In this document: piece after piece, positions 1 to 64,000 of the stretch | Layout: each line of letters starts with the position of its first letter | How positions within the stretch are numbered: position 1 is the first letter of the stretch | Assembly (NCBI GenBank): GCA_013816615.1 | Contig: JACDED010000004.1 | Span: forward strand, 6,861-70,860 | Length of the DNA stretch: 64,000 nt | Direction of reading: 5' to 3' | Origin: Bacteroidota bacterium | Lineage (GTDB): Bacteria > Bacteroidota > Bacteroidia > B-17B0 > Aurantibacillaceae | The notes under the pieces: generated by a model | The model's input: the letters and a program-made list of their open reading frames with translations, nothing else | What the model was told of the DNA's origin: nothing | Databases searched by the model: none | Position numbers and translations under genes: made by a program

Positions 1-2249
1 ACCACTGCTATTATTATCATGTTTACTATTTCACGTACACTGCTTCCTAATTGTAAAACATGTACGGGTTTGTTCAATCCCATTAGTACCGGGCCAATGG
101 CTTCGGCACCACCCAACTCCTGCAATAATTTATAAGCAATATTGCCGGCAGCTAAATTTGGAAAAATAAATGTATTCACATCTTTATCTACCAAATGGCT
201 AAATGGAAATTGTTCTTTTAATAAATTATTGTTTGAAGCAAAGTTGGCTTGTATATCACCATCCACTATCATTCCCGGATAATTTTTATGCAATATGGCT
301 GCTGCATCACTTACTTTTTTTGGCGTTTCGCCTTCGGCAGAACCAAAATTAGAGTATGATAAAAGAGCGATACGCGGAACGATATTAAATTGTTTAACTG
401 TATTTGCGGTAAGTACAGCAATATCCGCCAGCTCCTGAGCTGTAGGATTTGCATTCATGGTGGTATCAGCAAAAAAGTAAGGGCCTTTTTTTGTTACCAT
501 GATGTAAAGGCCGGCAACCTTGCTAACACCGGGTTGTACGCCAATGATCTCTAATGCAGGTTTTATTGGTGTACCATATTTTTTTGTTAAGCCCGAGATC
601 ATAGCATCGGCCATGCCCAGCTCAACCATCATAGCACCAAAATAATTACGATCGCGCATTAATTTACGCGCATCGTATTGTGTTAAACCACGGCGTTGAC
701 GCTTCTTCCAAAGCATATCACCAAATTCTGTACGCTTATCTTCTTCACCTGCCAACCATGGATCAATAATTGGTGTATCACCAAGATCTAATTGATATTC
801 TTCAATTAATTTGTCGATTTTTTCTTTGTTGCCTAATAAAATTGGTTTTGCTATACCTTCATCCCTGGCAACCTGCGCGGCTTTCAGCACTTTATAATTA
901 TCGGCCTCAGTAAACACAACGCGTTTTGGGTTGCTCTTGGCTTTGTTAGCCAGGCTACGCATTAACTTATTATCTTTTCCTAAACGGTTATCCAATTCTG
1001 CACGGTAAGCATCCCAATCCGTTATCTTGCGTTGCGCTACACCACTATCAATAGCGGCTTTTGCCACTGCCGAAGATACAACCGAAATTAAACGGCTATC
1101 AATTGGTTTTGGTATTATATACTCTTCGCCAAAGCTTAAATTTTTAGAACCATAAGCAAGGTTTACATAATCCGGCACCGGCTCTTTTGCAAGAGAAGCA
1201 ATAGCTAATGATGCCGCTAATTTCATTTCTTCGTTAATGGTTGTTGCACGAACATCCATAGCGCCACGGAAAATAAAAGGGAAACCTAATACGTTGTTAA
1301 CTTGGTTAGGATGATCACTGCGGCCTGTAGCCATAATAATGTCGGGCCTTGCAGCAATAGCTTCATCATAAGAAATTTCAGGAGTTGGATTAGCGAGTGC
1401 AAAAACAATACAGTTTTTTGCCATGCTTTTTACCATGTCCTGAGTTAAAATATTTCCCTTTGATAGGCCAACAAATACGTCTGCCCCTTTGATAGCCTCG
1501 GCCAATGTATTTACTTTTACATTATCAGAAGCAAAAAACGCTTTGTATTGATCAAGATCTGTTCTTGATTTATTGATAACACCTTTGCTATCAAGCATTA
1601 AAATATTTTCTTTTTTTACACCAACAGCAATGTACATTTTTGCACATGAGTTGGCAGAGGCACCGGCACCATTGATAACCAGTTTTATGTCCTTCATTTT
1701 TTTCTTAGAGATCTCAACGGCGTTTAATAATCCGGCAGCACTGATAATAGCAGTGCCATGCTGATCATCATGCATCAAAGGAATATTTAAAACTTCTTTT
1801 AAACGACGCTCTATTTCAAAACACTCAGGGGCTTTAATGTCTTCTAAATTTATTCCGCCAAAAGTTGGCGCAATATTTTTTACGGTATTAACAAATTCAT
1901 CAATGTTTTTTGTATCTACTTCAATATCAAATACATCTATATCAGCAAAAATCTTAAATAATAAACCTTTTCCTTCCATAACCGGCTTAGATGCAAGGGC
2001 GCCAATATCACCAAGGCCAAGAACCGCAGTACCATTAGAAATAACAGCTACCAGGTTACCCTTTGCAGTATATTTATAGGCGTCTTCAGGATTTTTTTCA
2101 ATCTCAAGGCAGGGCTCAGCAACACCGGGAGAGTAGGCTAAAGTAAGGTCACGTTGCGTGCTGTAAGGCTTTGTTGGAATTACCTCGATCTTGCCGGGAC
2201 GGCCTTGTGAGTGATAATCCAAGGCATCTTCTCTTCTAAATTTTGCCAT
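1..2249 (-). CDS. maeB: NADP-dependent malic enzyme (malic enzyme domain + phosphotransacetylase-like domain); C-terminus runs off the window
   Basis: The minus-strand frame is open from the window edge to the ATG at 2247-2249. The N-terminus reads [28 protein letters not shown] and the last in-window residues read ...[13 protein letters not shown], which fits two-domain MaeB proteins of about 760 aa. It is absent from the ORF track because its stop lies outside the window. Confidence 0.9.
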
Positions 2250-2391
2250 AGTTTTTTAATTAAGGATGACGAAGATACTAATAATATTTTACCAAAGAAC
2301 TGGGAAAAACCTATAAAATTGGGGATTTTTTTGATGTTTTTTGATATATAAAAACAGGGCAAAAAAATTTGAAAAATTAAGAACTTATTTT

Positions 2392-2616
2392 GGCGTTGCC
2401 TTCGGCCCGGGCTTCTACGGGGTCCGCTTCGCTACCGTGCTCCACTTCGTTACGCACCAAGCCCTTCGCATCCCTAACGCAGTTTCCGAACTTAGCGTTA
2501 GGGATTGTAACGAAAAGCCCGCAATGTAGCGAAGCAGGACAGTAAGCACGTGGCTTAATGGGCCAGCAGGTGCGAAAGCAGGACTTGAAGTGGAAAGCCC
2601 GGCCGAAGGCAACGCC
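2392..2616. repeat. GC-rich 225-bp element bounded by ~22-nt inverted repeats; candidate structured RNA or MITE/REP-like element
   Basis: GGCGTTGCCTTCGGCCCGGGCTT (2392-2414) is the reverse complement of AAGCCCGGCCGAAGGCAACGCC (2595-2616) apart from one bulged C. There is an internal 9-bp hairpin CCCTAACGC/GCGTTAGGG (2472-2503) and further nested complementarity (TCCACTTC/GAAGTGGA, CGCACC/GGTGCG). The element is visibly GC-rich against AT-rich flanks and lies between two minus-strand genes. Confidence 0.5.
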
Positions 2617-2653
2617 CAAAAATTTATAGAATCCCTTTTGAGAAAATTATTCT

Positions 2654-2872
2654 TTACAAAAACCGAAATTCTTTCCAACTGTGTTTACACTTTTCGCATT
2701 CGTAAACATCATCTACTTCGGTATGCATTAAATGATAATTTTCAAGGCTTCCCTCTATCAAAATTCTTTCTATCCAAAGTAGTTCGGTGTGCCTGCATTT
2801 GGGACATTGGCCTAAAACCCTTTTGTTTATAATATCCCGCTCGGGTATAAAACCTTCATCTGGCTCGGCCAT
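2654..2872 (-). CDS. small zinc-ribbon protein (two CxxC pairs), hypothetical
   Basis: 72-aa ORF with CPKC...CEKC. Its start lies 2 nt after the stop of the upstream kinase gene on the same strand. Confidence 0.55.
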   Translation of the reverse strand: MAEPDEGFIPERDIINKRVLGQCPKCRHTELLWIERILIEGSLENYHLMHTEVDDVYECEKCKHSWKEFRFL

Positions 2873-2874
2873 GT

Positions 2875-5800
2875 TTATGCTTTTAAAAATTCAAGATAAA
2901 AAGTAGTGCCTTTGTTTATTTCTGAATCAAACCACACCTTGCCATTAAAGCCCTGCATAATGTTTTTTACCATGGCCAATCCTAAACCGGAGCCCGTATT
3001 TTTAGTAGTAAAATTGGGTGTAAATAATTTTTGTTTCATCTCAGCGCCTATTCCCACACCATTATCAGTAATTAAAATGATGACGGATGTATCATTTTCG
3101 TTCATACTAATCTCAATTTTCGGAGACTCTCTTTCATCCAAAGCCTGAACTGCATTTTTTAAAATATTATTGAATACACGCAACGCCTGATCTTTATCAC
3201 CCAACACCTGTATTTCGTTTTTTGAAATGTGATTTACGATTGAAATATTTTTATGATTCTCAAAAGTTAATTCAGAAGTTTTAATGATCTCAAAAAGATT
3301 AATAGTTTGCAAATTTGTTTTCGGGAATTTTGCAAAACTGCTAAACTCATTGGCAATAGTGGCAAGCGAGTCTATCTGTTCAATTATTCCCGCGCTCGCT
3401 TTTTCGAATTTTTCTTTAAAATCATCCGGGTTATTTTTCATTAAATGTTGCAGGTATTGCAAATTTAATTTCATTGGCGTTAACGGATTTTTTATTTCAT
3501 GCGCCACTTGTTTGGCCATTTCGCGCCATGCACTTTCACGCTCACTTTGCGCTAAAAGATTAGCGCTTTCTTCTAATTTTACAAGCATTTGATTGTACTC
3601 GCTTACTAATTTTCCTATCTCATCATTACTTTGCCATTTAATTTTTTCATTCTGTTTTCCTAAAGTAATATTGGCAATTTGTTGTTTAATTAATTGCAAC
3701 GGGCGGGTAATATATCCGGCTAAAATTAAACCTGATAGAATACTAATTACAAATAAAATTACATACACATTTATAAATGCGCTAATAATGCCCGAAAGCT
3801 CATTTACAAGATCGGCCTGCTTAGCGTAATAAGGTAAATTCACAAAGCCAATAAGCTCTTTTTTGGTATTGAATAATGGTGTGTATAACGATAAATAATT
3901 TAATTCGCCTGCCTTCTCACTCACACTTGTTGCAGAGGTTCTGTTCTCTTTAAGATCGGCATAAGCCTGCGGATTTACTAATGATGCGGCTAAACCAAGC
4001 TCATATAAACGCGGCTCGCTTGTATGAAACAGCCTTCCTTTTTTACCAAACAAACTTATATCTGTACTAAATAAATGTGCGTATTCTTTTAATTTTAAAT
4101 TCACCAATTCCTTTTGGGTTGGATCAAACATTTCTGATGGCGTAAATTGTGTTGCCAGCTCATTAATAATTGTTTGCGTTTTTTCCTGCAATTGTTTAAC
4201 ATTATCAGCCTCAAACTGGTTAGATACAAGCGTGGCTGAAGTCACACCCACAGCGGAAATGGCAAGAAGAAGCAAAATAATAATAATGGCCTGGATACGA
4301 CGCGTGAACGATGAGGATTTGAAACGCGAAGTGAAGATCAAACCGTAAATAAAATAACTGCAATAACTTATAAAAGAGAAAAATAAAAATAAATAAGAGT
4401 TGTATGTAAAGTAATAATTGCCGTTCTTCTTTTTTTGACTGATGATAATTTGTGTTTCTTCATCGGGATCAAAAAAGTAATGTACGTAATCAGGATTTGT
4501 TTTTGTAAGCGCTAATGAATCGCTGCCAAAATATGGATAATTAAATTCGCCATAGCGGCTGGATATTTGCCCCGAGCGGTATACAGCGTGACTGAACTTT
4601 TTTAATTTATCAGGTTTTTGTTGCGATTGATCCAATAAAAGATCCGGAAAACTTCCTAACTCTTCAAACTGTTTTGGTTCTAAACGCACATATAAATTTT
4701 TTGTGTTTAACGGGATCTTTCCAATATATCTAGAATTTTTTTTATACCTTGCAATGAAAAAGAAATTTTTTGAAACAGAATCTGTTTCTTCATATTTTAC
4801 CTGGTCATCAAAAAAACCTTCATTTAAAAGTACCGGATCCTTGGTAGGTAATAAGGGCTTGCAATCCTTATCAAATAAAGAAACTTCAACATTATAACGG
4901 TTAAAATAACCACCAAAATATTTTTGTTTTAATAACTGTTCAACTTCTTTTTCGCTGTTTGGCAAAAAGTCTAAAAGCACTTTTAATTTTTCATCATTAA
5001 TGATCTTATCCGGTACACTCGTAAATTCACTTTCAAGAATAGCATCTTTACGTTCACTTAAATTAAACGATAATAAACGAAGATCGGATCTTTGATTTTG
5101 ACTGATATAAAAGTTAAAGAATAAAGAAGTGATAATTGACATGATAAGGATCTGCAAGCCCAGCCCCAATGAGTTTTTCGAGAAACCCGCACGGGTTAAT
5201 ACAAACATTGGCAAAGCAAAAAGCATCAGCCAATAATTTTCAAAAATGTTTGTATAATTAAATATTATTTGAATAAAAAAACAAATAATAAAAATAGTTC
5301 CACTGAATAAAAGCAGGTTTTGAACATATTTTCCTGAAAAAAAAACAAGAAGCCGATGAATAAAAACAAACAGCGCAAGACAATAAAAACTCAAAGCAAA
5401 TAATGCAATAAATGCCGGGAATTTAATGCTGAAAATGCTTAAAAAGTCGAAATTTAATATTGAATTGCTCACTAAGCTTTTTACGCCGTTATTAAATTGA
5501 ACGGCTACAAAGCCAATGGCAATGCACAAAGCAAGGATCCGGAAATAATTTAAAATTTTATTCTCTGTTCTTCTGATCTTAAAATTAAAAAGTACTGCAA
5601 CAAATAATAAAAGAATGGCGTTAAATAAAATATCGCCGAGGTATGAATTAATTAGTGAATCGGCATTACCAAATAATTGCACATCATATAAAACACTTCT
5701 GTAAAAAAATTCAGGCCATTTTAACCAGATCATTAGTGCTCTAAAAGCCAGGATAGCAGCAAGCCAAACAAATAACCGTACACCTTGTGCTTTTTCTTTT

Positions 5801-6468
5801 ACAGCCAATAAACTACAGATCAAAAGCAAAATAAATCCTGCTAAAAATAACGTAAAACAAATATTGCTTACCGCGCCTGAATGATATATTGGCTCATTCC
5901 CTGAAAGATAAAACAGGGTCTGATCGTTTAAAATTACCGCGCTTTGTTTAGTACCTTTATTAGAAATACCGAGCTCTTTGGGGATATCTGTCCAATTGCT
6001 AAAATTATTTTTTAAGTAATTATTTTGCAGGTCGTAATTAGGTTTTATCAAACATAAGGCAAGACCAAAAGTATTTTCTTTTTTAACTTTAAAATACAGA
6101 TAATACCCTTGTTTTAAAGTAGCAATACCAAACTCTTTTTCGAACATTTTGCTTTGATACAAAAGCGGCATTTGAGCATTATTCCAGTAAAACAGGCTAT
6201 CGTTATTAAAATAATAAATACCAATGTTTTCTTCTTTAAAAAGATTCTCAAAATCAGACCTGTGTTTACTGATGCTATCGTTTAATAACAGATCGAGCGC
6301 TTGTTTTGAGAGCGCTTGTTTTGTATTTATTTTTTCCTGAGCATTAACTGCTATCTGGTTAACAGAATATGAAAACCGATTGTTTATTACAATGGCCCCC
6401 AGCATTAAAATAACGCTGAACATCAAGAGGATGTAATAAATTTTGCCTTTTTGCATTAACCATAGCAA
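2875..6468 (-). CDS. large multi-pass membrane sensor histidine kinase
   Basis: 1197-aa ORF with a long polytopic N-terminal region. It has the H-box HEIKNPLTPM, then the ATPase motifs DNGVGI and GSGLGLA at the C-terminus. The true start may be the nearby internal Met (MQKGK...). Confidence 0.85.
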   Translation of the reverse strand: MLWLMQKGKIYYILLMFSVILMLGAIVINNRFSYSVNQIAVNAQEKINTKQALSKQALDLLLNDSISKHRSDFENLFKEENIGIYYFNNDSLFYWNNAQMPLLYQSKMFEKEFGIATLKQGYYLYFKVKKENTFGLALCLIKPNYDLQNNYLKNNFSNWTDIPKELGISNKGTKQSAVILNDQTLFYLSGNEPIYHSGAVSNICFTLFLAGFILLLICSLLAVKEKAQGVRLFVWLAAILAFRALMIWLKWPEFFYRSVLYDVQLFGNADSLINSYLGDILFNAILLLFVAVLFNFKIRRTENKILNYFRILALCIAIGFVAVQFNNGVKSLVSNSILNFDFLSIFSIKFPAFIALFALSFYCLALFVFIHRLLVFFSGKYVQNLLLFSGTIFIICFFIQIIFNYTNIFENYWLMLFALPMFVLTRAGFSKNSLGLGLQILIMSIITSLFFNFYISQNQRSDLRLLSFNLSERKDAILESEFTSVPDKIINDEKLKVLLDFLPNSEKEVEQLLKQKYFGGYFNRYNVEVSLFDKDCKPLLPTKDPVLLNEGFFDDQVKYEETDSVSKNFFFIARYKKNSRYIGKIPLNTKNLYVRLEPKQFEELGSFPDLLLDQSQQKPDKLKKFSHAVYRSGQISSRYGEFNYPYFGSDSLALTKTNPDYVHYFFDPDEETQIIISQKKKNGNYYFTYNSYLFLFFSFISYCSYFIYGLIFTSRFKSSSFTRRIQAIIIILLLLAISAVGVTSATLVSNQFEADNVKQLQEKTQTIINELATQFTPSEMFDPTQKELVNLKLKEYAHLFSTDISLFGKKGRLFHTSEPRLYELGLAASLVNPQAYADLKENRTSATSVSEKAGELNYLSLYTPLFNTKKELIGFVNLPYYAKQADLVNELSGIISAFINVYVILFVISILSGLILAGYITRPLQLIKQQIANITLGKQNEKIKWQSNDEIGKLVSEYNQMLVKLEESANLLAQSERESAWREMAKQVAHEIKNPLTPMKLNLQYLQHLMKNNPDDFKEKFEKASAGIIEQIDSLATIANEFSSFAKFPKTNLQTINLFEIIKTSELTFENHKNISIVNHISKNEIQVLGDKDQALRVFNNILKNAVQALDERESPKIEISMNENDTSVIILITDNGVGIGAEMKQKLFTPNFTTKNTGSGLGLAMVKNIMQGFNGKVWFDSEINKGTTFYLEFLKA

Positions 6469-6559
6469 AATAGTAAAAAAACGGTTATCCTATTACATTT
6501 TTATATTTTTTTTGCAATCAATTTGCGTTTATATTTGTATTTTGCAGATATTTTTAATT

Positions 6560-9268
6560 ATGGCACAACCAAGCAAGCAACCTACTTTTCCGGAGTTAAC
6601 TCAAACTTTTAAGTATTTTACTTTTTTAACCCACAAATTGGCAATGCTCATCATTGGCATTGTAGGTTTTACATTTTATATTACTTCAATTAATGGTGAA
6701 TATGCATTGGATGATGGGATCATTATTCATCAAAATGATCACGTAATTAAAGGCATACGCGGCATTCCTGGCATCTTAACAAAAGATGCCTACGAAAGTT
6801 TTTACCGTAGAATGTGTGCTACCGATCAGTTAGCTGGTGGTCGTTACCGTCCGCTTTCTGTTGTGAGTTTTGCTGTTGAACAAGAAATTATCGGGTCATA
6901 CCGAACGGGTTTATATTTGAAAGTTGAAGACTCAAATAAAAATGGGGTACTCGATAAAGATCTTGTAAATTTTACTTCGCCTTGTGGCAGACCTGAAACC
7001 AATTATGAATACAACGATTTTGTTGATCTTAATAATGATGGTGTTGCTCAACAAAACGAGTGTTACAATTGCTGGGATCTTGATAAAGATTTTAAAAATG
7101 ATTCGGATGAAGACTTAAACGTTGATGGTGTATTTAACGAAGTTGATTGCCAGGTATACGGTGCAAACGTACGTCACTTTAATAACATCTGGACATTTGC
7201 ATTAGGTTGCGTGTTCTTATACTTGGTTTTCTCACGTTATTTTTTCCGCAACAACCAGGATCTTGCTTTTTTAGCAGCGTTGTTATTTACTATGCACCCA
7301 ATTCACTCTGAAGCCATCGCCAACGTAAAAAGTCGTGATGAGATCTTTTCACTTATTTTCCTTTCACTCACATTCCTCTATTCATTTAAATATCTCGAAT
7401 CAAAAAAGATCTGGGATCTTATATGGGCATCACTCATGTTTTTATTAGCACTACTTTCAAAAGAGTATGCTATTATGCTCCTTATACTTGTGCCTTTAGC
7501 TGTGTATACTTTTACTGAAAATGATGTATACAAACAACACATAAATACAAAACTGGTTTATAAAATTATAGCTGCATTATGCGTTGGTATAATTATGGCT
7601 TTTGTACATAAAGGTATTATCAATTCTATATTTGATGCAGATGGTGGCGGCAGTAAACTTGTTACACGGGGTTTAAGTTTTATACTTTGGGTAGGACTTA
7701 CTTATGCAGCGGTCAATTTTATCGAGAAGTCATCTCGTTTTAGCAGCTTAGGTAAATTCAATTTTAATATTGATGTAAAAGCTATACTTATTATTGCCTT
7801 TGCATTTATTGCTTGTGCAGGATTTATGCTTTTCATAAAATATAAATTTGACACTAAAGTACCCGCTCCTACAATGCCAACAAAAGCATTCTGGGCTTTC
7901 CCATTCCTGTATGTTATTTTTGTTTTCATTGGTATAAGTAAAGCCATGAAAGAAAATAAATTTATCAGCTTAATGACCTGGTTTGCTTTTATTATGTTAT
8001 TTTATCTTGGAATGCGTTTGGTTGCGGTAAAACTTAAACCGGGCGTACCAGATACAGAGATCTTAAACAATCCTTATTTATTAGCGAATGAGCAAGAACG
8101 TTTTTGCACAAAAGGCTTTGTGTTATTAAAATATTTTATACTACAATGTTTCCCTCATCCGTTATCATCAGATTATTCTTATAACACTATTGAATATCGT
8201 CATTTTACAAGTTGGGATTTTATAGTTTCGTTTGTTTTCCATTTAGGATTATTATTTACTGGAATTTTCTTATCCCTTAAACGCCACATTATTGGTTTCT
8301 GTATAATGGTTTATATTTTATTTGCATTACTTATCAGTAACGTGCTAATGGATGTAGGTGCAACTATGGGCGAACGTTTGATCTTCCACTCTAATATCGG
8401 TTTTTGTATTGCCGCAGCGTACTTTATTTTAAAAGGCTTTGATGCATTAGCCACTGTTAGTTTTAATGTTAAGCGTATTGCATTATCATTAATAGTTTTA
8501 GTTGTTGGCTTTTTATTCGGCTGTAAAACATGGGAGCGTAATTACGATTGGAAAAATGACGTTACGCTTTTCCTGAAAGATGTAAACACGATGCCAAACT
8601 CTGTGTTAGTATTAGGTAATGCCGGCGCACGTTGGGTAGATCTTGCTGATACAAAAGAGATCACCGGTGTACAGGTTGTTGGCCAGGATTCTACACGTTA
8701 TAATGATTACAATGGTACATTACATATTAGCGATGAAGAAGTAAAAGAAGGTGGCTATGCATCAAGAAGAGATGCCGCTCTTTATAAAGGTATTGGTTTC
8801 TTAAAACATGCTATCGATTTACATCCGCGTTACGTAAACGGGTATTTAAATCTGGGTTTAGCATACTTTAAATTAAGAAAAGATTTTGAAGCGCTTTATT
8901 ACTGGAAAAATGCAGAGCGTTTATATCCTAACAATCCATACTTAAGAAATTATTACATTGTATATTACAACGACCTTAAAAATCGTGGGGCCACCGCATT
9001 TAACCGAGGCCGCATGGATTCTGCAGCTATTGCTTACAGAAAATGTACTTTATTGGACCCATACAATCCTGAAGGTTGGTATAATTTAGGAGGCGCGTAT
9101 TTTAACAGTCAAAAATATGCTAAAGCTAAAGAATGCTGGGACCGCGCTTTACAGTTAAATCCTAATTACGCTGAAGTTAAACGTGTATTGCCAATGATCA
9201 CACCACAAATGTTAGGCCAGGCGCCTTTAACAAGTGTTGTAGCTCAACCGCAATCAATTAAGAATTAA
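6560..9268 (+). CDS. polytopic membrane protein with C-terminal TPR repeats (TMTC/PMT-like architecture) and an acidic Asp-rich loop insert
   Basis: I take the in-frame ATG at 6560 (MAQPSKQPTF...), because the track start at 6443 would overlap the divergent kinase gene. The protein has many hydrophobic helices, and its C-terminal third shows TPR-like repeats (YLNLGLAYFKLRKDFEALYYWKNAERLYPNNP, GWYNLGGAYFNSQKYAKAKECWDRALQLNPNY). Confidence 0.75.
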   Translation: MAQPSKQPTFPELTQTFKYFTFLTHKLAMLIIGIVGFTFYITSINGEYALDDGIIIHQNDHVIKGIRGIPGILTKDAYESFYRRMCATDQLAGGRYRPLSVVSFAVEQEIIGSYRTGLYLKVEDSNKNGVLDKDLVNFTSPCGRPETNYEYNDFVDLNNDGVAQQNECYNCWDLDKDFKNDSDEDLNVDGVFNEVDCQVYGANVRHFNNIWTFALGCVFLYLVFSRYFFRNNQDLAFLAALLFTMHPIHSEAIANVKSRDEIFSLIFLSLTFLYSFKYLESKKIWDLIWASLMFLLALLSKEYAIMLLILVPLAVYTFTENDVYKQHINTKLVYKIIAALCVGIIMAFVHKGIINSIFDADGGGSKLVTRGLSFILWVGLTYAAVNFIEKSSRFSSLGKFNFNIDVKAILIIAFAFIACAGFMLFIKYKFDTKVPAPTMPTKAFWAFPFLYVIFVFIGISKAMKENKFISLMTWFAFIMLFYLGMRLVAVKLKPGVPDTEILNNPYLLANEQERFCTKGFVLLKYFILQCFPHPLSSDYSYNTIEYRHFTSWDFIVSFVFHLGLLFTGIFLSLKRHIIGFCIMVYILFALLISNVLMDVGATMGERLIFHSNIGFCIAAAYFILKGFDALATVSFNVKRIALSLIVLVVGFLFGCKTWERNYDWKNDVTLFLKDVNTMPNSVLVLGNAGARWVDLADTKEITGVQVVGQDSTRYNDYNGTLHISDEEVKEGGYASRRDAALYKGIGFLKHAIDLHPRYVNGYLNLGLAYFKLRKDFEALYYWKNAERLYPNNPYLRNYYIVYYNDLKNRGATAFNRGRMDSAAIAYRKCTLLDPYNPEGWYNLGGAYFNSQKYAKAKECWDRALQLNPNYAEVKRVLPMITPQMLGQAPLTSVVAQPQSIKN

Positions 9269-9669
9269 TGCGCTGGCTGACAGTAATATTTTTTGTAACA
9301 CTAATTTATTCTGTCAGCTCGCAAACCGTTGTTAATTTAGATACGCTTAAGCTTCCATTACAAACTGAAAATGTTTTTAATAAAGCTTTATTTAGTGATA
9401 GTTTAGCAAGTAGCTTTTGCATAATTATTAAGAACGAAGTAAAGTCACACAAACACCAATATCATAGCGAGCACGTTTATGTAATGGAAGGCGAAGCTCA
9501 AATGCGATTGGGAGAAAAAATATTTAAAATTAAAAAAGGTGACCTTGTATTTATTCCAAAAAATACAATTCATGCTGTTAAAACAACAAGCAAACAACCG
9601 TTAAAGGTTATTAGTATACAAGCGCCGATTTTTGACGGGAAAGACAGAATTATTATAGAAGAAAAATGA
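9268..9669 (+). CDS. secreted cupin-domain protein
   Basis: Signal-peptide-like N-terminus and a cupin core (HKHQYHSEHVYVMEGEAQM...GDLVFIPKNTIHAV). Its start overlaps the upstream stop (TAATG). Confidence 0.75.
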   Translation: MRWLTVIFFVTLIYSVSSQTVVNLDTLKLPLQTENVFNKALFSDSLASSFCIIIKNEVKSHKHQYHSEHVYVMEGEAQMRLGEKIFKIKKGDLVFIPKNTIHAVKTTSKQPLKVISIQAPIFDGKDRIIIEEK

Positions 9670-11735
9670 AAAAGATTATACTATTTATTGCCGCACTGGT
9701 TTCAACCTTAAATTTATTTTCGCAAACATTATTTAGTAATAGTTTTGGGAATTTAATTTTGCAAACATATACTACAAGTTCCAGCTCCGTTGATTATACA
9801 ACTACGCCTTCCATTTTTACCATCATAAAAGATGGTTATAAAAATAACATTGGCTCTGCAACAAATCCAAACAAACCGTTTAATGTTCCCGCTTTTAAGA
9901 CAGAAGGCTGGGAAGTAGTTTATAATCCGGTTGAAAATGATACTTTTTTAGTTTGCACAAGCTGGCTGGATACTGCGGCATCGGTTGACAGATGGATAAT
10001 AACACCTTCTATTACAAATATTACCGCTAACTCTGTTTTAACCTGGCTCGCTAAAAGCCCTGATGTAAATAATAAAGAAAGCTACCTGGTTTATGGTACA
10101 AATAAAACCGGAACATTAACACCACAGGATTTTAATATTGGCGATCAGTTGTATACAAACAACACTGAAAATGATACATGGACAAGACATTCCGTTAATC
10201 TTGCTGCTTTTGCAGGACAAACATTACGTTTTGCATTTCGCGATAATTCTAATAACAAATACCAATTATGGATAGATGATATTGAGATCCTTACATTATC
10301 AAATAATTTAGATGCAGCACTTGTTTCTATTCAAACACCAAAATACGTTCTAACTAATTCGAGCCAAACCATAAGTACAACTATAAGTAACCTTGGCGCT
10401 GCGACTATTAATGCTGTAGCTTTAAATTACCAGATCGGAAATTCTACTGTGCAAACAGAAACAATTAGCTTTAGTAGTAGTGTTGGTTACAAACAATCTT
10501 CACCGGCTACATTTGCATTGGCTTATAATATCAGCTCTGCCGGCAACTATAAATTAAAAACATGGATAAGCGGGGTAAATGGTTCTCCGGATCAGGATCA
10601 TTCAAACGATACCAGCTTTACTTATATCACTATTCAAGGTTCAGCGCCAAAAAAATCAGTTTTAGTTGAACATTTTGTAAGCGCATTTGATGGAGAATGT
10701 TCCGGCGCGCAAGAAAGAATTTTAGCACGACAAAATGATTCTGTTATAGTTGTTAATGTTCACGACCTTGATTCTTTAAAAGAAGCCAATTCAACAGGTA
10801 TTATTTCGGCTTATAAAAAAAACACAGCCACAGCAATGTTCGACAGAACCTTATATTCAAAACCCGGAACTATTGCATCAACACACCCCTATTATGATAG
10901 TTTAATTTACAAACAGCTTCGCAAAATTTCTCCGGCAGGTATAAGTATTGTAAATAAAACATATAATCCAACCACTAAAGAACTATCATTTACTATAAAA
11001 GCCGATTTTATAGGTGACGTAAAAGGTGATCTTAGATTAAATGCTTATTTAACGGAAAATTTTGTACACGGGCCGTGGAATGACACTTTGATAAATGGTT
11101 ACAACCAATTAAATGATTTTTACAATGTGCCATGGTCAGCCTATTATTTAAAAGGTTATTACGCTTCATTATACGGTACTTATGTTTTAAATGGCGTTCA
11201 ATTTCAACACCAAAACACATTAGTATATTCTTTTGATGGTTCTTTTGGAAATCCCGGACTTATACCAACAACAGGTGGCACCCAAAATCAATCGTATCAA
11301 AAAACATATTCATTAACAGTTCCAACAGCAACAAACAACATTAATAAATACACTTCGGATAATTTATACATTGTGGGTTTTTTAGCTGAATATGATGCAG
11401 ATTCAACTAAAAGAAATGTATTAAATGTGGTGAAAGAAAAAATTACACCAAATGGTGAAACGCTTGGTATAAAAGAAAATATTGAAAAGCTTAATGTATG
11501 GGTTTATCCAAACCCTTCAAACGGTACACTCTATTTAAACAGCCCTACACCTGTAAATACATACAAGGTTAAAGTATATGATCTAATGGGAAAATGTGTG
11601 TTTATTGAAGACCTTTTCCAAGTAGGAAATACAGCTATTTTGAATGTATCGCAGCTAAATAATGGTATTTATTTCCTTTCAATAAGCTCTGAAAGCGGCA
11701 ATTTTATTGAAAAAATAGTGATCCAAAAAAACTAA
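9666..11735 (+). CDS. T9SS-secreted protein with C-terminal Por sorting domain
   Basis: The C-terminus YPNPSNGTLYLN...LNNGIYFLSISSESGNFIEKIVIQKN is a typical T9SS C-terminal domain, and there is an N-terminal signal peptide. The N-terminal domain resembles choice-of-anchor-J-type modules, but that assignment has low certainty. Confidence 0.8.
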   Translation: MKKIILFIAALVSTLNLFSQTLFSNSFGNLILQTYTTSSSSVDYTTTPSIFTIIKDGYKNNIGSATNPNKPFNVPAFKTEGWEVVYNPVENDTFLVCTSWLDTAASVDRWIITPSITNITANSVLTWLAKSPDVNNKESYLVYGTNKTGTLTPQDFNIGDQLYTNNTENDTWTRHSVNLAAFAGQTLRFAFRDNSNNKYQLWIDDIEILTLSNNLDAALVSIQTPKYVLTNSSQTISTTISNLGAATINAVALNYQIGNSTVQTETISFSSSVGYKQSSPATFALAYNISSAGNYKLKTWISGVNGSPDQDHSNDTSFTYITIQGSAPKKSVLVEHFVSAFDGECSGAQERILARQNDSVIVVNVHDLDSLKEANSTGIISAYKKNTATAMFDRTLYSKPGTIASTHPYYDSLIYKQLRKISPAGISIVNKTYNPTTKELSFTIKADFIGDVKGDLRLNAYLTENFVHGPWNDTLINGYNQLNDFYNVPWSAYYLKGYYASLYGTYVLNGVQFQHQNTLVYSFDGSFGNPGLIPTTGGTQNQSYQKTYSLTVPTATNNINKYTSDNLYIVGFLAEYDADSTKRNVLNVVKEKITPNGETLGIKENIEKLNVWVYPNPSNGTLYLNSPTPVNTYKVKVYDLMGKCVFIEDLFQVGNTAILNVSQLNNGIYFLSISSESGNFIEKIVIQKN

Positions 11736-11787
11736 GCAATTTTTTGCTGAGTTTTAAAAAAAGCCCTATCTTTACCATTCCTAAACT

Positions 11788-11868
11788 GCGGGTGTGGCGT
11801 AATGGCAGCCGCACCAGACTTAGGATCTGGCGCTGAAAGGCGTGGGGGTTCGAGTCCCTTCACCCGCA
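11788..11868 (+). tRNA. tRNA-Leu, anticodon TAG
   Basis: Hand-folded cloverleaf. Acceptor stem is GCGGGTG/CACCCGC with discriminator A. The D stem is 3 bp with GG in the loop. The anticodon stem is CCAGA/TCTGG with loop CTTAGGA (U33, TAG, G37). There is a long variable arm and a TTCGAGT T-loop. The T stem needs two G-U pairs. Confidence 0.8.
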
Positions 11869-11870
11869 CA

Positions 11871-11901
11871 AAAAACCTGAATTAAACATTCAGGTTTTTT
11901 T
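11871..11901 (+). terminator. intrinsic terminator after tRNA-Leu
   Basis: AAAAACCTGAAT-TAAAC-ATTCAGGTTTTTTT: a 9-12-bp stem followed by a T-run. The A-run/T-run symmetry could make it bidirectional. Confidence 0.7.
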
Positions 11902-11985
11902 GTTTCATATATTTTTTCATTTTATATTTTTAAAAGCCAAAAAAATCTACAGCTTTTTACGCGGTAAATTTTATAACTTTATACT

Positions 11986-13794
11986 GTGTTAGAAGATTTT
12001 CCTGAACATATACAATCAAAAATAAAAACCCTTCCCGATCTTCCGGGCGTATACCAATACTATGATGAGGATGAGCTTTTATTATATGTAGGCAAAGCAA
12101 AAAATTTAAAAAAGCGTGTTTCATCCTATTTTGCAAAAGAACATGACAGTAGTCGTTTGAGAATGATGGTGAAAAAAATTCACGACATCCGCACCATTAA
12201 AGTAAATTCAGAATTAGATGCGTTGCTGCTTGAAAATAACCTCATTAAAAATCTTAAACCTAAGTACAATATTAATTTAAGAGATGATAAGACATACCCC
12301 TGGATCATTTTAAAAAAAGAACGTTTTCCAAGATTGTTTTATACACGCAGGCAGGTGAAGGATGGTAGCGAATACTTTGGCCCTTATGCATCTGTGAAAT
12401 TAATGCATACTTTGCTTGATCTTATTCGGCAAACTTATCCTTTACGGACTTGCAGTTATGATCTCAGTAAAGAAAATATTGACAAAGGAAAATTTCGTCC
12501 CTGCTTGGAATTTCACATTGGAAAATGCAAAGCACCTTGCGTAAACAAACAGGCTGAAGAAGAATATGATCAAAATATAAAAGAGATCCGCCAGATCATT
12601 AAAGGCGATATAAATTTTGCATTACGCGATCTTAAAACAAATATGCAAAAAGCCGCAGAGAAATATGATTTTGAAACGGCCGAAGTATTAAAAAATAAAA
12701 TTGAAATATTAAGTAATTACCAAAGCAAATCAACAATTGTTCATCCATCCATTACAAATACAGATGTGATCAATATTATTAGCGACGAAAAAAATGCTTA
12801 CGTGCATTACTTTAAAATTATAAATGGAGCCATCATTCATGCGCAAACCATTGAATTAAAAAAGAAAATAGATGAAAGCGATGAAGAACTTTTATTATTT
12901 GCCATCATCGAATTCAGAAACAGGTTTAACAGCACAAGTAAAGAGATCTTAGTTCCTTTTATTCCCGAGATAAAATTACCCGATTGCGAATACGTTGTTC
13001 CAAAAATTGGCGATAAAAAACAATTGATAGACCTGTGTTTGCGAAATGCTGTAGCTTATAAACTAGAAAGAGAAACTCAAATTGCGCTGACAGATCCAGA
13101 CAGGCATACTGAAAGGATCATGAACCAAATGATGAAAGATCTGCGCATGACCGAACAACCACGCAGGATCGAAGGCTTTGATAATAGTAATATACAGGGT
13201 GAATATGCAGTAAGTGCCATGCCCGTTTTTATTGACGGAAAACCAGCAAAAAAAGAATACAGGCATTTTAATGTAAAAACAGTTATTGGGGCAAATGATT
13301 TTGCAACCATGGAAGAAATTATTACAAGACGTTACAGCCGTGTGTTGGAAGAAAATTTACAAATGCCGCAACTGATCGTAATTGATGGTGGCAAAGGTCA
13401 GTTAGGTGCCGCATACGAAAGCCTAAGAAAATTAGACCTTATTGGTAAAGTAGCAATTATCGGTATTGCCAAACGTTTGGAAGAAATTTATTTCCCCGGT
13501 GATCCACTGCCATTATATTTAGATAAACGAAGCGAGACCTTAAAGATAATTCAGCAGATACGTGATGAAGCACATCGTTTTGGAATTACGCACCACCGTA
13601 ATAAACGCAGCCGGGAAACTTTTAAGACCGAGCTTAACGAAATAAAAGGCATTAGTGATAAGACAGCCGAAACGCTTCTAATAGAGCTAAAAAGTGTAAA
13701 AAACATTAAGGAGGCAGACCTTGAAGAATTAGAAAAAATTATTGGAAAAGCAAAAGCAAAACTTGTTTTTGATCATTTTAAAAAAAATAATTAA
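11986..13794 (+). CDS. uvrC: excinuclease ABC subunit C
   Basis: GIY-YIG N-terminus (GVYQYYDEDELLLYVGKAKNLKKRV), a central Cys-rich UvrBC region, the endonuclease domain (IEGFDNSNIQG...DGGKGQL) and a C-terminal HhH region. It has a GTG start. Confidence 0.93.
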   Translation: MLEDFPEHIQSKIKTLPDLPGVYQYYDEDELLLYVGKAKNLKKRVSSYFAKEHDSSRLRMMVKKIHDIRTIKVNSELDALLLENNLIKNLKPKYNINLRDDKTYPWIILKKERFPRLFYTRRQVKDGSEYFGPYASVKLMHTLLDLIRQTYPLRTCSYDLSKENIDKGKFRPCLEFHIGKCKAPCVNKQAEEEYDQNIKEIRQIIKGDINFALRDLKTNMQKAAEKYDFETAEVLKNKIEILSNYQSKSTIVHPSITNTDVINIISDEKNAYVHYFKIINGAIIHAQTIELKKKIDESDEELLLFAIIEFRNRFNSTSKEILVPFIPEIKLPDCEYVVPKIGDKKQLIDLCLRNAVAYKLERETQIALTDPDRHTERIMNQMMKDLRMTEQPRRIEGFDNSNIQGEYAVSAMPVFIDGKPAKKEYRHFNVKTVIGANDFATMEEIITRRYSRVLEENLQMPQLIVIDGGKGQLGAAYESLRKLDLIGKVAIIGIAKRLEEIYFPGDPLPLYLDKRSETLKIIQQIRDEAHRFGITHHRNKRSRETFKTELNEIKGISDKTAETLLIELKSVKNIKEADLEELEKIIGKAKAKLVFDHFKKNN

Positions 13795-13796
13795 TT

Positions 13797-14888
13797 ATGA
13801 AATATTTTTTTCTGTTCATCTTCGTATTGCTTATAGATCTTTTTTTTGCGCAAAATAATATTCGCATTTTTTCGGCAAAAGGCGAATTGTTTACACTAAT
13901 TGCATTTGATACAGTCCAAAATAAAACACCACAAACCAACATTCTAATAAGTTCGGTTTATGAAGATTCTTTGCGAATTAAAATTGAACTGGAAAACAAA
14001 ACAAAAATTGAAGCAACACTCTTTCTTTTTGAAAAAGGGAAAGCCACAAAAAATAAAGAATTCAATTATAAAGCAACTATAGATCAAAACAAAATAAAAG
14101 TGAGCTATGCAGGTTATTATGATATTGTAAAATTACCTAACCCTATAGTTCCCGAAAAGCCAATTATTGATACAACGGCTAAATATAAAAACACTTTGCT
14201 TGGTCATTTTTGCGAATTAAAAGATTCAAAACCTGTTTACTTTAATAATATACCTAAGGCCGGAATTTGTTCTGCACCAATGCCTGCCGAGTACCTTAAC
14301 TATTTAAATCTTTTAATGCTAAAAGCACAAGTGCCGGATGATAAATTTATTATTGCCGATAATGTTTGCAGAAACAACTGTTTAAGTGTCGATCAATTAA
14401 ATTTTATTTTAAAATATATTGATTATGAATTAGAAAAATTAAAAATAATTAAAATCGTTTATCCTAATATTACCGATAAACCGAAAAACAAAGAGCTTGA
14501 AAAATCATTCCACTTTGAATCTTCAATTCAAGAATTAAATAATTTTTTTAAAGTAGCGGATACTCAAAAAATAAAAATCAGCTCAACTTGTAAAATCGCA
14601 TCATCACCAGAAGAAATAAAAAACTTTGAAAATAACCTAAGTGTTTACACGAATGATTCGCAGCGTTTTGAGCTTTTCAAAAAAAACTATGAACAATATT
14701 GCTATTCTAAAGATCACATCATTTTGATCCTTAGTAAATTCATTCACGATCGTGAAAAACTGGACGCAGCAAAAATGCTCTATTATGTGTGCGTTGAAAA
14801 AGAGAACTTTTTATTGATTTCCCACACATTTTCTTACAATGAAACCATTAGTGAGTTAAAAGATTTTGTTGCTAAACAAAAAGACTGA
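13797..14888 (+). CDS. secreted protein with two DUF4476-like repeats, hypothetical
   Basis: Signal peptide plus two internally similar ~90-aa modules, beginning CSAPMPAEYLNYL... and CKIASSPEEIKNF..., each ending in a ...ELNNFF/...ELKDFV motif. Confidence 0.6.
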   Translation: MKYFFLFIFVLLIDLFFAQNNIRIFSAKGELFTLIAFDTVQNKTPQTNILISSVYEDSLRIKIELENKTKIEATLFLFEKGKATKNKEFNYKATIDQNKIKVSYAGYYDIVKLPNPIVPEKPIIDTTAKYKNTLLGHFCELKDSKPVYFNNIPKAGICSAPMPAEYLNYLNLLMLKAQVPDDKFIIADNVCRNNCLSVDQLNFILKYIDYELEKLKIIKIVYPNITDKPKNKELEKSFHFESSIQELNNFFKVADTQKIKISSTCKIASSPEEIKNFENNLSVYTNDSQRFELFKKNYEQYCYSKDHIILILSKFIHDREKLDAAKMLYYVCVEKENFLLISHTFSYNETISELKDFVAKQKD

Positions 14889-14936
14889 TAATAAAGCTCA
14901 TAGTCCTCATAAAACAAGCGTTTTAGCTTAAATAAC

Positions 14937-16214
14937 TTGGCAATCTGCCTGTCTTTTTTTATATTTACCCTATTGAAGCCAATTCTTGAAATAAAGGAAA
15001 TAAGTAAAAAATTCCAGATCCAAAGTAATGCAAAGCCATATTTGAGCCTGAGGGAGAATTTATTCTCTTTTTTAAACCCAGGCTCAAAAAAAGAAGAGTT
15101 TTGGGCCTTAAAAGATATTAGTTTTGATGTTATGCCCGGCGATACGATTGGAATTATTGGGAAGAATGGCGCCGGGAAATCTACTTTATTAAAAATACTT
15201 TCAAAAATCACACCTCCCACTTCCGGTAAAATTATCGGGCGCGGACGTATTGCAAGTTTATTGGAAGTTGGCACGGGTTTTCATCCTGAATTAAGCGGTC
15301 GCGAAAATATTTTTATGAATGGCTCTATTTTAGGAATGCGCCGAACTGAGATCTTAAAAAATTTTGATGCCATTATAGAATTCTCGGGTGTGGAAAAATT
15401 TATTGATACACCATTAAAACATTATAGCAGTGGTATGCAATTGCGTTTAGCTTTTGCCGTTGCAGCTTTTTTAGAGAACGAGATTTTGATCATTGATGAG
15501 GTATTGGCAGTGGGAGACGTAGAGTTTCAAAAAAAATGCATGGGTAAAATGAATGAGGTAAGCAAAAGCGGAAGAACCATTTTATTTGTAAGCCATAGTA
15601 TGAACGCAATACAAAGTTTATGCAAAAAAGGTGTTCTGCTTGAAAAAGGAAAAACAAATGCGATAGAGGATATCAGCACCGTGGTATCTAAATATTTATA
15701 TGGCGATACAACTTCTAATTCGGTTTTCGTTAATTCAAGGATCAATGAAAATAAAGAAGCAGAGATTCTTGAAGCAAGGGTCTTAAATACTGCAAATGAG
15801 CTTGCTTACCGTTTTAGCACAAACGAATTGATAAAGCTAGAAATAAAATGGATAAACAGGGGTGAAAAACTGATCACTCCTAATTTTCTTTTATTAAATC
15901 AAAACGGCCAAAAAGTAATGATAGGTACAGATACTAAAATTGATTGGGACGGAAGTAAAAAATCAAAAAAAGGGATTTACTTAAGTGAGATCATCATACC
16001 AAAAAACCTGCTCAATGCAAATGAGTATTTTTTTCACATCGCTTTAGATTCATCATCTCCAAGTTCAAATTACGACGCACACTTTAATGTTTTTCAGATC
16101 ACAGTTTTTGATCCGTTAGATGAAGGCAGTATTCACAGAGGTGATATTACAATTATGCACCAGGATGTTTCTGTGTGGCCCTCATTAGAATCATCATTTC
16201 AAAAATTAAGCTAG
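14937..16214 (+). CDS. polysaccharide/O-antigen export ABC transporter ATP-binding protein (Wzt/TagH-like) with C-terminal extension
   Basis: Walker A GKNGAGKST, signature YSSGMQLRLAFA and Walker B ILIIDEVLAVGD, followed by a non-ABC C-terminal domain of about 170 aa. The start is uncertain: TTG at 14937, or in-frame TTG at 14973 giving MKPILEIKEISKKF. Confidence 0.85.
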   Translation: MAICLSFFIFTLLKPILEIKEISKKFQIQSNAKPYLSLRENLFSFLNPGSKKEEFWALKDISFDVMPGDTIGIIGKNGAGKSTLLKILSKITPPTSGKIIGRGRIASLLEVGTGFHPELSGRENIFMNGSILGMRRTEILKNFDAIIEFSGVEKFIDTPLKHYSSGMQLRLAFAVAAFLENEILIIDEVLAVGDVEFQKKCMGKMNEVSKSGRTILFVSHSMNAIQSLCKKGVLLEKGKTNAIEDISTVVSKYLYGDTTSNSVFVNSRINENKEAEILEARVLNTANELAYRFSTNELIKLEIKWINRGEKLITPNFLLLNQNGQKVMIGTDTKIDWDGSKKSKKGIYLSEIIIPKNLLNANEYFFHIALDSSSPSSNYDAHFNVFQITVFDPLDEGSIHRGDITIMHQDVSVWPSLESSFQKLS

Positions 16215-16217
16215 CTC

Positions 16218-17327
16218 ATGCAGAAGGAAATTTCTTTTTTTAATACATATGTTAGTCCGAATGCAGCGCAAGGTGTTACAGAATTACTTAACTCCACTTT
16301 TTTAAGTGAAGGAAAAATAACCGAGCAGTTTGAAAAAGAATTATGCAAAATGTTTGATTTTAAAAACATTATTACATTAAACAGTGGAACATCCGCATTG
16401 CATTTAGCTTTAGACCTTCTAAATATTAAAGAGAGCGATGAAATAATTATTCCGGCCCAAACTTTTATTGCAACAGGTTTGGCAGTATTATACTGCAAAG
16501 CTAAACCTGTTTTTGCCGACATCAATTATGAAGATGGGAATTTAAATATCGAATCGGTAAGATCAAAAATAACTTCTAAAACAAAAGCAATTATATGTGT
16601 GCATTGGGGTGGTTACCCATGTAATATGAATGGATTAAAAGACCTGGTCAAAAACACAAACATTAAAATTATTGAAGACGCAGCACACGCTTTAGGTTCT
16701 GTTTATTCAAAAGAAAATATTGGTAACATTTCGGATATTACCTGTTTTTCGTTTCAGGCTATTAAACATTTAACTACCGGTGATGGTGGCGCTATTACTG
16801 TAAAAGATCCGGAGCTTTATGAAAAAGCCCTAAGAAAAAAATGGTTCGGGATCGATAGAAAAAATTCTGCTGTTTCAGAGCTTGGCGAGCGTGAATATGA
16901 TCTTAAAGAGATGGGTTACAAATACCATTTAAATAATTATGCATCTGCTTTAGGCATTGCTAATTTAAGTGGTTATGCCGCACGTTTAAAAAACCGTAGA
17001 GAAATAGCGGATTATTATAAGCAAGAATTAAAAAATATAACTGCATTACAATTATTTAAAGAGGAGCCCGATAATAAAAGTGCTTATTGGCTGTTTGGCT
17101 TACACACAAACAACCGCCCCGAATTAATACGCAAATTAAAAGCCAAAAAAGTACCTACATCCGTAGTTCACCAACGGATAGATAAGAATTCTATTTTTGG
17201 TGGAGCAGATCTTTCTTTAATAAATCAAACAAAATTCGATAACACCCAACTTCATATTCCAATACACGATGCTATTGATATGGAAACGGCAAATTATATT
17301 GTTGATGCAATAAAAAGTTCTGTTTAA
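16218..17327 (+). CDS. DegT/DnrJ/EryC1/StrS family PLP-dependent sugar aminotransferase
   Basis: The family pattern includes the PLP-lysine context FSFQAIKHLTTGDGGAI, and the length (369 aa) is typical. Confidence 0.88.
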   Translation: MQKEISFFNTYVSPNAAQGVTELLNSTFLSEGKITEQFEKELCKMFDFKNIITLNSGTSALHLALDLLNIKESDEIIIPAQTFIATGLAVLYCKAKPVFADINYEDGNLNIESVRSKITSKTKAIICVHWGGYPCNMNGLKDLVKNTNIKIIEDAAHALGSVYSKENIGNISDITCFSFQAIKHLTTGDGGAITVKDPELYEKALRKKWFGIDRKNSAVSELGEREYDLKEMGYKYHLNNYASALGIANLSGYAARLKNRREIADYYKQELKNITALQLFKEEPDNKSAYWLFGLHTNNRPELIRKLKAKKVPTSVVHQRIDKNSIFGGADLSLINQTKFDNTQLHIPIHDAIDMETANYIVDAIKSSV

Positions 17328-17504
17328 AATGAACAAAAAACAATTAAGATATTATTTTAATTATATTGATAATTGCAACATATGTAGAAGAACATATGCT
17401 TTTAGCATGTTTAATTAGTACCAAAAAGTTAAAAAAATTACAATTTACTTTTTTTTGATTAGAACAAAATGTTTAAATTGATCTTATAAAATACCCTATT
17501 GGAG

Positions 17505-18443
17505 ATGAAGAATATTCTATTGCTTGGCGCTACAGGATTTGTTGGACAAAACGTTGCAGATGTATTAAAATTAAACAGCACTTTTAATTTAATAGAATCT
17601 TCAAGATCTTTAGGAACGGATCTGATCCAATACAACGATGTTGTGCTTTTGTTTAAAAATTCAAAACCAGATTACATTATAAATTGCGCTGCTCACGTTG
17701 GCAGTTTAAATTATGTTACCCAAATGGCAGCAAGTGTCATGCTTGATAATTCAAGAATGCTTTTAAACATTTACCAGGCATTATCAGAAGTTTGTCCAAC
17801 TGCTATTATAATTAATCCAATAGCCAACTGCGCATACCCTGCAAATGCGGATACTTTTAGTGAAGATAATTGGATGTCGGGTCACCTGCACAGATCCGTT
17901 CTTTCATACGGCGCAACAAAACGTTTGTTATGGCATATTGGCGAAAGTTTTTTCATGCAACACCAGATAAAATCTATTTATTTATTTGTACCAAATATGT
18001 ACGGTCCAAAAGATAGTACAGACCCTAATAAAGCCCATGCTTTAAATGCGCTTATTTGCAGATTTGTAAAAGCCGAGCGCGAAGAAAAAAAAGAAATAGA
18101 GCTATGGGGCACAGGTATTGCCATACGGGAATGGCTTTATGCAGAAGATTTTGCCAAAATACTTGAGTTAATTCTAACACAAAAAGTAACAATAGGCTTG
18201 GATGAACCATTAAACATTGGACAAAATTTCGGATTAAGCGTAAGGGAATTAAGTAATATTATAAATCAAAAATTCAATAATAAATTTAAGGTAACCTGGG
18301 ATCATTCTATGCCGGATGGCGCACCCAAAAAAGTAATGGATGAACGACGGTTTAAAAAAATATTTCCTGCTTTTGAATTTACATCATTTGAAATAGGAAT
18401 TCAGGCTACAACAAATTATTACAAATCTATTTACCCATATTAA
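17505..18443 (+). CDS. NAD-dependent epimerase/dehydratase family protein (GDP-fucose-synthase-like 3,5-epimerase/4-reductase type)
   Basis: Rossmann motif LLLGATGFVG and catalytic YGATK (YxxxK). The track ORF starts at TTG 17499; ATG 17505 is preferred. Confidence 0.82.
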   Translation: MKNILLLGATGFVGQNVADVLKLNSTFNLIESSRSLGTDLIQYNDVVLLFKNSKPDYIINCAAHVGSLNYVTQMAASVMLDNSRMLLNIYQALSEVCPTAIIINPIANCAYPANADTFSEDNWMSGHLHRSVLSYGATKRLLWHIGESFFMQHQIKSIYLFVPNMYGPKDSTDPNKAHALNALICRFVKAEREEKKEIELWGTGIAIREWLYAEDFAKILELILTQKVTIGLDEPLNIGQNFGLSVRELSNIINQKFNNKFKVTWDHSMPDGAPKKVMDERRFKKIFPAFEFTSFEIGIQATTNYYKSIYPY

Positions 18444-18445
18444 TT

Positions 18446-19012
18446 ATGAGTCAAAACTTAAAATCTCCTGAGTTTGATTATGCAAAACTTAAAGCGGTTG
18501 GTACAAATACATTTATCAGTGCCAATGTTGAGATAAGAAGGCCACATTTGGTATCTGTTGGAAATAATGTTGCAATAGACAGCGGCTTTTATCTTACCAC
18601 ACAAGCGCAAATTGGCGATTATATTCATATTGCACCATACATTACCTGTATTGGCGGAGAAAAGGGAAAATTAATAATGGAAGATTTTACCACCATTGCA
18701 GCAGGATGCAGGTTAATTTGCAGTGGCGATCATCATTTGGGGGCTGGTTTGATCGGGCCGACTATTCCTGATAAATACAGGGATGACGTAACTTATGGCA
18801 ACATAACATTAAAACGTTTTGCTTCGGTTGGAACAAATTGCGTCATAATGCCGGGCGTTATCTTAGCAGAAGGTTCGGTTTTAGGCGCTTGCTCTATGTT
18901 AACAAAAGATACTGAGCCATGGACCATTTATGTTGGTACACCGGCAAAAGCTGTTAAGATAAGATCAAAAGAAAAAATGATACAATACGCTAAAGAATTA
19001 GGATACCTATAA
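18446..19012 (+). CDS. left-handed beta-helix (hexapeptide) sugar acyltransferase
   Basis: Imperfect hexapeptide repeats run through the sequence (ISANVEI, VGNNVAI, VGTNCVIMPGVILAEGSVLGACSM). It lies next to the aminotransferase gene. Confidence 0.8.
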   Translation: MSQNLKSPEFDYAKLKAVGTNTFISANVEIRRPHLVSVGNNVAIDSGFYLTTQAQIGDYIHIAPYITCIGGEKGKLIMEDFTTIAAGCRLICSGDHHLGAGLIGPTIPDKYRDDVTYGNITLKRFASVGTNCVIMPGVILAEGSVLGACSMLTKDTEPWTIYVGTPAKAVKIRSKEKMIQYAKELGYL

Positions 19013-19020
19013 ATAAAACA

Positions 19021-19590
19021 GTGATTTATAAAATATATAGAAAAATTTGTGAGCTGTTAATTAGTATCAGATCCATTTTGCGCGTATTGAATTTAAAGCT
19101 AAAATATCCTTCGTTGCAAATAGATTTTAAAACCAGCATTGGAAGAAATACAGATATTGTTATTTGTGATGGATCTTCTACTTCTATAAAAAATTGTGTG
19201 ATCAATCACGGCACAGTAATAAGGGTTGAAAAGGATGCACAATTTGAAATGCAAAACAGTTATGTTGGATTTAATTGTGTTATTTCCTGTAGAGAAAAGA
19301 TAATTATAAAAAGCCATTGCGAAATTGCAGAAATGGTTGTGATTCGCGATCAGGATCATTTAGTTGATGGCACTAATCTTATAAAAGAAAATGGCTACAG
19401 CAATGGCGCAATTTATATTGGCGAAAATGTTTGGATAGGCGCAAAAAGTACGATCTTAAAAAATACCGAAATAGCCGATAATTGTATTATTGGTGCACAT
19501 TCGTTATTAAAAAACATGCGTACTGAAAAAAATTCTACTTTGGTTGGCACTCCGGCCAAAGCATTAAACACAATATCAAAAAAATTATAA
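19021..19590 (+). CDS. hexapeptide-repeat acetyltransferase
   Basis: C-terminal hexapeptide repeats (IGENVWIGAKSTILKNTEIADNCIIGAHSLL). GTG start. Confidence 0.7.
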   Translation: MIYKIYRKICELLISIRSILRVLNLKLKYPSLQIDFKTSIGRNTDIVICDGSSTSIKNCVINHGTVIRVEKDAQFEMQNSYVGFNCVISCREKIIIKSHCEIAEMVVIRDQDHLVDGTNLIKENGYSNGAIYIGENVWIGAKSTILKNTEIADNCIIGAHSLLKNMRTEKNSTLVGTPAKALNTISKKL

Positions 19591-19596
19591 GTGCTA

Positions 19597-20472
19597 ATGG
19601 AAAAAATTCTTTTGTCTTACGTTATGACTACTTATAATAAACTTTCTTATTTGAAAGTTACACTGCCATTTTTAATTAAAAATAAAAAAAAGGATGAGGA
19701 GATCGTTATTACTGATGGTGGCTCAACAGACGGAACCGCTGAGTATTTAAGTGAGTTGTATAAAGAAGGCCATATCGATCAGTTTATTTCTGAAAAAGAT
19801 TTTGGTGAAGCCCACGGAACCAATAAAGCTATTTTAATGGCAAAAGGAGAGATAGTTAAAGTAATAACGGATGATGACATTTTTCATTACCCAACAATTA
19901 CCACCTGTAAACAATTTATGCTCGATAACACGCATATTGATATTTTAGGTTTTGATGGTTTTGGCTTTAACATCAACCATTCTACTTATTCATACTTAAA
20001 AATTGAATATGTAAAAGGTTTTAAAAAATGGTTAATAGATAAAACGCCTTTTTTGTTTTGTGGTCTTGGCTTTATGCTTAGAAAGACTTCGCTGGAGCAC
20101 CTTGGTCTTTTTAATACTAATTTTAAAATAGTAGATTTTGAATATTCAATACGTGTATCATCTATGAATGCCAAAATTGCTTTTTATACTGGCATGGGTT
20201 TTATTAATATTGTAAATCCTCAAAGTAACTCACATAAATTTTACGAAATAATTGACCGTGAAAGAAAAATGCTTGCGAAAATATATCCATCCTTTAGAAA
20301 ATCCATAAGCTACAAAGGCAGTATACTAAAATTAAAAGAAATAGTTGCCAGATCTATTTTAAAAAGATCTGTAAGCGATACCAGCGAGTTCGATTACCTT
20401 GATATTGCATCAGAAAGCATAAAAAAATTAGATGACTATAATTCAACCAATAAATTTGTTTTCCTGAGTTAA
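19597..20472 (+). CDS. family 2 glycosyltransferase
   Basis: N-terminal GT2 pattern SYVMTTYNKLSYL...VITDGGSTDGT...ITDDD. I use ATG 19597; the track start is GTG 19591. Confidence 0.8.
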   Translation: MEKILLSYVMTTYNKLSYLKVTLPFLIKNKKKDEEIVITDGGSTDGTAEYLSELYKEGHIDQFISEKDFGEAHGTNKAILMAKGEIVKVITDDDIFHYPTITTCKQFMLDNTHIDILGFDGFGFNINHSTYSYLKIEYVKGFKKWLIDKTPFLFCGLGFMLRKTSLEHLGLFNTNFKIVDFEYSIRVSSMNAKIAFYTGMGFINIVNPQSNSHKFYEIIDRERKMLAKIYPSFRKSISYKGSILKLKEIVARSILKRSVSDTSEFDYLDIASESIKKLDDYNSTNKFVFLS

Positions 20473-21587
20473 TGAATATTCTTTTTTATACTCCTTTTAA
20501 TTTAAGATCCAGAGACACCGAATCGCTGATGGAAGCTTTTATTAAACAAGGACATAATGTTATATTACTTACACAAGCAGAAGAAGGAGTTTATCATGAA
20601 AACTGCAGAAAAATAAATGTTAATGTTAATACGCATGTTATAAAAAAGAAAAACAGTATTATCTATTTTTTAAAGCATACTTTATACCTCATTAAATTTT
20701 GCAAAAAAAACAAAATAGATGTCCTTTACGCGCATCTTGAAACCGCAGGCCTACCAGCCGTTTTGGCTCAGCCGTTTGTAAAAGCCAAAGTGTTTGCATG
20801 CCGACATGTAATAGACGAAGCTTACTTATTTAACAGCAAAAATTTTGTACGTTTAACACACCTGGTTTATTTTTTAGCAAAAAACATCATTGTTGTTTCA
20901 AACCGCTGTAAGCAATTTATGATCGAAGTTGAAGGCATTAAAGAAAAAAAAATAGAAGTTATTTTCCTCGCATACAATTTTAATTTATATAAAGCTCCCG
21001 ATCTTAATGTAGTAAACGAAATTAAAGCTAAATATCCCGCTGATATTTTATTGATCGTTGCCTGCAGATTAGTGGCGCCAAAGCGAACAGAACTGGCAAT
21101 TAATGTAACAAAAAAATTAATTGAAAAAGGTATCTCTGCTAAAATGATTATTCTGGGCACCGGGCCAGATTTTGAAAAAATAAAAGAATATATAGTCAGC
21201 AATGATCTTACTCAGCATATTTTTATGGAAGGCTTTAGATTAAACGTAATGGATTATTTGGCCGCCAGTGATGTATTGATCCATCCATCTCTCTCCGATT
21301 CAAGCTCAGTAATTATAAAAGAAGCCGGACTAAATAAAAAAGTAGTGCTTGCCTGCTCGGGAATTGGTGATGTTGACGACTATCTTATAAATGGCAAAAA
21401 TGCAATTCTTGTTTCTAAAGAAAATACAGAAGAAGAAATGATCGCTGCGATCGAAAATATATCTAAAGATAAAGAACAAGCAAAATTAATTGGTCAAAAT
21501 TTACATTTACAGGTTTCTGAAAGGTTTTCTATAAACACAATTCTTCCTGCATATGATAAGATACATGCTGATATTCAAAAAAATTAA
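20472..21587 (+). CDS. family 4 (GT-B) glycosyltransferase
   Basis: GT-B type with C-terminal pattern DVLIHPSLSDSSSVIIKEAGLNKKVVLAC. Its start overlaps the upstream stop. Confidence 0.82.
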   Translation: MNILFYTPFNLRSRDTESLMEAFIKQGHNVILLTQAEEGVYHENCRKINVNVNTHVIKKKNSIIYFLKHTLYLIKFCKKNKIDVLYAHLETAGLPAVLAQPFVKAKVFACRHVIDEAYLFNSKNFVRLTHLVYFLAKNIIVVSNRCKQFMIEVEGIKEKKIEVIFLAYNFNLYKAPDLNVVNEIKAKYPADILLIVACRLVAPKRTELAINVTKKLIEKGISAKMIILGTGPDFEKIKEYIVSNDLTQHIFMEGFRLNVMDYLAASDVLIHPSLSDSSSVIIKEAGLNKKVVLACSGIGDVDDYLINGKNAILVSKENTEEEMIAAIENISKDKEQAKLIGQNLHLQVSERFSINTILPAYDKIHADIQKN

Positions 21588-21590
21588 TAA

Positions 21591-22370
21591 ATGAGTACAA
21601 TAAAAAATAGTGTTTATGGCCTTATAGATCTTGTTACTTTAAACAAAGGTATTGCAAGAAAAATAAATGATTACAGTATTCGTTTCCCGGCCAAATGGTC
21701 GCGCTATTTTGAAAGTAATTACGAAAAAGAAAACGTTGAGTTTTTAACTAAAACCTGTAAAAAGGATATGACGGTTATTGATATAGGAGCCCATTTGGGA
21801 CTTATTTCTGTGATCATTGCAAAGTTGGTAGGTGAAAAAGGGCAAGTCCATTCGTTCGAGCCAACACCTGCCACCTTTACTTTATTAAAAAAAATAATCT
21901 CACTTAATAACTTTGAAAAAATAATTTATCCTCATAATAAAGCTGTTTCGAATTTTAATGGCCTGGTCGATTTTTTTGTGGACGCCAACGAAGGCAGTAA
22001 TGCTAATAGTCTCGTAGCCAGAAAAGACAAAAGCAGGGAATCTCAAAAAATAAAAGTAGATACACTTGATAACATTGTAAAGGAGCTAAAGCTGGAAAAA
22101 CTTGACCTGGTAAAGATAGATGCCGAAGGATCTGAACAGGACGTGCTTAATGGGGCAAAAGAAACAATTAAAACATTTGCGCCAATAATTATTTTAGCTA
22201 TCCATCCCGCGCTTATTAAAAACAATAACCAAAATACGGCTGATATTTTTGATATCATCCACTCGTTTAATTATACCGTTTATTATAAAGAACAAGTACT
22301 TTCCAAAGAAGCTTTTTGCAATAACTCTGATTTTTTTGATGTTCATTTAATTCCCGAAACAAAAAAATGA
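21591..22370 (+). CDS. FkbM family methyltransferase
   Basis: SAM-binding motif VIDIGAHLGLIS, ...HSFEPTP..., and the KIDAEGSE motif typical of FkbM-type enzymes. Confidence 0.85.
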   Translation: MSTIKNSVYGLIDLVTLNKGIARKINDYSIRFPAKWSRYFESNYEKENVEFLTKTCKKDMTVIDIGAHLGLISVIIAKLVGEKGQVHSFEPTPATFTLLKKIISLNNFEKIIYPHNKAVSNFNGLVDFFVDANEGSNANSLVARKDKSRESQKIKVDTLDNIVKELKLEKLDLVKIDAEGSEQDVLNGAKETIKTFAPIIILAIHPALIKNNNQNTADIFDIIHSFNYTVYYKEQVLSKEAFCNNSDFFDVHLIPETKK

Positions 22371-23257
22371 GTTTGTTTTTTTCCGTCATAATTCCAACAT
22401 ATAACAGGGCACATCTCCTTAAAAAAACAATTGATACAGTATTGGATCAATCATATGAGAATTTTGAATTGATAGTTGTAGATGATGGAAGCAGTGATAA
22501 TACAGAAGAGGTAGTAACTAATATCATAAAAGAAAAAGGGAATAAAGTAACCTACGTTAAACAAAAGAACAGTGAAAGAGCCGTAGCCAGGAACAATGGC
22601 TTAAAAAAAGCAGTTGGTGATTATGTTCTTTTTTTTGATTCGGATGATACACTTTACGCATACCATCTTGAAACCGCAAATAAATATATTACCGAAAATA
22701 ATTCGCCGGAATTTATTCATTTAAGATATGATATAAAGAATGGTGATGGTAAAATAATGAAAGAGGGGCCTATATATAACTCTCTACCAAACAAAGATAT
22801 GATATTTGGAAATTTTTTGAGTTGTAATGGCGTTTTTCTGCGAAAAGATATTGCGTTAAAAAATCAATTCAATGAAGACAGAGAACTTTCTGCTATGGAA
22901 GATTGGGAACTTTGGTTAAGACTTTGCGCTAAATATCCAATACATTATGTAAATACCATTACCTCAAGCATCATTGACCATGAAGAACGAAGTGTAGTTG
23001 TTACAAAAAAAGATGCGTTAATAAACAGGGGCGAAGCCATAATAAAATATATAACCGCTAATCTATCTGTTGTGAATTATTATAAAAAAGATATTTCAAA
23101 ATTTAAATCCAGCTGTCATTCATATATCGCTTTACATTTATCTTTAACAGGTAAATTTAAAAAAGAAACAATTAAGTATTTGGCTTATAGTGTTTATGAA
23201 TCTCCTGCTACATTATTTCATAGAAGGTTTTATGCAATTATAAAACACCTGTTTTGA
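22367..23257 (+). CDS. family 2 glycosyltransferase
   Basis: FSVIIPTYNRAHLL...VVDDGSSDNT...FFDSDD. Confidence 0.88.
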   Translation: MSLFFSVIIPTYNRAHLLKKTIDTVLDQSYENFELIVVDDGSSDNTEEVVTNIIKEKGNKVTYVKQKNSERAVARNNGLKKAVGDYVLFFDSDDTLYAYHLETANKYITENNSPEFIHLRYDIKNGDGKIMKEGPIYNSLPNKDMIFGNFLSCNGVFLRKDIALKNQFNEDRELSAMEDWELWLRLCAKYPIHYVNTITSSIIDHEERSVVVTKKDALINRGEAIIKYITANLSVVNYYKKDISKFKSSCHSYIALHLSLTGKFKKETIKYLAYSVYESPATLFHRRFYAIIKHLF

Positions 23258-24441
23258 GCACTACCAGGAATATATTAGTAATTACGTATTGGAGTTTTTC
23301 TGATGCTCTTATTCAAACCTATACCCTACCCTATCTTAAAATAATTTCAAAACTCTTACCCGCTAATGGTAAAATATATTTGGTAACGCTTGAAAAAGAA
23401 AACCATGGTAAGCAATTAGAAATCGAACCAGGCCTTATAAATATACGTTACAAGTATTCTGCATTTGGCTTATCAGCATCACTTTCATGGATGAAAAATA
23501 TTTTTTTATTAAAAAAAATAATACGCAAAAACTCTATTGATACTATCCATACCTTTTGTACTCCTGCGGGCATGATTGGATACATACTTTCGATATTAAC
23601 GTCAAAACCACTTATACTTGATAGCTATGAACCGCATGCAGAAGCAATGGTAGAGAATGGAGAATGGCAAAAAGACAGCATCTCATTTAAGCTGTTATTT
23701 GGTTTCGAAAAAAAACAAAGTGCTCATGCCAAAAAAATAATAGGCACAACAAAACAAATGAAGGAGTACGCACTGAAAAAATACGGTATAACATTAAACG
23801 ATTTTTTCGTTAAGCCTGCTTGTGTTGATCTCGAAAAATTTAACCTTTCCTTTAAAAAAGATCCCTCACTTGTTAGCGAATTAAATCTGCAAAATAAGAT
23901 AGTATGTGTATACGCTGGTAAATTTGGTGGTATTTATTTAAAGGAAGAAGTTTTTGAATTTTACAAAGCCTGTTACCAATTCTGGAAGGATGATTTTGTT
24001 GCACTTTTATTAACGAACCATCCACTGGAAGAGATCAACGCTTTACTATTACAATACGGTCTGCCAAAAAAAAACTGTAGAATACTTTTTGTACCGCACG
24101 CACAGGTAAATAAATATATTGGCTTGGGCGATTTTGCAATTACCCCCGTAAAGCCGGTTCCTACTAAAAAATATTGCACACCCATAAAAGATGGTGAATA
24201 CTGGGCCATGGGCTTACCCGTTGTTATTCCTGCTAATATTTCAACAGATAGCGAAATTATTGAAAAAAACAATATTGGTTACGTTTTAAAAGAATTAACG
24301 TATCCTGAATATGAAATTGCCGTTAAAAAAATAGATGCACTTCTTAAAGACAAAATGCTTTCAGAAAAAATAAGAAAGATAGCCGAAGAGGAACGCAATT
24401 TTTCTATTGCAAAAGCCGTTTACACAATTATTTATTCTTGA
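23254..24441 (+). CDS. putative GT-B glycosyltransferase
   Basis: 395-aa ORF with a GT-B-like C-terminal half (VCVYAGKFGG..., EYWAMGLPVVIP). TTG start overlapping the upstream stop. Confidence 0.6.
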   Translation: MSTTRNILVITYWSFSDALIQTYTLPYLKIISKLLPANGKIYLVTLEKENHGKQLEIEPGLINIRYKYSAFGLSASLSWMKNIFLLKKIIRKNSIDTIHTFCTPAGMIGYILSILTSKPLILDSYEPHAEAMVENGEWQKDSISFKLLFGFEKKQSAHAKKIIGTTKQMKEYALKKYGITLNDFFVKPACVDLEKFNLSFKKDPSLVSELNLQNKIVCVYAGKFGGIYLKEEVFEFYKACYQFWKDDFVALLLTNHPLEEINALLLQYGLPKKNCRILFVPHAQVNKYIGLGDFAITPVKPVPTKKYCTPIKDGEYWAMGLPVVIPANISTDSEIIEKNNIGYVLKELTYPEYEIAVKKIDALLKDKMLSEKIRKIAEEERNFSIAKAVYTIIYS

Positions 24442-25780
24442 AACTTGCCTTATTGATCGAATACAATATAAACAGCGAGCACATATAAAAAGGGATACAC
24501 GGAATTTTTAATCTCACCAATGCGCCATAGTTAGCAGTTGTTAATCCTACTGAAAAAGCGAAAAATAAAGCGAACAAAAAAGAAAAGATCAGCAATGGAT
24601 GTCCGAACAACGATCGGATAAGCGTTGTAATTTTTACCTTATATACAATGTATAAAGAGAAGCCAAGCATAAACAAATTTTCAAGCCCCGAAATAAGCAT
24701 TACCGGATTTCGCGCGTCCCAGATATAGGGCCTGAAAAGAGCCATATTAATAGCCGCCGGAATTTTAGAAGTTATACCGGCAATACTTGCATCAAACTCA
24801 CCAATATTATAGCTATTTGAACCGTATTGTGAACGAATAAGATCTTGCTGTGTTTTTACAGCTTTTGATAAAACATTATCCAGACTGTACTCTCCCAGGT
24901 ACTGACCAAAAAATTGCAGGCCTACAACAACAACAGATCCGGCAAAAAATAAAATAATAGGCAAACTTAACATTCGTAAAATAGGGCTTTTAATACTTTT
25001 TATTTTATAGAAATAATTCCAAATAAGAGATCCGGGTGCTAAAGCGAAGAAAATATAGGGTTTAATTAATAATATAAATAAAGAAGAGACCAACAATAAT
25101 GCAATATATTTAAGCTTACGTTCCTTAAGAATTAAAAGTCGGTAAAAACCATAGGTGTAAAACCCAACGGCACTAAGTGAATACGTATCCTTCAAGATAC
25201 CTGAGCCCCAGAAAAAAACAGATGGAATAAAAAATATCGCTATCGCAAATTCTTTTGAAAGTTCTTTAAAATGTGCCACAAACACCTCATACAATTTCCA
25301 TAAACCAATAAAGCTAAAACTTGAAAGTAAAATAGTGGTTGCAACAAAGCTTTTGCAAGCCAGTAAACAAAATGGTAAAGTAAGTGAAACTGTAAAAAAA
25401 GCATAGGTATCACCTAAATTAAAAAACACACTTCCGTATTGACCACTTCTAATGATCTCACGGACCTCATCCATTGAGGATAAAGAAAACAGGCTAAAAA
25501 ATTTAGAAAATTCGCCATTCAATAAAACATTAATAAATGTGCAGGATGTGTAATAGTAATTCGTTACATCACCCCCATCAACATAATAATATGTATATAT
25601 AAGGCATAAAGAAATTCCCCCGACCATCTTGCAAGCCAAAGCAGGTAAAAAATACCGGTAATGGGCTTTTTTTTTGACGTTATAATTTAAGCGCTGATAA
25701 TATGAAGCAATAATAAAAACCGCAATTATATAAAAAGGGCTTAAAAGCAGATCAAATATATCAATTGGTGAAGTTTCCAT
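24428..25780 (-). CDS. polytopic membrane protein, possible polysaccharide polymerase/EpsG-like
   Basis: 450-aa ORF that is almost entirely hydrophobic helices, positioned at the edge of the glycan locus. The function is inferred from context only. Confidence 0.55.
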   Translation of the reverse strand: METSPIDIFDLLLSPFYIIAVFIIASYYQRLNYNVKKKAHYRYFLPALACKMVGGISLCLIYTYYYVDGGDVTNYYYTSCTFINVLLNGEFSKFFSLFSLSSMDEVREIIRSGQYGSVFFNLGDTYAFFTVSLTLPFCLLACKSFVATTILLSSFSFIGLWKLYEVFVAHFKELSKEFAIAIFFIPSVFFWGSGILKDTYSLSAVGFYTYGFYRLLILKERKLKYIALLLVSSLFILLIKPYIFFALAPGSLIWNYFYKIKSIKSPILRMLSLPIILFFAGSVVVVGLQFFGQYLGEYSLDNVLSKAVKTQQDLIRSQYGSNSYNIGEFDASIAGITSKIPAAINMALFRPYIWDARNPVMLISGLENLFMLGFSLYIVYKVKITTLIRSLFGHPLLIFSFLFALFFAFSVGLTTANYGALVRLKIPCIPFYMCSLFILYSINKASFKNK

Positions 25781-25804
25781 TTAACAATATAAATATAGCA
25801 ATTT

Positions 25805-26037
25805 TTAATTCGGAACTTCGCTCCAGTAAAGATCGTTAAAGGGAAAAATAGTATAATGTTTTTTTAGCAGAACCAGGATCTCTTCAAATACTTTAGGATG
25901 GATGCCAGGCCAGATCTGGTCATACTCAGGTATGATCTTATGAAATACCAAAACCGGAACTCTACCTTTTTTTCTATTGCATGAAATCAGACGATCACCA
26001 AGCCCTAATTTATAGAGAAACGTAAAAAATAGTTCCT
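25805..26037 (-). pseudogene. possible remnant of a polysaccharide-deacetylase-like gene
   Basis: An open frame with no canonical start reads ...LGDRLISCNRKKGRVPVLVFHKIIPEYDQIWPGIHPKVFEEILVLLKKHYTIFPFNDLYWSEVPN* and resembles the N-terminal part of NodB-type deacetylases. It ends prematurely. Confidence 0.3.
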
Positions 26038-26118
26038 TAGGTCAATAATTATTAAAAATAGACTATTAAACACTTATCCCAAATTTTATTTATCTTTAAC
26101 CATCAAAAAAAAGAAATT

Positions 26119-27150
26119 TTGAAAGAAACTACGCAAACTATTATCGTTACCGGTGGCGCCGGCTATATTGGCTCTCATACGATCATTGAATTACTTACAA
26201 CTACCGACTTTAATGTTGTTTCCATAGACAACTTCTCAAATTCAACACCTGCTTCATATGACAGAATTAAAAAGATCGCCAACAGATCTTTTGAAAGTTT
26301 AAATTTTGATCTATGCAATGAAGCAGAATTAAACGGGCAATTATCAAATATCAAAAACATTGCAGGTATTATTCATTTTGCGGCATACAAATCAGTTCCC
26401 GAAAGTATGACCAATCCATTACTTTATTATCACAACAATTTAACCTCTTTAAATAATCTTTTAAAGTTTGCCTTAAAACAAAATATTAAAAATTTTATTT
26501 TTTCTTCATCGTGTTCGGTATATGGCAATGCAGATAAATTACCTGTGACAGAAGAAACTGAATTAAAGAAAGCAGAAAGCCCTTACGGACACACCAAACA
26601 AATTGGTGAAGATATTATACGTTTTGTTTGTAGATCGGAACTTAATACCGTTATATTACGTTATTTTAATCCTGTTGGCGCGCATACAAGCGGGCAAATA
26701 GGTGAATTTCCATTAAATCGTCCCAATAATCTTGTGCCTATTATTACACAAGCCGCAGTTGGCAAAAATTCACTAACTGTTTTTGGAGATAAATTTGATA
26801 CCCGTGATGGCTCTTGCATAAGAGATTATATTCATGTAAGTGATATCGCAAATGCCCATGTAAAGGCTTTAAATTATTTAATTGATAAAAAAAATAAAAG
26901 TAATACACCCGTTTTTAATTTAGGAACCGGCGATGGCGTAAGTGTTTTGGAAGCAATTAAGTCTTTTGAAAAAGTAAGCGGCAAAAAATTAAATTATACT
27001 ATTGGTCCACCTCGCGAAGGCGATGTTGTAGCTGTTTATGCGGATAATACTTTAGCAAGAAATGAATTGAGCTGGCAACCAAAATTTGGTTTGGATGATA
27101 TGATGGCCAGCGCCTGGAAATGGCAGCAAACGCTGGAAGCGGGAAATTAG
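26119..27150 (+). CDS. galE: UDP-glucose 4-epimerase
   Basis: VTGGAGYIGSH Rossmann motif, SSSCSVYG, catalytic YGHTK, RYFNPVGAH, and the typical GalE length. Confidence 0.9.
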   Translation: MKETTQTIIVTGGAGYIGSHTIIELLTTTDFNVVSIDNFSNSTPASYDRIKKIANRSFESLNFDLCNEAELNGQLSNIKNIAGIIHFAAYKSVPESMTNPLLYYHNNLTSLNNLLKFALKQNIKNFIFSSSCSVYGNADKLPVTEETELKKAESPYGHTKQIGEDIIRFVCRSELNTVILRYFNPVGAHTSGQIGEFPLNRPNNLVPIITQAAVGKNSLTVFGDKFDTRDGSCIRDYIHVSDIANAHVKALNYLIDKKNKSNTPVFNLGTGDGVSVLEAIKSFEKVSGKKLNYTIGPPREGDVVAVYADNTLARNELSWQPKFGLDDMMASAWKWQQTLEAGN

Positions 27151-27395
27151 TACTTAGCAATAGAACACCGGCGGCTCAGATCAAGCTGATAGTCACAGAT
27201 AAATAAGATCTAAATACAATTTCTATTCGTAAAAAGCTGAACATTTATATTGATCGTACTATTTTCATACCTGTTATACAGGTTTAACGAATTTCCTTTG
27301 AAATGCGACAAATTTTCATCCAAACATAACACATGGTCATTTCCCTCTTACTATGTGGTAATCGTACTTAAATTTGAAAAAAAAATATCGCATAC

Positions 27396-28514
27396 ATGAA
27401 AAACATCCTTCTAAGTTTAGTATTGATAACTAATGCTTGCTTTTCTCAAAACCCAAAATCCTTTCAAGATCTAAATACTGCCAAATGGGGCATTAAATCT
27501 TCAAGTGGCACTATTTTAGTTGAACCAAAATATGAAGACATCAGGAGTTATGCTGGCGGCTTAGCTATTGTAAAGCTTAATTCAAAGTATGGTGCAATAG
27601 ATATAACCGGTAAAGAAATTGTTGTGCCTAAGTATGAGGATATGAATAACTTTCAAAATGGTGTTTGTGTAGTTAAAGAAAACGGTAAAAAAGGCTTAAT
27701 TGACAAAACCGGGAAAGCACTGATCGAAACAAAGTATGATCACCTTATCCCAGCGCTGGATAATTTATACTTTGTAAAAATAGATAAAAAACACGGTGTA
27801 ATTAGTGAGCAGGGTAAAACTATTATTCCTATTGAATATACCAGTGTTGAACAAATTGAAAAAGGAATTTATATGGTTAATATAAAAACAGAGCCGGTAA
27901 ATGGTAAGTATACTTCGGAATATGGACTATTTAGTAAAACTGGTCAGGCGCTAACACAGGTAAAATATAATAGAATAGATAAAATAAATAATTGGTACCA
28001 GGTAACCGGAAGAAATGGAAAGTTAGGATATATTACTCCAGATGGCATAGAAGTGATTCCAACCGAATATGATTTTATAACTCCCTTTAATGCATATAAT
28101 TTTTCAAAAGTTGAAAAGGATAAGAAATTCGGATACGTTAACAAAATAGGGAAAGTAATGATTCCATGCATATACGAAGATATATGCAACAGCATGTACA
28201 GCAACAATTTTTCTTTGTTCGCTGCAAAATTAAATAACAAATGGGGCTTTGTTGATATAAACGGAAAAGAAATAATTCCTTTTAAATATACAGAGGTTCT
28301 ATCCGAATTTAAATCGGGCCTTACAGGGGCTAAACTAAATGAAAAATGGGGGTATATTGACATGACAGGAAAAGAAGTTATTCCATTTAAGTTTGACAGG
28401 GCAAATCCGTTTTATACCGAAAGGGCAAAAGTTGAAGTACTGGCAGCCGGTTCGGAGTTTGATTACGATGTATTTTACATCAATAAAAATGGAGAAAAAA
28501 TAGCAGATAAGTAA
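27396..28514 (+). CDS. WG-repeat-containing secreted protein
   Basis: Repeated KWG/KYG/KFG-x-I/V-D-x-x-G-K-x-I/V-I/V-P-x-x-Y-D/E modules run through the sequence (e.g. NKWGFVDINGKEIIPFKY, EKWGYIDMTGKEVIPFKF). Confidence 0.8.
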   Translation: MKNILLSLVLITNACFSQNPKSFQDLNTAKWGIKSSSGTILVEPKYEDIRSYAGGLAIVKLNSKYGAIDITGKEIVVPKYEDMNNFQNGVCVVKENGKKGLIDKTGKALIETKYDHLIPALDNLYFVKIDKKHGVISEQGKTIIPIEYTSVEQIEKGIYMVNIKTEPVNGKYTSEYGLFSKTGQALTQVKYNRIDKINNWYQVTGRNGKLGYITPDGIEVIPTEYDFITPFNAYNFSKVEKDKKFGYVNKIGKVMIPCIYEDICNSMYSNNFSLFAAKLNNKWGFVDINGKEIIPFKYTEVLSEFKSGLTGAKLNEKWGYIDMTGKEVIPFKFDRANPFYTERAKVEVLAAGSEFDYDVFYINKNGEKIADK

Positions 28515-29209
28515 TGAAATTTCTATTCAGAAAATACTTATTATTAATAGCAATATTAATTGTGACAAATAACTATGGTCAATTATTAAGAGGGCTTGAC
28601 AAAAAAATAATTGATAAGGCTAATTTTAACAAGGCTCAAAAAAATGTAAAGGAAAACGAAAATCGCTTTTTCTACAAAAAAAGTAACAGTGTTTATATAT
28701 TCGGCGGAACTGATATTGATCTGGATGCCGATAATAAAAGTTATATGGATATTTCATTATCAAACAATAAAGACACTTTAAAGGCGAGCGTTTTCACCTA
28801 CCAGGTTTCATCAAAAAGCTATATACAAAGTCATACAATACATGGTGCTGAAGGAAATAAACGAAACGTGTATCTACATATTAAGAACGATCTGTTTGTT
28901 GCACTTGAAGACTCCGTGAAAAAGATAGATTCGCTTCTTAAAATAAATTATATACTCTATAACAAAAACGCCGGTGTTTATTTTCATGGCTTTTTTTATA
29001 GATTAGAGAGAGAACGCCTGAATTCTACAAATGATCAATACATTATTGTATCGGGAGGTGAAGTTTCTGTTCTGAATGTTTCAACTACTTATGGCGAAAA
29101 ATACTATTATGTAAATGGCTGTGGTTTATTCAAAAAAACAAAGAAGGAAGGTCTTAGTAAAGATGAACTGGAGAAAAGCAAGCATCCGAGAAAGAATTTT
29201 ACTATGTAA
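28514..29209 (+). CDS. hypothetical secreted protein
   Basis: 231-aa ORF with a hydrophobic N-terminus, start-stop coupled to the upstream gene. I recognise no family. Confidence 0.5.
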   Translation: MKFLFRKYLLLIAILIVTNNYGQLLRGLDKKIIDKANFNKAQKNVKENENRFFYKKSNSVYIFGGTDIDLDADNKSYMDISLSNNKDTLKASVFTYQVSSKSYIQSHTIHGAEGNKRNVYLHIKNDLFVALEDSVKKIDSLLKINYILYNKNAGVYFHGFFYRLERERLNSTNDQYIIVSGGEVSVLNVSTTYGEKYYYVNGCGLFKKTKKEGLSKDELEKSKHPRKNFTM

Positions 29210-29328
29210 TACCGGATACCTGAAGATTTTTTTACACTTCTAAATTTTCCGGTACATGTTTTAATGTTGCCTTTTAAGCTGTAATTATTAAAACAATTCC
29301 ATTGCAATTATTTTGTTAATTTTATGCA

Positions 29329-31221
29329 ATGGCTCTTCCTTTAAGTAATATAAAATGCAAATACTTACTGACCTTTAGCATATTATTTTCTTTTTTTCAT
29401 TTTTTTACTCAAAATGTTTCCAAAAAAGATTCACTTACAATAGAACGCTTATGTAAAAATGCTAAAGATTCACTTTCTCTTAATCCAGTCTCAGCATTTC
29501 AAATTGGCGATAGTGTTATTCTGATATCTAAAAAGAATAATTATAGTATTGGATTAATCCGAGGTTACAATGTTTTAGGCTCAATTCGCCAGCGCGAAGC
29601 CAAATATGCTCAGGCACTTTCTTATTTTGAAAAAGCAATTGAAATTGCCCGTACTTGCAATTGCGATAATGACCTCAGCATGGTTTTATATAACATTTCG
29701 GGGCTTTATTCCACCATGTCAAATTACGACAGGTCTTTTGAAGCAAGTACAGAAGCGCTTAATATAAAAATACAAATTAAAGATAGCCTTGGCATTGCAA
29801 GATGTTACAGGCAAATAGCCGAATGCCTATTTACCAAAGGAGATTCTAAGGCTGGTCTTTTATACATGAATAAAGCCGTAGATTTAATAAGAAAGTTAAA
29901 TAGATCAAAACCCTTAGTAAGAATATTGATAAGCAGGGCTATTATTTTTATTGATGAAAAGAAATTCCAACCCGCTTTAAATGATCTGTATGAAGCAAGG
30001 TCTATTACAGATAGTAATTCTGATGCCCCTTCTTTATCTTCTATTTATTTACATCTTGGCTTATGTTTTGATAATATGCATAAAACAGACTCAGCCGTTA
30101 ATTACTATTCAAGGTCTTTATTAATTGCCAGGCAATTAAATGAAAAATTAGTTAAAACTGTTTGTTTAAATAACCTGGGAGAGATCTATTTAAAAAGAAA
30201 AAATATTCCTTTTGCCGAGAATTATTTATTGGAAGGTTTGCCTATTGCTAAAGAAATTAACAGCATAGTTGATATCAGGAATTTCTATGGGAATTTAGCG
30301 GAGTTATATTTTATTAAAGGCGATTATCAAATGGCATATTTATATGAACAGCAGTTTGAAGCATACTCCGACTCACTGATGAATGAACAAAAAATGAAAG
30401 CCATTGAAGAGCTATCTATCAAATTTGAAACCAGGGAAATAACTGAACAAAATAAATTATTGCAAACGCAAAGTAAATTGGATAGAATAAAAGTTGAGCA
30501 AAAAAATTACGTTATATACGCTATTTTAATATTTATTTTTCTAGCAGCTATGATCGTAACACTTTTTATTAAAAAACGGCAAGAGAAAAATCAGCATAAA
30601 AACAATGAGCTCAAACAGAAATTATTATTGAGCCAAATGAACCCACACTTTATATTTAATTCTGTAGATAATATTCAAAGTTTAATATACAATGATAAAA
30701 ACAAAGAAGCCATCAATTACTTAACTAAATTCTCAAAATTAACACGCCAAATACTCGAGAACTCAAATGAGAATTACATTACACTAAGCGAAGAATTTGC
30801 AATGCTGGATAATTATCTGAATATACAGCAACTGTTATACTCGAATAAATTTGTTTATACAGTAAATTTTAGCGAAAGTATTGACCAGGAAAATATATTA
30901 ATTCCGCCCATGCTAACTCAGCCTTTTATTGAAAATGCAATTAAGCATGGCTTAAAAAATAAAACAAACGGAGGGATCGTTAATATTAGGTTCTGCATGG
31001 AAAATAACAACTTGCTTTTTGAAGTAACAGATAACGGTTCGGGACTTGAATCCAATATTGATCACAATCATAGATCATTAGCAACACAAATTGTAGCTGA
31101 GCGGTTAAATACTACAACTAATAAAAAAAACATAAAAATTTTTACTTCAAATATCATTTTGGATAATGTAATTTGTGGTGTTAAAACTTCATTTGAAATA
31201 CCCTATATTTACAACAATTAA
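29329..31221 (+). CDS. TPR-containing LytS/YehU-type sensor histidine kinase
   Basis: N-terminal TPR-like repeats, one TM helix (YVIYAILIFIFLAAMIVTLFI), the His_kinase-type H region LLSQMNPHFIFNSVDNIQSLI and an ATPase region (VTDNGSGL). Confidence 0.85.
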   Translation: MALPLSNIKCKYLLTFSILFSFFHFFTQNVSKKDSLTIERLCKNAKDSLSLNPVSAFQIGDSVILISKKNNYSIGLIRGYNVLGSIRQREAKYAQALSYFEKAIEIARTCNCDNDLSMVLYNISGLYSTMSNYDRSFEASTEALNIKIQIKDSLGIARCYRQIAECLFTKGDSKAGLLYMNKAVDLIRKLNRSKPLVRILISRAIIFIDEKKFQPALNDLYEARSITDSNSDAPSLSSIYLHLGLCFDNMHKTDSAVNYYSRSLLIARQLNEKLVKTVCLNNLGEIYLKRKNIPFAENYLLEGLPIAKEINSIVDIRNFYGNLAELYFIKGDYQMAYLYEQQFEAYSDSLMNEQKMKAIEELSIKFETREITEQNKLLQTQSKLDRIKVEQKNYVIYAILIFIFLAAMIVTLFIKKRQEKNQHKNNELKQKLLLSQMNPHFIFNSVDNIQSLIYNDKNKEAINYLTKFSKLTRQILENSNENYITLSEEFAMLDNYLNIQQLLYSNKFVYTVNFSESIDQENILIPPMLTQPFIENAIKHGLKNKTNGGIVNIRFCMENNNLLFEVTDNGSGLESNIDHNHRSLATQIVAERLNTTTNKKNIKIFTSNIILDNVICGVKTSFEIPYIYNN

Positions 31222-31225
31222 AAAG

Positions 31226-31972
31226 ATGCTACGAGCCATTATAGTTGACGATATAGATTCGATAAGGACAAAAAACATTGCTTTAATAAAAGAAAACTGC
31301 CCCAATGTTGCAATTATTGCCGAAGCAAATAGTGTAGAATCGGGTGTTGAAGCAATAAAAAAATATTTACCCGACCTGGTTTTTTTGGATGTGGAAATGC
31401 CTGACGGTAATGGCTTTGATCTTTTGCAGCACCTAAAACCAATCACCTTTAAAGTTATTTTTATTACCGGCTTTCAGGATTTTGCTACCAAAGCTTTTAG
31501 ATTTAGCGCTATTGATTATTTGTTAAAACCTATTGATCCTATCGACCTGATCCAGGCCGTAAAAAAAGCAGAACAGGTTTTAGACAAAGAAGTGCTGGAG
31601 TTAAAATTCAAAGCATTATTCGCAAATATTGAGAGCCCTAAAAATTTACAAAAACTGGTTTTAAAAACTGCAGAAAAAGTTTATTCTGTTAATGTACAGG
31701 ACATCGTAAATTGTATCTCTGAAAAAAATTATACAACTTTTAATTTTATAAACGCCCCTAGCCTTGTAGTTTCAAATACATTAAAAGAGTATGAAACACT
31801 ATTAACGCCGTTTGGCTTTTTCCGGACCCACCAATCGCATTTAATAAATATGCAATACTTTGATCATTTTATAAAAGCAGATGGCGGCAGTATTGTAATG
31901 AAAAATAAAAGCACTATCCCTTTGGCGGTACGCAAAAAAGAAGAGTTTTTAGCACTTTTAAATAATCTGTAA
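31226..31972 (+). CDS. LytTR-family response regulator
   Basis: I take ATG 31226 (MLRAIIVDD...). Receiver motifs DLVFLDVEMPDGNG are followed by a C-terminal LytTR domain (FFRTHQSHLINM). Confidence 0.9.
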   Translation: MLRAIIVDDIDSIRTKNIALIKENCPNVAIIAEANSVESGVEAIKKYLPDLVFLDVEMPDGNGFDLLQHLKPITFKVIFITGFQDFATKAFRFSAIDYLLKPIDPIDLIQAVKKAEQVLDKEVLELKFKALFANIESPKNLQKLVLKTAEKVYSVNVQDIVNCISEKNYTTFNFINAPSLVVSNTLKEYETLLTPFGFFRTHQSHLINMQYFDHFIKADGGSIVMKNKSTIPLAVRKKEEFLALLNNL

Positions 31973-32081
31973 ACAGGTTTTGCTTATTCCTTAAAGGATT
32001 TGTTAAAATATTCATGATAGAACACAGATCATAGTTAAATCATATGTATCTGCGGGATCAGCGTTCTATTATCATAAGAAA

Positions 32082-32717
32082 CTAAACCCCAATCTCTAAA
32101 TGTGATCTGAATTTAGAATTGTAATCCTCAATACTTCTTAAAATTACTTCATGCGCTTCGGCAACACCATACGTGTGTGTAATTTCAACGGCTTTATTTT
32201 CCTGGCCAGGCATATTCTTATACGTTAAAAAATAATGCTTTAACCTGTCTATTAAAGTGGCCGGGCATTCACTAACGTCTTTTAACTTGCCGTAAACCTC
32301 ATCCTGTTTTAATACAGCAATAATTTTATCATCGGCCTCACCTTTATCGATCATTCTAAAACCTCCAATAGGAATGGCTTCTAAAATAATATCGCCACTA
32401 CTGATGTTCCTTTCGGTTAACACACAAATATCCAAAGGATCACCATCTCCTTTTAATACATTTAATCCTGATTTTAAAGCCGCGAATTCCCTTATTTTTT
32501 CACCACAATAGGTTTGAGGTACAAAACCATAAAGCGCAGGCACATAATTAGAGAATTTTTGCGGCCTGTCAACTTTTCTATACCCCGTTAGTTTATCGAT
32601 CTCATATTTTACAGTATCGCCTGGCACCATTTCAATATAGGCGGTAACAACACCTGGACAGCTTTCTCCTATCGGAATACCATGCCAGGGGTGTGGTTTA
32701 AATAACTGAACGCTCAT
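32082..32717 (-). CDS. ppa: inorganic diphosphatase
   Basis: Family I PPase pattern: KYEIDKLTG..., YGFVPQTY, DGDPLDICVL. Confidence 0.85.
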   Translation of the reverse strand: MSVQLFKPHPWHGIPIGESCPGVVTAYIEMVPGDTVKYEIDKLTGYRKVDRPQKFSNYVPALYGFVPQTYCGEKIREFAALKSGLNVLKGDGDPLDICVLTERNISSGDIILEAIPIGGFRMIDKGEADDKIIAVLKQDEVYGKLKDVSECPATLIDRLKHYFLTYKNMPGQENKAVEITHTYGVAEAHEVILRSIEDYNSKFRSHLEIGV

Positions 32718-32719
32718 AT

Positions 32720-33304
32720 TTAAAATTTAAAATATTTTTTAAATAACCAATAAAACAAAAGTATAGCCGCTATAGAGATAACCAGCATTAAAATAGTTTG
32801 ATTGGTTGTGGGCCTTTCATTTCTATTTTGCGTGGTACTTTCTTTTAATTCCAGCATACGGTGTAATCCTAATTTCTCTCTCAAGAATTTTAACTCATCG
32901 TAATAATCATTGCCATAAGTAACAGCATAAAAATCTTCTTTTGCATTCTTAAAGAATTTACGGCTGCGGCTGCACCAATCCATTATTGCTTTATCAACCT
33001 GTTTGTAACGGCTGTATATGATCCACTCTTCACCTTCACTAAATTCCGAAGCGCATTCTACTCCACACTCAAATAAAACTGTAAATTTTTTTGAAGCATT
33101 ACCTTTATATAATTCCTCTACCTCAAAAACTGCCGTGCCAAATTTATCTTTACAGGTTTCAACGGATACAACTTTACCTTTAAAAACAACTTCGTATTTA
33201 TTGCATTCTTCTAAACTAAGCGTAGTTAAAGGGCATTGACAAGCAAAGCTATTAAGTGAATTAAATGCCAGAACAAGAAAAAATAATTTAAAAAGATAGT
33301 TCAT
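32720..33304 (-). CDS. membrane-anchored protein with TIMP-like (NTR/OB-fold) N-terminal domain
   Basis: A signal peptide ending SFA is followed by CQCPLTTLSLEECNKYEVVFKGKV. This matches the C1-x-C3-x9-C13-N14 spacing of mammalian TIMP N-termini as I recall them ([23 protein letters not shown]). Later LYKG and EEWIIYS motifs parallel MYKG and EEFLIAG. There is a C-terminal TM helix. Confidence 0.55.
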   Translation of the reverse strand: MNYLFKLFFLVLAFNSLNSFACQCPLTTLSLEECNKYEVVFKGKVVSVETCKDKFGTAVFEVEELYKGNASKKFTVLFECGVECASEFSEGEEWIIYSRYKQVDKAIMDWCSRSRKFFKNAKEDFYAVTYGNDYYDELKFLREKLGLHRMLELKESTTQNRNERPTTNQTILMLVISIAAILLFYWLFKKYFKF

Positions 33305-34795
33305 TTAAAAGGAATGGTTTTGTATAAAATTTTCAGATGCTTTCATTAGATCATAAACAACCTCATCGTTTTGCATAAAAGCAACAGTTTTACGGTAAGA
33401 TGTTATAACGGTTTCCACTTTTACAGAAGATTTAAGCGGGCGTTTTAATTCCAGAGCCTGTGCTGCATTCAACAATTCAATGGCCAGTACTTTTTTGGTG
33501 TTATCAATTACCTGTAAACATTTTGTAGCTGCGTTGGCGCCCATGCTTACATGATCTTCCTGTCCGTTACTTGAAACTATGCTATCAACGCTTGCAGGTG
33601 TACATAATTGTTTGCTCTGACTTACAATACTTGCCGCAGTATATTGTGGGATCATAAAGCCTGAATTTAAACCCGCATTTGGCGCTAAAAATGGAGGCAA
33701 GCCACGCTGCCCTGAAATTAATAAATACGTTCTGCGTTCAGAGATACTTCCCAGTTCTGCCATAGCAATACATAAAAAATCCAAAGCTAATGCTAAAGGC
33801 TGTCCATGAAAATTACCACCGCTTAAGATCTCATCATCTTCCGGAAAAATAGTTGGATTATCTGTTACTGAATTAATTTCTGTTTCTAAAACAGATCTTA
33901 CATAAGCAACCGTATCTTTTGTAGCGCCATGCACTTGCGGTGCGCAACGGAACGAATAAGGATCCTGTACTTGTTTCTTTTCCTGCTTTCCAATTTCACT
34001 TCCTTCCAAATAATTTCTTATAGCGCGTGCGGTTTGTAATTGCCCCGCATGCGCGCGAATAATATGAAGGTTATCTTTGAATGGATCCATGCGTCCATCA
34101 AAAGCATCTAAAGAAACAGAAGTTATAAAATCAGCCGCCGTATTTAAATGCTCAGATTTAATTAAACAATAACAACCGTAAGCACTCATAAATTGCGTAC
34201 CGTTTAATAAGGCCAAACCTTCTTTAGATTTTAAACTTATTGCCTGAATATTTTTTTCTTTTAAAATCTCAGCAGTATTTACCTGCTTACCATTATAATT
34301 TACTTTTCCTAAACCTAATAAAGGCAGGCTTAAATGTGCTAACGGTGCCAGATCACCACTCGCACCCAAAGAGCCCAGTTGATATATAACAGGATAAATT
34401 TGATGATTAATAAGATCGCACAAACGCTCAACGGTTTGCAGCTGTACGCCGCTTTTACCATAGCTTAACGATTGGATCTTTAAGAACAACATTAATTTTA
34501 CAATTTCCTGCGGCACCTCGTTGCCCATACCACAAGCATGGCTCTTTACCAGATTTTCCTGTAGTTGTGCGAGATCTTTATCAGGAATAATAATATTACA
34601 TAAGGAACCAAAGCCGGTATTGATACCGTAAATAGGCTGTTCGCTTTTTTTAATTTTTTCGTCGAGATAATTACGGCAATCGCTAATGCTTTTTTTTGTG
34701 GCTTCGCTTAAAACAACTTTCGCATCTTTATCTTCAAGAAATTTTTTAAGATCGTTTAATGTTAAGCGTTTGGTATGATCAATAGTAAATGTCAT
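33305..34795 (-). CDS. hutH: histidine ammonia-lyase (HAL/PAL family)
   Basis: The MIO-forming motif GSLGASGDLAPLAH is present, and the length (496 aa) is typical of HutH. Confidence 0.85.
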   Translation of the reverse strand: MTFTIDHTKRLTLNDLKKFLEDKDAKVVLSEATKKSISDCRNYLDEKIKKSEQPIYGINTGFGSLCNIIIPDKDLAQLQENLVKSHACGMGNEVPQEIVKLMLFLKIQSLSYGKSGVQLQTVERLCDLINHQIYPVIYQLGSLGASGDLAPLAHLSLPLLGLGKVNYNGKQVNTAEILKEKNIQAISLKSKEGLALLNGTQFMSAYGCYCLIKSEHLNTAADFITSVSLDAFDGRMDPFKDNLHIIRAHAGQLQTARAIRNYLEGSEIGKQEKKQVQDPYSFRCAPQVHGATKDTVAYVRSVLETEINSVTDNPTIFPEDDEILSGGNFHGQPLALALDFLCIAMAELGSISERRTYLLISGQRGLPPFLAPNAGLNSGFMIPQYTAASIVSQSKQLCTPASVDSIVSSNGQEDHVSMGANAATKCLQVIDNTKKVLAIELLNAAQALELKRPLKSSVKVETVITSYRKTVAFMQNDEVVYDLMKASENFIQNHSF

Positions 34796-34802
34796 TACAA
34801 TA

Positions 34803-36176
34803 TTATTTTAATTCTTCAATTATTTGTTCAATACTTAATTTTTTTTGTTCGCCGGTTGCCATGCTTTTAAAAGCATAAAGCTTGCTTGCCATTTCATCGC
34901 CGCCAACAGTACATACAAACGGTATATTTTTTTTGTCAGCGTATTCAAACTGTTTTCCTAATTTTTTTGTTACGTCAGGGTATATCTCGCATGAAATATT
35001 ATTATTACGCAGGGCCGCCGCTAATTGCAGGCAGTGCCTTTGGGTATCAACATCAAAATGCGCAAATAATAATTTAGTACTTGATACTTTACTGATATGT
35101 TCAGGAAATAAATTTAATTCTTCCATCACATCATAAATACGATCAATACCAAAAGAGATACCAACACCACTCATGTTCTTTAAACCAAAAATACCGGTAA
35201 GGTCATCATAACGGCCACCTCCCAAAATACTTGGTGTAAATGTTCCGGCGTTTGCTTTCACTTCAAAAATAGTTCCTGTGTAATAATTTAATCCACGCGC
35301 AAGTGTAATATCCAATTCTATTGTTGCAAACGAAACGCTTGAGTTATTTAAAAGGTATTCAATTTCTTCAATTCCTTTTTTTCCTTCTTCGTTGGCGCCA
35401 ACTAATTTTCTTAATACTTCTACTTTCTCTTTATTATTTCCTTTAAAATCTAAAAGTGGTTGTAATGTTTCAATGGCTTTAGCGGAGATTCCTTTTTCAG
35501 TTAACTCTTTATTAACACCATCTTTACCAACCTTATCCAGTTTATCAATGGCAACAGTTATATCGATGATCTTTGAAGGCTCATCAATAACTTCTGCCAG
35601 AGCGGAAAGAATTTTACGGTTGTTGAATTTTAAAATTACAGGGACATTTATTTCTTTAAACGATTTATCCATTAACGAAATAAGATCCAGTTCGTTTATT
35701 AAAGAATCGCTTCCAATTACATCCGCATCGCATTGGTAAAATTCGCGGTATCTTCCTTTTTGCGGACGATCAGCTCTCCACACCGGTTGTATCTGGTAAC
35801 GTTTAAATGGAAAAGTTAATTGGTGTTGGTTCATTACCACGTAACGTGCAAAAGGCACCGTAAGATCGTAACGTAATGCTTTTTCGGTCAGCTCTTCCGA
35901 GTTTCTTGCTGATTCTAATGAAAGATCAAATTCTTTTTTTAGCAGCTCTTTATTTTTGCTTTCGTGGATACGTGAATTTAAAATTTTAAAGATCAATTGA
36001 TCGCCTTCTTCACCATACTTACCAGTAAGCGTAGTGATATTTTCCATACTCGGTGTTTCTATTGGCTGGTAACCAAAGAGTTCGAAATTTTTACGGATAA
36101 TATTTAAGATATATTGGCGTTTCTGCATTTCTGCAGGTCCAAAATCTCGCGTGCCTTTAGGAATAGATGGTTTCAT
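34803..36176 (-). CDS. hisS: histidine--tRNA ligase
   Basis: Class II HisRS motifs: KGTRDF N-terminus, RYREFYQCDADVIG, GGGRYDDL, and a C-terminal anticodon-binding domain. Confidence 0.93.
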   Translation of the reverse strand: MKPSIPKGTRDFGPAEMQKRQYILNIIRKNFELFGYQPIETPSMENITTLTGKYGEEGDQLIFKILNSRIHESKNKELLKKEFDLSLESARNSEELTEKALRYDLTVPFARYVVMNQHQLTFPFKRYQIQPVWRADRPQKGRYREFYQCDADVIGSDSLINELDLISLMDKSFKEINVPVILKFNNRKILSALAEVIDEPSKIIDITVAIDKLDKVGKDGVNKELTEKGISAKAIETLQPLLDFKGNNKEKVEVLRKLVGANEEGKKGIEEIEYLLNNSSVSFATIELDITLARGLNYYTGTIFEVKANAGTFTPSILGGGRYDDLTGIFGLKNMSGVGISFGIDRIYDVMEELNLFPEHISKVSSTKLLFAHFDVDTQRHCLQLAAALRNNNISCEIYPDVTKKLGKQFEYADKKNIPFVCTVGGDEMASKLYAFKSMATGEQKKLSIEQIIEELK

Positions 36177-36334
36177 TTAAAATTTAAAGCACAAACTTAC
36201 AAAAAAAGATACTTATACGCGTTTTTATAGTAGGGGTAAATGCCTTTTCAAACGTCTACCTATTAAATAATATACTTCACCGACTCAAAAAATAGTTTGA
36301 CACATCATTTATTACATAAAAGGCAATTTAATTA

Positions 36335-36375
36335 TACGGAAACTTGCAAGCGCATGCAAAGTTTCCGTAGTTTTG
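36335..36375 (+). promoter_or_regulatory. 35-bp palindrome abutting a TAnnTTTG (-7-type) box upstream of the TonB-dependent receptor gene
   Basis: TACGGAAACTTGCA-AGCGCA-TGCAAAGTTTCCGTA (36335-36369) is immediately followed, and overlapped, by TAGTTTTG (36368-36375), which matches the Bacteroidota -7 consensus. It lies 58 nt upstream of ATG 36433. Confidence 0.4.
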
Positions 36376-36432
36376 TGTCCGAAAAACAACATTTATTAAA
36401 GAAAAGTACTAACCCACTATAAAAAACAACAT

Positions 36433-38790
36433 ATGAAATTACGCTTACTACTATTCCTGACCATCTTTGCCCTTAAGATTTATAGCCAGGAAAAATTTAC
36501 CATTAGCGGTTATATAAAAGATGGAAAGAATGGAGAATCTTTAATTGGCGCAACCATATTTAAACAAGGTACTAATTTTGGTTCGGCAGCAAACGAATAT
36601 GGCTTTTTTTCATTAACCCTGCCAAAAGGTGAGCATGTTATTGGTATCTCATTAATAGGCTATAAAACTTATACTTTTTCTGTAAACCTTGAAAAGAACA
36701 TTACAAAAAATTATGAATTAGCAGAAGAAGGAAAGCAGCTGGATGAAGTGGTTGTTACCGGCGAAGCTGAAGATAAAAATATTACCAGTACTGAAATGGG
36801 CACTACAAAGCTTGACATTAAAGAAATAAATAAAATACCTGCTATGTTTGGTGAAGTGGATATTGTACGCGCTATACAAATGTTGCCGGGCGTTACAACC
36901 GTGGGCGAAGGAGCAAGTGGCTTTAACGTGCGCGGCGGGAATGTAGACCAGAATTTAATTTTGTTGGATGAAGCGCCCGTATATAACTCATCTCACTTAT
37001 TTGGTTTCTTTTCTGTTTTTAATCCTGATGCGGTTAAAGATGTAAAACTTATAAAAGGCGGCATACCATCTCAATATGGAGGAAGAGTATCGTCTATTTT
37101 AGATATAAGAATGAAAGAAGGTAACAGTAAAAAATTTGAAGTGAACGGCGGTTTAGGTACAGTATTTAGCAGGCTTAGTATTGAAGGCCCTATCATTAAA
37201 GATAAAATGAGCTTTATTATTGCCGGCCGCAGAAGTTATATTGATGCACTTGTAAAACCTTTTGTAAAAAGCACAAACCCCATTAAAACTTCAGAATTTT
37301 ATTTTTATGATCTTACTGCCAAGATCAATTACCGAATAAATGATAAAAATACCATTTTTGCCAGCGGTTATTTTGGAAGAGATGTTTTTGGAGCTACCGC
37401 TTTTAGATTTAATTGGGGTAATGCAACCGGCACATTAAGATGGAACCATATTTTTAGTAGTAAGCTATTTATGAATGTATCCGCTTTATATAGTAATTAT
37501 AAATATTTTCTTGGATTTAAATTACCACAGCTTAATCAAAAATTTGAATGGACGAGTAACGTTATTAACTATAGCGTAAAACCTGATTTTATTTATTATT
37601 TAAATAGTAAGAACACTATTCGTTTTGGTGCACAGGCTTTATTATACGATTTTCTGCCTTACGATGCAGTTGGCCAGTTCTCAGAAGGCGCCAGTGTAAA
37701 ATTTAAAGCAGAAAAACGTTATGGTGTAGAATACTCGGCATACATTGGTAATGAGCATAAGGTATTACCCCGTCTTACTTTTGATTATGGACTTAGGGTG
37801 AGCTTATACAATTATTTAGGAAAAGGCACATCCTATTATTATAGAGATACAGTTGCCAACGAACCAAAACCTTTAGATAGCACGCACAAATTCCAAAATG
37901 GCAAAGTAATTAAACACTATATCAATCCCGAGCCACGTTTCTCAATGAATTATGTTATAAATAGCCACAGCTCTATTAAAGCCAGCTATAACCGCATGGC
38001 GCAATACCTTCAGTTAATAAGTAATACGGCAGCCAGCACGCCGTTAGATGTATATACAATTGCTTCAAACAATTTAAAACCTTTGGTAGCTGACCAGGGA
38101 AGTATTGGTTATTTCAGGAATTTTAAAGAAAACGCGTATGAAACATCTGTTGAAGTATATTACAAGTATTTACAAAATCAGTTGGATTATGTTGATAATG
38201 CCGATCTGTTCATTAACGACCAGGTAGAAGGACAATTGGTACAAGGCTTAGGCCGTGCTTATGGTGCGGAATTTTATGTAAAAAAGAATAAAGGAAAAAT
38301 TAAAGGTTGGATAAGTTACACCTTAAGTAAAACTGAACGTTTGGTAGATGGGATCAGTAACGATAACTGGTTTTTTAGCCGTTATGATAGAACGCATTGC
38401 CTTAATACCTGTGTAAATTACGATCTTACAAAACGCTGGAACATTTCTACCAACTTTGTATTTTTAAGCGGCACACCTGCAAGCTTTCCGAATTCAAAAA
38501 TTCAGATCCAGAATTATAATATTCCTTATAATACGGATAATATTCGTAACAATTACCGTATTACAGCATATCACAGGTTAGACTTGGGCGCAACTTATAC
38601 ATTTAAAAAGAATGAGACCCGTCGTTATAAGCAATCATTGGTGTTCAGTGTTTACAATGCATACAATCGCCGTAACGCATTTAGTATTTATTTCCAAACA
38701 AAAGATGGTGAGCCAAATCAAACCCAGGCTGTACGTTTCTCGGTAATTGGTTCAATTGTTCCTGCAGTAACTTATAATTTTAATTTTTAA
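36433..38790 (+). CDS. TonB-dependent receptor with N-terminal carboxypeptidase-regulatory-like domain
   Basis: Signal peptide, CarbopepD_reg-like start (FTISGYIKDGKNGESLIGATI), a plug region (LDEAPVYN), a long beta-barrel and an aromatic C-terminus (...VTYNFNF). Confidence 0.9.
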   Translation: MKLRLLLFLTIFALKIYSQEKFTISGYIKDGKNGESLIGATIFKQGTNFGSAANEYGFFSLTLPKGEHVIGISLIGYKTYTFSVNLEKNITKNYELAEEGKQLDEVVVTGEAEDKNITSTEMGTTKLDIKEINKIPAMFGEVDIVRAIQMLPGVTTVGEGASGFNVRGGNVDQNLILLDEAPVYNSSHLFGFFSVFNPDAVKDVKLIKGGIPSQYGGRVSSILDIRMKEGNSKKFEVNGGLGTVFSRLSIEGPIIKDKMSFIIAGRRSYIDALVKPFVKSTNPIKTSEFYFYDLTAKINYRINDKNTIFASGYFGRDVFGATAFRFNWGNATGTLRWNHIFSSKLFMNVSALYSNYKYFLGFKLPQLNQKFEWTSNVINYSVKPDFIYYLNSKNTIRFGAQALLYDFLPYDAVGQFSEGASVKFKAEKRYGVEYSAYIGNEHKVLPRLTFDYGLRVSLYNYLGKGTSYYYRDTVANEPKPLDSTHKFQNGKVIKHYINPEPRFSMNYVINSHSSIKASYNRMAQYLQLISNTAASTPLDVYTIASNNLKPLVADQGSIGYFRNFKENAYETSVEVYYKYLQNQLDYVDNADLFINDQVEGQLVQGLGRAYGAEFYVKKNKGKIKGWISYTLSKTERLVDGISNDNWFFSRYDRTHCLNTCVNYDLTKRWNISTNFVFLSGTPASFPNSKIQIQNYNIPYNTDNIRNNYRITAYHRLDLGATYTFKKNETRRYKQSLVFSVYNAYNRRNAFSIYFQTKDGEPNQTQAVRFSVIGSIVPAVTYNFNF

Positions 38791-38794
38791 GAGT

Positions 38795-39676
38795 ATGAAA
38801 AATATAATCAAATTAATATTAGTGATCACTTCTTTCTCCGTTCTTACATCGTGTACCGATGTTATCCAGATAAAGCTGGATGAGGGATCAAAGATCTATG
38901 TGGTAGATGCCTTTGTAAATAATTTACGCCAAGACCAGGTAATAAAAGTAACCACTAACGATAATTATTTCAGTAATAAAGAAGCTCCTCCTGTTAGCAA
39001 TGCCAGCGTGGTACTTAAAGATCTTACTGCAAATACACAGTACGTTTTTAATTACACCTCTAATGGAAATTATGTTTATTCTTTATCAAATACAGATACA
39101 ATTGCAAGAGTAAATCATAGTTACGAATTAAATGTAACCATTGATGGTTATGTTTATACATCATTTAACATTCAAAGAAGGACAGCTGTTATTGACAGTA
39201 TTATTTCATTACCGCAGGAAGGTGGCTTTGGCCCGCCAACTACCGATACTATATTTAATTGCTTATTAATGGCAAGAGATAAAGTAGACAATGTTGGTGA
39301 TTATTATTGGTTGAAAACTTTTAGAAATGATACATTAATGGGCGCCGGTGGAGATATAAATGTTACTATTGATGGTGTTGGTGGCCTTGTAACTTCTGCG
39401 CCAAATGATACTATTGAATTTACTCCCCCTGCTACATTTTTAGGCTTTGAAAATTTTAGAAAGAATAGTAAATGTAGGGTTGAAATACACTCTATTTCCC
39501 GCGATAACTATTTTTTCTTTATACAAGCACTTGCACAAATAAACAATGGAGGCTTATTTGCAACAACACCCGAAAATGTTAAAACAAATATAGTAACCCC
39601 TGATGGCGCTAAAACAAAGGCCATAGGCAGGTTTAACATGGCAAGTGTAGCAACCCGGTCAACAATAGTTCATTAA
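38795..39676 (+). CDS. DUF4249-type lipoprotein partner of the TonB-dependent receptor
   Basis: Lipobox (LTSC), size and position directly after a CarbopepD-type TonB receptor. This is the usual DUF4249 arrangement in Bacteroidota. Confidence 0.7.
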   Translation: MKNIIKLILVITSFSVLTSCTDVIQIKLDEGSKIYVVDAFVNNLRQDQVIKVTTNDNYFSNKEAPPVSNASVVLKDLTANTQYVFNYTSNGNYVYSLSNTDTIARVNHSYELNVTIDGYVYTSFNIQRRTAVIDSIISLPQEGGFGPPTTDTIFNCLLMARDKVDNVGDYYWLKTFRNDTLMGAGGDINVTIDGVGGLVTSAPNDTIEFTPPATFLGFENFRKNSKCRVEIHSISRDNYFFFIQALAQINNGGLFATTPENVKTNIVTPDGAKTKAIGRFNMASVATRSTIVH

Positions 39677-39726
39677 AAGATTTAATTGAGGATTTTTTTT
39701 ATCTTTGGTCACTAATAAAAAAATTC

Positions 39727-40092
39727 ATGAAAAATTATTTTATCCTTGCCGCTGTTGCACTGGTATTTTTTGCCTGTAAAAAAGACAGAACCTGTACGTG
39801 TACTGTTAAAAAAACAGGTACTTCAACAACAACCGGAAAAGCAGAGCTTATTTTATTCCCGGGCTTTCCAACAACGTTAGCCGATACGTCATTTGTAACT
39901 GATGTGAATGATGTGCAAACTGTAGACAGAAAACTGGAAAAGGTTACCAAACGCACTGCGAAAAATAATTGCATTAGTTATAGCGAACCTTATAGCGAAA
40001 CAACACTTACATCCGTTCCCGCATCATCGTTTAATTTATCGGTTGTTGTAACCGATAAAGGCACTAAACATTACGATTGTAAATTAGATTAA
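39727..40092 (+). CDS. small lipoprotein, hypothetical
   Basis: Signal peptide with lipobox-like FFAC, 121 aa, Thr-rich. Confidence 0.5.
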   Translation: MKNYFILAAVALVFFACKKDRTCTCTVKKTGTSTTTGKAELILFPGFPTTLADTSFVTDVNDVQTVDRKLEKVTKRTAKNNCISYSEPYSETTLTSVPASSFNLSVVVTDKGTKHYDCKLD

Positions 40093-40095
40093 AAT

Positions 40096-41091
40096 TTATT
40101 TTCCCATTTTAAGCGTAAGATCAACAAGGCGGTTACTATAACCCCACTCGTTATCGTACCAGCCAATAATTTTTACAAGATTGCCTACAATACTTGTAAA
40201 CTCAGCATCGTATAAAACGCTGTGCGAATTGCCAATTACATCTACACTCACAATAGGGTCTTCGGTATATTCTAAAATTCCTTTAAGATCTTTTTGTGAG
40301 GCTGATTTAAAAGCATCATTTATCTCTTTAACAGATGGTATTTTTGTAAGTACGCAGGTAATATCTGTTAACGAGCCATCAGGCACAGGCACGCGCATAC
40401 CGCAACCTCCAATTTTTCCCTCAAGGTGTGGAAATATTTTTGTGATGGCTTTTGCCGCACCGGTTGATGTTGGGATAATACTCATAGCTGCGGCTCTTGC
40501 CCTGCGCAGATCTTTATGCGGCGCATCGTGTATCCGTTGATCGCTGGTATAAGAATGCACTGTTGTAATGTAGGCTTCTTCTATCCCAAACTGATCTAAT
40601 ACTTTTAGCATGGGCGCGGCACAATTAGTTGTACAGCTCGCATTCGACACAATAATATCATCACTCAATAATACATCATCATTTACTCCTAATACTATCG
40701 AGCGGATATCATCATCTTTTGCAGGAGCAGAAAGTATTACTTTTTTTGCGCCGGCAGTAATATGTTTCATTGCACTAACCTTATCTAAAAAGTGTCCGGT
40801 ACACTCAACAACAATATCAATGTTGTTCTCTTTCCAAGGCAATTGCTCAGGATCTTTATGTGAAACTACTTTAATTGCTTTTCCATTAATAATAAGGTTA
40901 TTTGCTTCTGCTTTTACCTCCCCTTCAAATTTACGGTGTATTGAATCGTACTTTAGTAAATGCGCTAACGTTACAGCATCTGTAAGATCATTGATCACTA
41001 CAATTTCAATAGCAGGGTTATTGATACAATTACGTAAATAAACTCTTCCTATTCTTCCAAAACCATTTATGGCGACTCTTATTTTTTTCAT
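40096..41091 (-). CDS. gap: type I glyceraldehyde-3-phosphate dehydrogenase
   Basis: INGFGRIGR N-terminus and the catalytic SNASCTTNC motif; 331 aa. Confidence 0.93.
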   Translation of the reverse strand: MKKIRVAINGFGRIGRVYLRNCINNPAIEIVVINDLTDAVTLAHLLKYDSIHRKFEGEVKAEANNLIINGKAIKVVSHKDPEQLPWKENNIDIVVECTGHFLDKVSAMKHITAGAKKVILSAPAKDDDIRSIVLGVNDDVLLSDDIIVSNASCTTNCAAPMLKVLDQFGIEEAYITTVHSYTSDQRIHDAPHKDLRRARAAAMSIIPTSTGAAKAITKIFPHLEGKIGGCGMRVPVPDGSLTDITCVLTKIPSVKEINDAFKSASQKDLKGILEYTEDPIVSVDVIGNSHSVLYDAEFTSIVGNLVKIIGWYDNEWGYSNRLVDLTLKMGK

Positions 41092-41108
41092 TTTAAAATA
41101 GTAACAAA

Positions 41109-41999
41109 TTATTTTTTATATGGTTTCTTTTGTTTTGACGTTAAATTAAAAATGAACCATTCATTTTTAGTATATAAAATTACTTCGTCTTTTTCAAAGG
41201 GTGCAATTTCATCTGCGGTAAGTGTTGTTTCTTCTTTTGTTTTTGGATTTAATAAAATATAATATTCTTTTGGTTCAAATATTTTATGGATCACAAAGTT
41301 TTTCGTTGCCATATCAATATGTCGCTTGTAGCTGGCAAGTTTTGTACCGCTGTAATCATAAATATCATCATCGCCATTATTACCAACGCCGGCGCTACAG
41401 CCAACAATAAGCGAATCTTTCGGATTAATTTTTATTCCCGAATAAAGGTAAGGTATAACCAGTTCTTCTTTAAAATTAATTAGGCCGGTGTAAATAATAT
41501 TTGCTTCGTTCTTTATTTCTGTAACAATAAATTTGGGTTCAGGGCTAATATACATTTCACTATAGCCTTTAAATGTTGTTTGATTTAGATCTTTACCAAC
41601 TAAATATTTTTTGCTTTTTGATGTGACAACAAAATAACTGGCATTATCGGTAAATTGTTTAACTGAGGTTTTGCTTAAAGAAAAAACGCTACAGGTATCT
41701 GCTTCCTCGGTTTTTATTTTTAAGCGTTGGCCTTGTTTGTTTAAATAATTGCAGGAGTAAACTGTTGTGTAGGTTTTTATAAAACGATTGGGCGATAAAG
41801 CTTTTGCCTTAAAACAGGCCAGGCAAATCTTACCGCTATTATCAAAATTAAAAATGGTATCGTAAACGGGTTTAATAATGACTTTTTCATTTTCTTTTAT
41901 GCCCCACTTTGCGTTTTCTTTAAAAGGCATGGTTTGAGAACTAAGTTTTTGAGAAAAAACCAATAAAAGAAAAACCACTATATTAATACTCATTCTCAA
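41109..41999 (-). CDS. secreted hypothetical protein with WG-repeat-like N-terminal module
   Basis: Signal peptide, then AKWGIKENEKVIIKPVYDTI, which matches the WG-repeat consensus seen in the 27396-28514 protein. Confidence 0.5.
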   Translation of the reverse strand: MRMSINIVVFLLLVFSQKLSSQTMPFKENAKWGIKENEKVIIKPVYDTIFNFDNSGKICLACFKAKALSPNRFIKTYTTVYSCNYLNKQGQRLKIKTEEADTCSVFSLSKTSVKQFTDNASYFVVTSKSKKYLVGKDLNQTTFKGYSEMYISPEPKFIVTEIKNEANIIYTGLINFKEELVIPYLYSGIKINPKDSLIVGCSAGVGNNGDDDIYDYSGTKLASYKRHIDMATKNFVIHKIFEPKEYYILLNPKTKEETTLTADEIAPFEKDEVILYTKNEWFIFNLTSKQKKPYKK

Positions 42000-42112
42000 C
42001 GTATACTGAGCATCTAAAGTAATTAAAATTTGATTTATAAACGAAAAATTGGGGCATTTTAGTACATAAGACCGGTTTAAATTAACTTATATTTGCATAG
42101 AGTAAAGATGCT

Positions 42113-42811
42113 ATGAATTGTATAGTTGTTGACGATAATAAAATGGCCCGGGCCGCCATGAAGCAACTGATAAGCCAGGTAGAGTTCCTGGTACTCAAAA
42201 AAGAGTGTTCCGATCCGATGGAAGCCTTCAATTATCTTAAGACCGAGGATGTTGATCTTGTTTTTTTAGATATAGAAATGCCTGGCATGTCGGGCATTGA
42301 ATTACTGAAAAACCTCGAAAAACATCCGCTTATTATATTTATTACTGCAAATAAAGAATATGCCCTTGAAGCTTTTGAACTGAATGTTGCCGATTATATT
42401 TTAAAACCGATTAATCTTTCGCGTTTTATGGCAGCAGTTTCAAGAGCAAAAGAATTATTCGATAATAAGGAACAAAAATTTGAGCTCAACCAAAACGATA
42501 AGGATTATATTTTTGTAAGATCAAATTCGCAGCTTGTAAAAATAAAAATTAACGATATTCTGTACGTACAGGCTTTGGGTGATTATGTAAATATTTTTAC
42601 GTCAACAGCACGTAACACCGTTCATATAACTTTAAAGGCATTAGAAGAAAAACTTCCCGCAAAAAAATTTTACCGCTTGCACCGTTCGTATTTGATTGCC
42701 ATCGATCATATTGATCGTGTGGAAGAAGGAACGGCATTTATTGACAAACACCCTATTCCTATTGGCGAACAATTTAAAAAAGAGCTTCTTAAAAAACTTA
42801 ACCTTATTTAA
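42113..42811 (+). CDS. LytTR-family response regulator
   Basis: Receiver domain (IVVDDNKMAR...DLVFLDIEMPGMSG) plus a LytTR domain (FYRLHRSYLIAIDHI). Confidence 0.9.
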   Translation: MNCIVVDDNKMARAAMKQLISQVEFLVLKKECSDPMEAFNYLKTEDVDLVFLDIEMPGMSGIELLKNLEKHPLIIFITANKEYALEAFELNVADYILKPINLSRFMAAVSRAKELFDNKEQKFELNQNDKDYIFVRSNSQLVKIKINDILYVQALGDYVNIFTSTARNTVHITLKALEEKLPAKKFYRLHRSYLIAIDHIDRVEEGTAFIDKHPIPIGEQFKKELLKKLNLI

Positions 42812-43021
42812 TTGAAGTTTTAAGTTATATAGCGTTCCTTTTATACAAAGTTTTATTATGCATATACATCGGCATTAAATTCTTATATTTATATACATGT
42901 TTCTTAAGAATAGGCTGAACATAAGTATCTATAGGCTTTACTACAAACGGACCCTCCCGTTTTGGGTAAATTATTATACATAATTTATAGACTTTACGCA
43001 CCTTAAACGACCAAAATATAA

Positions 43022-44848
43022 ATGAAAGATATCTGGAACTTAGGAATAAAACTAAAGATAGGCCTTGGCTTTGCACTTATACTTATTATTATGATAGGTG
43101 TTCAATACGGTCTTAATAAGAGCATTAATAACGTTATCATATCGCAGGAAGAATTATTGACAAGTACCAAACTCTCTACCGAAATAGAAGCAATAAAATC
43201 ATCTGTTATTTATTTTGAAAGTAAGATGAAAGGTTATGTTCTTACCTCAAACGATACACTTTTAGAAAATAATGAAAAATACCTGACGGATATTGTTAGA
43301 AAATTCAGAGGGCTTCAAAAACTTTCTCCAAATACAGAACAAAAAAGTGCAATAGATACTTTAGTTCATTTATTAAATAAACAAATACAGTTTACCGATG
43401 AAGTAATTTTCCAGCATACCATCGATCCCAAAAAATCTGTTGCACTTATAAAAGCAGGCAGCGGAAAAAATTTAATGATAACCATTATTCATGAGCTTGA
43501 AAAAATAAATACTCTCGAAGAATCAAAGTTTAAAGAGATCCTATCAAAAAATAAAGAGTACAGCAGGTCTGTAAAATTAATGGATACCTCCGCTTATATT
43601 TTTGCCTTTTTGTTAGTGATCACCTTTATCTGGTTTTTATATTCTGATATCAACAAACGCCAAACGCTTGAAAAAAAACTGATCATCGCTCAAAAAAAAG
43701 CAGAAGATGCCGCTGTTGTAAAAGAACAGTTCATGGCCAACATGAGTCACGAAATAAGAACACCTATGAATGCCATCATAGGTTTTAATAACCGATTAAT
43801 GAAAACCAATTTAAGTGCAGAACAAAAAGATTACGTTTTTGCAGTTCAAAGTTCAGGCGAAAATTTATTAACCATCGTAAATGATGTTTTAGATTTTTCG
43901 AAGATAGAAGCTGGTATGGTAAAATTAGAAAGCATTACTTTTAATTTACCGGATCTTTTACGGTCAGTAAATAATATGTTTTACATTCAGGCTAAAGAGA
44001 AAAAAATAAACCTGGAATTGACTATTTCAGATAATGTACCAAACCTTGTTGTCGGCGACCCTACCCGCCTGACGCAGATCCTATTGAATTTAATAGGCAA
44101 TGCTCTTAAATTTACTGATAACGGTAGCGTTACAATTCTTGTTGAAGAGCTTAGCCGTGATGATAAAAGTTGTTACCTGCAGTTTAAAATAAAAGATACC
44201 GGTATTGGTATTGCAAAAGATAAAATGCCCGAGATCTTTAACCGGTTTACGCAAGAAAAATCAGATACTAACCGTATATACGGTGGCACAGGCCTTGGAT
44301 TATCGATCGTAAAAAAATTATTAGAATTACAGAACGGAACCATCCTAGTGGAAAGTGAAAAAGACAAAGGCTCGGCCTTTACATTTATCCTTCCTTTTTT
44401 AAATGGCGATCGTTCTCTTTTTGAAACACAGAATGCTCCTCAAAAAGCAGATGAACCTTTAAATAATAATAATATCAAAATCCTGGTTGTAGAAGACAAC
44501 ATCATGAATCAAAAGCTGGCAGGCTTTATGCTGAACGACCATGGCTTCGAGCATGATATTTGCAATAACGGAAAAATAGCGCTCGAAAAAATGAAGACAA
44601 AAACATACGATCTTATTTTAATGGATATACAAATGCCCGTAATGAACGGCTATGAAACCACAGAGGTTATCCGGAGGCAATTAAACATAAACATACCTAT
44701 CATAGCTATGACGGCACATGCCTTGCCAGGAGAAAGAGAAAAGTGCTTAAGCCATGGCATGACAGATCATATTTCGAAACCCATAAAAGAAAACGAGCTT
44801 TTTAATTTAATTACCAAACATCTTGACCTGATCAACGAGAATAAATAA
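43022..44848 (+). CDS. hybrid sensor histidine kinase/response regulator with CHASE3-like sensor region
   Basis: TM helix, periplasmic region, second TM helix, coiled coil, H-box SHEIRTPMN, ATPase motifs (DTGIGI, GTGLGLSIV) and a C-terminal receiver (VEDNIMNQ...DLILMDIQMP). Confidence 0.9.
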   Translation: MKDIWNLGIKLKIGLGFALILIIMIGVQYGLNKSINNVIISQEELLTSTKLSTEIEAIKSSVIYFESKMKGYVLTSNDTLLENNEKYLTDIVRKFRGLQKLSPNTEQKSAIDTLVHLLNKQIQFTDEVIFQHTIDPKKSVALIKAGSGKNLMITIIHELEKINTLEESKFKEILSKNKEYSRSVKLMDTSAYIFAFLLVITFIWFLYSDINKRQTLEKKLIIAQKKAEDAAVVKEQFMANMSHEIRTPMNAIIGFNNRLMKTNLSAEQKDYVFAVQSSGENLLTIVNDVLDFSKIEAGMVKLESITFNLPDLLRSVNNMFYIQAKEKKINLELTISDNVPNLVVGDPTRLTQILLNLIGNALKFTDNGSVTILVEELSRDDKSCYLQFKIKDTGIGIAKDKMPEIFNRFTQEKSDTNRIYGGTGLGLSIVKKLLELQNGTILVESEKDKGSAFTFILPFLNGDRSLFETQNAPQKADEPLNNNNIKILVVEDNIMNQKLAGFMLNDHGFEHDICNNGKIALEKMKTKTYDLILMDIQMPVMNGYETTEVIRRQLNINIPIIAMTAHALPGEREKCLSHGMTDHISKPIKENELFNLITKHLDLINENK

Positions 44849-44850
44849 AG

Positions 44851-45201
44851 ATGCAACATCTCTCAAATAAAGTAACCGACCTTTCTTATTTAATTGCTAT
44901 TTCAAAAGGCAATAAGGCGTTTATTGATGAAATGATCGATATTTTTCTTTCTGAAAATCCACTTGAGATAGAGCTTTTAGAAAGCGCTATTGAAGAGCAG
45001 GATTATACCAGTATTAAAGCCTATGCGCACAAAATGAAATCAACAATTCCATTTGTTGGCCTGGATAAATTAATTGAAAAAGACCTGGAAGAGATCGAAA
45101 AGCTAGCCCTGCAAAAAAAACAACTGGAAACAATAACACAGCTGTTCGCAGAAATAAAAAAAACTTGCCTGCTGGCTGCGCAGGAACTAAGCGCAACTTA
45201 A
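44851..45201 (+). CDS. Hpt (histidine phosphotransfer) domain protein
   Basis: 116 aa with the AHKMKST phospho-His motif, directly downstream of the hybrid kinase. Confidence 0.75.
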   Translation: MQHLSNKVTDLSYLIAISKGNKAFIDEMIDIFLSENPLEIELLESAIEEQDYTSIKAYAHKMKSTIPFVGLDKLIEKDLEEIEKLALQKKQLETITQLFAEIKKTCLLAAQELSAT

Positions 45202-45219
45202 ATTTTGCAAAAGAAATAA

Positions 45220-47580
45220 ATGAAAGGCAAACGACTAAAAAAAATAATCATATCTACCGGTGTTACTATTATAGTATTAGTAGTTCTGATAATTGCTTTT
45301 ATTTCTCCTTTAGCCAAATACCTGGTAGAGAAATATGACGAAAAAATATTGGGGCGTCAGATCACGCTCGATTGGGCTTATGTAAACCCACTTACAGGTT
45401 ACGTACATCTTAGTAATGCAAAAGTATACGAAGCAAACAGCGATACGCTTTTCTTTTCATCGAGCGGGATAAGTGCAAATTTTTCGATGCACAAACTGCT
45501 TTCTAAAACAATCGAAATAAATGACCTCATTCTTGATAAGCCCTTTGGCGTAATTTGCCAGGACACATCGAAAAAATTAAACTTTAGCGATATCATTAAA
45601 CGATTTTCACCTAAAGCCAGAACAAACAAAACAAAACGGGATCCTACAAAATTTAATATGCTTAACGTGGTAATTAACGACGGCGTATTTGTTTACAGGG
45701 ATCTTGCCATCCCTGTAAATTATCCTATCAAGCATGTAAATATCAAAAGCACCGGCTTTAGATGGGATTCGGATACCATTTCCGGTAATTTTGACTTTGT
45801 GGCGGGCATTGGCACAGGAAGTGTAAAGGGCAGCACCAAGATAAATATTAAGAACCTTGATTACCAAATGGCAACGGTCTTTAATAAATACGATCTTAAA
45901 TTTATTGAACAATACTTAAAAGACCTTATCAATTACGGAACTTTTACTGCTAATATGGATGCAGATATACAGGCAACAGGTAATTTTAGAAGAGCGGAGG
46001 ACCTGATAGCGAAAGGCTTATTGGCTATTAATGATTTTCACTTTGGAAAAAACAAAAACGAAGACTATGCCTCCTTTAAAAAATTTGCAATACATATATA
46101 CGAACTTAGTCCTAAAAATAAAAAATACGATATTGATTCTGTTTCACTTGATCAACCATTTCTAAAATATGAGCGCTATGATCATCTTGATAATCTGCAA
46201 GCCATTTTTGGAAGGAAAGGAACTAAAGTTTCGTCAGCAAAAGGATCGAGAAAATTTAATTTAATATTTGAATTAGCTGATTATATCGTAAAATTATCAA
46301 AGAACTTCTTAAAAAGTGATTATAAAGTTAACCGATTTGCTATATATAAAGGTAATTTACTTTATAATGATTACAAGCTTAGCGAAAAAGTCTCAATTGG
46401 TATAAGACCATTTTATATTGTAGCCGATTCAATAAATAAAAATGATGAAAGAGTGAAATTAGATCTGCGATCAGGCCTTAACCCTTATGGTGATATTGCT
46501 ATCCATGTAAGCGTAAATCCAAAAGATAGCTCCGATTTTGATATGAACTACCGTCTTCAAAAAATTCCCGCTACACTTTTTAACCCTTATCTTGTTAATT
46601 ACACATCGTTTCCGCTGAACAGGGGAACAATAGAAATAACAGGAAACTGGCATGTAAGGAACGGGGTCATACGAAGCACCAACCGTTTGTTAGTGATCGA
46701 TCCGCGTATTGCAAAACGCGTGCATAGAAAAGATGTAAAATGGTTACCCTTACCTCTGATTATGGCCATTGTGCGTGAACGTGCAAATGTAATTGATTAT
46801 GATATACCCATTAATGGTAATTTAAAAAAGCCAAAATTTAATTGGAAAGATGTTATTACAGATGCCTTAAAAAATATGGTTATTAAACCTGTCACTACAC
46901 CTTATAATGAAAAAGTAAAAAAAAGTGAAAGAGCGATCGAGAAAACGATCTATGTTAAATGGCAAATGCAACAAGCAGATATATACCGTTCGCAGGAAAA
47001 GTTTTTAAATAAAATATCTGACTTTTTGGAAGAACACCCTGAAAGCTCCATTGATGTATATCCTCAGAGCTATGAAGAGAAGGAGAAAGAGTATATTTTA
47101 TTTTATGAAGCAAAGAAAAAATATTTTTTGCATTCACATAAAAAAACATCAAAAGACTACACCGATGATGATTCCTCTTTTGTAGCAAATATGTCTATTA
47201 AAGATTCAACATTCTTTCATTACGTTACCAAATACTGTAACGACGGCATGTTATTTACTATCCAGGATAAATGCGAGCGTTATATTGGTAAAGCATTGGT
47301 CAATAAAAGATATACGCAATTACTAAATACTCGAAAAAATGCCTTTTTAAGTGTGTTTAAAGAAAACGGAACCGCTAACCGTGTAAAGATCCATGCAAAT
47401 GAAAACTCTATTCCATATAATGGGTTTTCTTTCTTTAAAATTGCTTACAAGGGCGAAAAGCCTGAAATATTGCAGGAAGCATATGAGGAAATGGATAAGC
47501 TGAATGACGAAACGCCGCGGAGCCGTTATAGCGATGTAAGGAAAAAGATAAAACAAATGTTTGGAAAGAAACCAAAATAA
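45220..47580 (+). CDS. large N-terminally anchored protein, possibly DUF748/AsmA-like
   Basis: 786-aa ORF with a single N-terminal TM helix. The family assignment is from memory of the overall architecture and is uncertain. Confidence 0.55.
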   Translation: MKGKRLKKIIISTGVTIIVLVVLIIAFISPLAKYLVEKYDEKILGRQITLDWAYVNPLTGYVHLSNAKVYEANSDTLFFSSSGISANFSMHKLLSKTIEINDLILDKPFGVICQDTSKKLNFSDIIKRFSPKARTNKTKRDPTKFNMLNVVINDGVFVYRDLAIPVNYPIKHVNIKSTGFRWDSDTISGNFDFVAGIGTGSVKGSTKINIKNLDYQMATVFNKYDLKFIEQYLKDLINYGTFTANMDADIQATGNFRRAEDLIAKGLLAINDFHFGKNKNEDYASFKKFAIHIYELSPKNKKYDIDSVSLDQPFLKYERYDHLDNLQAIFGRKGTKVSSAKGSRKFNLIFELADYIVKLSKNFLKSDYKVNRFAIYKGNLLYNDYKLSEKVSIGIRPFYIVADSINKNDERVKLDLRSGLNPYGDIAIHVSVNPKDSSDFDMNYRLQKIPATLFNPYLVNYTSFPLNRGTIEITGNWHVRNGVIRSTNRLLVIDPRIAKRVHRKDVKWLPLPLIMAIVRERANVIDYDIPINGNLKKPKFNWKDVITDALKNMVIKPVTTPYNEKVKKSERAIEKTIYVKWQMQQADIYRSQEKFLNKISDFLEEHPESSIDVYPQSYEEKEKEYILFYEAKKKYFLHSHKKTSKDYTDDDSSFVANMSIKDSTFFHYVTKYCNDGMLFTIQDKCERYIGKALVNKRYTQLLNTRKNAFLSVFKENGTANRVKIHANENSIPYNGFSFFKIAYKGEKPEILQEAYEEMDKLNDETPRSRYSDVRKKIKQMFGKKPK

Positions 47581-47626
47581 TAACAGGTAGGCTTCAATTA
47601 ATTTTAGCTATTATTCTGTTGAAAGA

Positions 47627-48106
47627 TCAGGCATGTTTTTGTGCAAGTAAAACTTCACGCAGTTCTTCAGATAATTTTTCTCTAAGTTCAGGGTGGCCAT
47701 GAAAGGCTGCCGGTGTATTATGAAATAAGGCAATCACAAAAGTTTCATTTTGTTTTTGCGCGATCATCGTTTGAATGGCGTTTACCTCCGGGTTTATATC
47801 CGACTTGCCCGGTGGCAACATACCAACAACAGCCCTTAGCAGGGTTACTTCAGGGGTTAGTGGGCGTATTTCTTTTATAATATTTATATACGCTGCAGGT
47901 TTATGATCTTTAAATATTCTGCTAAGCTCTTTTCTAATTTGCTCTTTACCATTCATTTGGCTTCCGTCGAAGCCAATCACATTAGCATCATCGGCAAATA
48001 ATTCGCTGTATTGTTGAGCATCATGATTATTCCAGCATGCTAATAATTTTATATACAATAAACGAACAGCCGTTTCATCGTTTTGTTGGTCGGGATAAAT
48101 TTCCAT
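47627..48106 (-). CDS. SgcJ/EcaC-family (NTF2-like, DUF4440) protein
   Basis: AVRLLYIKLLACWNNHDAQQYSELFADDANVIGFDGSQMNGKEQI is the usual N-terminal pattern of this family. Confidence 0.7.
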   Translation of the reverse strand: MEIYPDQQNDETAVRLLYIKLLACWNNHDAQQYSELFADDANVIGFDGSQMNGKEQIRKELSRIFKDHKPAAYINIIKEIRPLTPEVTLLRAVVGMLPPGKSDINPEVNAIQTMIAQKQNETFVIALFHNTPAAFHGHPELREKLSEELREVLLAQKHA

Positions 48107-48163
48107 ACTTTTTTACTTATTTCAACAAGAACAATTGATCATTACAAAACCATTGTGTGAAAT

Positions 48164-48197
48164 AGTAAAGAAACAATTGATCAATTGTTTCTTTACT
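48164..48197. promoter_or_regulatory. perfect 34-bp palindrome (hairpin or operator) between two minus-strand genes
   Basis: AGTAAAGAAACAATTGA|TCAATTGTTTCTTTACT. The core ACAATTGATCA recurs at about 48133-48143. Confidence 0.4.
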
Positions 48198-48206
48198 GTT
48201 ACAACC

Positions 48207-48773
48207 TTATTCTTCATCATTTGTTTCATTTGCCGCCTGAATATTAATAGTAGATTCAGCTATCACGGTTAATTTTTCATCAGCTCCTTTTTCTTCTTCA
48301 AGAATTTCTTCCAGTAAACTTACCGCTTCATCCAAACCTAAGGTTCTTGCAAAGGTTCTTAAAGTGCCGTAAGAGGCAATTTCGTAGTGTTCTACTTTTT
48401 GCGCTGCAGAAATTATTCCTGCGTCACGCATCGCCCCTTTGTCAGTGTCTTTCATGATCTCATCGGCTTCCTTAACTAACCCGGCCATTGCTTCGCATTT
48501 TTTTGCTACTGCTTTTTTGCCGATCACATCAAATACCTGCTCCACTTTTTTTATCTGTTCTTCTGTTTCACCTAAATGACTTTCAAGTGCATCTCTTAAT
48601 TCGGTAGAAGTAGCATTTTTGATCATTTTAGGAATAGCCTTTGTTAAAGTTTTTTCTGCCCAATAAATGTCTTTTAATTCATCTTCAAATAATTCCATTA
48701 GTTTGGATTCATCCATACCATATTCTTTCGTTTTTTTCGGCGCTTTTTTAGCCGTGCCTGCACTTGTTTTCAT
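48207..48773 (-). CDS. ferritin-like YciE/DUF892 family protein
   Basis: LFEDELKDIYWAEKTLTKAIPKMI...LESHLGETEEQIKKVEQVF...VEHYEIASYGTL are typical DUF892 motifs. Confidence 0.8.
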   Translation of the reverse strand: MKTSAGTAKKAPKKTKEYGMDESKLMELFEDELKDIYWAEKTLTKAIPKMIKNATSTELRDALESHLGETEEQIKKVEQVFDVIGKKAVAKKCEAMAGLVKEADEIMKDTDKGAMRDAGIISAAQKVEHYEIASYGTLRTFARTLGLDEAVSLLEEILEEEKGADEKLTVIAESTINIQAANETNDEE

Positions 48774-48951
48774 AATATCGATTTTTAGGATTACGTTTAT
48801 TCAACGCAAAAATTATGCCTTCTCCAAAAAGGCTTTTCTTTTTAAAAAACAGCGCCAATGTGTAAGTTCTTCCTCGTTTTTACAGTACAATCCTGCAACT
48901 TATTTATTTTAAAATAACTGGCATGTTCTTGGCTTAGACGTTAAAACAAAA

Positions 48952-49680
48952 ATGCATAAATACAATATCGGCTGTTCAGGTTATTATTATCAAAACTGGA
49001 AAAACAAATTTTATCCGGTCAAACTTCAACCAAAGCAATGGTTAGAGTATTATAGCTCTGTTTTTAATACCGTTGAGTTAAATGGCACTTTTTACCGCAC
49101 GCCAAAATTGGAAGATCTTAAAAGATACGCGGCTGTAACAAAAGATGATTTTACGTTTTCTGCGAAGATGAGCAAATACATCAGCCATATCATTAAAATG
49201 AAAGATTCAAAAGAAAGCATAGACCAATTTCAGGAGCTAATATTTAACGGGTTGGAAAAAAAGTTAGATTGCTTTTTGTTTCAGTTGCCTCCTACATTCC
49301 ATTATACCGAAGAAAATTTAAACAGAATTATAGAAAATGTGCCGCATCAACCTCACAATGTAATAGAGTTAAGGCATATTTCGTGGTGGAACGAAGATGT
49401 GGAAACGGCCTTTAAAAAAGCAAATCTTACGTTTTGTAATGTAGATTATCCCGGGCTAAAAAGTCATATCATAAGTACATCCAATTTATTTTATTTTCGG
49501 TTTCATGGCAATCCTGAGCTTTTTAAATCTGCTTACACAGTGGAAGAACTGAGGCATTTTTCTAACAGCTTTCCCAATGAAAATAAAAACCAGTTTGTGT
49601 ATTTTAATAATACTTATTACGAAGCCGGTTACACTAATGCCATACAATTAATAGAAATAATTAAAGAAAAAAATGCCTGA
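48952..49680 (+). CDS. DUF72 (YecE-like) family protein
   Basis: IGCSGYYYQNWKNKFYP...VELNGTFYR...FQLPP...FRFHG pattern. Confidence 0.85.
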   Translation: MHKYNIGCSGYYYQNWKNKFYPVKLQPKQWLEYYSSVFNTVELNGTFYRTPKLEDLKRYAAVTKDDFTFSAKMSKYISHIIKMKDSKESIDQFQELIFNGLEKKLDCFLFQLPPTFHYTEENLNRIIENVPHQPHNVIELRHISWWNEDVETAFKKANLTFCNVDYPGLKSHIISTSNLFYFRFHGNPELFKSAYTVEELRHFSNSFPNENKNQFVYFNNTYYEAGYTNAIQLIEIIKEKNA

Positions 49681-50404
49681 AGGTCCAAGTATAGTTATAT
49701 TAAAAGAAGAATTAGCAGCTTTTAAGAACAAGCAGATAATTGAATTAAGTGGCAATGCTAAAATTGAAATTCAACGTCTTGCAAATTTAAAGATAAAAGA
49801 ATTTAAAAGCTGAGGTAAACATTTTTTAATTTGCTTTGATGATTTTTTTCTGCGCATACATCTTTTAATGTTTGGCACCTACAGGATCAATGAAAGAAAG
49901 GATGCCTTCCCAAGATTGAGTATGAAGTTTAAAAAAGGAGAAATTAATTTTTACACCTGTAGCATAAAATTAATAGAGGGAAATGTAAACGCTGCGTACG
50001 ATTGGGAAAGCGATGTGATGTCGGAAAGCTGGAATGCAAAAAAAGCGGAGAAAAAATTAAAAGCTTTAAAGAATACAAAAGTGTGTGATGCACTTTTAAA
50101 CCAGGAAATATTTTCAGGAGTAGGCAATATTATAAAGAACGAGGTTTTATTCAGAGTTAAGATTGATCCTGAATCGCTCGTTGGAGCTTTACCGCTAAAA
50201 AAATTGAAAGAGCTTGTAAAAGAAGCACACGACTATAGCTGGGATTTTTATGCCTGGAAAAAGAAATTTGAATTAAAAAAACACTGGCTTATCTATAAAA
50301 AAACAGAATGTCCGAGATGTCATTTCCCGTCTATCAAGACGTATTTGGGTAAGACAAACAGATTGACCAGTTTTTGCGCTAATTGCCAGAAGTTATATTC
50401 CTGA
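49673..50404 (+). pseudogene. Fpg/Nei-family DNA glycosylase (endonuclease VIII-like) interrupted by one in-frame TGA
   Basis: ATG 49673 gives MPEGPSIVILKEEL... (catalytic Pro2/Glu3). An in-frame TGA at 49811-49813 sits where family members have Trp (FKS*GKHFLICF). The same frame continues through the track ORF 49868-50404, ending in the zinc finger CPRC...CANC. Confidence 0.8.
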
Positions 50405-50454
50405 ACTATAAAATAAGGAATACATTTAATTACATTTGTTCTATAAACAGTCTT

Positions 50455-50904
50455 ATGAAATTACAGGTAGAAGAAGGAAGAACTATACAGTTCTATAAAA
50501 CAAAAATGATATTTAAAGTTAATCTTGAGCAAAGTGATAATGCTTATTCAACTATTTTAATGATACATCCTCCATTAGTAGGCCCTGCACTTCATATGCA
50601 TCCAAATGGAGTGGAAACTTTTTTTGTTATAGAAGGTGATTATGAGTTTAATTTAAATGGCCAATTAATTAACGCAAAAAAAGGGGATTTTGTTTATATC
50701 CCAAAAAATGTGCCACATAAATATAATTCCGGTAAAAATGGCGGAACAATTTTAGTGACAACGCCGGCAAGTGTAGAAAATTATTTTCTGCATATCGCCG
50801 AAAAATTATTACAAGGCAATGTCCCCTTAGAATATGAATTTGACTATGCCCAAAAAAACGGGCAAGTGTTTTTAGAGAATACCGGAAACTGGGGTCACAA
50901 ATAA
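50455..50904 (+). CDS. cupin-domain protein
   Basis: I take ATG 50455 (MKLQVEEGRT...). Cupin motifs HMHPNGVETFFVIEGDYEF and GDFVYIPKNVPHKY. Confidence 0.75.
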   Translation: MKLQVEEGRTIQFYKTKMIFKVNLEQSDNAYSTILMIHPPLVGPALHMHPNGVETFFVIEGDYEFNLNGQLINAKKGDFVYIPKNVPHKYNSGKNGGTILVTTPASVENYFLHIAEKLLQGNVPLEYEFDYAQKNGQVFLENTGNWGHK

Positions 50905-51023
50905 TATTATACTCCCCTCTCAAAACATCTCAACTTAAACACGTATGTACCAATATGTATACTTTATTCCCCATAAATAGCTGTTAAGCCATGGTATTCT
51001 GTTTGCAAATATAAGCAGACGAA

Positions 51024-51716
51024 ATGAACCAACTGAATTACATATTTATAACTATTCTGGCCTTTTTCTTTTTGCAAAGCAATGCGCAAACAACAAATGA
51101 TAGAAGCAACAGGAAAGAAGATAAAAATTCAAAAGTGTATTCTTCGCGCGAAGCAAAAAAGAGATTTGTATGGGGCGGTAAATTTGGCGTAAACCGTTCT
51201 AATGTTTATGACGAACAGGGAATGGATTTTGTGGCCAGCTCAAAAACAGGTTTTGCCGGCGGTTTATTTGCTGCTATACCACTTGGTAGCTTGCTTGGCA
51301 TTCAACCAGAAGTATTGATCTCGCAAAAAGGTTTTTCCGGCAGCGGAACAATTAATAATGAAGGTTATACGTTAACAAGAACAACTACGCATTTAGATAT
51401 TCCTTTACAATTACAATTAAAACCGCTCCGCTTTTTTTCAATAGTAGGTGGTATACAGTATTCATATTTACTAAGTCAAAGTGATGAATTATCTTCCGGT
51501 GCAAACAGCCTACAGCAAAGCCAGGAATTTAAAAATGATAATATTCGCAAGAACAGTTTAGGAGCCGTTACAGGTTTCGATATTAATATTAGGCACATCA
51601 TGCTTTCCGGCCGTGTAGGCTGCGATATGCAAGCCAACAGGGGCGACGGATCTTCTTACACACCACGCTATAAAAATGTATGGTTACAGGGAACCGTTGG
51701 TTATAGAATTTATTAA
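51024..51716 (+). CDS. outer-membrane beta-barrel (porin-family) protein
   Basis: Signal peptide, alternating hydrophobic beta-strand pattern and an aromatic C-terminus (VGYRIY). Confidence 0.7.
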   Translation: MNQLNYIFITILAFFFLQSNAQTTNDRSNRKEDKNSKVYSSREAKKRFVWGGKFGVNRSNVYDEQGMDFVASSKTGFAGGLFAAIPLGSLLGIQPEVLISQKGFSGSGTINNEGYTLTRTTTHLDIPLQLQLKPLRFFSIVGGIQYSYLLSQSDELSSGANSLQQSQEFKNDNIRKNSLGAVTGFDINIRHIMLSGRVGCDMQANRGDGSSYTPRYKNVWLQGTVGYRIY

Positions 51717-51738
51717 CAATTAAAAAAAAACAAAAAAA

Positions 51739-51894
51739 ATGGGAAATCTACTTTATACAATAGCAGTAATTTTAGTGATCGTTTGGGCAATAGGCTTTTT
51801 AGGCTTTCATGCCACGGGTATCATTCATATCCTTTTAGTAATTGCAGTAATTGCGGTTCTAATAAGAGTAATTCAAGGCAAAAGGCCAATTTAA
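51739..51894 (+). CDS. lmo0937-family small membrane protein (51 aa)
   Basis: Below the ORF-track size cutoff. Translation: MGNLLYTIAVILVIVWAIGFLGFHATGIIHILLVIAVIAVLIRVIQGKRPI, two TM helices with the conserved VIVWAIGF/HILLVIAVI pattern. Confidence 0.6.
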   Translation: MGNLLYTIAVILVIVWAIGFLGFHATGIIHILLVIAVIAVLIRVIQGKRPI

Positions 51895-51905
51895 ATTAAT
51901 TTAAA

Positions 51906-52427
51906 ATGGCAAGGGTATTAAACACACCTAGTCATTCAGGTAATAAGAATGCAGGCTTAAAAAGCATTTTGGCTTTTATAGTTTGCATTCTTATTCCTTT
52001 AACTGTGGGCGGAATTTCGGCTTACATCACTTCCCGTGAAATAAACGGGGGATGGTTTAATTCGCTCGAAAAACCTGCCTTTCAACCACCCGATAAGCTT
52101 TTTGCACCGGTGTGGACAACGCTTTATATTCTTATGGGTATCTCGCTTTATTTGGTTTGGAAAAGCCCGAAAAGCGACCTGAGAAAATCAGCATTATGGC
52201 TTTTTGGTATTCAGTTATTTTTAAATTTTTGGTGGAGCATTTTATTTTTTTCGTTCCACCTACTCTTCTTATCTATTATTGATATCAGCGTCATGTGGAT
52301 ACTTATTTTTTACATGATCCTCCTGTTCAGAAAAACAAAACCAAGCGCAGGTTATTTAAACATCCCCTATTTGCTTTGGATTAGTTTTGCAACCGTATTA
52401 AATATTTTTATTTGGATATTTAATTAA
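51906..52427 (+). CDS. tspO: TspO/MBR tryptophan-rich sensory protein
   Basis: Five-helix protein with the W-rich pattern (WFNSLEKPAFQPP, FAPVWTTLYILMG, FLNFWWSILFF, YLLWISFATVLN). Confidence 0.88.
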   Translation: MARVLNTPSHSGNKNAGLKSILAFIVCILIPLTVGGISAYITSREINGGWFNSLEKPAFQPPDKLFAPVWTTLYILMGISLYLVWKSPKSDLRKSALWLFGIQLFLNFWWSILFFSFHLLFLSIIDISVMWILIFYMILLFRKTKPSAGYLNIPYLLWISFATVLNIFIWIFN

Positions 52428-52436
52428 AAGATCAAT

Positions 52437-53264
52437 TCAGAACAAAGATGTTTGAACAATTGCCGCTTGTTTTATAACAGGCTCAATTATTTTGCTGCTA
52501 CCGGTAATATGATAGATCTCTGTTTCATAATCGCGTGTAGCAACAACAATTTTTGTATTCCCACAATGTTCCAGAAATAATTTTTGTACAAGCTGGGGAC
52601 TATTATTTTCTCTCGAAAGATGCGATAACAATAAATGACTTAAATTTTCAGATCTGTGTTTTGTAAAGATCTCTAATGCCTGAACATTGGATAAATGGCC
52701 GTGTCCACCACGAATCCTTTTTTTCAGATAGAATGGATAGCCACCTGTTTCTAAAAGTTCTTCATCATAATTGGCTTCTAAAAAAGCAGCATGGCAATTT
52801 TTAAAATTTTCAATAACATGATGGCAGGCATTTCCAATGTCGGTTAGCACACCAATATTAATACCGTTACCCGAAACAATAAAACTATAAGGATCGGCAG
52901 CGTCATGTAATTTTGGAAATGGTTTTACGGTAAGATCGCCAACAATAATATTTTCATATCCACGAAATGTTCGGATATATTGAACGCCAATATTAAGCTG
53001 GCTATTATTTAATGTAGCATTGGTAATATAAACCGGTAACTTAAATTTTTTTGATAATACTTCCACACCTTTAATGTGATCGCTATGTTCATGCGAAATA
53101 AAAATGGCTTTTACACTTTCAATGGCCAATCCCAGGCGCTTCATTCTTTTTTCAGTCTCGCGACACGAAATCCCGGCATCTATCAACACAGCCTCTTTAT
53201 CATTACCAACGTAATAACAATTGCCGTTGCTGCCTGAGTTAAGGGATGTGATAAAAAGCGACAT
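52437..53264 (-). CDS. MBL-fold metallo-hydrolase
   Basis: SGSNGNCYYV..., HEHSDH metal motif and a downstream H/D ligand pattern. Confidence 0.85.
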   Translation of the reverse strand: MSLFITSLNSGSNGNCYYVGNDKEAVLIDAGISCRETEKRMKRLGLAIESVKAIFISHEHSDHIKGVEVLSKKFKLPVYITNATLNNSQLNIGVQYIRTFRGYENIIVGDLTVKPFPKLHDAADPYSFIVSGNGINIGVLTDIGNACHHVIENFKNCHAAFLEANYDEELLETGGYPFYLKKRIRGGHGHLSNVQALEIFTKHRSENLSHLLLSHLSRENNSPQLVQKLFLEHCGNTKIVVATRDYETEIYHITGSSKIIEPVIKQAAIVQTSLF

Positions 53265-53359
53265 GTTACAAAGAAACTGAATTTAAAGGCTTGAAAATTG
53301 AAAATAATTTAAACTTATGAAAAAAATACCTCCAATAAATGTTGAAAGATATACGGCAA

Positions 53360-53530
53360 TTATTTTTTACTTAGTTCATTCAGGTTCCGCTCAATATACT
53401 TTTCGCTTGGCAGCAGTGCTGTTTGAATGCGTTTTGCGTATTTGATAGAATCCATTACTTCTTTTTGTTTATCTTCAACCAAAGCCTTTTGTCTTGCTAT
53501 AATTACATTTTGCTTTTGCGAACAATAAAA
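53360..53530 (-). pseudogene. possible remnant of a SpoIIE/PP2C-type phosphatase gene
   Basis: A frame bounded by TAG upstream reads ...QKALVEDKQKEVMDSIKYAKRIQTALLPSEKYIERNLNELSKK*. The xSIxYAKRIQxALLP motif marks the start of SpoIIE-type phosphatase domains. Only about 55 codons are present. Confidence 0.3.
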
Positions 53531-53587
53531 AAACTAAAAGGCGCAGCACGCATGCCCTGTATCTGTTTATTTAATAAGATCCAAAAA

Positions 53588-54019
53588 TTAAATTTTTCCG
53601 TTTATCCGTTCAAGCCCTTTAGCTATTCCGCTACGCAACAAATTACCATAACCATCATCTGGCAGCATGGCACAAAAATTATTGGCCTCTTCGTAATACA
53701 ATTTTGCTTTTGTAAGATCGTTCAGGTCTTCATGGCCTTTGGCAATATTTAGATACAGCGATGGAAAGGCGCTGGTAATATCTATACCCTGTACTTTTAA
53801 GGCATGGCTTAAAGCGGTATTATCCCATTGCAATTTTTCTGCAACTGCTTTTTTCCGGCGCGCTAAATAATGCGCTGCAATAAATTTTTCAAGATCATTA
53901 GTGCCTTCATCCCATGATTTTTGAAATAGAGCTTCCGCTTCTTCCAGTTTATTAAGACCTTCCATTTCCATGCCCTGGGCACAGAGTTTTACAATGTTAT
54001 TTTCGGGATCAAATTGCAT
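53588..54019 (-). CDS. small TPR-like helical protein, hypothetical
   Basis: 143-aa ORF with a helical-repeat character. It is co-oriented with, and downstream of, the AAA-M41 gene. Confidence 0.5.
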   Translation of the reverse strand: MQFDPENNIVKLCAQGMEMEGLNKLEEAEALFQKSWDEGTNDLEKFIAAHYLARRKKAVAEKLQWDNTALSHALKVQGIDITSAFPSLYLNIAKGHEDLNDLTKAKLYYEEANNFCAMLPDDGYGNLLRSGIAKGLERINGKI

Positions 54020-54082
54020 CTTCTAAAAGTATTATTTTTTTTCCAGACCTCCTTATTTCACGCTCAATTGTTATTATAACAG

Positions 54083-54114
54083 GTCCGGATCCCTTTCGAA
54101 AAAGGGACCCGGAC
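54083..54114 (-). terminator. strong hairpin 3 nt after the AAA-M41 stop codon (terminator-like, no clear U-tract)
   Basis: GTCCGGATCCCTTT-CGAA-AAAGGGACCCGGAC: a 14-bp stem with one mismatch. Confidence 0.45.
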
Positions 54115-54116
54115 TA

Positions 54117-56156
54117 TTATACCAATAAAGGTGTTTCTATTTCTGCTATCTGCTGTTGGATCATTTTATCGAATGAAAAATAATTCTCTTTTTTTACAAA
54201 AGCATTTTTATTTATCCATTCCTCCACACTGTATTTGCAAATAAATTCGCCTATCATCTCCTCTTCCATCCTGTTATTACCGGCAAGGTATTCTGCCATT
54301 TTTAAAAGCAATAATTTATTTCTTATTAAAAGCGCTTCCGCTTCTTTTTGGCAAACAGTAATTAAGTGCATGGCTTCTTTATTATAGTGTTCTTTCGTAA
54401 AGAAGTATTCATTGCTGTTGGCACACTCTACAGCAATATGAATTGGATCGCTACCCATGGCATAATACTTAATTGCTTTATTTGCCAGCTCCGTTGCATT
54501 TTCAATATCCGAATAAACACCTGATGATGTATTATCATCGCCAAAAATTAATTTCTCAGCCACAAAACCTCCTAAAGAAATAACAATATCTTTTCTTAAA
54601 ACATCTTTAGTAAAGATCCCTTCAGGAAAATTGACCATGCAAAAACCTTCGCAATTATCACCGGCTGTTTTTGAGATCACCAAAGATGGTAGGATCCTTA
54701 AAGTTAAAGCTGCTAAAATAGCATGGCCCGCTTCGTGCACGGCAGTATGCGCCTGGATATTTTTATTGGTTGTTTTTCTTAGCTCATTGATCTTTAAATT
54801 TATTTTTTCTTCGTAAATGTTAAGAATGTTATTGGCTTCGTCTTTAAAAACAAAAACATATTTCCCATCGCAATAACCCCATTCTACAGCAGTAACCGGC
54901 ATGTTCTTTTCAATACCTTCTACAGCTATTTTTCCGATCCACGATTCTACCAGGTTTTTAACCGTGGTTAAAACCGGGCGGGTACCTTGCGCTGGAAAAA
55001 CACCTTCTTTATAAATAATATCCTTTAAAGAAAATAAATATACCAGCTCAAAACCAAATTGCGTTTTTACAAATTCATTTACGCGTCTTAATTCGCGCGC
55101 TATCAATTGTTGAAAATGCATGTTGTTAAAAGAACGGTAAATAATATGGTTATTACCTAACCTTGCTACCTGCTCGTTTCTGAAACGTTTTTTTAAAGCG
55201 CCTTTAATATTTGCAATGGTGATCTTAGAAGTTGCTTCATAAAGATCATCCGCACTGATATCAGGATTTAAGCTATGGCTCATTTGGTAAGCCTCATCCA
55301 GGTTTCCTAAAACAAAGATCAGGGCTTTTGAAAGATCTAATTGTTTCACGCCTGAACGGGTTTTAACTCCTTCCACAATTAAATGAATAATTCCTTCAAG
55401 ATCTGCTTGCTTTATTTTATTCTCAATTATTTCACGCGATGTCTCGTCGTCGTCATATAAATAGTACAAACCCTGTTCAAAATCTTTCGATAAAAAATAA
55501 TTTTCATCTAAGGCTATGCCATTTCTGCTTTCGCTCTCAAAATAAAATCCGTTAAAAATTTGCAGGAACGCTTCTTTACCATCCGTAACGGCCCCATTCT
55601 TTATACACACATATTTATCTCTTGCTAAAATTAAATTCATTAAACAAGCTTCGGCACGTTTCATATAATATTTGTTACCATTTGGAATGTAATTTATTTT
55701 GCCACTATCCAAAAGATCCCAGATCGCACGCAGTTTGTCTTTACCCAATTCATTACCGTTATTATCCAAAGTACGCGCAAATTGAAACTCATCTAAGCAG
55801 ATCACACTCGGTCTTTCATGAAAATATTCCAGATCATCTGTAAAAGTAGATTTGATCCAGCTTGCAGAATCAGATTCAAATTCACCCATATCCATTTGTG
55901 TGAAATACTTTTTGTGATCCAGCAACTCTACCAGTTTTTGTACCAAAGCTGTTTTACCTGAACCGGTCATGCCCCAAAGATTAATAACGGTTGGACGTAA
56001 TTGTGCTTTCGGAAATAAATACCAGGCACTCACCAAATTCATTACTTCATCAATAACCGAATCTAATCCTATAAAGTAGCTTTTTAATTCTGTCGAAATT
56101 TCGTTCAGCTTTTCTTTTTTGCTGATAATTTCTTTATGCAAATTATTTGTTTCCAT
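54117..56156 (-). CDS. soluble fusion of a Clp-D2-like AAA+ ATPase and an FtsH-type (M41) zinc metalloprotease domain
   Basis: N-terminal half: RPTVINLWGMTGSGKTALVQKL (Walker A in the ClpB-D2 context), ICLDEFQFA (Walker B) and RFRNEQVARLGNNHIIYRSF (parallels FRPEFLNRIDEIIVF). C-terminal third: AVHEAGHAILA (HEXXH) and LGGFVAEKLIFGDDNTSSGVYSDIENATELANKAIKYYAMG (parallels the FtsH GGRAAEE...TGASNDIERAT...GMS). No TM helix is seen. Confidence 0.8.
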   Translation of the reverse strand: METNNLHKEIISKKEKLNEISTELKSYFIGLDSVIDEVMNLVSAWYLFPKAQLRPTVINLWGMTGSGKTALVQKLVELLDHKKYFTQMDMGEFESDSASWIKSTFTDDLEYFHERPSVICLDEFQFARTLDNNGNELGKDKLRAIWDLLDSGKINYIPNGNKYYMKRAEACLMNLILARDKYVCIKNGAVTDGKEAFLQIFNGFYFESESRNGIALDENYFLSKDFEQGLYYLYDDDETSREIIENKIKQADLEGIIHLIVEGVKTRSGVKQLDLSKALIFVLGNLDEAYQMSHSLNPDISADDLYEATSKITIANIKGALKKRFRNEQVARLGNNHIIYRSFNNMHFQQLIARELRRVNEFVKTQFGFELVYLFSLKDIIYKEGVFPAQGTRPVLTTVKNLVESWIGKIAVEGIEKNMPVTAVEWGYCDGKYVFVFKDEANNILNIYEEKINLKINELRKTTNKNIQAHTAVHEAGHAILAALTLRILPSLVISKTAGDNCEGFCMVNFPEGIFTKDVLRKDIVISLGGFVAEKLIFGDDNTSSGVYSDIENATELANKAIKYYAMGSDPIHIAVECANSNEYFFTKEHYNKEAMHLITVCQKEAEALLIRNKLLLLKMAEYLAGNNRMEEEMIGEFICKYSVEEWINKNAFVKKENYFSFDKMIQQQIAEIETPLLV

Positions 56157-56179
56157 TTCTTTTTTTTTTTATTTATAAT

Positions 56180-56266
56180 GTCATTGCGAGGTTATTCTGT
56201 TTTTGCAACCAGGGCTGAAGCAATCTCTTCCACCGACCAGGTTGCTGCGCTATCGCTCGCAATGAC
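56180..56266. repeat. REP-like hairpin element (GTCATTGCGAG ... CTCGCAATGAC)
   Basis: 11-bp terminal inverted repeats plus inner GCAACC/GGTTGC pairing. The TCATTGCGAG...GAAGCAATC word pattern is a REP type I recall as common in Bacteroidota intergenic regions. Confidence 0.6.
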
Positions 56267-56285
56267 GAATTGTTTTAGTTTTTAT

Positions 56286-56915
56286 TTATTCCATGATAAA
56301 TTTTTCGCCTTTATAGATCCTCTTTGGATTTCCACGGCTTAGATCATTATTATTTTTCCATTCGCTGTTAAGTCCTTGTTCGCCGATCTTTTTCTGTTGC
56401 CATTCGGCATGCTTTATCTTTAAACGCTTAACCGCTTCATTTTTATTTTGCAATTGCGATTTATAATTATCGCAGCTGGCAAACAGTCCACTGGCTTTAT
56501 GTATAGCTCTTACGGCGGTTTCTGTTTTGTTCACATGCTGACCTCCGGACCCTGACGAACGCATCGTTTGAAAGCTGATCTCGTTTTCATTCAACTGCTG
56601 TATGTTTGCATTATTTAATTCGTTAATGCCTATATACCAGTTTTTTCGTTTATGAAATTTCCGGTGCGGGCTTTGTGCGATCCATAATAAAACACCCTGC
56701 CATGAATTTAAAAAAACATTCAGGTTCTTACCTTCCAGTTTTAAAGTAGCCGACGATAAAGTACCATTGATATCACCGGCAAAACGCGAAACAACTTCGT
56801 AATGAAATTTATTTGCTTTTGCTTCCGCTATCATTGCCTTTAAAGCCAACGCTACCGCCAAACAACATTCTGATGGGCCTTTAGCTGATGTGAGCTGTAT
56901 TATTTTTGTGTCCAT
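56286..56915 (-). CDS. prfH: peptide chain release factor H
   Basis: 209 aa with GPSECCLAV near the N-terminus, RKNWY, the GGQ loop RSSGSGGQHVNKTETAVR and a C-terminal RGNPKRIYKGEKF. It is collinear with E. coli PrfH as I recall it. Confidence 0.85.
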   Translation of the reverse strand: MDTKIIQLTSAKGPSECCLAVALALKAMIAEAKANKFHYEVVSRFAGDINGTLSSATLKLEGKNLNVFLNSWQGVLLWIAQSPHRKFHKRKNWYIGINELNNANIQQLNENEISFQTMRSSGSGGQHVNKTETAVRAIHKASGLFASCDNYKSQLQNKNEAVKRLKIKHAEWQQKKIGEQGLNSEWKNNNDLSRGNPKRIYKGEKFIME

Positions 56916-56990
56916 TTTATTTTATTTAATTTTTTTATTAATGAAGCGATGCGCCTTTGCATCTGCTTATATTTTTTACTATTACCGTTT

Positions 56991-57023
56991 TCTGCCACCC
57001 TGAACCGATTCAGGGTGACAGAT
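56991..57023. repeat. short hairpin between rtcB and prfH
   Basis: TCTGCCACCCTGAA-CCGA-TTCAGGGTGACAGA. Confidence 0.5.
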
Positions 57024-57042
57024 TAGGTAGTATTACATTTTT

Positions 57043-58446
57043 TCAACGTTTATTCATCCTGACGATCTTCGGCAAAAAGCTTCCTTCTATTTTTACAAGA
57101 TCTTGCTGGCAGCTCATAACTGTTTCAATATCCTTGTAAGCATAAGGCGCTTCTTCTACACTTCCACCAATTAGCTTAATACCCGCAGCCGTTAGCTGAT
57201 CCTTCATAAATTTTTTAGTTATACTTTCACGCGCTTCGGTTCGCGACATTTTTCTTCCTGCACCATGCGAGGCAGAATTTAATGAGCCTGGGTTTCCTAA
57301 ACCGCTCACAATAAATCCACGCGTACACATGCTGCCCGGTATAATGCCTGGTTCGCCTTTAGCTGCCGGTGTTGCACCTTTACGGTGTACAATTAATTCG
57401 CGGCCGTCATGTATTTCTTTCCATGCAAAATTGTGATGGTTCTCGATCTTCGCGATCGTATTTAATCCCATCGCACATTTCATATTTGCATGAATTACAT
57501 CATGACATGCTTTTGCATAGTCGCCTGCTAAGTTCATCGAGAGCCAGTATTCTTGCCCGGCTTCTTCATCCAGGCTTAACCAGGCTAATGATTGTGCTTC
57601 CTTTGGCAACTTACATTTTTGGCTGGCAATTTTTGTGTACATAGCTGCAATTGCTGCACCCATACCACGCGAACCGCTGTGAGTTAACAAGCCCATATAA
57701 TTTCCCGGATCTAATCCAAGTGTATTATCATCGGCAATTGTTACTTCACCGAATTCCACAAAATGGTTTCCGGTGCCCGATGTTCCTAATTGATACCGGG
57801 CTTTGTTATGCAAGCGCTTTAATAATTCTGTCGCCTGAAATTCCGGTCTCTCCAAAATCTCGTGATCAACTTCAAAATCAAGCGTGCCTTCATTTCCAAA
57901 ATGGGTACAACGGCGTAGTGCTTTTTGCAGTTCAAATTCTTTTTTGCGAATATGATCTGCAGGCAAGTCATAAATACTTAAAGCCATGCGGCAGCCAATA
58001 TCCAAACCAACACCAAAAGGGATCACAGCATTTTCCACTGCAAGTACTCCACCAATTGGCAAACCGTAACCGTAATGCGCATCGGGCATTAAAGCGCCCT
58101 TTACTGCAATTGGTAAACGAATAGCCGATTCCATTTGCTTGTAAGCATTTTGCGAAATTTGCTGTTCACCATATACATTAAAACTGCCTGTGTCCTTCAA
58201 CATATGCACTTCGTAATTGGTTTTTAATTTTGGCTTACCAACAAGGGCCCTGGCTAATGGTTCTAAAGCGTGGTGCTCAAGAAAATCTTCAGGTTTTAAA
58301 AGAACGTTTTTTAATATTTCTAGTTTTTCATCATGCGTAGCATGTTTATAATGCTTGGTCATAATATTAAGAGCCAGACTCTTTGCTATATCCGAAGGGA
58401 AATCGATCTTACGCAAGTGTTTTCCCTTCATGCGGTTTTTTCCCAT
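57043..58446 (-). CDS. rtcB: RNA-splicing ligase RtcB (3'-phosphate/5'-OH RNA ligase)
   Basis: 467 aa with LMPDAHYGYGLPIGG, GVGLDIGCRM, GTSGTGNHFVEF, HSGSRG, ENHHNFAW and GSMCT motifs of the RtcB family. Confidence 0.92.
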   Translation of the reverse strand: MGKNRMKGKHLRKIDFPSDIAKSLALNIMTKHYKHATHDEKLEILKNVLLKPEDFLEHHALEPLARALVGKPKLKTNYEVHMLKDTGSFNVYGEQQISQNAYKQMESAIRLPIAVKGALMPDAHYGYGLPIGGVLAVENAVIPFGVGLDIGCRMALSIYDLPADHIRKKEFELQKALRRCTHFGNEGTLDFEVDHEILERPEFQATELLKRLHNKARYQLGTSGTGNHFVEFGEVTIADDNTLGLDPGNYMGLLTHSGSRGMGAAIAAMYTKIASQKCKLPKEAQSLAWLSLDEEAGQEYWLSMNLAGDYAKACHDVIHANMKCAMGLNTIAKIENHHNFAWKEIHDGRELIVHRKGATPAAKGEPGIIPGSMCTRGFIVSGLGNPGSLNSASHGAGRKMSRTEARESITKKFMKDQLTAAGIKLIGGSVEEAPYAYKDIETVMSCQQDLVKIEGSFLPKIVRMNKR

Positions 58447-58632
58447 GTTTCATTTTTTGTTTCGGGCATAGATTTTCCATGACGATGTTATCGCCGATTG
58501 GATAAATGCAAAAAGCATTTTACGATCTTACCCGAAGATTTTTTTTAATAAATTATTTTTTTGTTGTTCCGGATATTTTTTCTGCCTGGCAGAAAAACTG
58601 TTCTAAACTTTATTGGGTTTAGCACAAATAAA

Positions 58633-58655
58633 AAACCCGGCTTTAAACCGGGCTG
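58633..58655 (-). terminator. candidate intrinsic terminator (minus strand)
   Basis: The minus strand reads AGCCCGGTTTAAAGCCGGGTTTTTTATTTG: a short GC stem followed by a T-run. It lies about 300 nt downstream of the thioredoxin-family gene and upstream of rtcB. Confidence 0.45.
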
Positions 58656-58952
58656 AATGTATTGATAATAGCAGACTTCCGGCTTAAGGTTTCGTATTGA
58701 ATTTTGCTACTAACATTGGTTTTTCTTTTTATTTGTTTTAAATGATTATAAATTTCTGACACAAATGTAAATGTTATTTTTTAATTAAAACAAATTAATT
58801 TTTTAAAAAAAGGTGAATTAATTTTTGAATATCTTTCTATGTCCCTCAAAACGTCAGTAAAATCAATACTCGTGAGGCTTAAGTAGAATTATTATAAATT
58901 AAATAAAATATATTCTGACTGAGTGAAGCTCTACTATTTATTTGTGAATATA

Positions 58953-59417
58953 TTAATCATTCATAAATTTTTTAAGTACCGGCGCCATATTTTTTGGAAT
59001 GTTCTCATCCCAGGCACCCCCATCTGTTTTTTTGATCACCTTTCCGTTTGCATCTACACGCAAAAAAGTCGGATACGATCTTACTGCATATTTTGTAAGA
59101 CCTATTTGTTCTCTTTCACCATCAACATCGGCATCGATCATAATAAGCGTAACATCTTTTAAAGCATCCAACATTAACGGATCGTTAAGCGAATTTTTAA
59201 ATTGCTTGCAAGGCCCGCACCAGGTAGCGGTAAAAAACAATACCGGTTTACGTTTAGCCGCTAACTCATTTTTTACAATGATCGATAGTTGATCTTTATT
59301 GGTAGCATTACCATAATAATCTATTTTTTTAATGGTTTCGCTTTTTTTGTACGAAAAGGAAAGGGTCATTAAGACAACACTAATAATTGTGAAAGATTTC
59401 AGGATCAGATGTTTCAT
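58953..59417 (-). CDS. secreted thioredoxin-family protein
   Basis: Signal peptide and the WCGPCK active site. Confidence 0.85.
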   Translation of the reverse strand: MKHLILKSFTIISVVLMTLSFSYKKSETIKKIDYYGNATNKDQLSIIVKNELAAKRKPVLFFTATWCGPCKQFKNSLNDPLMLDALKDVTLIMIDADVDGEREQIGLTKYAVRSYPTFLRVDANGKVIKKTDGGAWDENIPKNMAPVLKKFMND

Positions 59418-59482
59418 GATTTTCTTTTAAAGATACATTTTTTTAAACCCATATTCACATTGTGTATTTACACGGAAATAAA

Positions 59483-60118
59483 CGCCTTGAATCGAGCCTT
59501 TTCGAAATACCTGCCTAGTCAAGGCTCAAGTGTAATTTTAGAACGGCGATAATGCCTAAATATATTAATTGCATTACGTTCTAAAATAACCAACGTGTTA
59601 AAAATTAAAACATAAATCAAATGGAATTTCTTTAAGGCCGAATACTGTGTTTGCTTACGCTGTCGATTCACATTGTGTGCTTACGCGCACTAAAAGCCGT
59701 AAGCACACAGTGGTGGTTTGGCCTCAAAGAAATTCAGTAGATTTTTTGATTTGTTTTTTCACCACGGTAATTCTAAAATGTAAATTAATTTTTGAATTTG
59801 AGCGGTTTTGCCATTTTAGAATTACACTCGAGCCCTGACTAGTCCTTATTTCCAAAGAAGCTCCATTCAGGGCGACGCTAAAAAAAGCAAATCATTAAAA
59901 ATCAAAGAATTTGTTTGTGAGCCTTGATTTTTTGTTTCTTTTTCATCAAGGAAAAAGATATGAAAGAGATTTAAGAAGCCTTTGCTTACTTGAATCAAGC
60001 CAAATTGAGTCTGGAAATATTTAAACATTTTTCATTCCACTTTTTCTTGATAAAAAGTGGAGCAAAAATCAAGGCTGCAAAGAAATTCAAGGATTTATTT
60101 GTTTTAATTTTTCGTCAT
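59483..60118. repeat. 636-bp tandem repeat unit, copy 1 (composite of several sub-modules)
   Basis: Starts CGCCTTGAATCGAGCC. The next copy starts exactly 636 bp later. Confidence 0.9.
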
Positions 60119-60614
60119 CGCCTTGAATCGAGCCTTTTCGAAATACCTGCCTAGTCAAGGCTCAAGTGTAATTTTAGAACGGCGATAATGCCTAAATATA
60201 TTAATTGCATTACGTTCTAAAATAACCAGCGTGTTAAAAATTAAAACATAAATCCAATGGAATTTCTTTAAGGCCGAATACTGTGTTTGCTTACGCTGTC
60301 GATTCACATTGTGTGCTTACGCGCACTAAAAGCCGTAAGCACACAATGGTGGAGGGGCCTCAAACAAATTCAGTAGATTTTTTGATTTGTTTTTTCACCA
60401 CGGTAATTCTAAAATGTAAATTAATTTTTGAATTTTAGCGGTTTTGCCATTTTAGAATTACACTCGAGCCCTGACTAGTCCTTATTTCTAAAGAAGCTCC
60501 ATTCAGGGCGACACTAAAAAAAGCAAATCATTAAAAATCAAAGAATTTGTTTGTGAGCCTTGATTTTTTGTTTCTTTTTCATCAAGGAAAAAGATATGAA
60601 AGAGATTTAGGAAG
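60119..60614. repeat. tandem repeat unit, copy 2 (first 496 bp of the unit)
   Basis: My manual alignment to 59483-59978 gives 11 substitutions and no indels. Similarity breaks after GATTTAGGAAG. Confidence 0.9.
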
Positions 60615-60650
60615 AAAAAAAGAGCAAACAATTAAAAATAGAATTAGTAA

Positions 60651-60692
60651 GTTCCTCCCCCGTCGCTTCGCGCCACCCCCTCTAGCGGGGGA
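60651..60692. repeat. GC-rich REP-like hairpin (CCCCCTCTAGCGGGGG)
   Basis: GTTCCTCCCCCGTCGCTTCGCGCCACCCCCTCTAGCGGGGGA. A second copy lies at 61768-61810 with a different loop (CCCCCTCCAAAGGGGG). Confidence 0.7.
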
Positions 60693-60908
60693 TACTGTGT
60701 GTGCTTACTGTTTATATCCGCGTAAGCACACAATGGTGCTTGGCATTTTAAAATTTCTCGTAAAAAAATCTTAGCCTTCAAAAGGGTTGGCTTGTGTGAA
60801 TTCTACGCGCAGGCTGGCTCAAATGTATCTTAATACATTTGCCCTCTCTCGCGAAGCGCTTAAATCATCCGGCTTTGATGGCTAATGATTTTTAGAGAAA
60901 TTTTAAGA

Positions 60909-61097
60909 AGCCTTGATTTTTTGTTTCTTTTTCATCAAGGAAAAAGATATGCAAAAGATTTAAGAAGCCTTTGCTTACTTTTGGATCAAGCCAAATTGAG
61001 CCTGGAAATTATTTAAACATTTTTCATTCCACTTTTTCTTGATAAAAAGTGGAGCAAAAATCAAGGCTGCAAAGAAATTCCAGGATTTATTTGTTTT
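60909..61097. repeat. second copy of the distal ~186 bp of the 636-bp unit
   Basis: Collinear with 59920-60105 (CCTTGAT...ATCAAGG hairpin, CCTTTGCTTACT, CCACTTTTTCTTGATAAAAAGTGG hairpin), with small indels. Confidence 0.85.
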
Positions 61098-61421
61098 TTT
61101 TTTTAAATCTTTTTAATAGGCACGCAGATGTTTCAGTTTTCCATTTTGATCTTTTGCAGAGATAGTAGCTGTCTAAGCTAGGCGTTTAGTTGAATAGGCA
61201 GATAGAAAAGAGGTTTAGACAGGCTGCGGTCTTTTTTTCGCTGTAGCTACCGCGCGAAAAAAAGAATCTCCTTCAAAAGATCGAAAGCGTTTTGGTTACT
61301 TTTGCGCGCCAAAAGTGACAAAAGAAATTTATTTTTTTTCAAAAAAGAGATTGAGGCATTTCCTCTCCCACCCTCCGGCACCCTTCCGAGGCAAACTCGG
61401 GACAAGTTCTCCAGAGAGGGA

Positions 61422-61731
61422 CATTGTATTTTGCTTACGCGGACTATACACCGTAAGCACACAATGGTGGAGTGGCCTCAAAGAAATTCAGTAGATTTTT
61501 TGATTTGTTTTTTCACCAAGGTAATTCTAAAATGTAAATTAATTTTTGAATTTGAGCGGTTTTGCCATTTTAGAATTACACTTGAGCCCTGACTAGTCTT
61601 TATTTCCAAAGAAGCTCCATTCAGGGCGACGCTAAAAAAAGCAAATCATTAAAATCAAAGAATTTCTTTGTGAGCCTTGATTTTTTGTTTCTTTTTCATC
61701 AAGGAAAAAGATATGCAAAAGATTTAGGAAG
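61422..61731. repeat. third, 5'-truncated copy of the repeat unit
   Basis: Collinear with 59671-59978, from the GCTTACG hairpin through the right inverted repeat and the CCTTGAT hairpin. The hairpin's left arm and loop have diverged. Confidence 0.85.
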
Positions 61732-61767
61732 AAAAAAGTGAGCACAGAATTAAAATAGAATTAGTAA

Positions 61768-61810
61768 GTTCCTCCCCCGTCGCTTCGCGCCACCCCCTCC
61801 AAAGGGGGAC
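61768..61810. repeat. GC-rich REP-like hairpin, second copy
   Basis: GTTCCTCCCCCGTCGCTTCGCGCCACCCCCTCCAAAGGGGGAC. It is preceded by the same AAAATAGAATTAGTAA leader as the copy at 60651. Confidence 0.7.
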
Positions 61811-62168
61811 ACTGAGTGCATTTAATGCAATAAACCCACCACTTGCAAAACAAAAACTACCTCTTATTGAAAGCAATAATTTGCAAGCTCAAAAATAAAT
61901 AACTTTGATCTGTAACTAATGTTCACTTTTTAAATTATATGGTTATGAAACAGATTCTTATAGACGCAGGTACCTACCTCAGCATTGCCGCACTTCTTTT
62001 ATTAGGTTACGGTTTTTTCTTACTTACTATCAGCTAATATTTTGCATCCGGCACACTGTAAATTAAGAGATTTAATTACTCTTAATTTACATTCTTTGCC
62101 TTCATTATTCTGATCGTATTTGTAAGTACCCAATATGGGTTAACCTTAAACAAATTCTTTACAGTTTA

Positions 62169-62340
62169 TAGTTCGCGTGAGCAAACACAGCATAGCGGCC
62201 TTATAAAATTGAACGTTAAAAAATTTTTTTGGCTTTAATTGCGAAAGCGAAAATTTTCCGAACTAGGAGTTCAGTAGCTTCGTGATAAATTTTCGTGCGG
62301 TTTGCGCGGGGAAGCCATGCTGTTTGAGAGCACACGAATT
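62169..62340. repeat. ~170-bp nested inverted-repeat element
   Basis: The outer arms AGTTCGCGTGAGCAAACACAGCATAGCGGCC (62169-62199) and GGAAGCCATGCTGTTTGAGAGCACACGAATT (62310-62340) are imperfect reverse complements. Inner pairs are CGAAAATTT/AAATTTTCG and GAACT-AGG-AGTTC. Confidence 0.55.
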
Positions 62341-62656
62341 TTACCCTGGCTCGAGTTCATGGCTTCAGCTTAAAGCAAAAAGATTTTAGTTCAATTTTAT
62401 GAAGCCTTGACTTTTTTAGTTCCAAACGCACTGTCCGGCTCAATGCTATCGCATTGCCCTTTGTTAAGACAAAAAGTGACGCCAAAATTCATAAGCAAAA
62501 AAGTGAGAACAGAATTAAGAAACTATTTTAATTTCTTTTTAATCCACTTTTTCTTGATAAAAAGTGAAGCAAACAAACCACTCAACAAACTATACCACTT
62601 ATAAAAATGTATTTAAACACTCTAATAAATACATATCTTTGAAATGATCAAACATT

Positions 62657-63361
62657 ATGCATATCAAAAAAGTTAAGCCCGTTTTATTTGTTTTTATGAT
62701 CGTATTATCAGCTTTGCATTTAAATGCGCAGGATAGTCTTCGTAAAAGAAAAGTGTATATAGGCTTTACATTTTCATCTGCCCACTACAGGGCTTTTTTT
62801 CCGGGCCTTCCCGCACAGTCTTCCGAAATACAGGAACGTTTTCCTTATCGTTTTGGTATAGATCTGAAGATAAAATTAACGCAGCAACTAAATTTTACAA
62901 CCGGTTTATTATTTGATGCAACAAGCTTTGTATATGATGTAAAATACGATTATACACCTTCTGCTACTTCACCAAAAACAAACCCTATCGGCTATAAAAT
63001 TATTCGTAAATCTTACAGCATGGGTGTTCCATTGAGATTGGATCTAAAATTTATAAATGCAAATATCTCACCGTTTGCAACAGTCGGTTTTTTTCCAAGC
63101 TATTATGTGGGATCGGATTACCGCATAATTCAAACTTATGAAGATGGGCATGAAGAAAAAGATGGTTACAATAATTTATTTAAAGGTGCTGATAGTTATA
63201 TTAAGATGAATTACCAGATTGGTGCGGGTATTGATATAAATGTAAACAGGTTTAAATTTCAGGTATACCCTTTATATGAATTCGGATTTTTAACCCGTTT
63301 TTCGCCTGCTTATTACTATCACCGCATTGGTGGAGCAATTTCCACTTCTTACGGCTTTTAA
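62657..63361 (+). CDS. outer-membrane beta-barrel (porin-family) protein
   Basis: Signal peptide, amphipathic beta-strand pattern and an aromatic C-terminus (STSYGF). It resembles the 51024-51716 protein in type. Confidence 0.7.
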   Translation: MHIKKVKPVLFVFMIVLSALHLNAQDSLRKRKVYIGFTFSSAHYRAFFPGLPAQSSEIQERFPYRFGIDLKIKLTQQLNFTTGLLFDATSFVYDVKYDYTPSATSPKTNPIGYKIIRKSYSMGVPLRLDLKFINANISPFATVGFFPSYYVGSDYRIIQTYEDGHEEKDGYNNLFKGADSYIKMNYQIGAGIDINVNRFKFQVYPLYEFGFLTRFSPAYYYHRIGGAISTSYGF

Positions 63362-63660
63362 TCCAAATTTAATTTACATGGCTTTCAGAAAATTCATCTT
63401 GATTTTTTGGAACAGGAATTAGATCTGGTGTAGGTGTGGGGATTGTATTTTTAGTTTCCATGATTTCTATTTTACTATATATAAGGCAAAGTCAAACCCG
63501 TGTTTTATCATTTATTTCCGCATAAAAAAGGTAAAAAATTACACGCTTTATTTTTATTTCTACAGTTTTTCTATTTTCAGCGTAACAGAATTCATAAAAA
63601 TAAAATCAAGAAAAAAAAGATATCTTTTTTAAGAGATGTTCGTACTCGTACCGGGTAAAA

Positions 63661-64000
63661 TTAATTTGGAAAATAGTAGAAATTATTTTCAGCATCTACA
63701 ATGCCAAAATTAGCAGAGACCAATTTATGGTTTTCATAATAGCAATCTAAACCTGCGGCATCAAAGCTGATCCGTTTTTCGCCCCACTCGTGTGTTTCGG
63801 TATCGGTTAAAGCAAAACCATTTGCTTTCATAAGATCTATCAGTTCTTTCTCTTTTAGCGTAAACAATTTAACATCAAATAACAATGTTTCCTTGTTATC
63901 TATTTCAACACTTGAAAAGGTTTGATTTTTGTTGTTATCGAAGAACAGAGAAAAGCCCAGATCCCAGTAGTGGTAAACTAACGACGAAGTATTTAAAATA
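63661..64000 (-). CDS. hypothetical protein, N-terminus outside the window
   Basis: The minus-strand frame stays open upstream of the track's TTG start, reading ...YHYWDLGFSLFFDNNKNQTFSSVEIDNKETLLFDVKLF... to the window edge. No family recognised. Confidence 0.5.
   Translation of the reverse strand, partial: ILNTSSLVYHYWDLGFSLFFDNNKNQTFSSVEIDNKETLLFDVKLFTLKEKELIDLMKANGFALTDTETHEWGEKRISFDAAGLDCYYENHKLVSANFGIVDAENNFYYFPN

Follow-up and report, generated by a model that had tools for sequence, protein, structure and literature searches.

In Escherichia coli, PrfH and RtcB2 rescue and repair ribosomes that have been cut by colicin E3 (PMC9304027, PMC9223846). [quoted passage not shown] The accessories of RFH-RtcB modules given in the main text of Burroughs and Aravind 2019 comprise a TPR protein, a Pol-beta nucleotidyltransferase as well as zinc-finger/charged proteins, but neither an AAA+ nor an M41 protease (PMC6514570). 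Here, we describe a locus of a Bacteroidota bacterium (assembly GCA_013816615.1, contig JACDED010000004.1), in which rtcB and prfH are followed by a gene for a predicted soluble AAA+ metalloprotease. The window, i.e. the whole stretch of DNA that was analyzed, comprises 64,000 nucleotides. The rtcB-prfH-protease operon suggests that ribosome repair can have a protein clean-up arm. The initial annotation knew of no such protease partner of prfH-rtcB modules, and our literature search likewise found no paper describing one.

The three genes are encoded in series on the minus strand, separated by gaps of 127 bp (rtcB-prfH) and 129 bp (prfH-protease gene), exactly as had been annotated (Table 1). 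The annotated extent, 54117 to 58446, includes all three genes but is too short: the start of the system is marked by a predicted leader-peptide attenuator, ~320 bp farther upstream.

Table 1. Features of the locus, from upstream to downstream; positions refer to the window.
Feature	Position	Strand	Basis or details
Predicted Bacteroidota-type promoter	58762–58794	−	−33 TTTG at 58794–58791; −7 box TACATTTG at 58769–58762
Leader ORF, 10 codons, MLVAKFNTKP-stop	58684–58716	−	conservation and coding signature
Intrinsic terminator (predicted attenuator), AGCCCGGTTTAAAGCCGGGTT followed by a T-run	58630–58654	−	terminator scan
Rest of the 5' untranslated region	58447–58629	−	two conserved hairpins, ~58597–58576 and 58539–58524
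rtcB, RNA 3'-phosphate/5'-OH ligase, 467 aa	57043–58446	−	Pfam PF01139
14-bp hairpin in the rtcB-prfH gap, no U-tract	56991–57022	−	fold z = −8.2
prfH, release factor H, 209 aa, with GGQ	56286–56915	−	TIGR03072
Structured 65-nt insert with 11-bp closing inverted repeat in the prfH-protease gap, no U-tract	56180–56266	−	z = −4.1
Predicted soluble AAA+ metalloprotease, 679 aa	54117–56156	−	sequence, family alignment, structure model
14-bp hairpin directly after the protease stop codon, no U-tract	54083–54114	−	z = −3.4

RtcB scores 277 bits against Pfam PF01139 (cut-off 27), and its motifs PDAH, DIGC, GNHF, HSGSRG, HHN and HGAGR align with those of P. horikoshii and T. thermophilus RtcB; as judged from the sequence, the active site is complete. 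Membership in the proteobacterial PrfH-linked RtcB subfamily was rejected (TIGR03073, 155.4 versus a cut-off of 271.8; NF007153, 183.3 versus 407), and the present RtcB is assigned to a separate lineage, which is likewise paired with PrfH. PrfH exceeds the TIGR03072 equivalog cut-off (222.3 versus 166.65 bits) and bears the GGQ peptidyl-hydrolase motif (SGSGGQHVNKT). It aligns over its full length with the solved PrfH chains 9mor and 7sa4, and with only the C-terminal two-thirds of RF2, i.e. the N-terminal domain of RF1/RF2 is absent. Among solved structures, C. gingivalis PrfH (9mor, 186 bits) comes closest; its extra C-terminal tail starts where the present protein ends. The location of prfH downstream of rtcB on the same strand is kept in ~21 related loci, and by analogy, peptide release from ribosomes with a cut decoding center is its predicted activity.

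The third gene encodes an Hsp100/ClpB-D2-type ATPase with an insert of ~115 aa, followed by a D2-small domain and an FtsH/YME1-type M41 peptidase. The peptidase matches Peptidase_M41 (PF01434) with 62.4 bits (cut-off 29.9) and the P-loop AAA module scores 21.5 against PF00004 (cut-off 21.2). HEAGH is found at residues 474 to 478 and the third zinc ligand is D550; H474, E475, H478 and D550 do not vary among 77 family sequences, and neither do Walker A and B, sensor-1, sensor-2 and the Arg-finger region. A transmembrane segment was not found in the protease, whose sole hydrophobic segment is the HExxH helix. In the structure model (pLDDT 74.6), the FtsH protease domain can be aligned (TM 0.81), and FtsH and YME1 are the best structural matches; the ATPase aligns with the D2 of ClpB, ClpC and ClpE. 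Membership in FtsH proper (TIGR01241) was rejected, since the protein scores 52.5 bits versus a cut-off of 600 and has neither a membrane anchor nor a classical AAA module. Domain and structure searches detected no RNA- or ribosome-binding domain, and no structural relative was found for the ~115-aa insert, which might act as a recognizer of untagged substrates. The stretch with the pore loop, which we take to be GYVG in Hsp100 D2 rings, measures 33 aa and is presumably ~11 residues shorter than in ClpB; since it appears shorter, processive threading by the protease is not assured. Among the PADLOC defense models, the protease matched DolB weakly through its P-loop (25 bits) and no other model; RtcB matched none.

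The neighborhood of the protease gene was surveyed in 80 loci from different species, each encoding a protease relative, ~70 of which were informative. RtcB is encoded immediately upstream and in the same orientation in ~43 of the ~70 informative loci, and in ~21 of these ~43, PrfH is located between RtcB and the protease. RtcB and PrfH are the sole recurrent neighbors, as no other gene family recurs near the protease gene in more than eight of the 80 loci. The neighborhood analysis thus shows that the gene arrangement is far beyond chance, and adjacency to rtcB/prfH is frequent among protease orthologs rather than next to absent. A large clade of the protease tree shows linkage to RtcB in 41 of 52 informative loci, and the deep branches lack both this linkage (0/16 loci) and any RNA-repair context. 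Flanking genes vary among loci while the rtcB/protease block stays; it is kept down to 48% protease identity and is found, according to record titles, over several groups of Bacteroidota and in one Ignavibacteria MAG. Pairwise identities of protease and RtcB correlate (r = 0.80, 703 pairs), which demonstrates co-inheritance, not function. Across orders, the protease is highly conserved (55–75% identity), and plasmids and phages lack the family. A protease-independent sample of metagenome loci anchored on leader DNA showed the order leader, RtcB, PrfH, AAA-M41 in all five informative loci. At least 26 PrfH relatives agree in the length of their longest contig with one of 120 listed relatives of the protease, an indirect sign that the two probably lie on a common contig.

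The three-component linkage put forward in the initial annotation holds in so far as the protease gene adjoins rtcB/prfH; however, its constant partner is RtcB and not PrfH. PrfH is missing from ~20 of the RtcB-linked protease loci, and in one subclade (Ohtaekwangia, Chryseolinea, Cyclobacteriaceae and relatives, as named in record titles), rtcB is directly followed by the protease gene. The protease, in turn, is absent from five of eight sampled PrfH relatives, and several rtcB-prfH pairs of Bacteroidota lack its gene. Rather than an obligate third component, it is a frequent but dispensable add-on to rtcB-prfH. Subsets of loci encode further RNA-repair proteins close by, namely two RlaP genes, Band_7 together with a second RtcB, or an RNA ligase together with an HD-kinase. 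An Aquimarina locus has the order RtcB-PrfH-TPR-RNase_T, with a TPR-type accessory as described by Burroughs and Aravind 2019.

In every linked locus, the protease gene forms the 3' end of the operon. Judged from ORF calls that start at ATG, rtcB and the protease gene are 2–7 bp apart in 14 of 20 loci that lack prfH, and the PrfH-protease gap ranges from −32 to +33 bp in 15 of the 18 prfH-containing loci with both ORFs called, i.e. the two genes abut or overlap in relatives; the rtcB-prfH gap is mostly 4–73 bp (range −50 to 138, same type of ORF call). Hairpin elements are present in both gaps of the present locus, as had been noted, and each is unique in the window. As a system feature, however, hairpin-holding gaps do not stand: they are peculiar to the present genome or lineage, and relatives have gaps of about −20 to +30 bp. 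Nor is a strong hairpin restricted to the end of the last gene, since the one following the protease gene is no stronger than that between rtcB and prfH. A U-tract follows none of the three hairpins. The hairpin-bearing gaps could lower the expression of the downstream genes.

A single conserved promoter-leader-terminator arrangement precedes the operon. The −7 box of the predicted promoter is kept in register in all aligned relatives. No other TAnnTTTG occurs on the minus strand from 53.0 to 58.8 kb, and a second consensus promoter box was not found inside the operon. The leader ORF occurs once per locus and always at the operon head, in 34 RtcB-linked loci and in three loci without RtcB, and it is also present in loci that lack the protease. 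Its 32 distinct sequences carry a coding signature, with Leu2 encoded by three codons, Val3 by three and Leu4 by six, while frame and length are kept; in six of them, it comprises 14 instead of 10 codons. The leader ORF is therefore under coding constraint, which indicates that it is translated. In L038 (Chryseolinea serpens DSM 24574), L055 and L028, the leader is located 258–295 nt before the protease gene itself, and L028 retains ~25 codons of a deleted rtcB. Downstream of the leader ORF lies the sole canonical intrinsic terminator of the region, a G+C stem with T6 upstream of rtcB, which is kept in 16/16 aligned leaders of the same type as that of the window (8 conserved pairs in 16 sequences). 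Leaders of prfH-less loci contain conserved hairpins with compensatory changes, but their U-tract is less canonical.

The 5' region is conserved as DNA (nhmmer E-values of 1e-37 to 1e-6 versus 17 loci), and sequence changes in its hairpins preserve pairing in the alignment, e.g. AATCTT/AAGATT versus AATCA/TGATT. The entire leader has a fold z of −5.1, and the terminator element gave a weak Trp_leader-like Rfam match (23.9 bits). A candidate antiterminator could form between UUAAGCCGG, which overlaps the leader stop codon, and CCGGUUUAA; both are pairable in 91% of cells compared to 11–55% when slid, and covariation was not seen in this element because its sequences barely vary. Conservation and pairing potential suggest an RNA switch, and by analogy with known leaders, this leader probably senses stalled ribosomes. 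Linkage and predicted co-regulation of rtcB, prfH and the protease gene are well supported.

We propose, at what we consider an even chance of being correct, that the locus is one translation-stress operon consisting of promoter, leader with attenuator, rtcB, prfH and the protease gene as its protein-level arm. With healthy ribosomes, the leader would be translated quickly and the ribosome would park at its stop codon, thereby hiding UUAAGCCGG, a segment that, if left free, could base-pair with the terminator's 5' arm; the terminator would then form and the operon would be off. Upon damage or stalling of ribosomes by rRNA-cutting toxins or ribosome-targeting antibiotics, translation of the leader would fail or stall, the terminator would be pre-empted and all three genes would be transcribed. 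As described for the E. coli pair, PrfH would then free the peptide from ribosomes with a damaged decoding center and RtcB would rejoin the cut rRNA. Unlike rescue by tmRNA, PrfH-mediated release would leave no degradation tag, and the soluble hexameric-type AAA+ metalloprotease might unfold and degrade the incomplete polypeptides left by rescue, along with, perhaps, further proteins that obstruct stalled ribosomes. The operon reading agrees with the linkage, the tight gaps, the common leader and its persistence before the protease gene after loss of rtcB. The protease also appears competent, as all ATPase and zinc-peptidase residues are invariant in its family and the protein is predicted to be soluble. 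On the other hand, many rtcB-prfH pairs of Bacteroidota do without the protease, which may simply be a recruited general stress protease, because the deep branches of its family lack an RNA-repair context.

Other roles of the protease have to be weighed against this proposal. The prfH-less rtcB-protease pair of ~20 loci, 14 of them with the tight gaps described above, and the constancy of RtcB rather than PrfH as a partner would fit a protease that acts on the ribosome itself: it might pull out ribosomal proteins or bound factors or degrade them, or it might split complexes that have stalled, giving RtcB access to the cut rRNA or dismantling irreparable particles, and in operons without prfH it would partly replace PrfH. 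E. coli RtcB2 indeed acts on the damaged small subunit after rescue and dismantling (PMC12829566, PMC9304027), and leader and protease persist without rtcB. Nevertheless, we regard ribosome remodeling as unlikely, as the E. coli system works without such a factor, a domain for binding RNA or ribosomes was not detected in the protease and its canonical pore loop appears shortened. Quite improbable, in our view, is the degradation of an incoming ribotoxin, such as colicin E3-like, CDI or T6SS rRNases, with RtcB and PrfH mending the damage. The main text of Burroughs and Aravind 2019 views PrfH-RtcB modules as counter-conflict systems that gain accessory genes (PMC6514570), and the same stress signal would co-induce the protease; however, no PADLOC defense-system model was hit, the family is not carried by plasmids or phages, its deep branches lie outside conflict contexts, and its conservation across orders contrasts with the diversification expected for toxin recognition.

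A similarly low probability is assigned to a regulatory protease, which would degrade RtcB, PrfH or an inhibitor and thereby reset the response after stress. Unscheduled peptide release and RNA ligation would be hazardous, the 3'-terminal position of the gene would suit such a role, and an early hypothesis considered a possible toxin/antidote balance between RFH and the product of the upstream gene (PMC1586002). The retention of leader and protease where the locus has lost rtcB and prfH is, however, hard to fit if these were the sole substrates, and many rtcB-prfH pairs exist without the protease. Finally, the genes might be neighbors without shared function, with a general stress protease that happens to sit downstream through synteny inherited in one clade. 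The restriction of the linkage to a single protease clade is in line with this, as is an identity correlation that reflects co-inheritance only; yet the block has outlasted the turnover of its other flanking genes, intergenic distances are operon-like and the leader was retained before the protease gene after rtcB loss, so that we consider mere proximity very improbable. The translation-stress operon with a protein-level arm is the reading that we prefer.

With the E. coli rtcB2-prfH operon (PMC9304027, PMC9223846, PMC13166195), the present locus shares the two core activities and the order rtcB, then prfH. Two genes, with no protease among them, have been described for the E. coli operon; the present locus adds the AAA+/M41 protease and the predicted leader-peptide attenuator, and its 467-aa RtcB fails the proteobacterial subfamily model TIGR03073. 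RFH-RtcB neighborhoods in the main text of PMC6514570 resemble it in that a two-gene core gains accessory genes. The protease combines features of two families: with FtsH, YME1 and AFG3L2 it has in common the C-terminal M41 fold, HExxH, the third Asp ligand and the order ATPase, then peptidase, but it lacks their membrane anchor, and its insert-bearing ATPase is of the Hsp100/ClpB-D2 type instead of the classical FtsH-type AAA. With the second ring of ClpB, ClpC and ClpE, the N-terminal linker, Walker A and B, FRxExxxR, sensor-2 GxRP and D2-small can be aligned; in contrast to Hsp100 unfoldases, the protein is single-ring, fused to its own peptidase and equipped with a large insert. Functionally, tmRNA-tag proteolysis and eukaryotic RQC (Vms1 with Cdc48) offer an analogy, as peptide release is coupled to product handling. 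The architecture of the locus matches that of P. aeruginosa PA5471.1-armZ-PA5470 (prfH), in which a short, constitutively translated leader ORF and downstream terminators precede an RtcB-family gene and then prfH; there, ArmZ was co-opted as MexZ anti-repressor and no protease gene was reported (PMC12057347). The two leaders are likened by architecture, not by sequence. In line with attenuators of the PA5471.1, trpL and ermL type, which depend on the ribosome, a short ORF under coding constraint is separated from rtcB by an intrinsic terminator in the present locus, and read-through upon ribosome stalling is the predicted response of the Bacteroidota leader.

An ORF listing returned the three minus-strand genes of the initial annotation at identical coordinates (see the table), together with both gaps of 127 and 129 bp; the hairpin claimed for each gap was found as a stable inverted repeat (fold z = -8.2 and -4.1). 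A further 14-bp hairpin lies directly 3' of the last stop codon (z = -3.4). All three hairpins, two in the gaps and one after the protease gene, lack a U-tract, and each is single-copy within the 64 kb, which rules them out as elements repeated in this stretch. Judged from ATG-started ORF calls, the gap between prfH and the protease gene measures -32 to +33 bp in 15 of the 18 relatives with the gene order RtcB>PrfH>protease, hereafter type (a), in which both ORFs were called, and the RtcB-PrfH gaps of relatives are mainly 4 to 73 bp long (full range -50 to 138 bp). In addition, tblastn alignments of PrfH stop 8 to 83 nt (median about 14 nt) short of the protease start. Since the prfH and protease genes of relatives abut or overlap, the gaps in the window are lineage-specific hairpin insertions into an otherwise tight operon. 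The gap hairpins are unlikely to be efficient terminators because they have no U-tract, whereas the attenuator in the leader upstream of rtcB has a normal T-run and is the one clearly canonical terminator of the operon region; they could affect stability or the relative level of expression. Between 53.0 and 58.8 kb of the window, TAnnTTTG occurs on the minus strand solely in the leader promoter; a sigma-70 scan found 20 promoters where 20.5 were expected, and this model is uninformative for the phylum. The three genes are very probably co-transcribed.

Features of the operon region, in window coordinates
Feature	Coordinates	Strand	Remarks
Bacteroidota-type promoter	-7 box at 58769-58762	-	-33 TTG(ac); -7 TACATTTG; from alignment of relatives
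Leader ORF	58716-58684	-	MLVAKFNTKP, stop; 10 codons; ATG about 45 nt past the promoter
Conserved segment GCCGGA	between leader ORF and terminator	-	from alignment
Canonical terminator	58654-58630	-	AGCCCGGTTTAAAGCCGGGTT, then T-run; from alignment
Two further conserved hairpins	within about 180 nt ahead of the rtcB start codon	-	from alignment
rtcB	57043-58446	-	467 aa; PF01139, 277 bits (profile search)
prfH	56286-56915	-	209 aa; TIGR03072, 222 bits (cut-off 166.65)
Protease gene	54117-56156	-	679 aa; M41 zinc-peptidase domain, 62 bits (cut-off 29.9), behind a P-loop ATPase
143-aa ORF	53588-54019	-	weak TPR-like matches; 97 bp 3' of the protease gene
Metallo-beta-lactamase-fold gene	52437-53264	-	weak similarity to RNase Z/RNase J N-termini; two genes downstream

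Every active-site motif of RtcB aligns with P. horikoshii RtcB. The protein scores too low for the model of the PrfH-linked RtcB subfamily of proteobacteria and thus represents an RtcB lineage of its own that is also paired with PrfH. The solved structure closest to PrfH is that of C. gingivalis PrfH (186 bits), and PrfH ends where the extra C-terminal tail of the latter begins, which makes it a 'short' type.

Relatives of the protease were collected from one genome per GTDB species using an alignment of 20 relatives of the 679-aa protein as query. Of the 234 relatives obtained, the 80 best loci were retained, each with at most 8 kb of flanking sequence per side, and every ORF in them was subjected to tblastn and all-against-all clustering. 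Among these best 80 of 234 loci, only two families recur beside the protease gene, namely RtcB, present in 42 loci by clustering, and PrfH, present in 19 loci by clustering and 21 by tblastn; the next commonest neighbour cluster occurs in 8 loci, and flanking genes vary between loci. The order of type (a) is found in 19 loci, plus two cut by contig ends, and RtcB>protease without PrfH, type (b), in 20 loci, with two more being atypical; ATG-started ORF calls place the RtcB-protease gap at 2 to 7 bp in 14 of the 20. Ten of the 80 loci are uninformative on gene context. The adjacency seen in the initial annotation is thus recurrent. A further 27 loci, type (c), contain neither partner despite at least 2.2 kb of upstream sequence.

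On a midpoint-rooted tree of the protease, built by the simple method of neighbour joining, the 22 deep-branching loci (36-50% identity; 16 informative) are all devoid of RtcB. One large clade comprises 54 loci, 52 of them informative, and 41 of these 52 are linked to RtcB. Type (a) loci lie at the base of this clade and also fill one subclade; type (b) loci form a subclade with record titles of Ohtaekwangia, Chryseolinea, Chryseosolibacter, Flammeovirgaceae and Cyclobacteriaceae. These positions tentatively suggest that PrfH was lost from the operon in the type (b) subclade. Pairwise identities of the protease and RtcB correlate with r = 0.80 over 703 pairs, which indicates co-inheritance and nothing beyond. 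It is well supported that rtcB, prfH and the protease gene are conserved and inherited together as a unit, and equally well that, in one large Bacteroidota clade, the protease genuinely belongs to this unit and is retained in it by selection. The identical 679-aa protein is present in the record of a metagenome-assembled 'Bacteroidetes bacterium', and plasmid and phage collections contained zero relatives of the protease. Two relatives titled Hydrocarboniphaga and Hyphomicrobiales MAGs (loci L007 and L075) look like mis-binned contigs, given their 65% and 36% identity and Bacteroidota-like context, and an Ignavibacteria MAG by record title (L019) may represent transfer.

In the reverse direction, eight PrfH relatives were inspected, picked from those whose contig matched no listed protease contig in size. 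An M41 gene follows immediately 3' of prfH in three of the eight; the other five have none there. The latter comprise an Aquimarina locus with the order RtcB-PrfH-TPR-RNase_T, an Azobacteroides MAG with the order Band_7-RtcB-RlaP-RlaP-YjbQ-RtcB-PrfH, and three loci with a bare RtcB-PrfH pair or the pair plus an RNA ligase. For at least 26 further PrfH relatives, the longest contig is equal in size to that of one of the 120 listed protease relatives, which is indirect evidence for a contig shared with a protease gene. From the eight loci and these size matches it follows that the protease is a frequent but dispensable companion of the Bacteroidota pair of 467-aa RtcB and PrfH. No protease has been reported for the two-gene operon of E. 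coli (PMC9304027, PMC9223846).

Additional RNA-repair genes lie near the operon in some relatives: two tandem RlaP nucleotidyltransferases, an RNA ligase (PF09414) with an HD-kinase, or Band_7 with a second RtcB paralogue (L015/L018/L024/L032/L035, upstream of rtcB; L016/L025/L030/L036/L065; L014/L021/L034); all of these are absent from the window. In the Aquimarina loci L081/L082 (4541-7846), RtcB is followed by a PrfH of 231 aa of the long-tail type, a TPR protein and an RNase_T-family exonuclease, and upstream of the set lie a terminator and an ORF that resembles the leader but is longer. As TPR genes accompany some RFH-RtcB pairs, a role as fourth component was weighed for the 143-aa ORF that follows the protease gene; no consensus promoter box separates the two. 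This candidate was rejected since it occurs in none of the 80 loci and is unrelated to the Aquimarina TPR gene (E = 0.18), and the ORF is probably unrelated to the operon. The thioredoxin-like and metallo-beta-lactamase-fold neighbours were likewise rejected, as they are not conserved in the 80 loci. Just upstream of the operon's neighbour gene, a 3.2-kb ORF-poor stretch (59420-62650) carries long direct repeats with a period of about 636 bp (59483-59900 and 60119-60536 are 96-98% identical; 61432-61654 is a third copy, incomplete), a 98-nt unit that occurs at both 60015 and 61007, and dozens of inverted repeats of 35-48 nt; Rfam gave only sub-threshold long-hairpin matches there.

Alignments and structure comparisons agree that the protease is a distinctive chimera of a Clp-D2-type motor and an FtsH-type peptidase without membrane anchor. 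The alignment to the second ATPase ring of ClpB, ClpC and ClpE covers residues 12-95 and 316-442, including the linker, Walker A, the FRxExxxR region, the sensor-2 GxRP and the D2-small domain, and that to the M41 domains of YME1 and FtsH covers residues 463-640; no transmembrane segment was found in the protein. The AlphaFold model (pLDDT 74.6) matches FtsH, YME1 and AFG3L2 overall, and the isolated FtsH protease domain superimposes on it with a TM-score of 0.81. All 77 full-length relatives, linked and unlinked alike, have Walker A and B, the sensor-1 Asn, three Arg, the sensor-2 Arg, HExxH and Asp550 without variation. An insert of about 115 aa (157-272) separates Walker B from sensor-1; modelled alone (pLDDT 71) and searched against the PDB, it gave only matches with E > 4 and hence no structural relative. 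The spacing at the position of the GYVG pore loop of Hsp100 D2 rings is 33 residues, compared with about 44 in ClpB. NCBIfam and Pfam contain no whole-protein model for this family, and a model dedicated to it is absent from all libraries searched; its members are publicly named 'hypothetical protein' or 'FtsH', and the PADLOC defence models gave no meaningful match.

PrfH/RtcB is the only known pathway by which ribosomes with a cut decoding centre are repaired and not replaced. The conserved operon suggests that the protease acts on the protein products of stalled ribosomes or on obstacles there, and we favour the view that it degrades the untagged, incomplete chains released during rescue. 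Alternatively, it might remodel the ribosome, remove the toxin or serve self-regulation of the system. A conserved protease in this operon points to a possible disposal route for the truncated proteins that PrfH releases without a tag. The main text of PMC6514570 describes TPR, nucleotidyltransferase and zinc-finger accessories of RFH-RtcB and no protease among them, and a prior listing elsewhere is possible. Literature combining RtcB with M41 or FtsH yielded nothing relevant, in agreement with the initial annotation, which knew of no described protease partner.

A translated leader with a terminator ahead of the unit is well supported. Nearly all linked loci have 300 to 1100 bp without ORFs upstream of rtcB, and the 506 bp at this position in the window match 17 other loci as DNA (nhmmer E 1e-37 to 1e-6). 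A pattern combining TAnnTTTG with, 25 to 80 nt downstream, the peptide M[LM][VAE]xxx[HNT][TIK]x(2-6)stop has exactly one match in each of 34 type (a) and (b) loci, no second match anywhere in these loci of about 18 kb, a single match in the 64-kb window and none in the deep-branch protease loci. For type (a) loci the consensus peptide reads MLVLNLHTKP, and for type (b) loci MLVLSLHIPK or a 14-codon form ending at the next in-frame stop. Its codons show coding constraint: across 32 different nucleotide versions, TTA, TTG and CTG are used for Leu2, GTA, GTG and GTC for Val3 and six codons for Leu4, and 26 versions have His7. Since rtcB-prfH pairs without the protease are preceded by this leader and terminator too, the leader belongs to the pair. 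In three rtcB-less loci, L038 (Chryseolinea serpens DSM 24574), L055 and L028, the leader lies 258-295 nt directly upstream of the protease gene, and L028 retains between them (461-766) an rtcB remnant of about 25 codons (MGNQKLNTKDL...); in these lineages the ligase gene has been lost from the locus, with leader and protease gene retained. Scanning metagenome contigs with the leader DNA, a sample independent of the protease, returned nine loci, and all five that extend far enough show the order leader>RtcB>PrfH>protease. A tRNA-like RNA has been reported for Band-7/RtcB systems; ARAGORN found none upstream of rtcB. Rfam gave nothing relevant to the operon, either at gathering scores over the whole window, where a tRNA at 11788-11868 on the plus strand is the only match, or in a permissive search of the operon region, which gave sub-threshold Trp_leader-like and miRNA-like hairpin matches.

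As far as can be read from the DNA, the leader is built like a transcription attenuator that depends on the ribosome. A nine-base segment, UUAAGCCGG, contains the leader stop codon and can pair with CCGGUUUAA, which makes up the terminator's 5' arm and its loop, to give a candidate antiterminator; the two are pairable in 91% of sequence-by-pair cells compared with 11-55% when the partner is slid, and their bases vary too little to show covariation. A second candidate helix, between the start of the leader ORF and a downstream segment, is pairable in 74% of cells. In leaders of the window type, covariation analysis found zero compensatory pairs in the terminator; type (b) leaders have a hairpin immediately after or overlapping the stop codon, with compensatory changes in five of 17 predicted pairs. 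A ribosome at the leader stop codon would occlude the antiterminator strand, thereby allowing the terminator to form; if leader translation failed or stalled early, the antiterminator would form and transcription would continue. With this hypothetical polarity, the leader would sense impairment of the ribosome.

In the most far-reaching reading, some Bacteroidota would possess a self-contained pathway that senses ribosome damage and provides rescue and ribosome quality control (RQC), in which the 10-residue leader peptide would report on ribosome health and switch on ligase, release factor and protease. The dedicated, soluble Hsp100-D2/M41 protease would act directly on stalled ribosomes, where it would extract and degrade the nascent chain or bound proteins; its function would resemble that of the Vms1-Cdc48-proteasome branch of RQC in eukaryotes, and it could replace PrfH in lineages that have lost prfH. 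That all these elements hold jointly seems rather doubtful to us. The leader points to how cells outside the proteobacteria may sense ribosome damage and could act as a natural reporter of such damage in Bacteroidota; cultured carriers are Ohtaekwangia koreensis DSM 25262, Chryseolinea serpens DSM 24574 and Chryseosolibacter histidini. A close precedent for a leader before rtcB is found in P. aeruginosa, where the leader peptide PA5471.1 precedes armZ, which encodes an RtcB-like protein, and the adjacent prfH PA5470, and where ribosome-targeting antibiotics or other ribosome defects trigger read-through past predicted terminators (PMC12057347). By analogy, the Bacteroidota leader may be regarded as a new member of the class of attenuators exemplified by PA5471.1.

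Follow-up and report, generated by a model that had tools for sequence, protein, structure and literature searches.

Small non-coding elements of the MITE kind, for which the Correia and Nezha-type elements are further comparators, and non-autonomous derivatives of the IS200/IS605 type, which have subterminal hairpins, no target-site duplication (TSD) and guide RNAs, are among the closest described systems for the repeats analysed here. A MITE of Porphyromonas gingivalis is reported to contain a minisatellite (PMC4596501). REP and BIME are extragenic palindromes of 20–40 bp with a GTAG or CGTC tag, forming mosaics with short motifs (PMC3733652). The FopS RNAs, found in Bacteroidaceae only, are about 65–70 nt long and have canonical promoters (PMC11697453).

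The locus studied in this work is a repeat zone of 3.2 kb (59418–62656) in a window of 64 kb, i.e., the whole stretch of DNA that was analysed, from an uncultured Bacteroidota bacterium. The zone is probably an accumulation site of small, non-coding, hairpin-forming MITE/BIME-like elements, enlarged by foldback and tandem duplication.

Results

The repeat zone and its flanking genes

The zone lies between a thioredoxin-like gene (Trx, − strand) and an outer-membrane beta-barrel (porin) gene (+ strand), which are transcribed divergently with the repeats in the middle. Both have promoter-like boxes of their own, outside the repeats and about 25 nt or less from the start codons. Outside the zone, the window is ordinary chromosome and, as the original prediction had described it, densely coding. 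No transposase was found within the 64-kb window or beside any copy examined, no recombinase or regulator gene adjoins the zone, and a RAYT-type (Y1 transposase) gene is absent from the approximately 73 kb of the source genome examined.

Only 147 bp lie upstream of the porin gene in a relative whose porin is 78% identical, and homology to the relative L127 starts only at about 62590, right of the repeat zone. In the RtcB relatives L133–L135 (77–82% identity), no related repeat lies near RtcB. The porin of the locus is 100% identical to P0001, from a 76-kb MAG contig.

The features of the zone are as follows:

59453–59474, no strand: degenerate H-type half-hairpin ATTCACATTGTGTATTTACACG, 86% to 59666–59687 and 60302–60323
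59483–60118, + strand: unit 1, 636 nt, made of foldback A (59483–59868) and foldback B (59869–60118)
59919–59963, + strand: P2 module (AGCCTTGA, T-run, stem, loop ATCAAG, stem), by model R1
60033–60077, − strand: inverted P2, right arm of foldback B, R1 65.3 bits
60119–60614, + strand: unit 2, a repeat of unit 1 over its first 496 nt, with foldback A and the left half of B
60555–60599, 60908–60952 and 61672–61716, + strand: further P2 copies, by model R1
60615–60745, + strand: A-rich leader, GC-rich hairpin C (about 60650–60700) and H hairpin (60698–60735)
60814–60846, + strand: D module (GGCTCAAAT, small hairpin, TTGCCC), read from the sequence
60909–61104, + strand: solo copy of foldback B, 94.9% to 59920–60112
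61025–61069 and 62540–62573, − strand: further inverted P2 copies, R1 65.3 and 31.8 bits
61126–61193, − strand: module in common with a metagenome contig, inverted here, 87% to L123:1363–1431, reverse strand
61290–61321, + strand: weak P2-type hairpin GGTTACTTTTGCGCGCCAAAAGTGAC, R1 19.5 bits, E = 0.007
61345–61731, + strand: third copy, 5′-truncated, with GC-rich hairpin C′, H hairpin (61432–61462), right arm and P2
61732–61818, + strand: second leader and GC-rich hairpin C, 88% to the first
61945–62037, + strand: conserved hydrophobic ORF of 30 aa MKQILIDAGTYLSIAALLLLGYGFFLLTIS, outside the repeats, the sole convincing gene of the zone
62171–62495, + strand: diverged full-architecture copy, with 62171–62413 77.5% to L123:1458–1703
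62484–62585, no strand: leader echo (62484–62527) and inverted P2 hairpin, right edge of the repeat zone

The original prediction saw no convincing protein gene in the zone. This holds for the repeats and fails for the conserved 30-codon ORF at 61945–62037, which passes a coding test (conserved frame, synonymous-biased substitutions): L127:1669–1761 encodes its peptide with one S-to-N change, the other differences being synonymous, and a Bacteroidota −7-type box, TAACTTTG, precedes it at 61900–61907. The repeat modules gave no conserved protein-coding frame; the presence of one was what the original prediction had named as evidence against itself. Their frames are stop-ridden, with no ORF above 96 aa in six frames and all of them broken in other copies; gene callers made zero predictions over the repeat units, and a 770-aa composite of 14 pseudo-peptides from the repeats had zero matches at E ≤ 1 among 5.8 billion proteins.

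Repeat copies within the zone

All the repeats listed in the original prediction were confirmed, their positions being exact or off by no more than about 10 nt. The 636-bp unit at 59483–60118 and its 496-bp copy align as 59483–59978 against 60119–60614, with 97.8% identity, 11 substitutions and no indel. The end of the unit, proposed to re-occur at 60909–61097, does so with indels (59920–60112 against 60909–61104, 94.9% over 196 aligned columns), and the proposed third, 5′-truncated copy at 61422–61731 matches at 95.0% (59678–59978 against 61432–61731). The two GC-rich hairpins with a shared leader belong to a longer pair that spans both copies (60314–60701 against 61432–61818, 93.3%); a degenerate echo in the 62400–62580 stretch was confirmed at 85% (62519–62573 against 61005–61058). 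Two stretches that had been taken as unique, 62171–62413 and 61126–61193, are not, as both match the metagenome contig L123.

These intra-zone repeats are beyond chance, with BLAST E-values down to 0 and 1e-165, and the short test patterns have 0.00–0.02 matches expected by chance in dinucleotide-preserving shuffles. None of the modules recurs in the remaining approximately 61 kb of the window by BLAST or model R1, all R1 matches at E < 0.1 in the window lying inside the zone. In 764 kb of unrelated loci, R1 gave one match only (L093).

About six types of module (H, C, an arm pair, M1, P2 and D) are combined in the mosaic of the zone. Folded as a single strand, unit 1 gives two long hairpins (−222.7 kcal/mol, z = −16.8); the tip of foldback A is a double H hairpin (59641–59716), and the left arm, 59483–59639, is an inverted copy, at 72%, of right-arm type sequence. 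The leftmost repeat remnant is the half-hairpin at 59453–59474, with the start codon of Trx 36 nt away. Long internal arm pairs, GGCCTCAAAGAAATT... with ...AATTTGTTTGTGAGCC, are present in the window copies. Their ends, and with them any terminal inverted repeats (TIR), are undefined because the similarity between copies runs past the arm pairs; we found no TIR, TSD or empty/filled orthologous site for the window's own copies, and neither the window array nor the metagenome copies have a recognisable TSD at their flanks.

The + strand P2 copies score 58–61 bits with R1 (E about 1e-12). Of these four, only the copy at 59919–59963 went into the R1 training set, although 60555–60599 has the same score; the copy at 62540 was also outside the training set (E = 7e-6). 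The third copy, 61345–61731, whose H hairpin was placed by pattern match, is 95% identical to 59678–59978 and 93% to 60314–60701. The order C then H is found again at L093:910–1000 (77%), L125:358–411 and L002:15029–15154. In the diverged copy at 62171–62495 the order is H right-arm remnant, left arm, M1 (62308–62369), right arm, AGCCTTGAC, an inserted D and AAAAAGTGAC; its M1 scores 49.4 bits with model R2, having been part of the R2 training set. The abundant units of the window lack M1 altogether, as judged by R2. Nested insertions occur both here, where a D-type module occupies 62425–62460, and in the L123 copy, which holds D-type modules (L123:1130–1170) and a perfect 18-nt palindrome.

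Two other repeat types were considered and rejected. The zone is not a CRISPR array: the spacing is irregular (636, 353, 764 and 1118 nt), Tandem Repeats Finder was silent and no cas genes are nearby. Nor is it a diversity-generating retroelement, the substitutions between units 1 and 2 being mixed (A>G, A>C, G>A, T>A, T>G, G>C, G>T, C>T) and not adenine-specific.

Dispersal in the same and other genomes

The original prediction had called for a comparison of the modules with other genomes, and they do recur outside the locus. Within the approximately 73 kb of the source genome covered by the analysis, a second site lies 5 kb further along (L002:15029–15154). Modules also turned up in a single Bacteroidia MAG and, within one metagenome, in four contigs, and the genes on either side were unrelated in every case; the four contigs came from a specific pattern scan, and BLAST finds shared modules in L093 and L123–L126. 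Copies elsewhere are intergenic, with unrelated flanking genes, in either orientation and also downstream of convergent genes. Module order is conserved between copies despite identities of 70–88%.

P2 and M1 extend further, to plasmids of eight genera, Parabacteroides, Haliscomenobacter, Aureibacter, Persicobacter, Fulvitalea, Marivirga, Chondrinema and Ilyobacter (Fusobacteriota), with 36 P2/M1 places in Persicobacter and 13 in Ilyobacter. The range of the motifs thus covers Sphingobacteria-like MAGs, Bacteroidales, Saprospirales, Cytophagales and one Fusobacteriota megaplasmid. One Aureibacter copy sits between cas7d and cas5d; an empty cas7d–cas5d junction was sought as proof of insertion, and no homologous locus was found at the DNA level. 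Scanning genome contigs with the pattern TGCTTACN{8,22}GTAAGCACAC proved unspecific, giving at least 119 stretches in all phyla, and among the matches listed only L093 is a real relative. No modules were detected in viral contigs with three specific patterns or in a phage collection by BLAST.

The Persicobacter element that bears P2 is a textbook MITE. It is about 415 nt long, with an 18-bp TIR, CA(C/G)GGCTTTTTCATAAAA, and TSDs of 9–11 bp (TAGCTATGG, AAGCGTTTTA and ACAGTGCTTA) flank three of four copies. No obvious TSD accompanies the compact copies of Chondrinema, Ilyobacter and Aureibacter.

Structure and covariation of M1 and P2

P2 consists of CTTGA, a T-run and an 11-bp stem with loop TCAAG. 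It has an 11-6-11 inverted-repeat layout in which the core TCAAG and the upstream CTTGA are both invariant. M1 reads stem, CTGTYTGA, small stem, GAGTT, stem. In both motifs the stems covary while the loop sequences are invariant across two phyla: in M1, 84% of cells pair and 36 changes are double-sided, where shuffles give 58% and 10.6 (the observed values are reached by 0 of 500 shuffles), and 8 of the 11 pairs of the P2 stem show double-sided changes (0 of 500 shuffles). We weighed an H-type pseudoknot for P2 and do not claim it, since the CTTGA/TCAAG pairs are invariant and hence uninformative; there is no linker after the second strand, so the two P2 helices are more likely alternatives.

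At the gathering threshold, the only Rfam match in the whole window is a tRNA-Leu. For the zone and six other copies, Rfam 15 at E ≤ 1 gives only far-sub-threshold chance matches (such as plant miRNA hairpins, and Whalefall-1 and Fibro-purF at 21 and 22 bits where the thresholds are 37 and 60), and the IS605-orfB and HEARO models match none of them. The two strands do not differ in folding energy or in G-T versus A-C (G-U) counts. By our own tally of flanking genes, about 6 copies point the same way as the gene downstream and 4 the opposite way. No Bacteroidota promoter box is shared consistently by the repeats, and terminators do not exceed chance. A limited literature search on MITE or REP families of Bacteroidota and Fusobacteriota, and on the motif strings, returned no matching description; the hairpin family with M1 and P2 appears to be undescribed.

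Array alleles

The tandem part differs in unit count and type among the window, GCA_020064125.1 and GCA_020063865.1, all three being assemblies of one organism: the alleles are U0-U1-U2′ in L002, U1-U2′ in the window and a U0-like unit then U2′ in L131. This fits the repeated recombination or insertion proposed originally. U0 and U1 differ by 17 mismatches and 30 gap columns and have an identical 151-nt start.

Discussion

Of the two explanations put forward originally, a nest of small non-autonomous mobile elements is favoured by the dispersal of the modules, their nesting, the TIRs and TSDs of the Persicobacter relative and the array alleles. By analogy with the Persicobacter element, founding copies would have arrived by transposition, with a transposase acting in trans and encoded elsewhere in the genome. 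An inverted duplication of one copy may then have given rise to the long foldbacks A and B, older copies could have received insertions of small palindromes, and homologous recombination or replication slippage between units would have produced the 612/636-nt tandem array. The site would be tolerant and its DNA nearly neutral, since the flanking genes keep their promoter boxes within about 25 nt of the start codons. Covarying stems might arise if single-stranded DNA hairpins or paired ends are under selection or correct themselves, which would not require an RNA function. However, the covariation and invariant loops of M1 and P2 exceed the needs of a purely selfish, fast-decaying element, and such conservation also fits a functional RNA or a protein/ssDNA recognition structure.

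A tentative and rather doubtful proposal is that M1 and P2 are working parts of an undescribed functional nucleic-acid element of Bacteroidota and Fusobacteriota. Such an element could be an RNA (M1 CUGUYUGA/GAGUU; P2 CUUGA, U-run and loop UCAAG), namely a guide or regulatory RNA borne by mobile DNA, with a K-turn-like internal loop; alternatively, it could be an ssDNA recognition structure for a transposase or recombinase. If the motifs are functional, the window array would be a cluster of active and decayed copies and not inert junk.

The second original explanation was that the zone encodes structured RNAs or protein-binding arrays. In its RNA form, the modules would be genes of a multi-copy structured ncRNA or a cis-acting RNA, and the zone a tandem cluster with decayed copies. 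The covarying stems and invariant loops, their conservation over Bacteroidota and one Fusobacteriota plasmid, and the existence of multi-copy sRNA families in Bacteroides such as FopS (PMC11697453) speak for this reading. Against it, Rfam 15 yields no family for the zone or for six further copies, with a cutoff as loose as E ≤ 1, the strands are alike in folding energy and G-U counts, orientation to the downstream gene is mixed, promoter boxes are inconsistent and terminators no more frequent than chance, the abundant window units lack M1 and a relative bearing P2 is a DNA transposon that has both TIRs and TSDs. We regard RNA genes as an unlikely account of the zone, weakened yet standing because the stems covary so strongly.

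The protein-binding form has the zone as a binding or recombination array for a recombinase, a nucleoid protein or a regulator, serving divergent-gene control or phase/copy-number variation, with the 11-bp inverted arms around the 6-nt core of P2 and the H hairpins as its binding sites. The inverted P2 arms around an invariant core, with CTTGA invariant upstream, would suit such a protein, as would the position between divergent promoters, the different alleles between assemblies and the H right arm CGYGTRAGCAMAC, which is kept even where its pairing partner is absent. However, no recombinase or regulator gene is adjacent and the promoter-like boxes of the flanking genes lie outside the repeats; the same modules occur by unrelated genes in any orientation, which argues against a regulator specific to the two flanking genes. 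On balance, a binding array is improbable.

That the repeat pattern is an artefact of collapsed, expanded or chimeric assembly joins is hardly credible: the short-read assembly Logan SRR11719871 does break at 59540 and 61770, and the difference between two and three units could come from an assembler loop because U0 and U1 share their first 151 nt, but three separate assemblies agree at 99.6–99.9% throughout the zone once the first tandem unit(s) are set aside, U0 is distinct in sequence from U1, and homologous modules are present in unrelated records, including finished plasmids.

Taken as a nest of mobile elements, the locus itself would be an ordinary outcome, i.e., selfish hairpin repeats amassing in tolerant intergenic space. 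It is also a practical matter, as the repeat zone breaks short-read assemblies and unit counts vary by assembly. If M1 and P2 are transposase recognition structures or RNA parts, they would define a widespread class of mobile elements or RNAs, and would give a handle for annotating much of the "empty" intergenic DNA in Bacteroidota.

Comparison with known systems

Like the FopS RNAs, the repeats are paralogous, intergenic, multi-copy and non-coding, and belong to Bacteroidota; the present modules differ in being longer, without promoter boxes or strand bias, and in having no reported similarity to FopS. Size, promoter and taxonomic range rule out an sRNA of this type. With IS200/IS605 derivatives they would share a reliance on single-strand hairpins with conserved loops and covarying stems, and they share compact plasmid copies without obvious TSD, but no TnpA or TnpB gene was seen near any copy and the Persicobacter relative makes TSDs.

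The likeness to REP/BIME is in the clustering of palindromes in mosaics, in both orientations, in convergent and divergent gene gaps and with variation between strains; H, C, D, P2 and arm modules occur in varied orders, as in a BIME. The H hairpin, GTGTGCTTACGC...GCGTAAGCACAC, is of the right size (30–31 nt) and carries neither GTAG nor CGTC. Further differences are the module lengths, from 45 to about 390 nt versus 20–40 bp, and the range, since REP families are usually species-specific whereas the present modules are common to two phyla.

From MITEs, the window copies differ in lacking a demonstrable TIR or TSD and in forming a mosaic of interchangeable modules with no fixed ends, and two internal modules conserved across phyla with covarying stems are unusual for MITE interiors. 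Nevertheless, the repeats are small, non-coding, intergenic and multi-copy, with long hairpins, at unrelated loci of the same and other genomes; units of 612–636 nt and core copies of about 300–400 nt agree with the MITE size of under about 600 bp, internal tandem repeats are possible in MITEs, and the Persicobacter relative that shares P2 has 18-bp TIRs and 9–11-bp TSDs.

The repeat zone and its flanking genes

The repeat zone is an intergenic stretch of 3,239 nt (59418-62656), with the following features in and around it:

58953-59417, minus strand: thioredoxin-family (Trx) gene, left flank
59428-59435, minus strand: box TATCTTTA preceding Trx, read from the sequence and resembling the porin -7-type box
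61945-62037, plus strand: 30-aa hydrophobic ORF (MKQILIDAGTYLSIAALLLLGYGFFLLTIS), conserved at L127:1669-1761
62634-62641: porin -7-type box TATCTTTG, conserved in L127
62657-63361, plus strand: outer-membrane beta-barrel (porin) gene, right flank

The flanking genes are therefore divergently transcribed and, since each is preceded by a box, the repeats fill a gap between two self-sufficient promoters. In L127, a relative with a 78%-identical porin, just 147 nt lie upstream of the porin gene, with another neighbour, and homology to the window begins at about 62590. Elsewhere the window is unremarkable chromosome with a high coding density (a polysaccharide-synthesis cluster, UvrC, HisRS, GAPDH, two-component systems, one tRNA-Leu) and contains no transposase genes.

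Several neighbouring observations concern the left side. The 506 nt between RtcB and the Trx-like gene (58447-58952) hold short overlapping ORFs only. A row of RtcB, an RF-1-family (PrfH-like) protein and an FtsH-type M41 peptidase (54117-58446, minus strand) recurs beside RtcB in two relatives, L133 and L135, and this recurrence suggests a conserved cluster of the RNA-repair or ribosome-rescue type. L135 (GCA_018267825.1, RtcB 77% identical) carries two gene-free stretches beside this cluster (7598-10000, 2.4 kb; 15225-16884, 1.6 kb), which show no similarity to the window repeats and lie near a contractile-injection or phage-tail-like gene set. A metallo-beta-lactamase-fold gene (52437-53264, minus strand) has a precomputed match to the Anti-Pycsar Apyc1 family (PF23023) in otherwise housekeeping surroundings.

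Repeats, modules and alleles

All the repeats listed in the original prediction are real:

59483-59978 and 60119-60614: 496 nt, 11 substitutions, no indels
59920-60112 and 60909-61104: 94.9% identity
59678-59978 and 61432-61731: 95% identity
60314-60701 and 61432-61818: 93.3% identity, spanning both GC-rich hairpins and leader
62519-62573: echoes of modules

Nothing similar was found in the other ~61 kb of the window. The stretch 62171-62495 had looked unique, and turned out to be a diverged copy with the same ordered architecture. The description of the zone as nearly ORF-free stands for the repeats, which contain no gene (a search for pseudo-peptides from them gave no match), but not for the conserved 30-aa ORF. 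Nearly all changes in this ORF between the window and L127 are synonymous, and its product could be toxin-like (type I) or else a small membrane protein. The ORF is located upstream of the porin gene in the window and downstream of it in L127, which points to rearrangement at the locus.

The zone is pieced together, mosaic-like, from the following hairpin modules:

H: GTGTGCTTACGC, loop, GCGTAAGCACAC; four copies match the pattern exactly, and remnants also occur
C: GC-rich hairpin behind an A-rich leader
Arm pair: GGCCTCAAAGAAATT... pairing with ...AATTTGTTTGTGAGCC
P2: AGCCTTGA, T-run, stem, ATCAAG, stem
D: GGCTCAAAT, small hairpin, TTGCCC
M1: outer stem, CTGTYTGA, small stem, GAGTT, outer stem

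The left 157 nt of the 636-nt unit are an inverted copy of its right arm (72%) and an inverted P2 lies at its right end; as a result, the unit forms two long foldbacks (59483-59868 and 59869-60118; -222.7 kcal/mol, z = -16.8). M1 was lost from these abundant units, and an intact M1 is present at 62308-62369.

Three assemblies of the organism agree at 99.6-99.9% outside the tandem part, and comparison between them showed that the tandem units vary: U1-U2' in the window, U0-U1-U2' in GCA_020064125.1, and a U0-like unit followed by U2' in GCA_020063865.1. Aligned to U1, U0 (612 nt, with a simple H hairpin) shows 17 mismatches and 30 gap columns; the first 151 nt of the two are identical, so the alleles are explicable by unequal recombination or an assembler loop. 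Short-read assembly breakpoints fall at 59540 and 61770. A diversity-generating retroelement was ruled out; the between-unit substitution spectrum is mixed.

Dispersal and the wider family

By BLAST, the modules are present at other sites in the same order: in four contigs of one metagenome (Ga0075163; L123-L126), in a Bacteroidia MAG (L093), and at one further site in the same genome, ~5 kb past the window's right end (GCA_020064125.1, L002:15029-15154). A specific pattern (CGTAAGCACAC, 8-14 nt, CCTCAAAGAAATT) matched the same four contigs. The genes flanking dispersed copies are unrelated (ECF sigma factor, acetyltransferase, hydrolase, transporter, miaA), copies occur in both orientations relative to them, and copies differ by inserted small palindromes, e.g., a D module in L123. 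At L123:1181-1198, a perfect 18-nt palindrome, TCCCGATAGCTATCGGGA, sits exactly between AGCCTTG and TTTTGGTTAC of a P2 module, suggesting that very small palindromic insertions form a class of their own. Upstream of the L124 copy we noted by eye a gene pair (3375-6580; 747 aa with a P-loop-like motif, 321 aa with a cysteine-rich HNH-like region) that may be a defence system. Viral scans and a phage collection yielded no zone-type modules.

Plasmid matches to the P2 region were nearly all in Bacteroidota (Parabacteroides, Haliscomenobacter, Aureibacter, Persicobacter, Fulvitalea, Marivirga, Chondrinema); it also occurs at 13 places in the Ilyobacter polytropus megaplasmid (Fusobacteriota), and a Sulfurovum plasmid gave one short match (42 nt). 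Compact copies (Parabacteroides, Haliscomenobacter, Aureibacter, Chondrinema, Ilyobacter) consist of a long hairpin tipped by M1, then P2; Persicobacter and Marivirga copies have the P2 region alone in common. The compact copy on Aureibacter tunicatorum plasmid pAT6 (L138:2313-2555) fills the cas7d-cas5d gap of a type I-D CRISPR-Cas operon. Marivirga sp. plasmid p1 (L129:300-770) has, in a gene-free region close to the record start, three loosely tandem units of ~120-130 nt, each starting with a P2-like hairpin (ACTTTTTCTWGMYAAAAAGTAT), which could be iteron or origin-like. Within the window, all nine matches to a P2 covariance model lie in the zone; over 764 kb of unrelated loci, the model matched L093 only.

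Nature of the elements

The P2-bearing element of Persicobacter is a classical cut-and-paste MITE: four aligned copies (~415 nt) share sharp ends, with an 18-bp terminal inverted repeat, CA(C/G)GGCTTTTTCATAAAA, and direct duplications of 9-11 bp surround three of them (TAGCTATGG, AAGCGTTTTA, ACAGTGCTTA). The window's own copies show no definable ends, terminal inverted repeats or target-site duplications, and no transposase nearby. We consider the zone to be probably a nest of non-autonomous MITE/BIME-like elements, grown by inverted and tandem duplication.

A multi-copy structured RNA, a reading also raised originally, has conserved stems to its credit. Across eleven M1 copies, the stems, predicted independently by RNAalifold, are paired in 84% of cells (58% in shuffles; 31-49% in slid controls), with double-sided changes in 36 cells against 10.6 in shuffles (0/500). 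Across eleven P2 copies, 8 of the 11 pairs of the 11-bp stem show double-sided changes (0/500), while CTTGA and loop TCAAG are invariant. Such covariation fits RNA and DNA alike, because paired transposon ends and single-stranded-DNA hairpins also co-evolve. We regard the RNA as unlikely. Several results speak against a strand-specific RNA: fold stability is equal on both strands, by our tally the two orientations relative to neighbouring genes are about equally common, sites resembling sigma-70-type promoters or terminators show no enrichment, and in the window the Bacteroidota -7 motif TANNTTTG does not exceed chance expectation; mismatches in the tested stems (G-T 12, A-C 6) are not decisive. 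A protein-binding or recombination array is less probable still, and an assembly artefact, for a locus recovered in three assemblies, very improbable.

Rfam 15 gave no match to the zone or six other copies, and the family was not found described in literature searches. A repeat-element nest is already a well-known kind of feature. This repeat family seems to be undescribed, and its two conserved motifs, M1 and P2, are what deserves follow-up.
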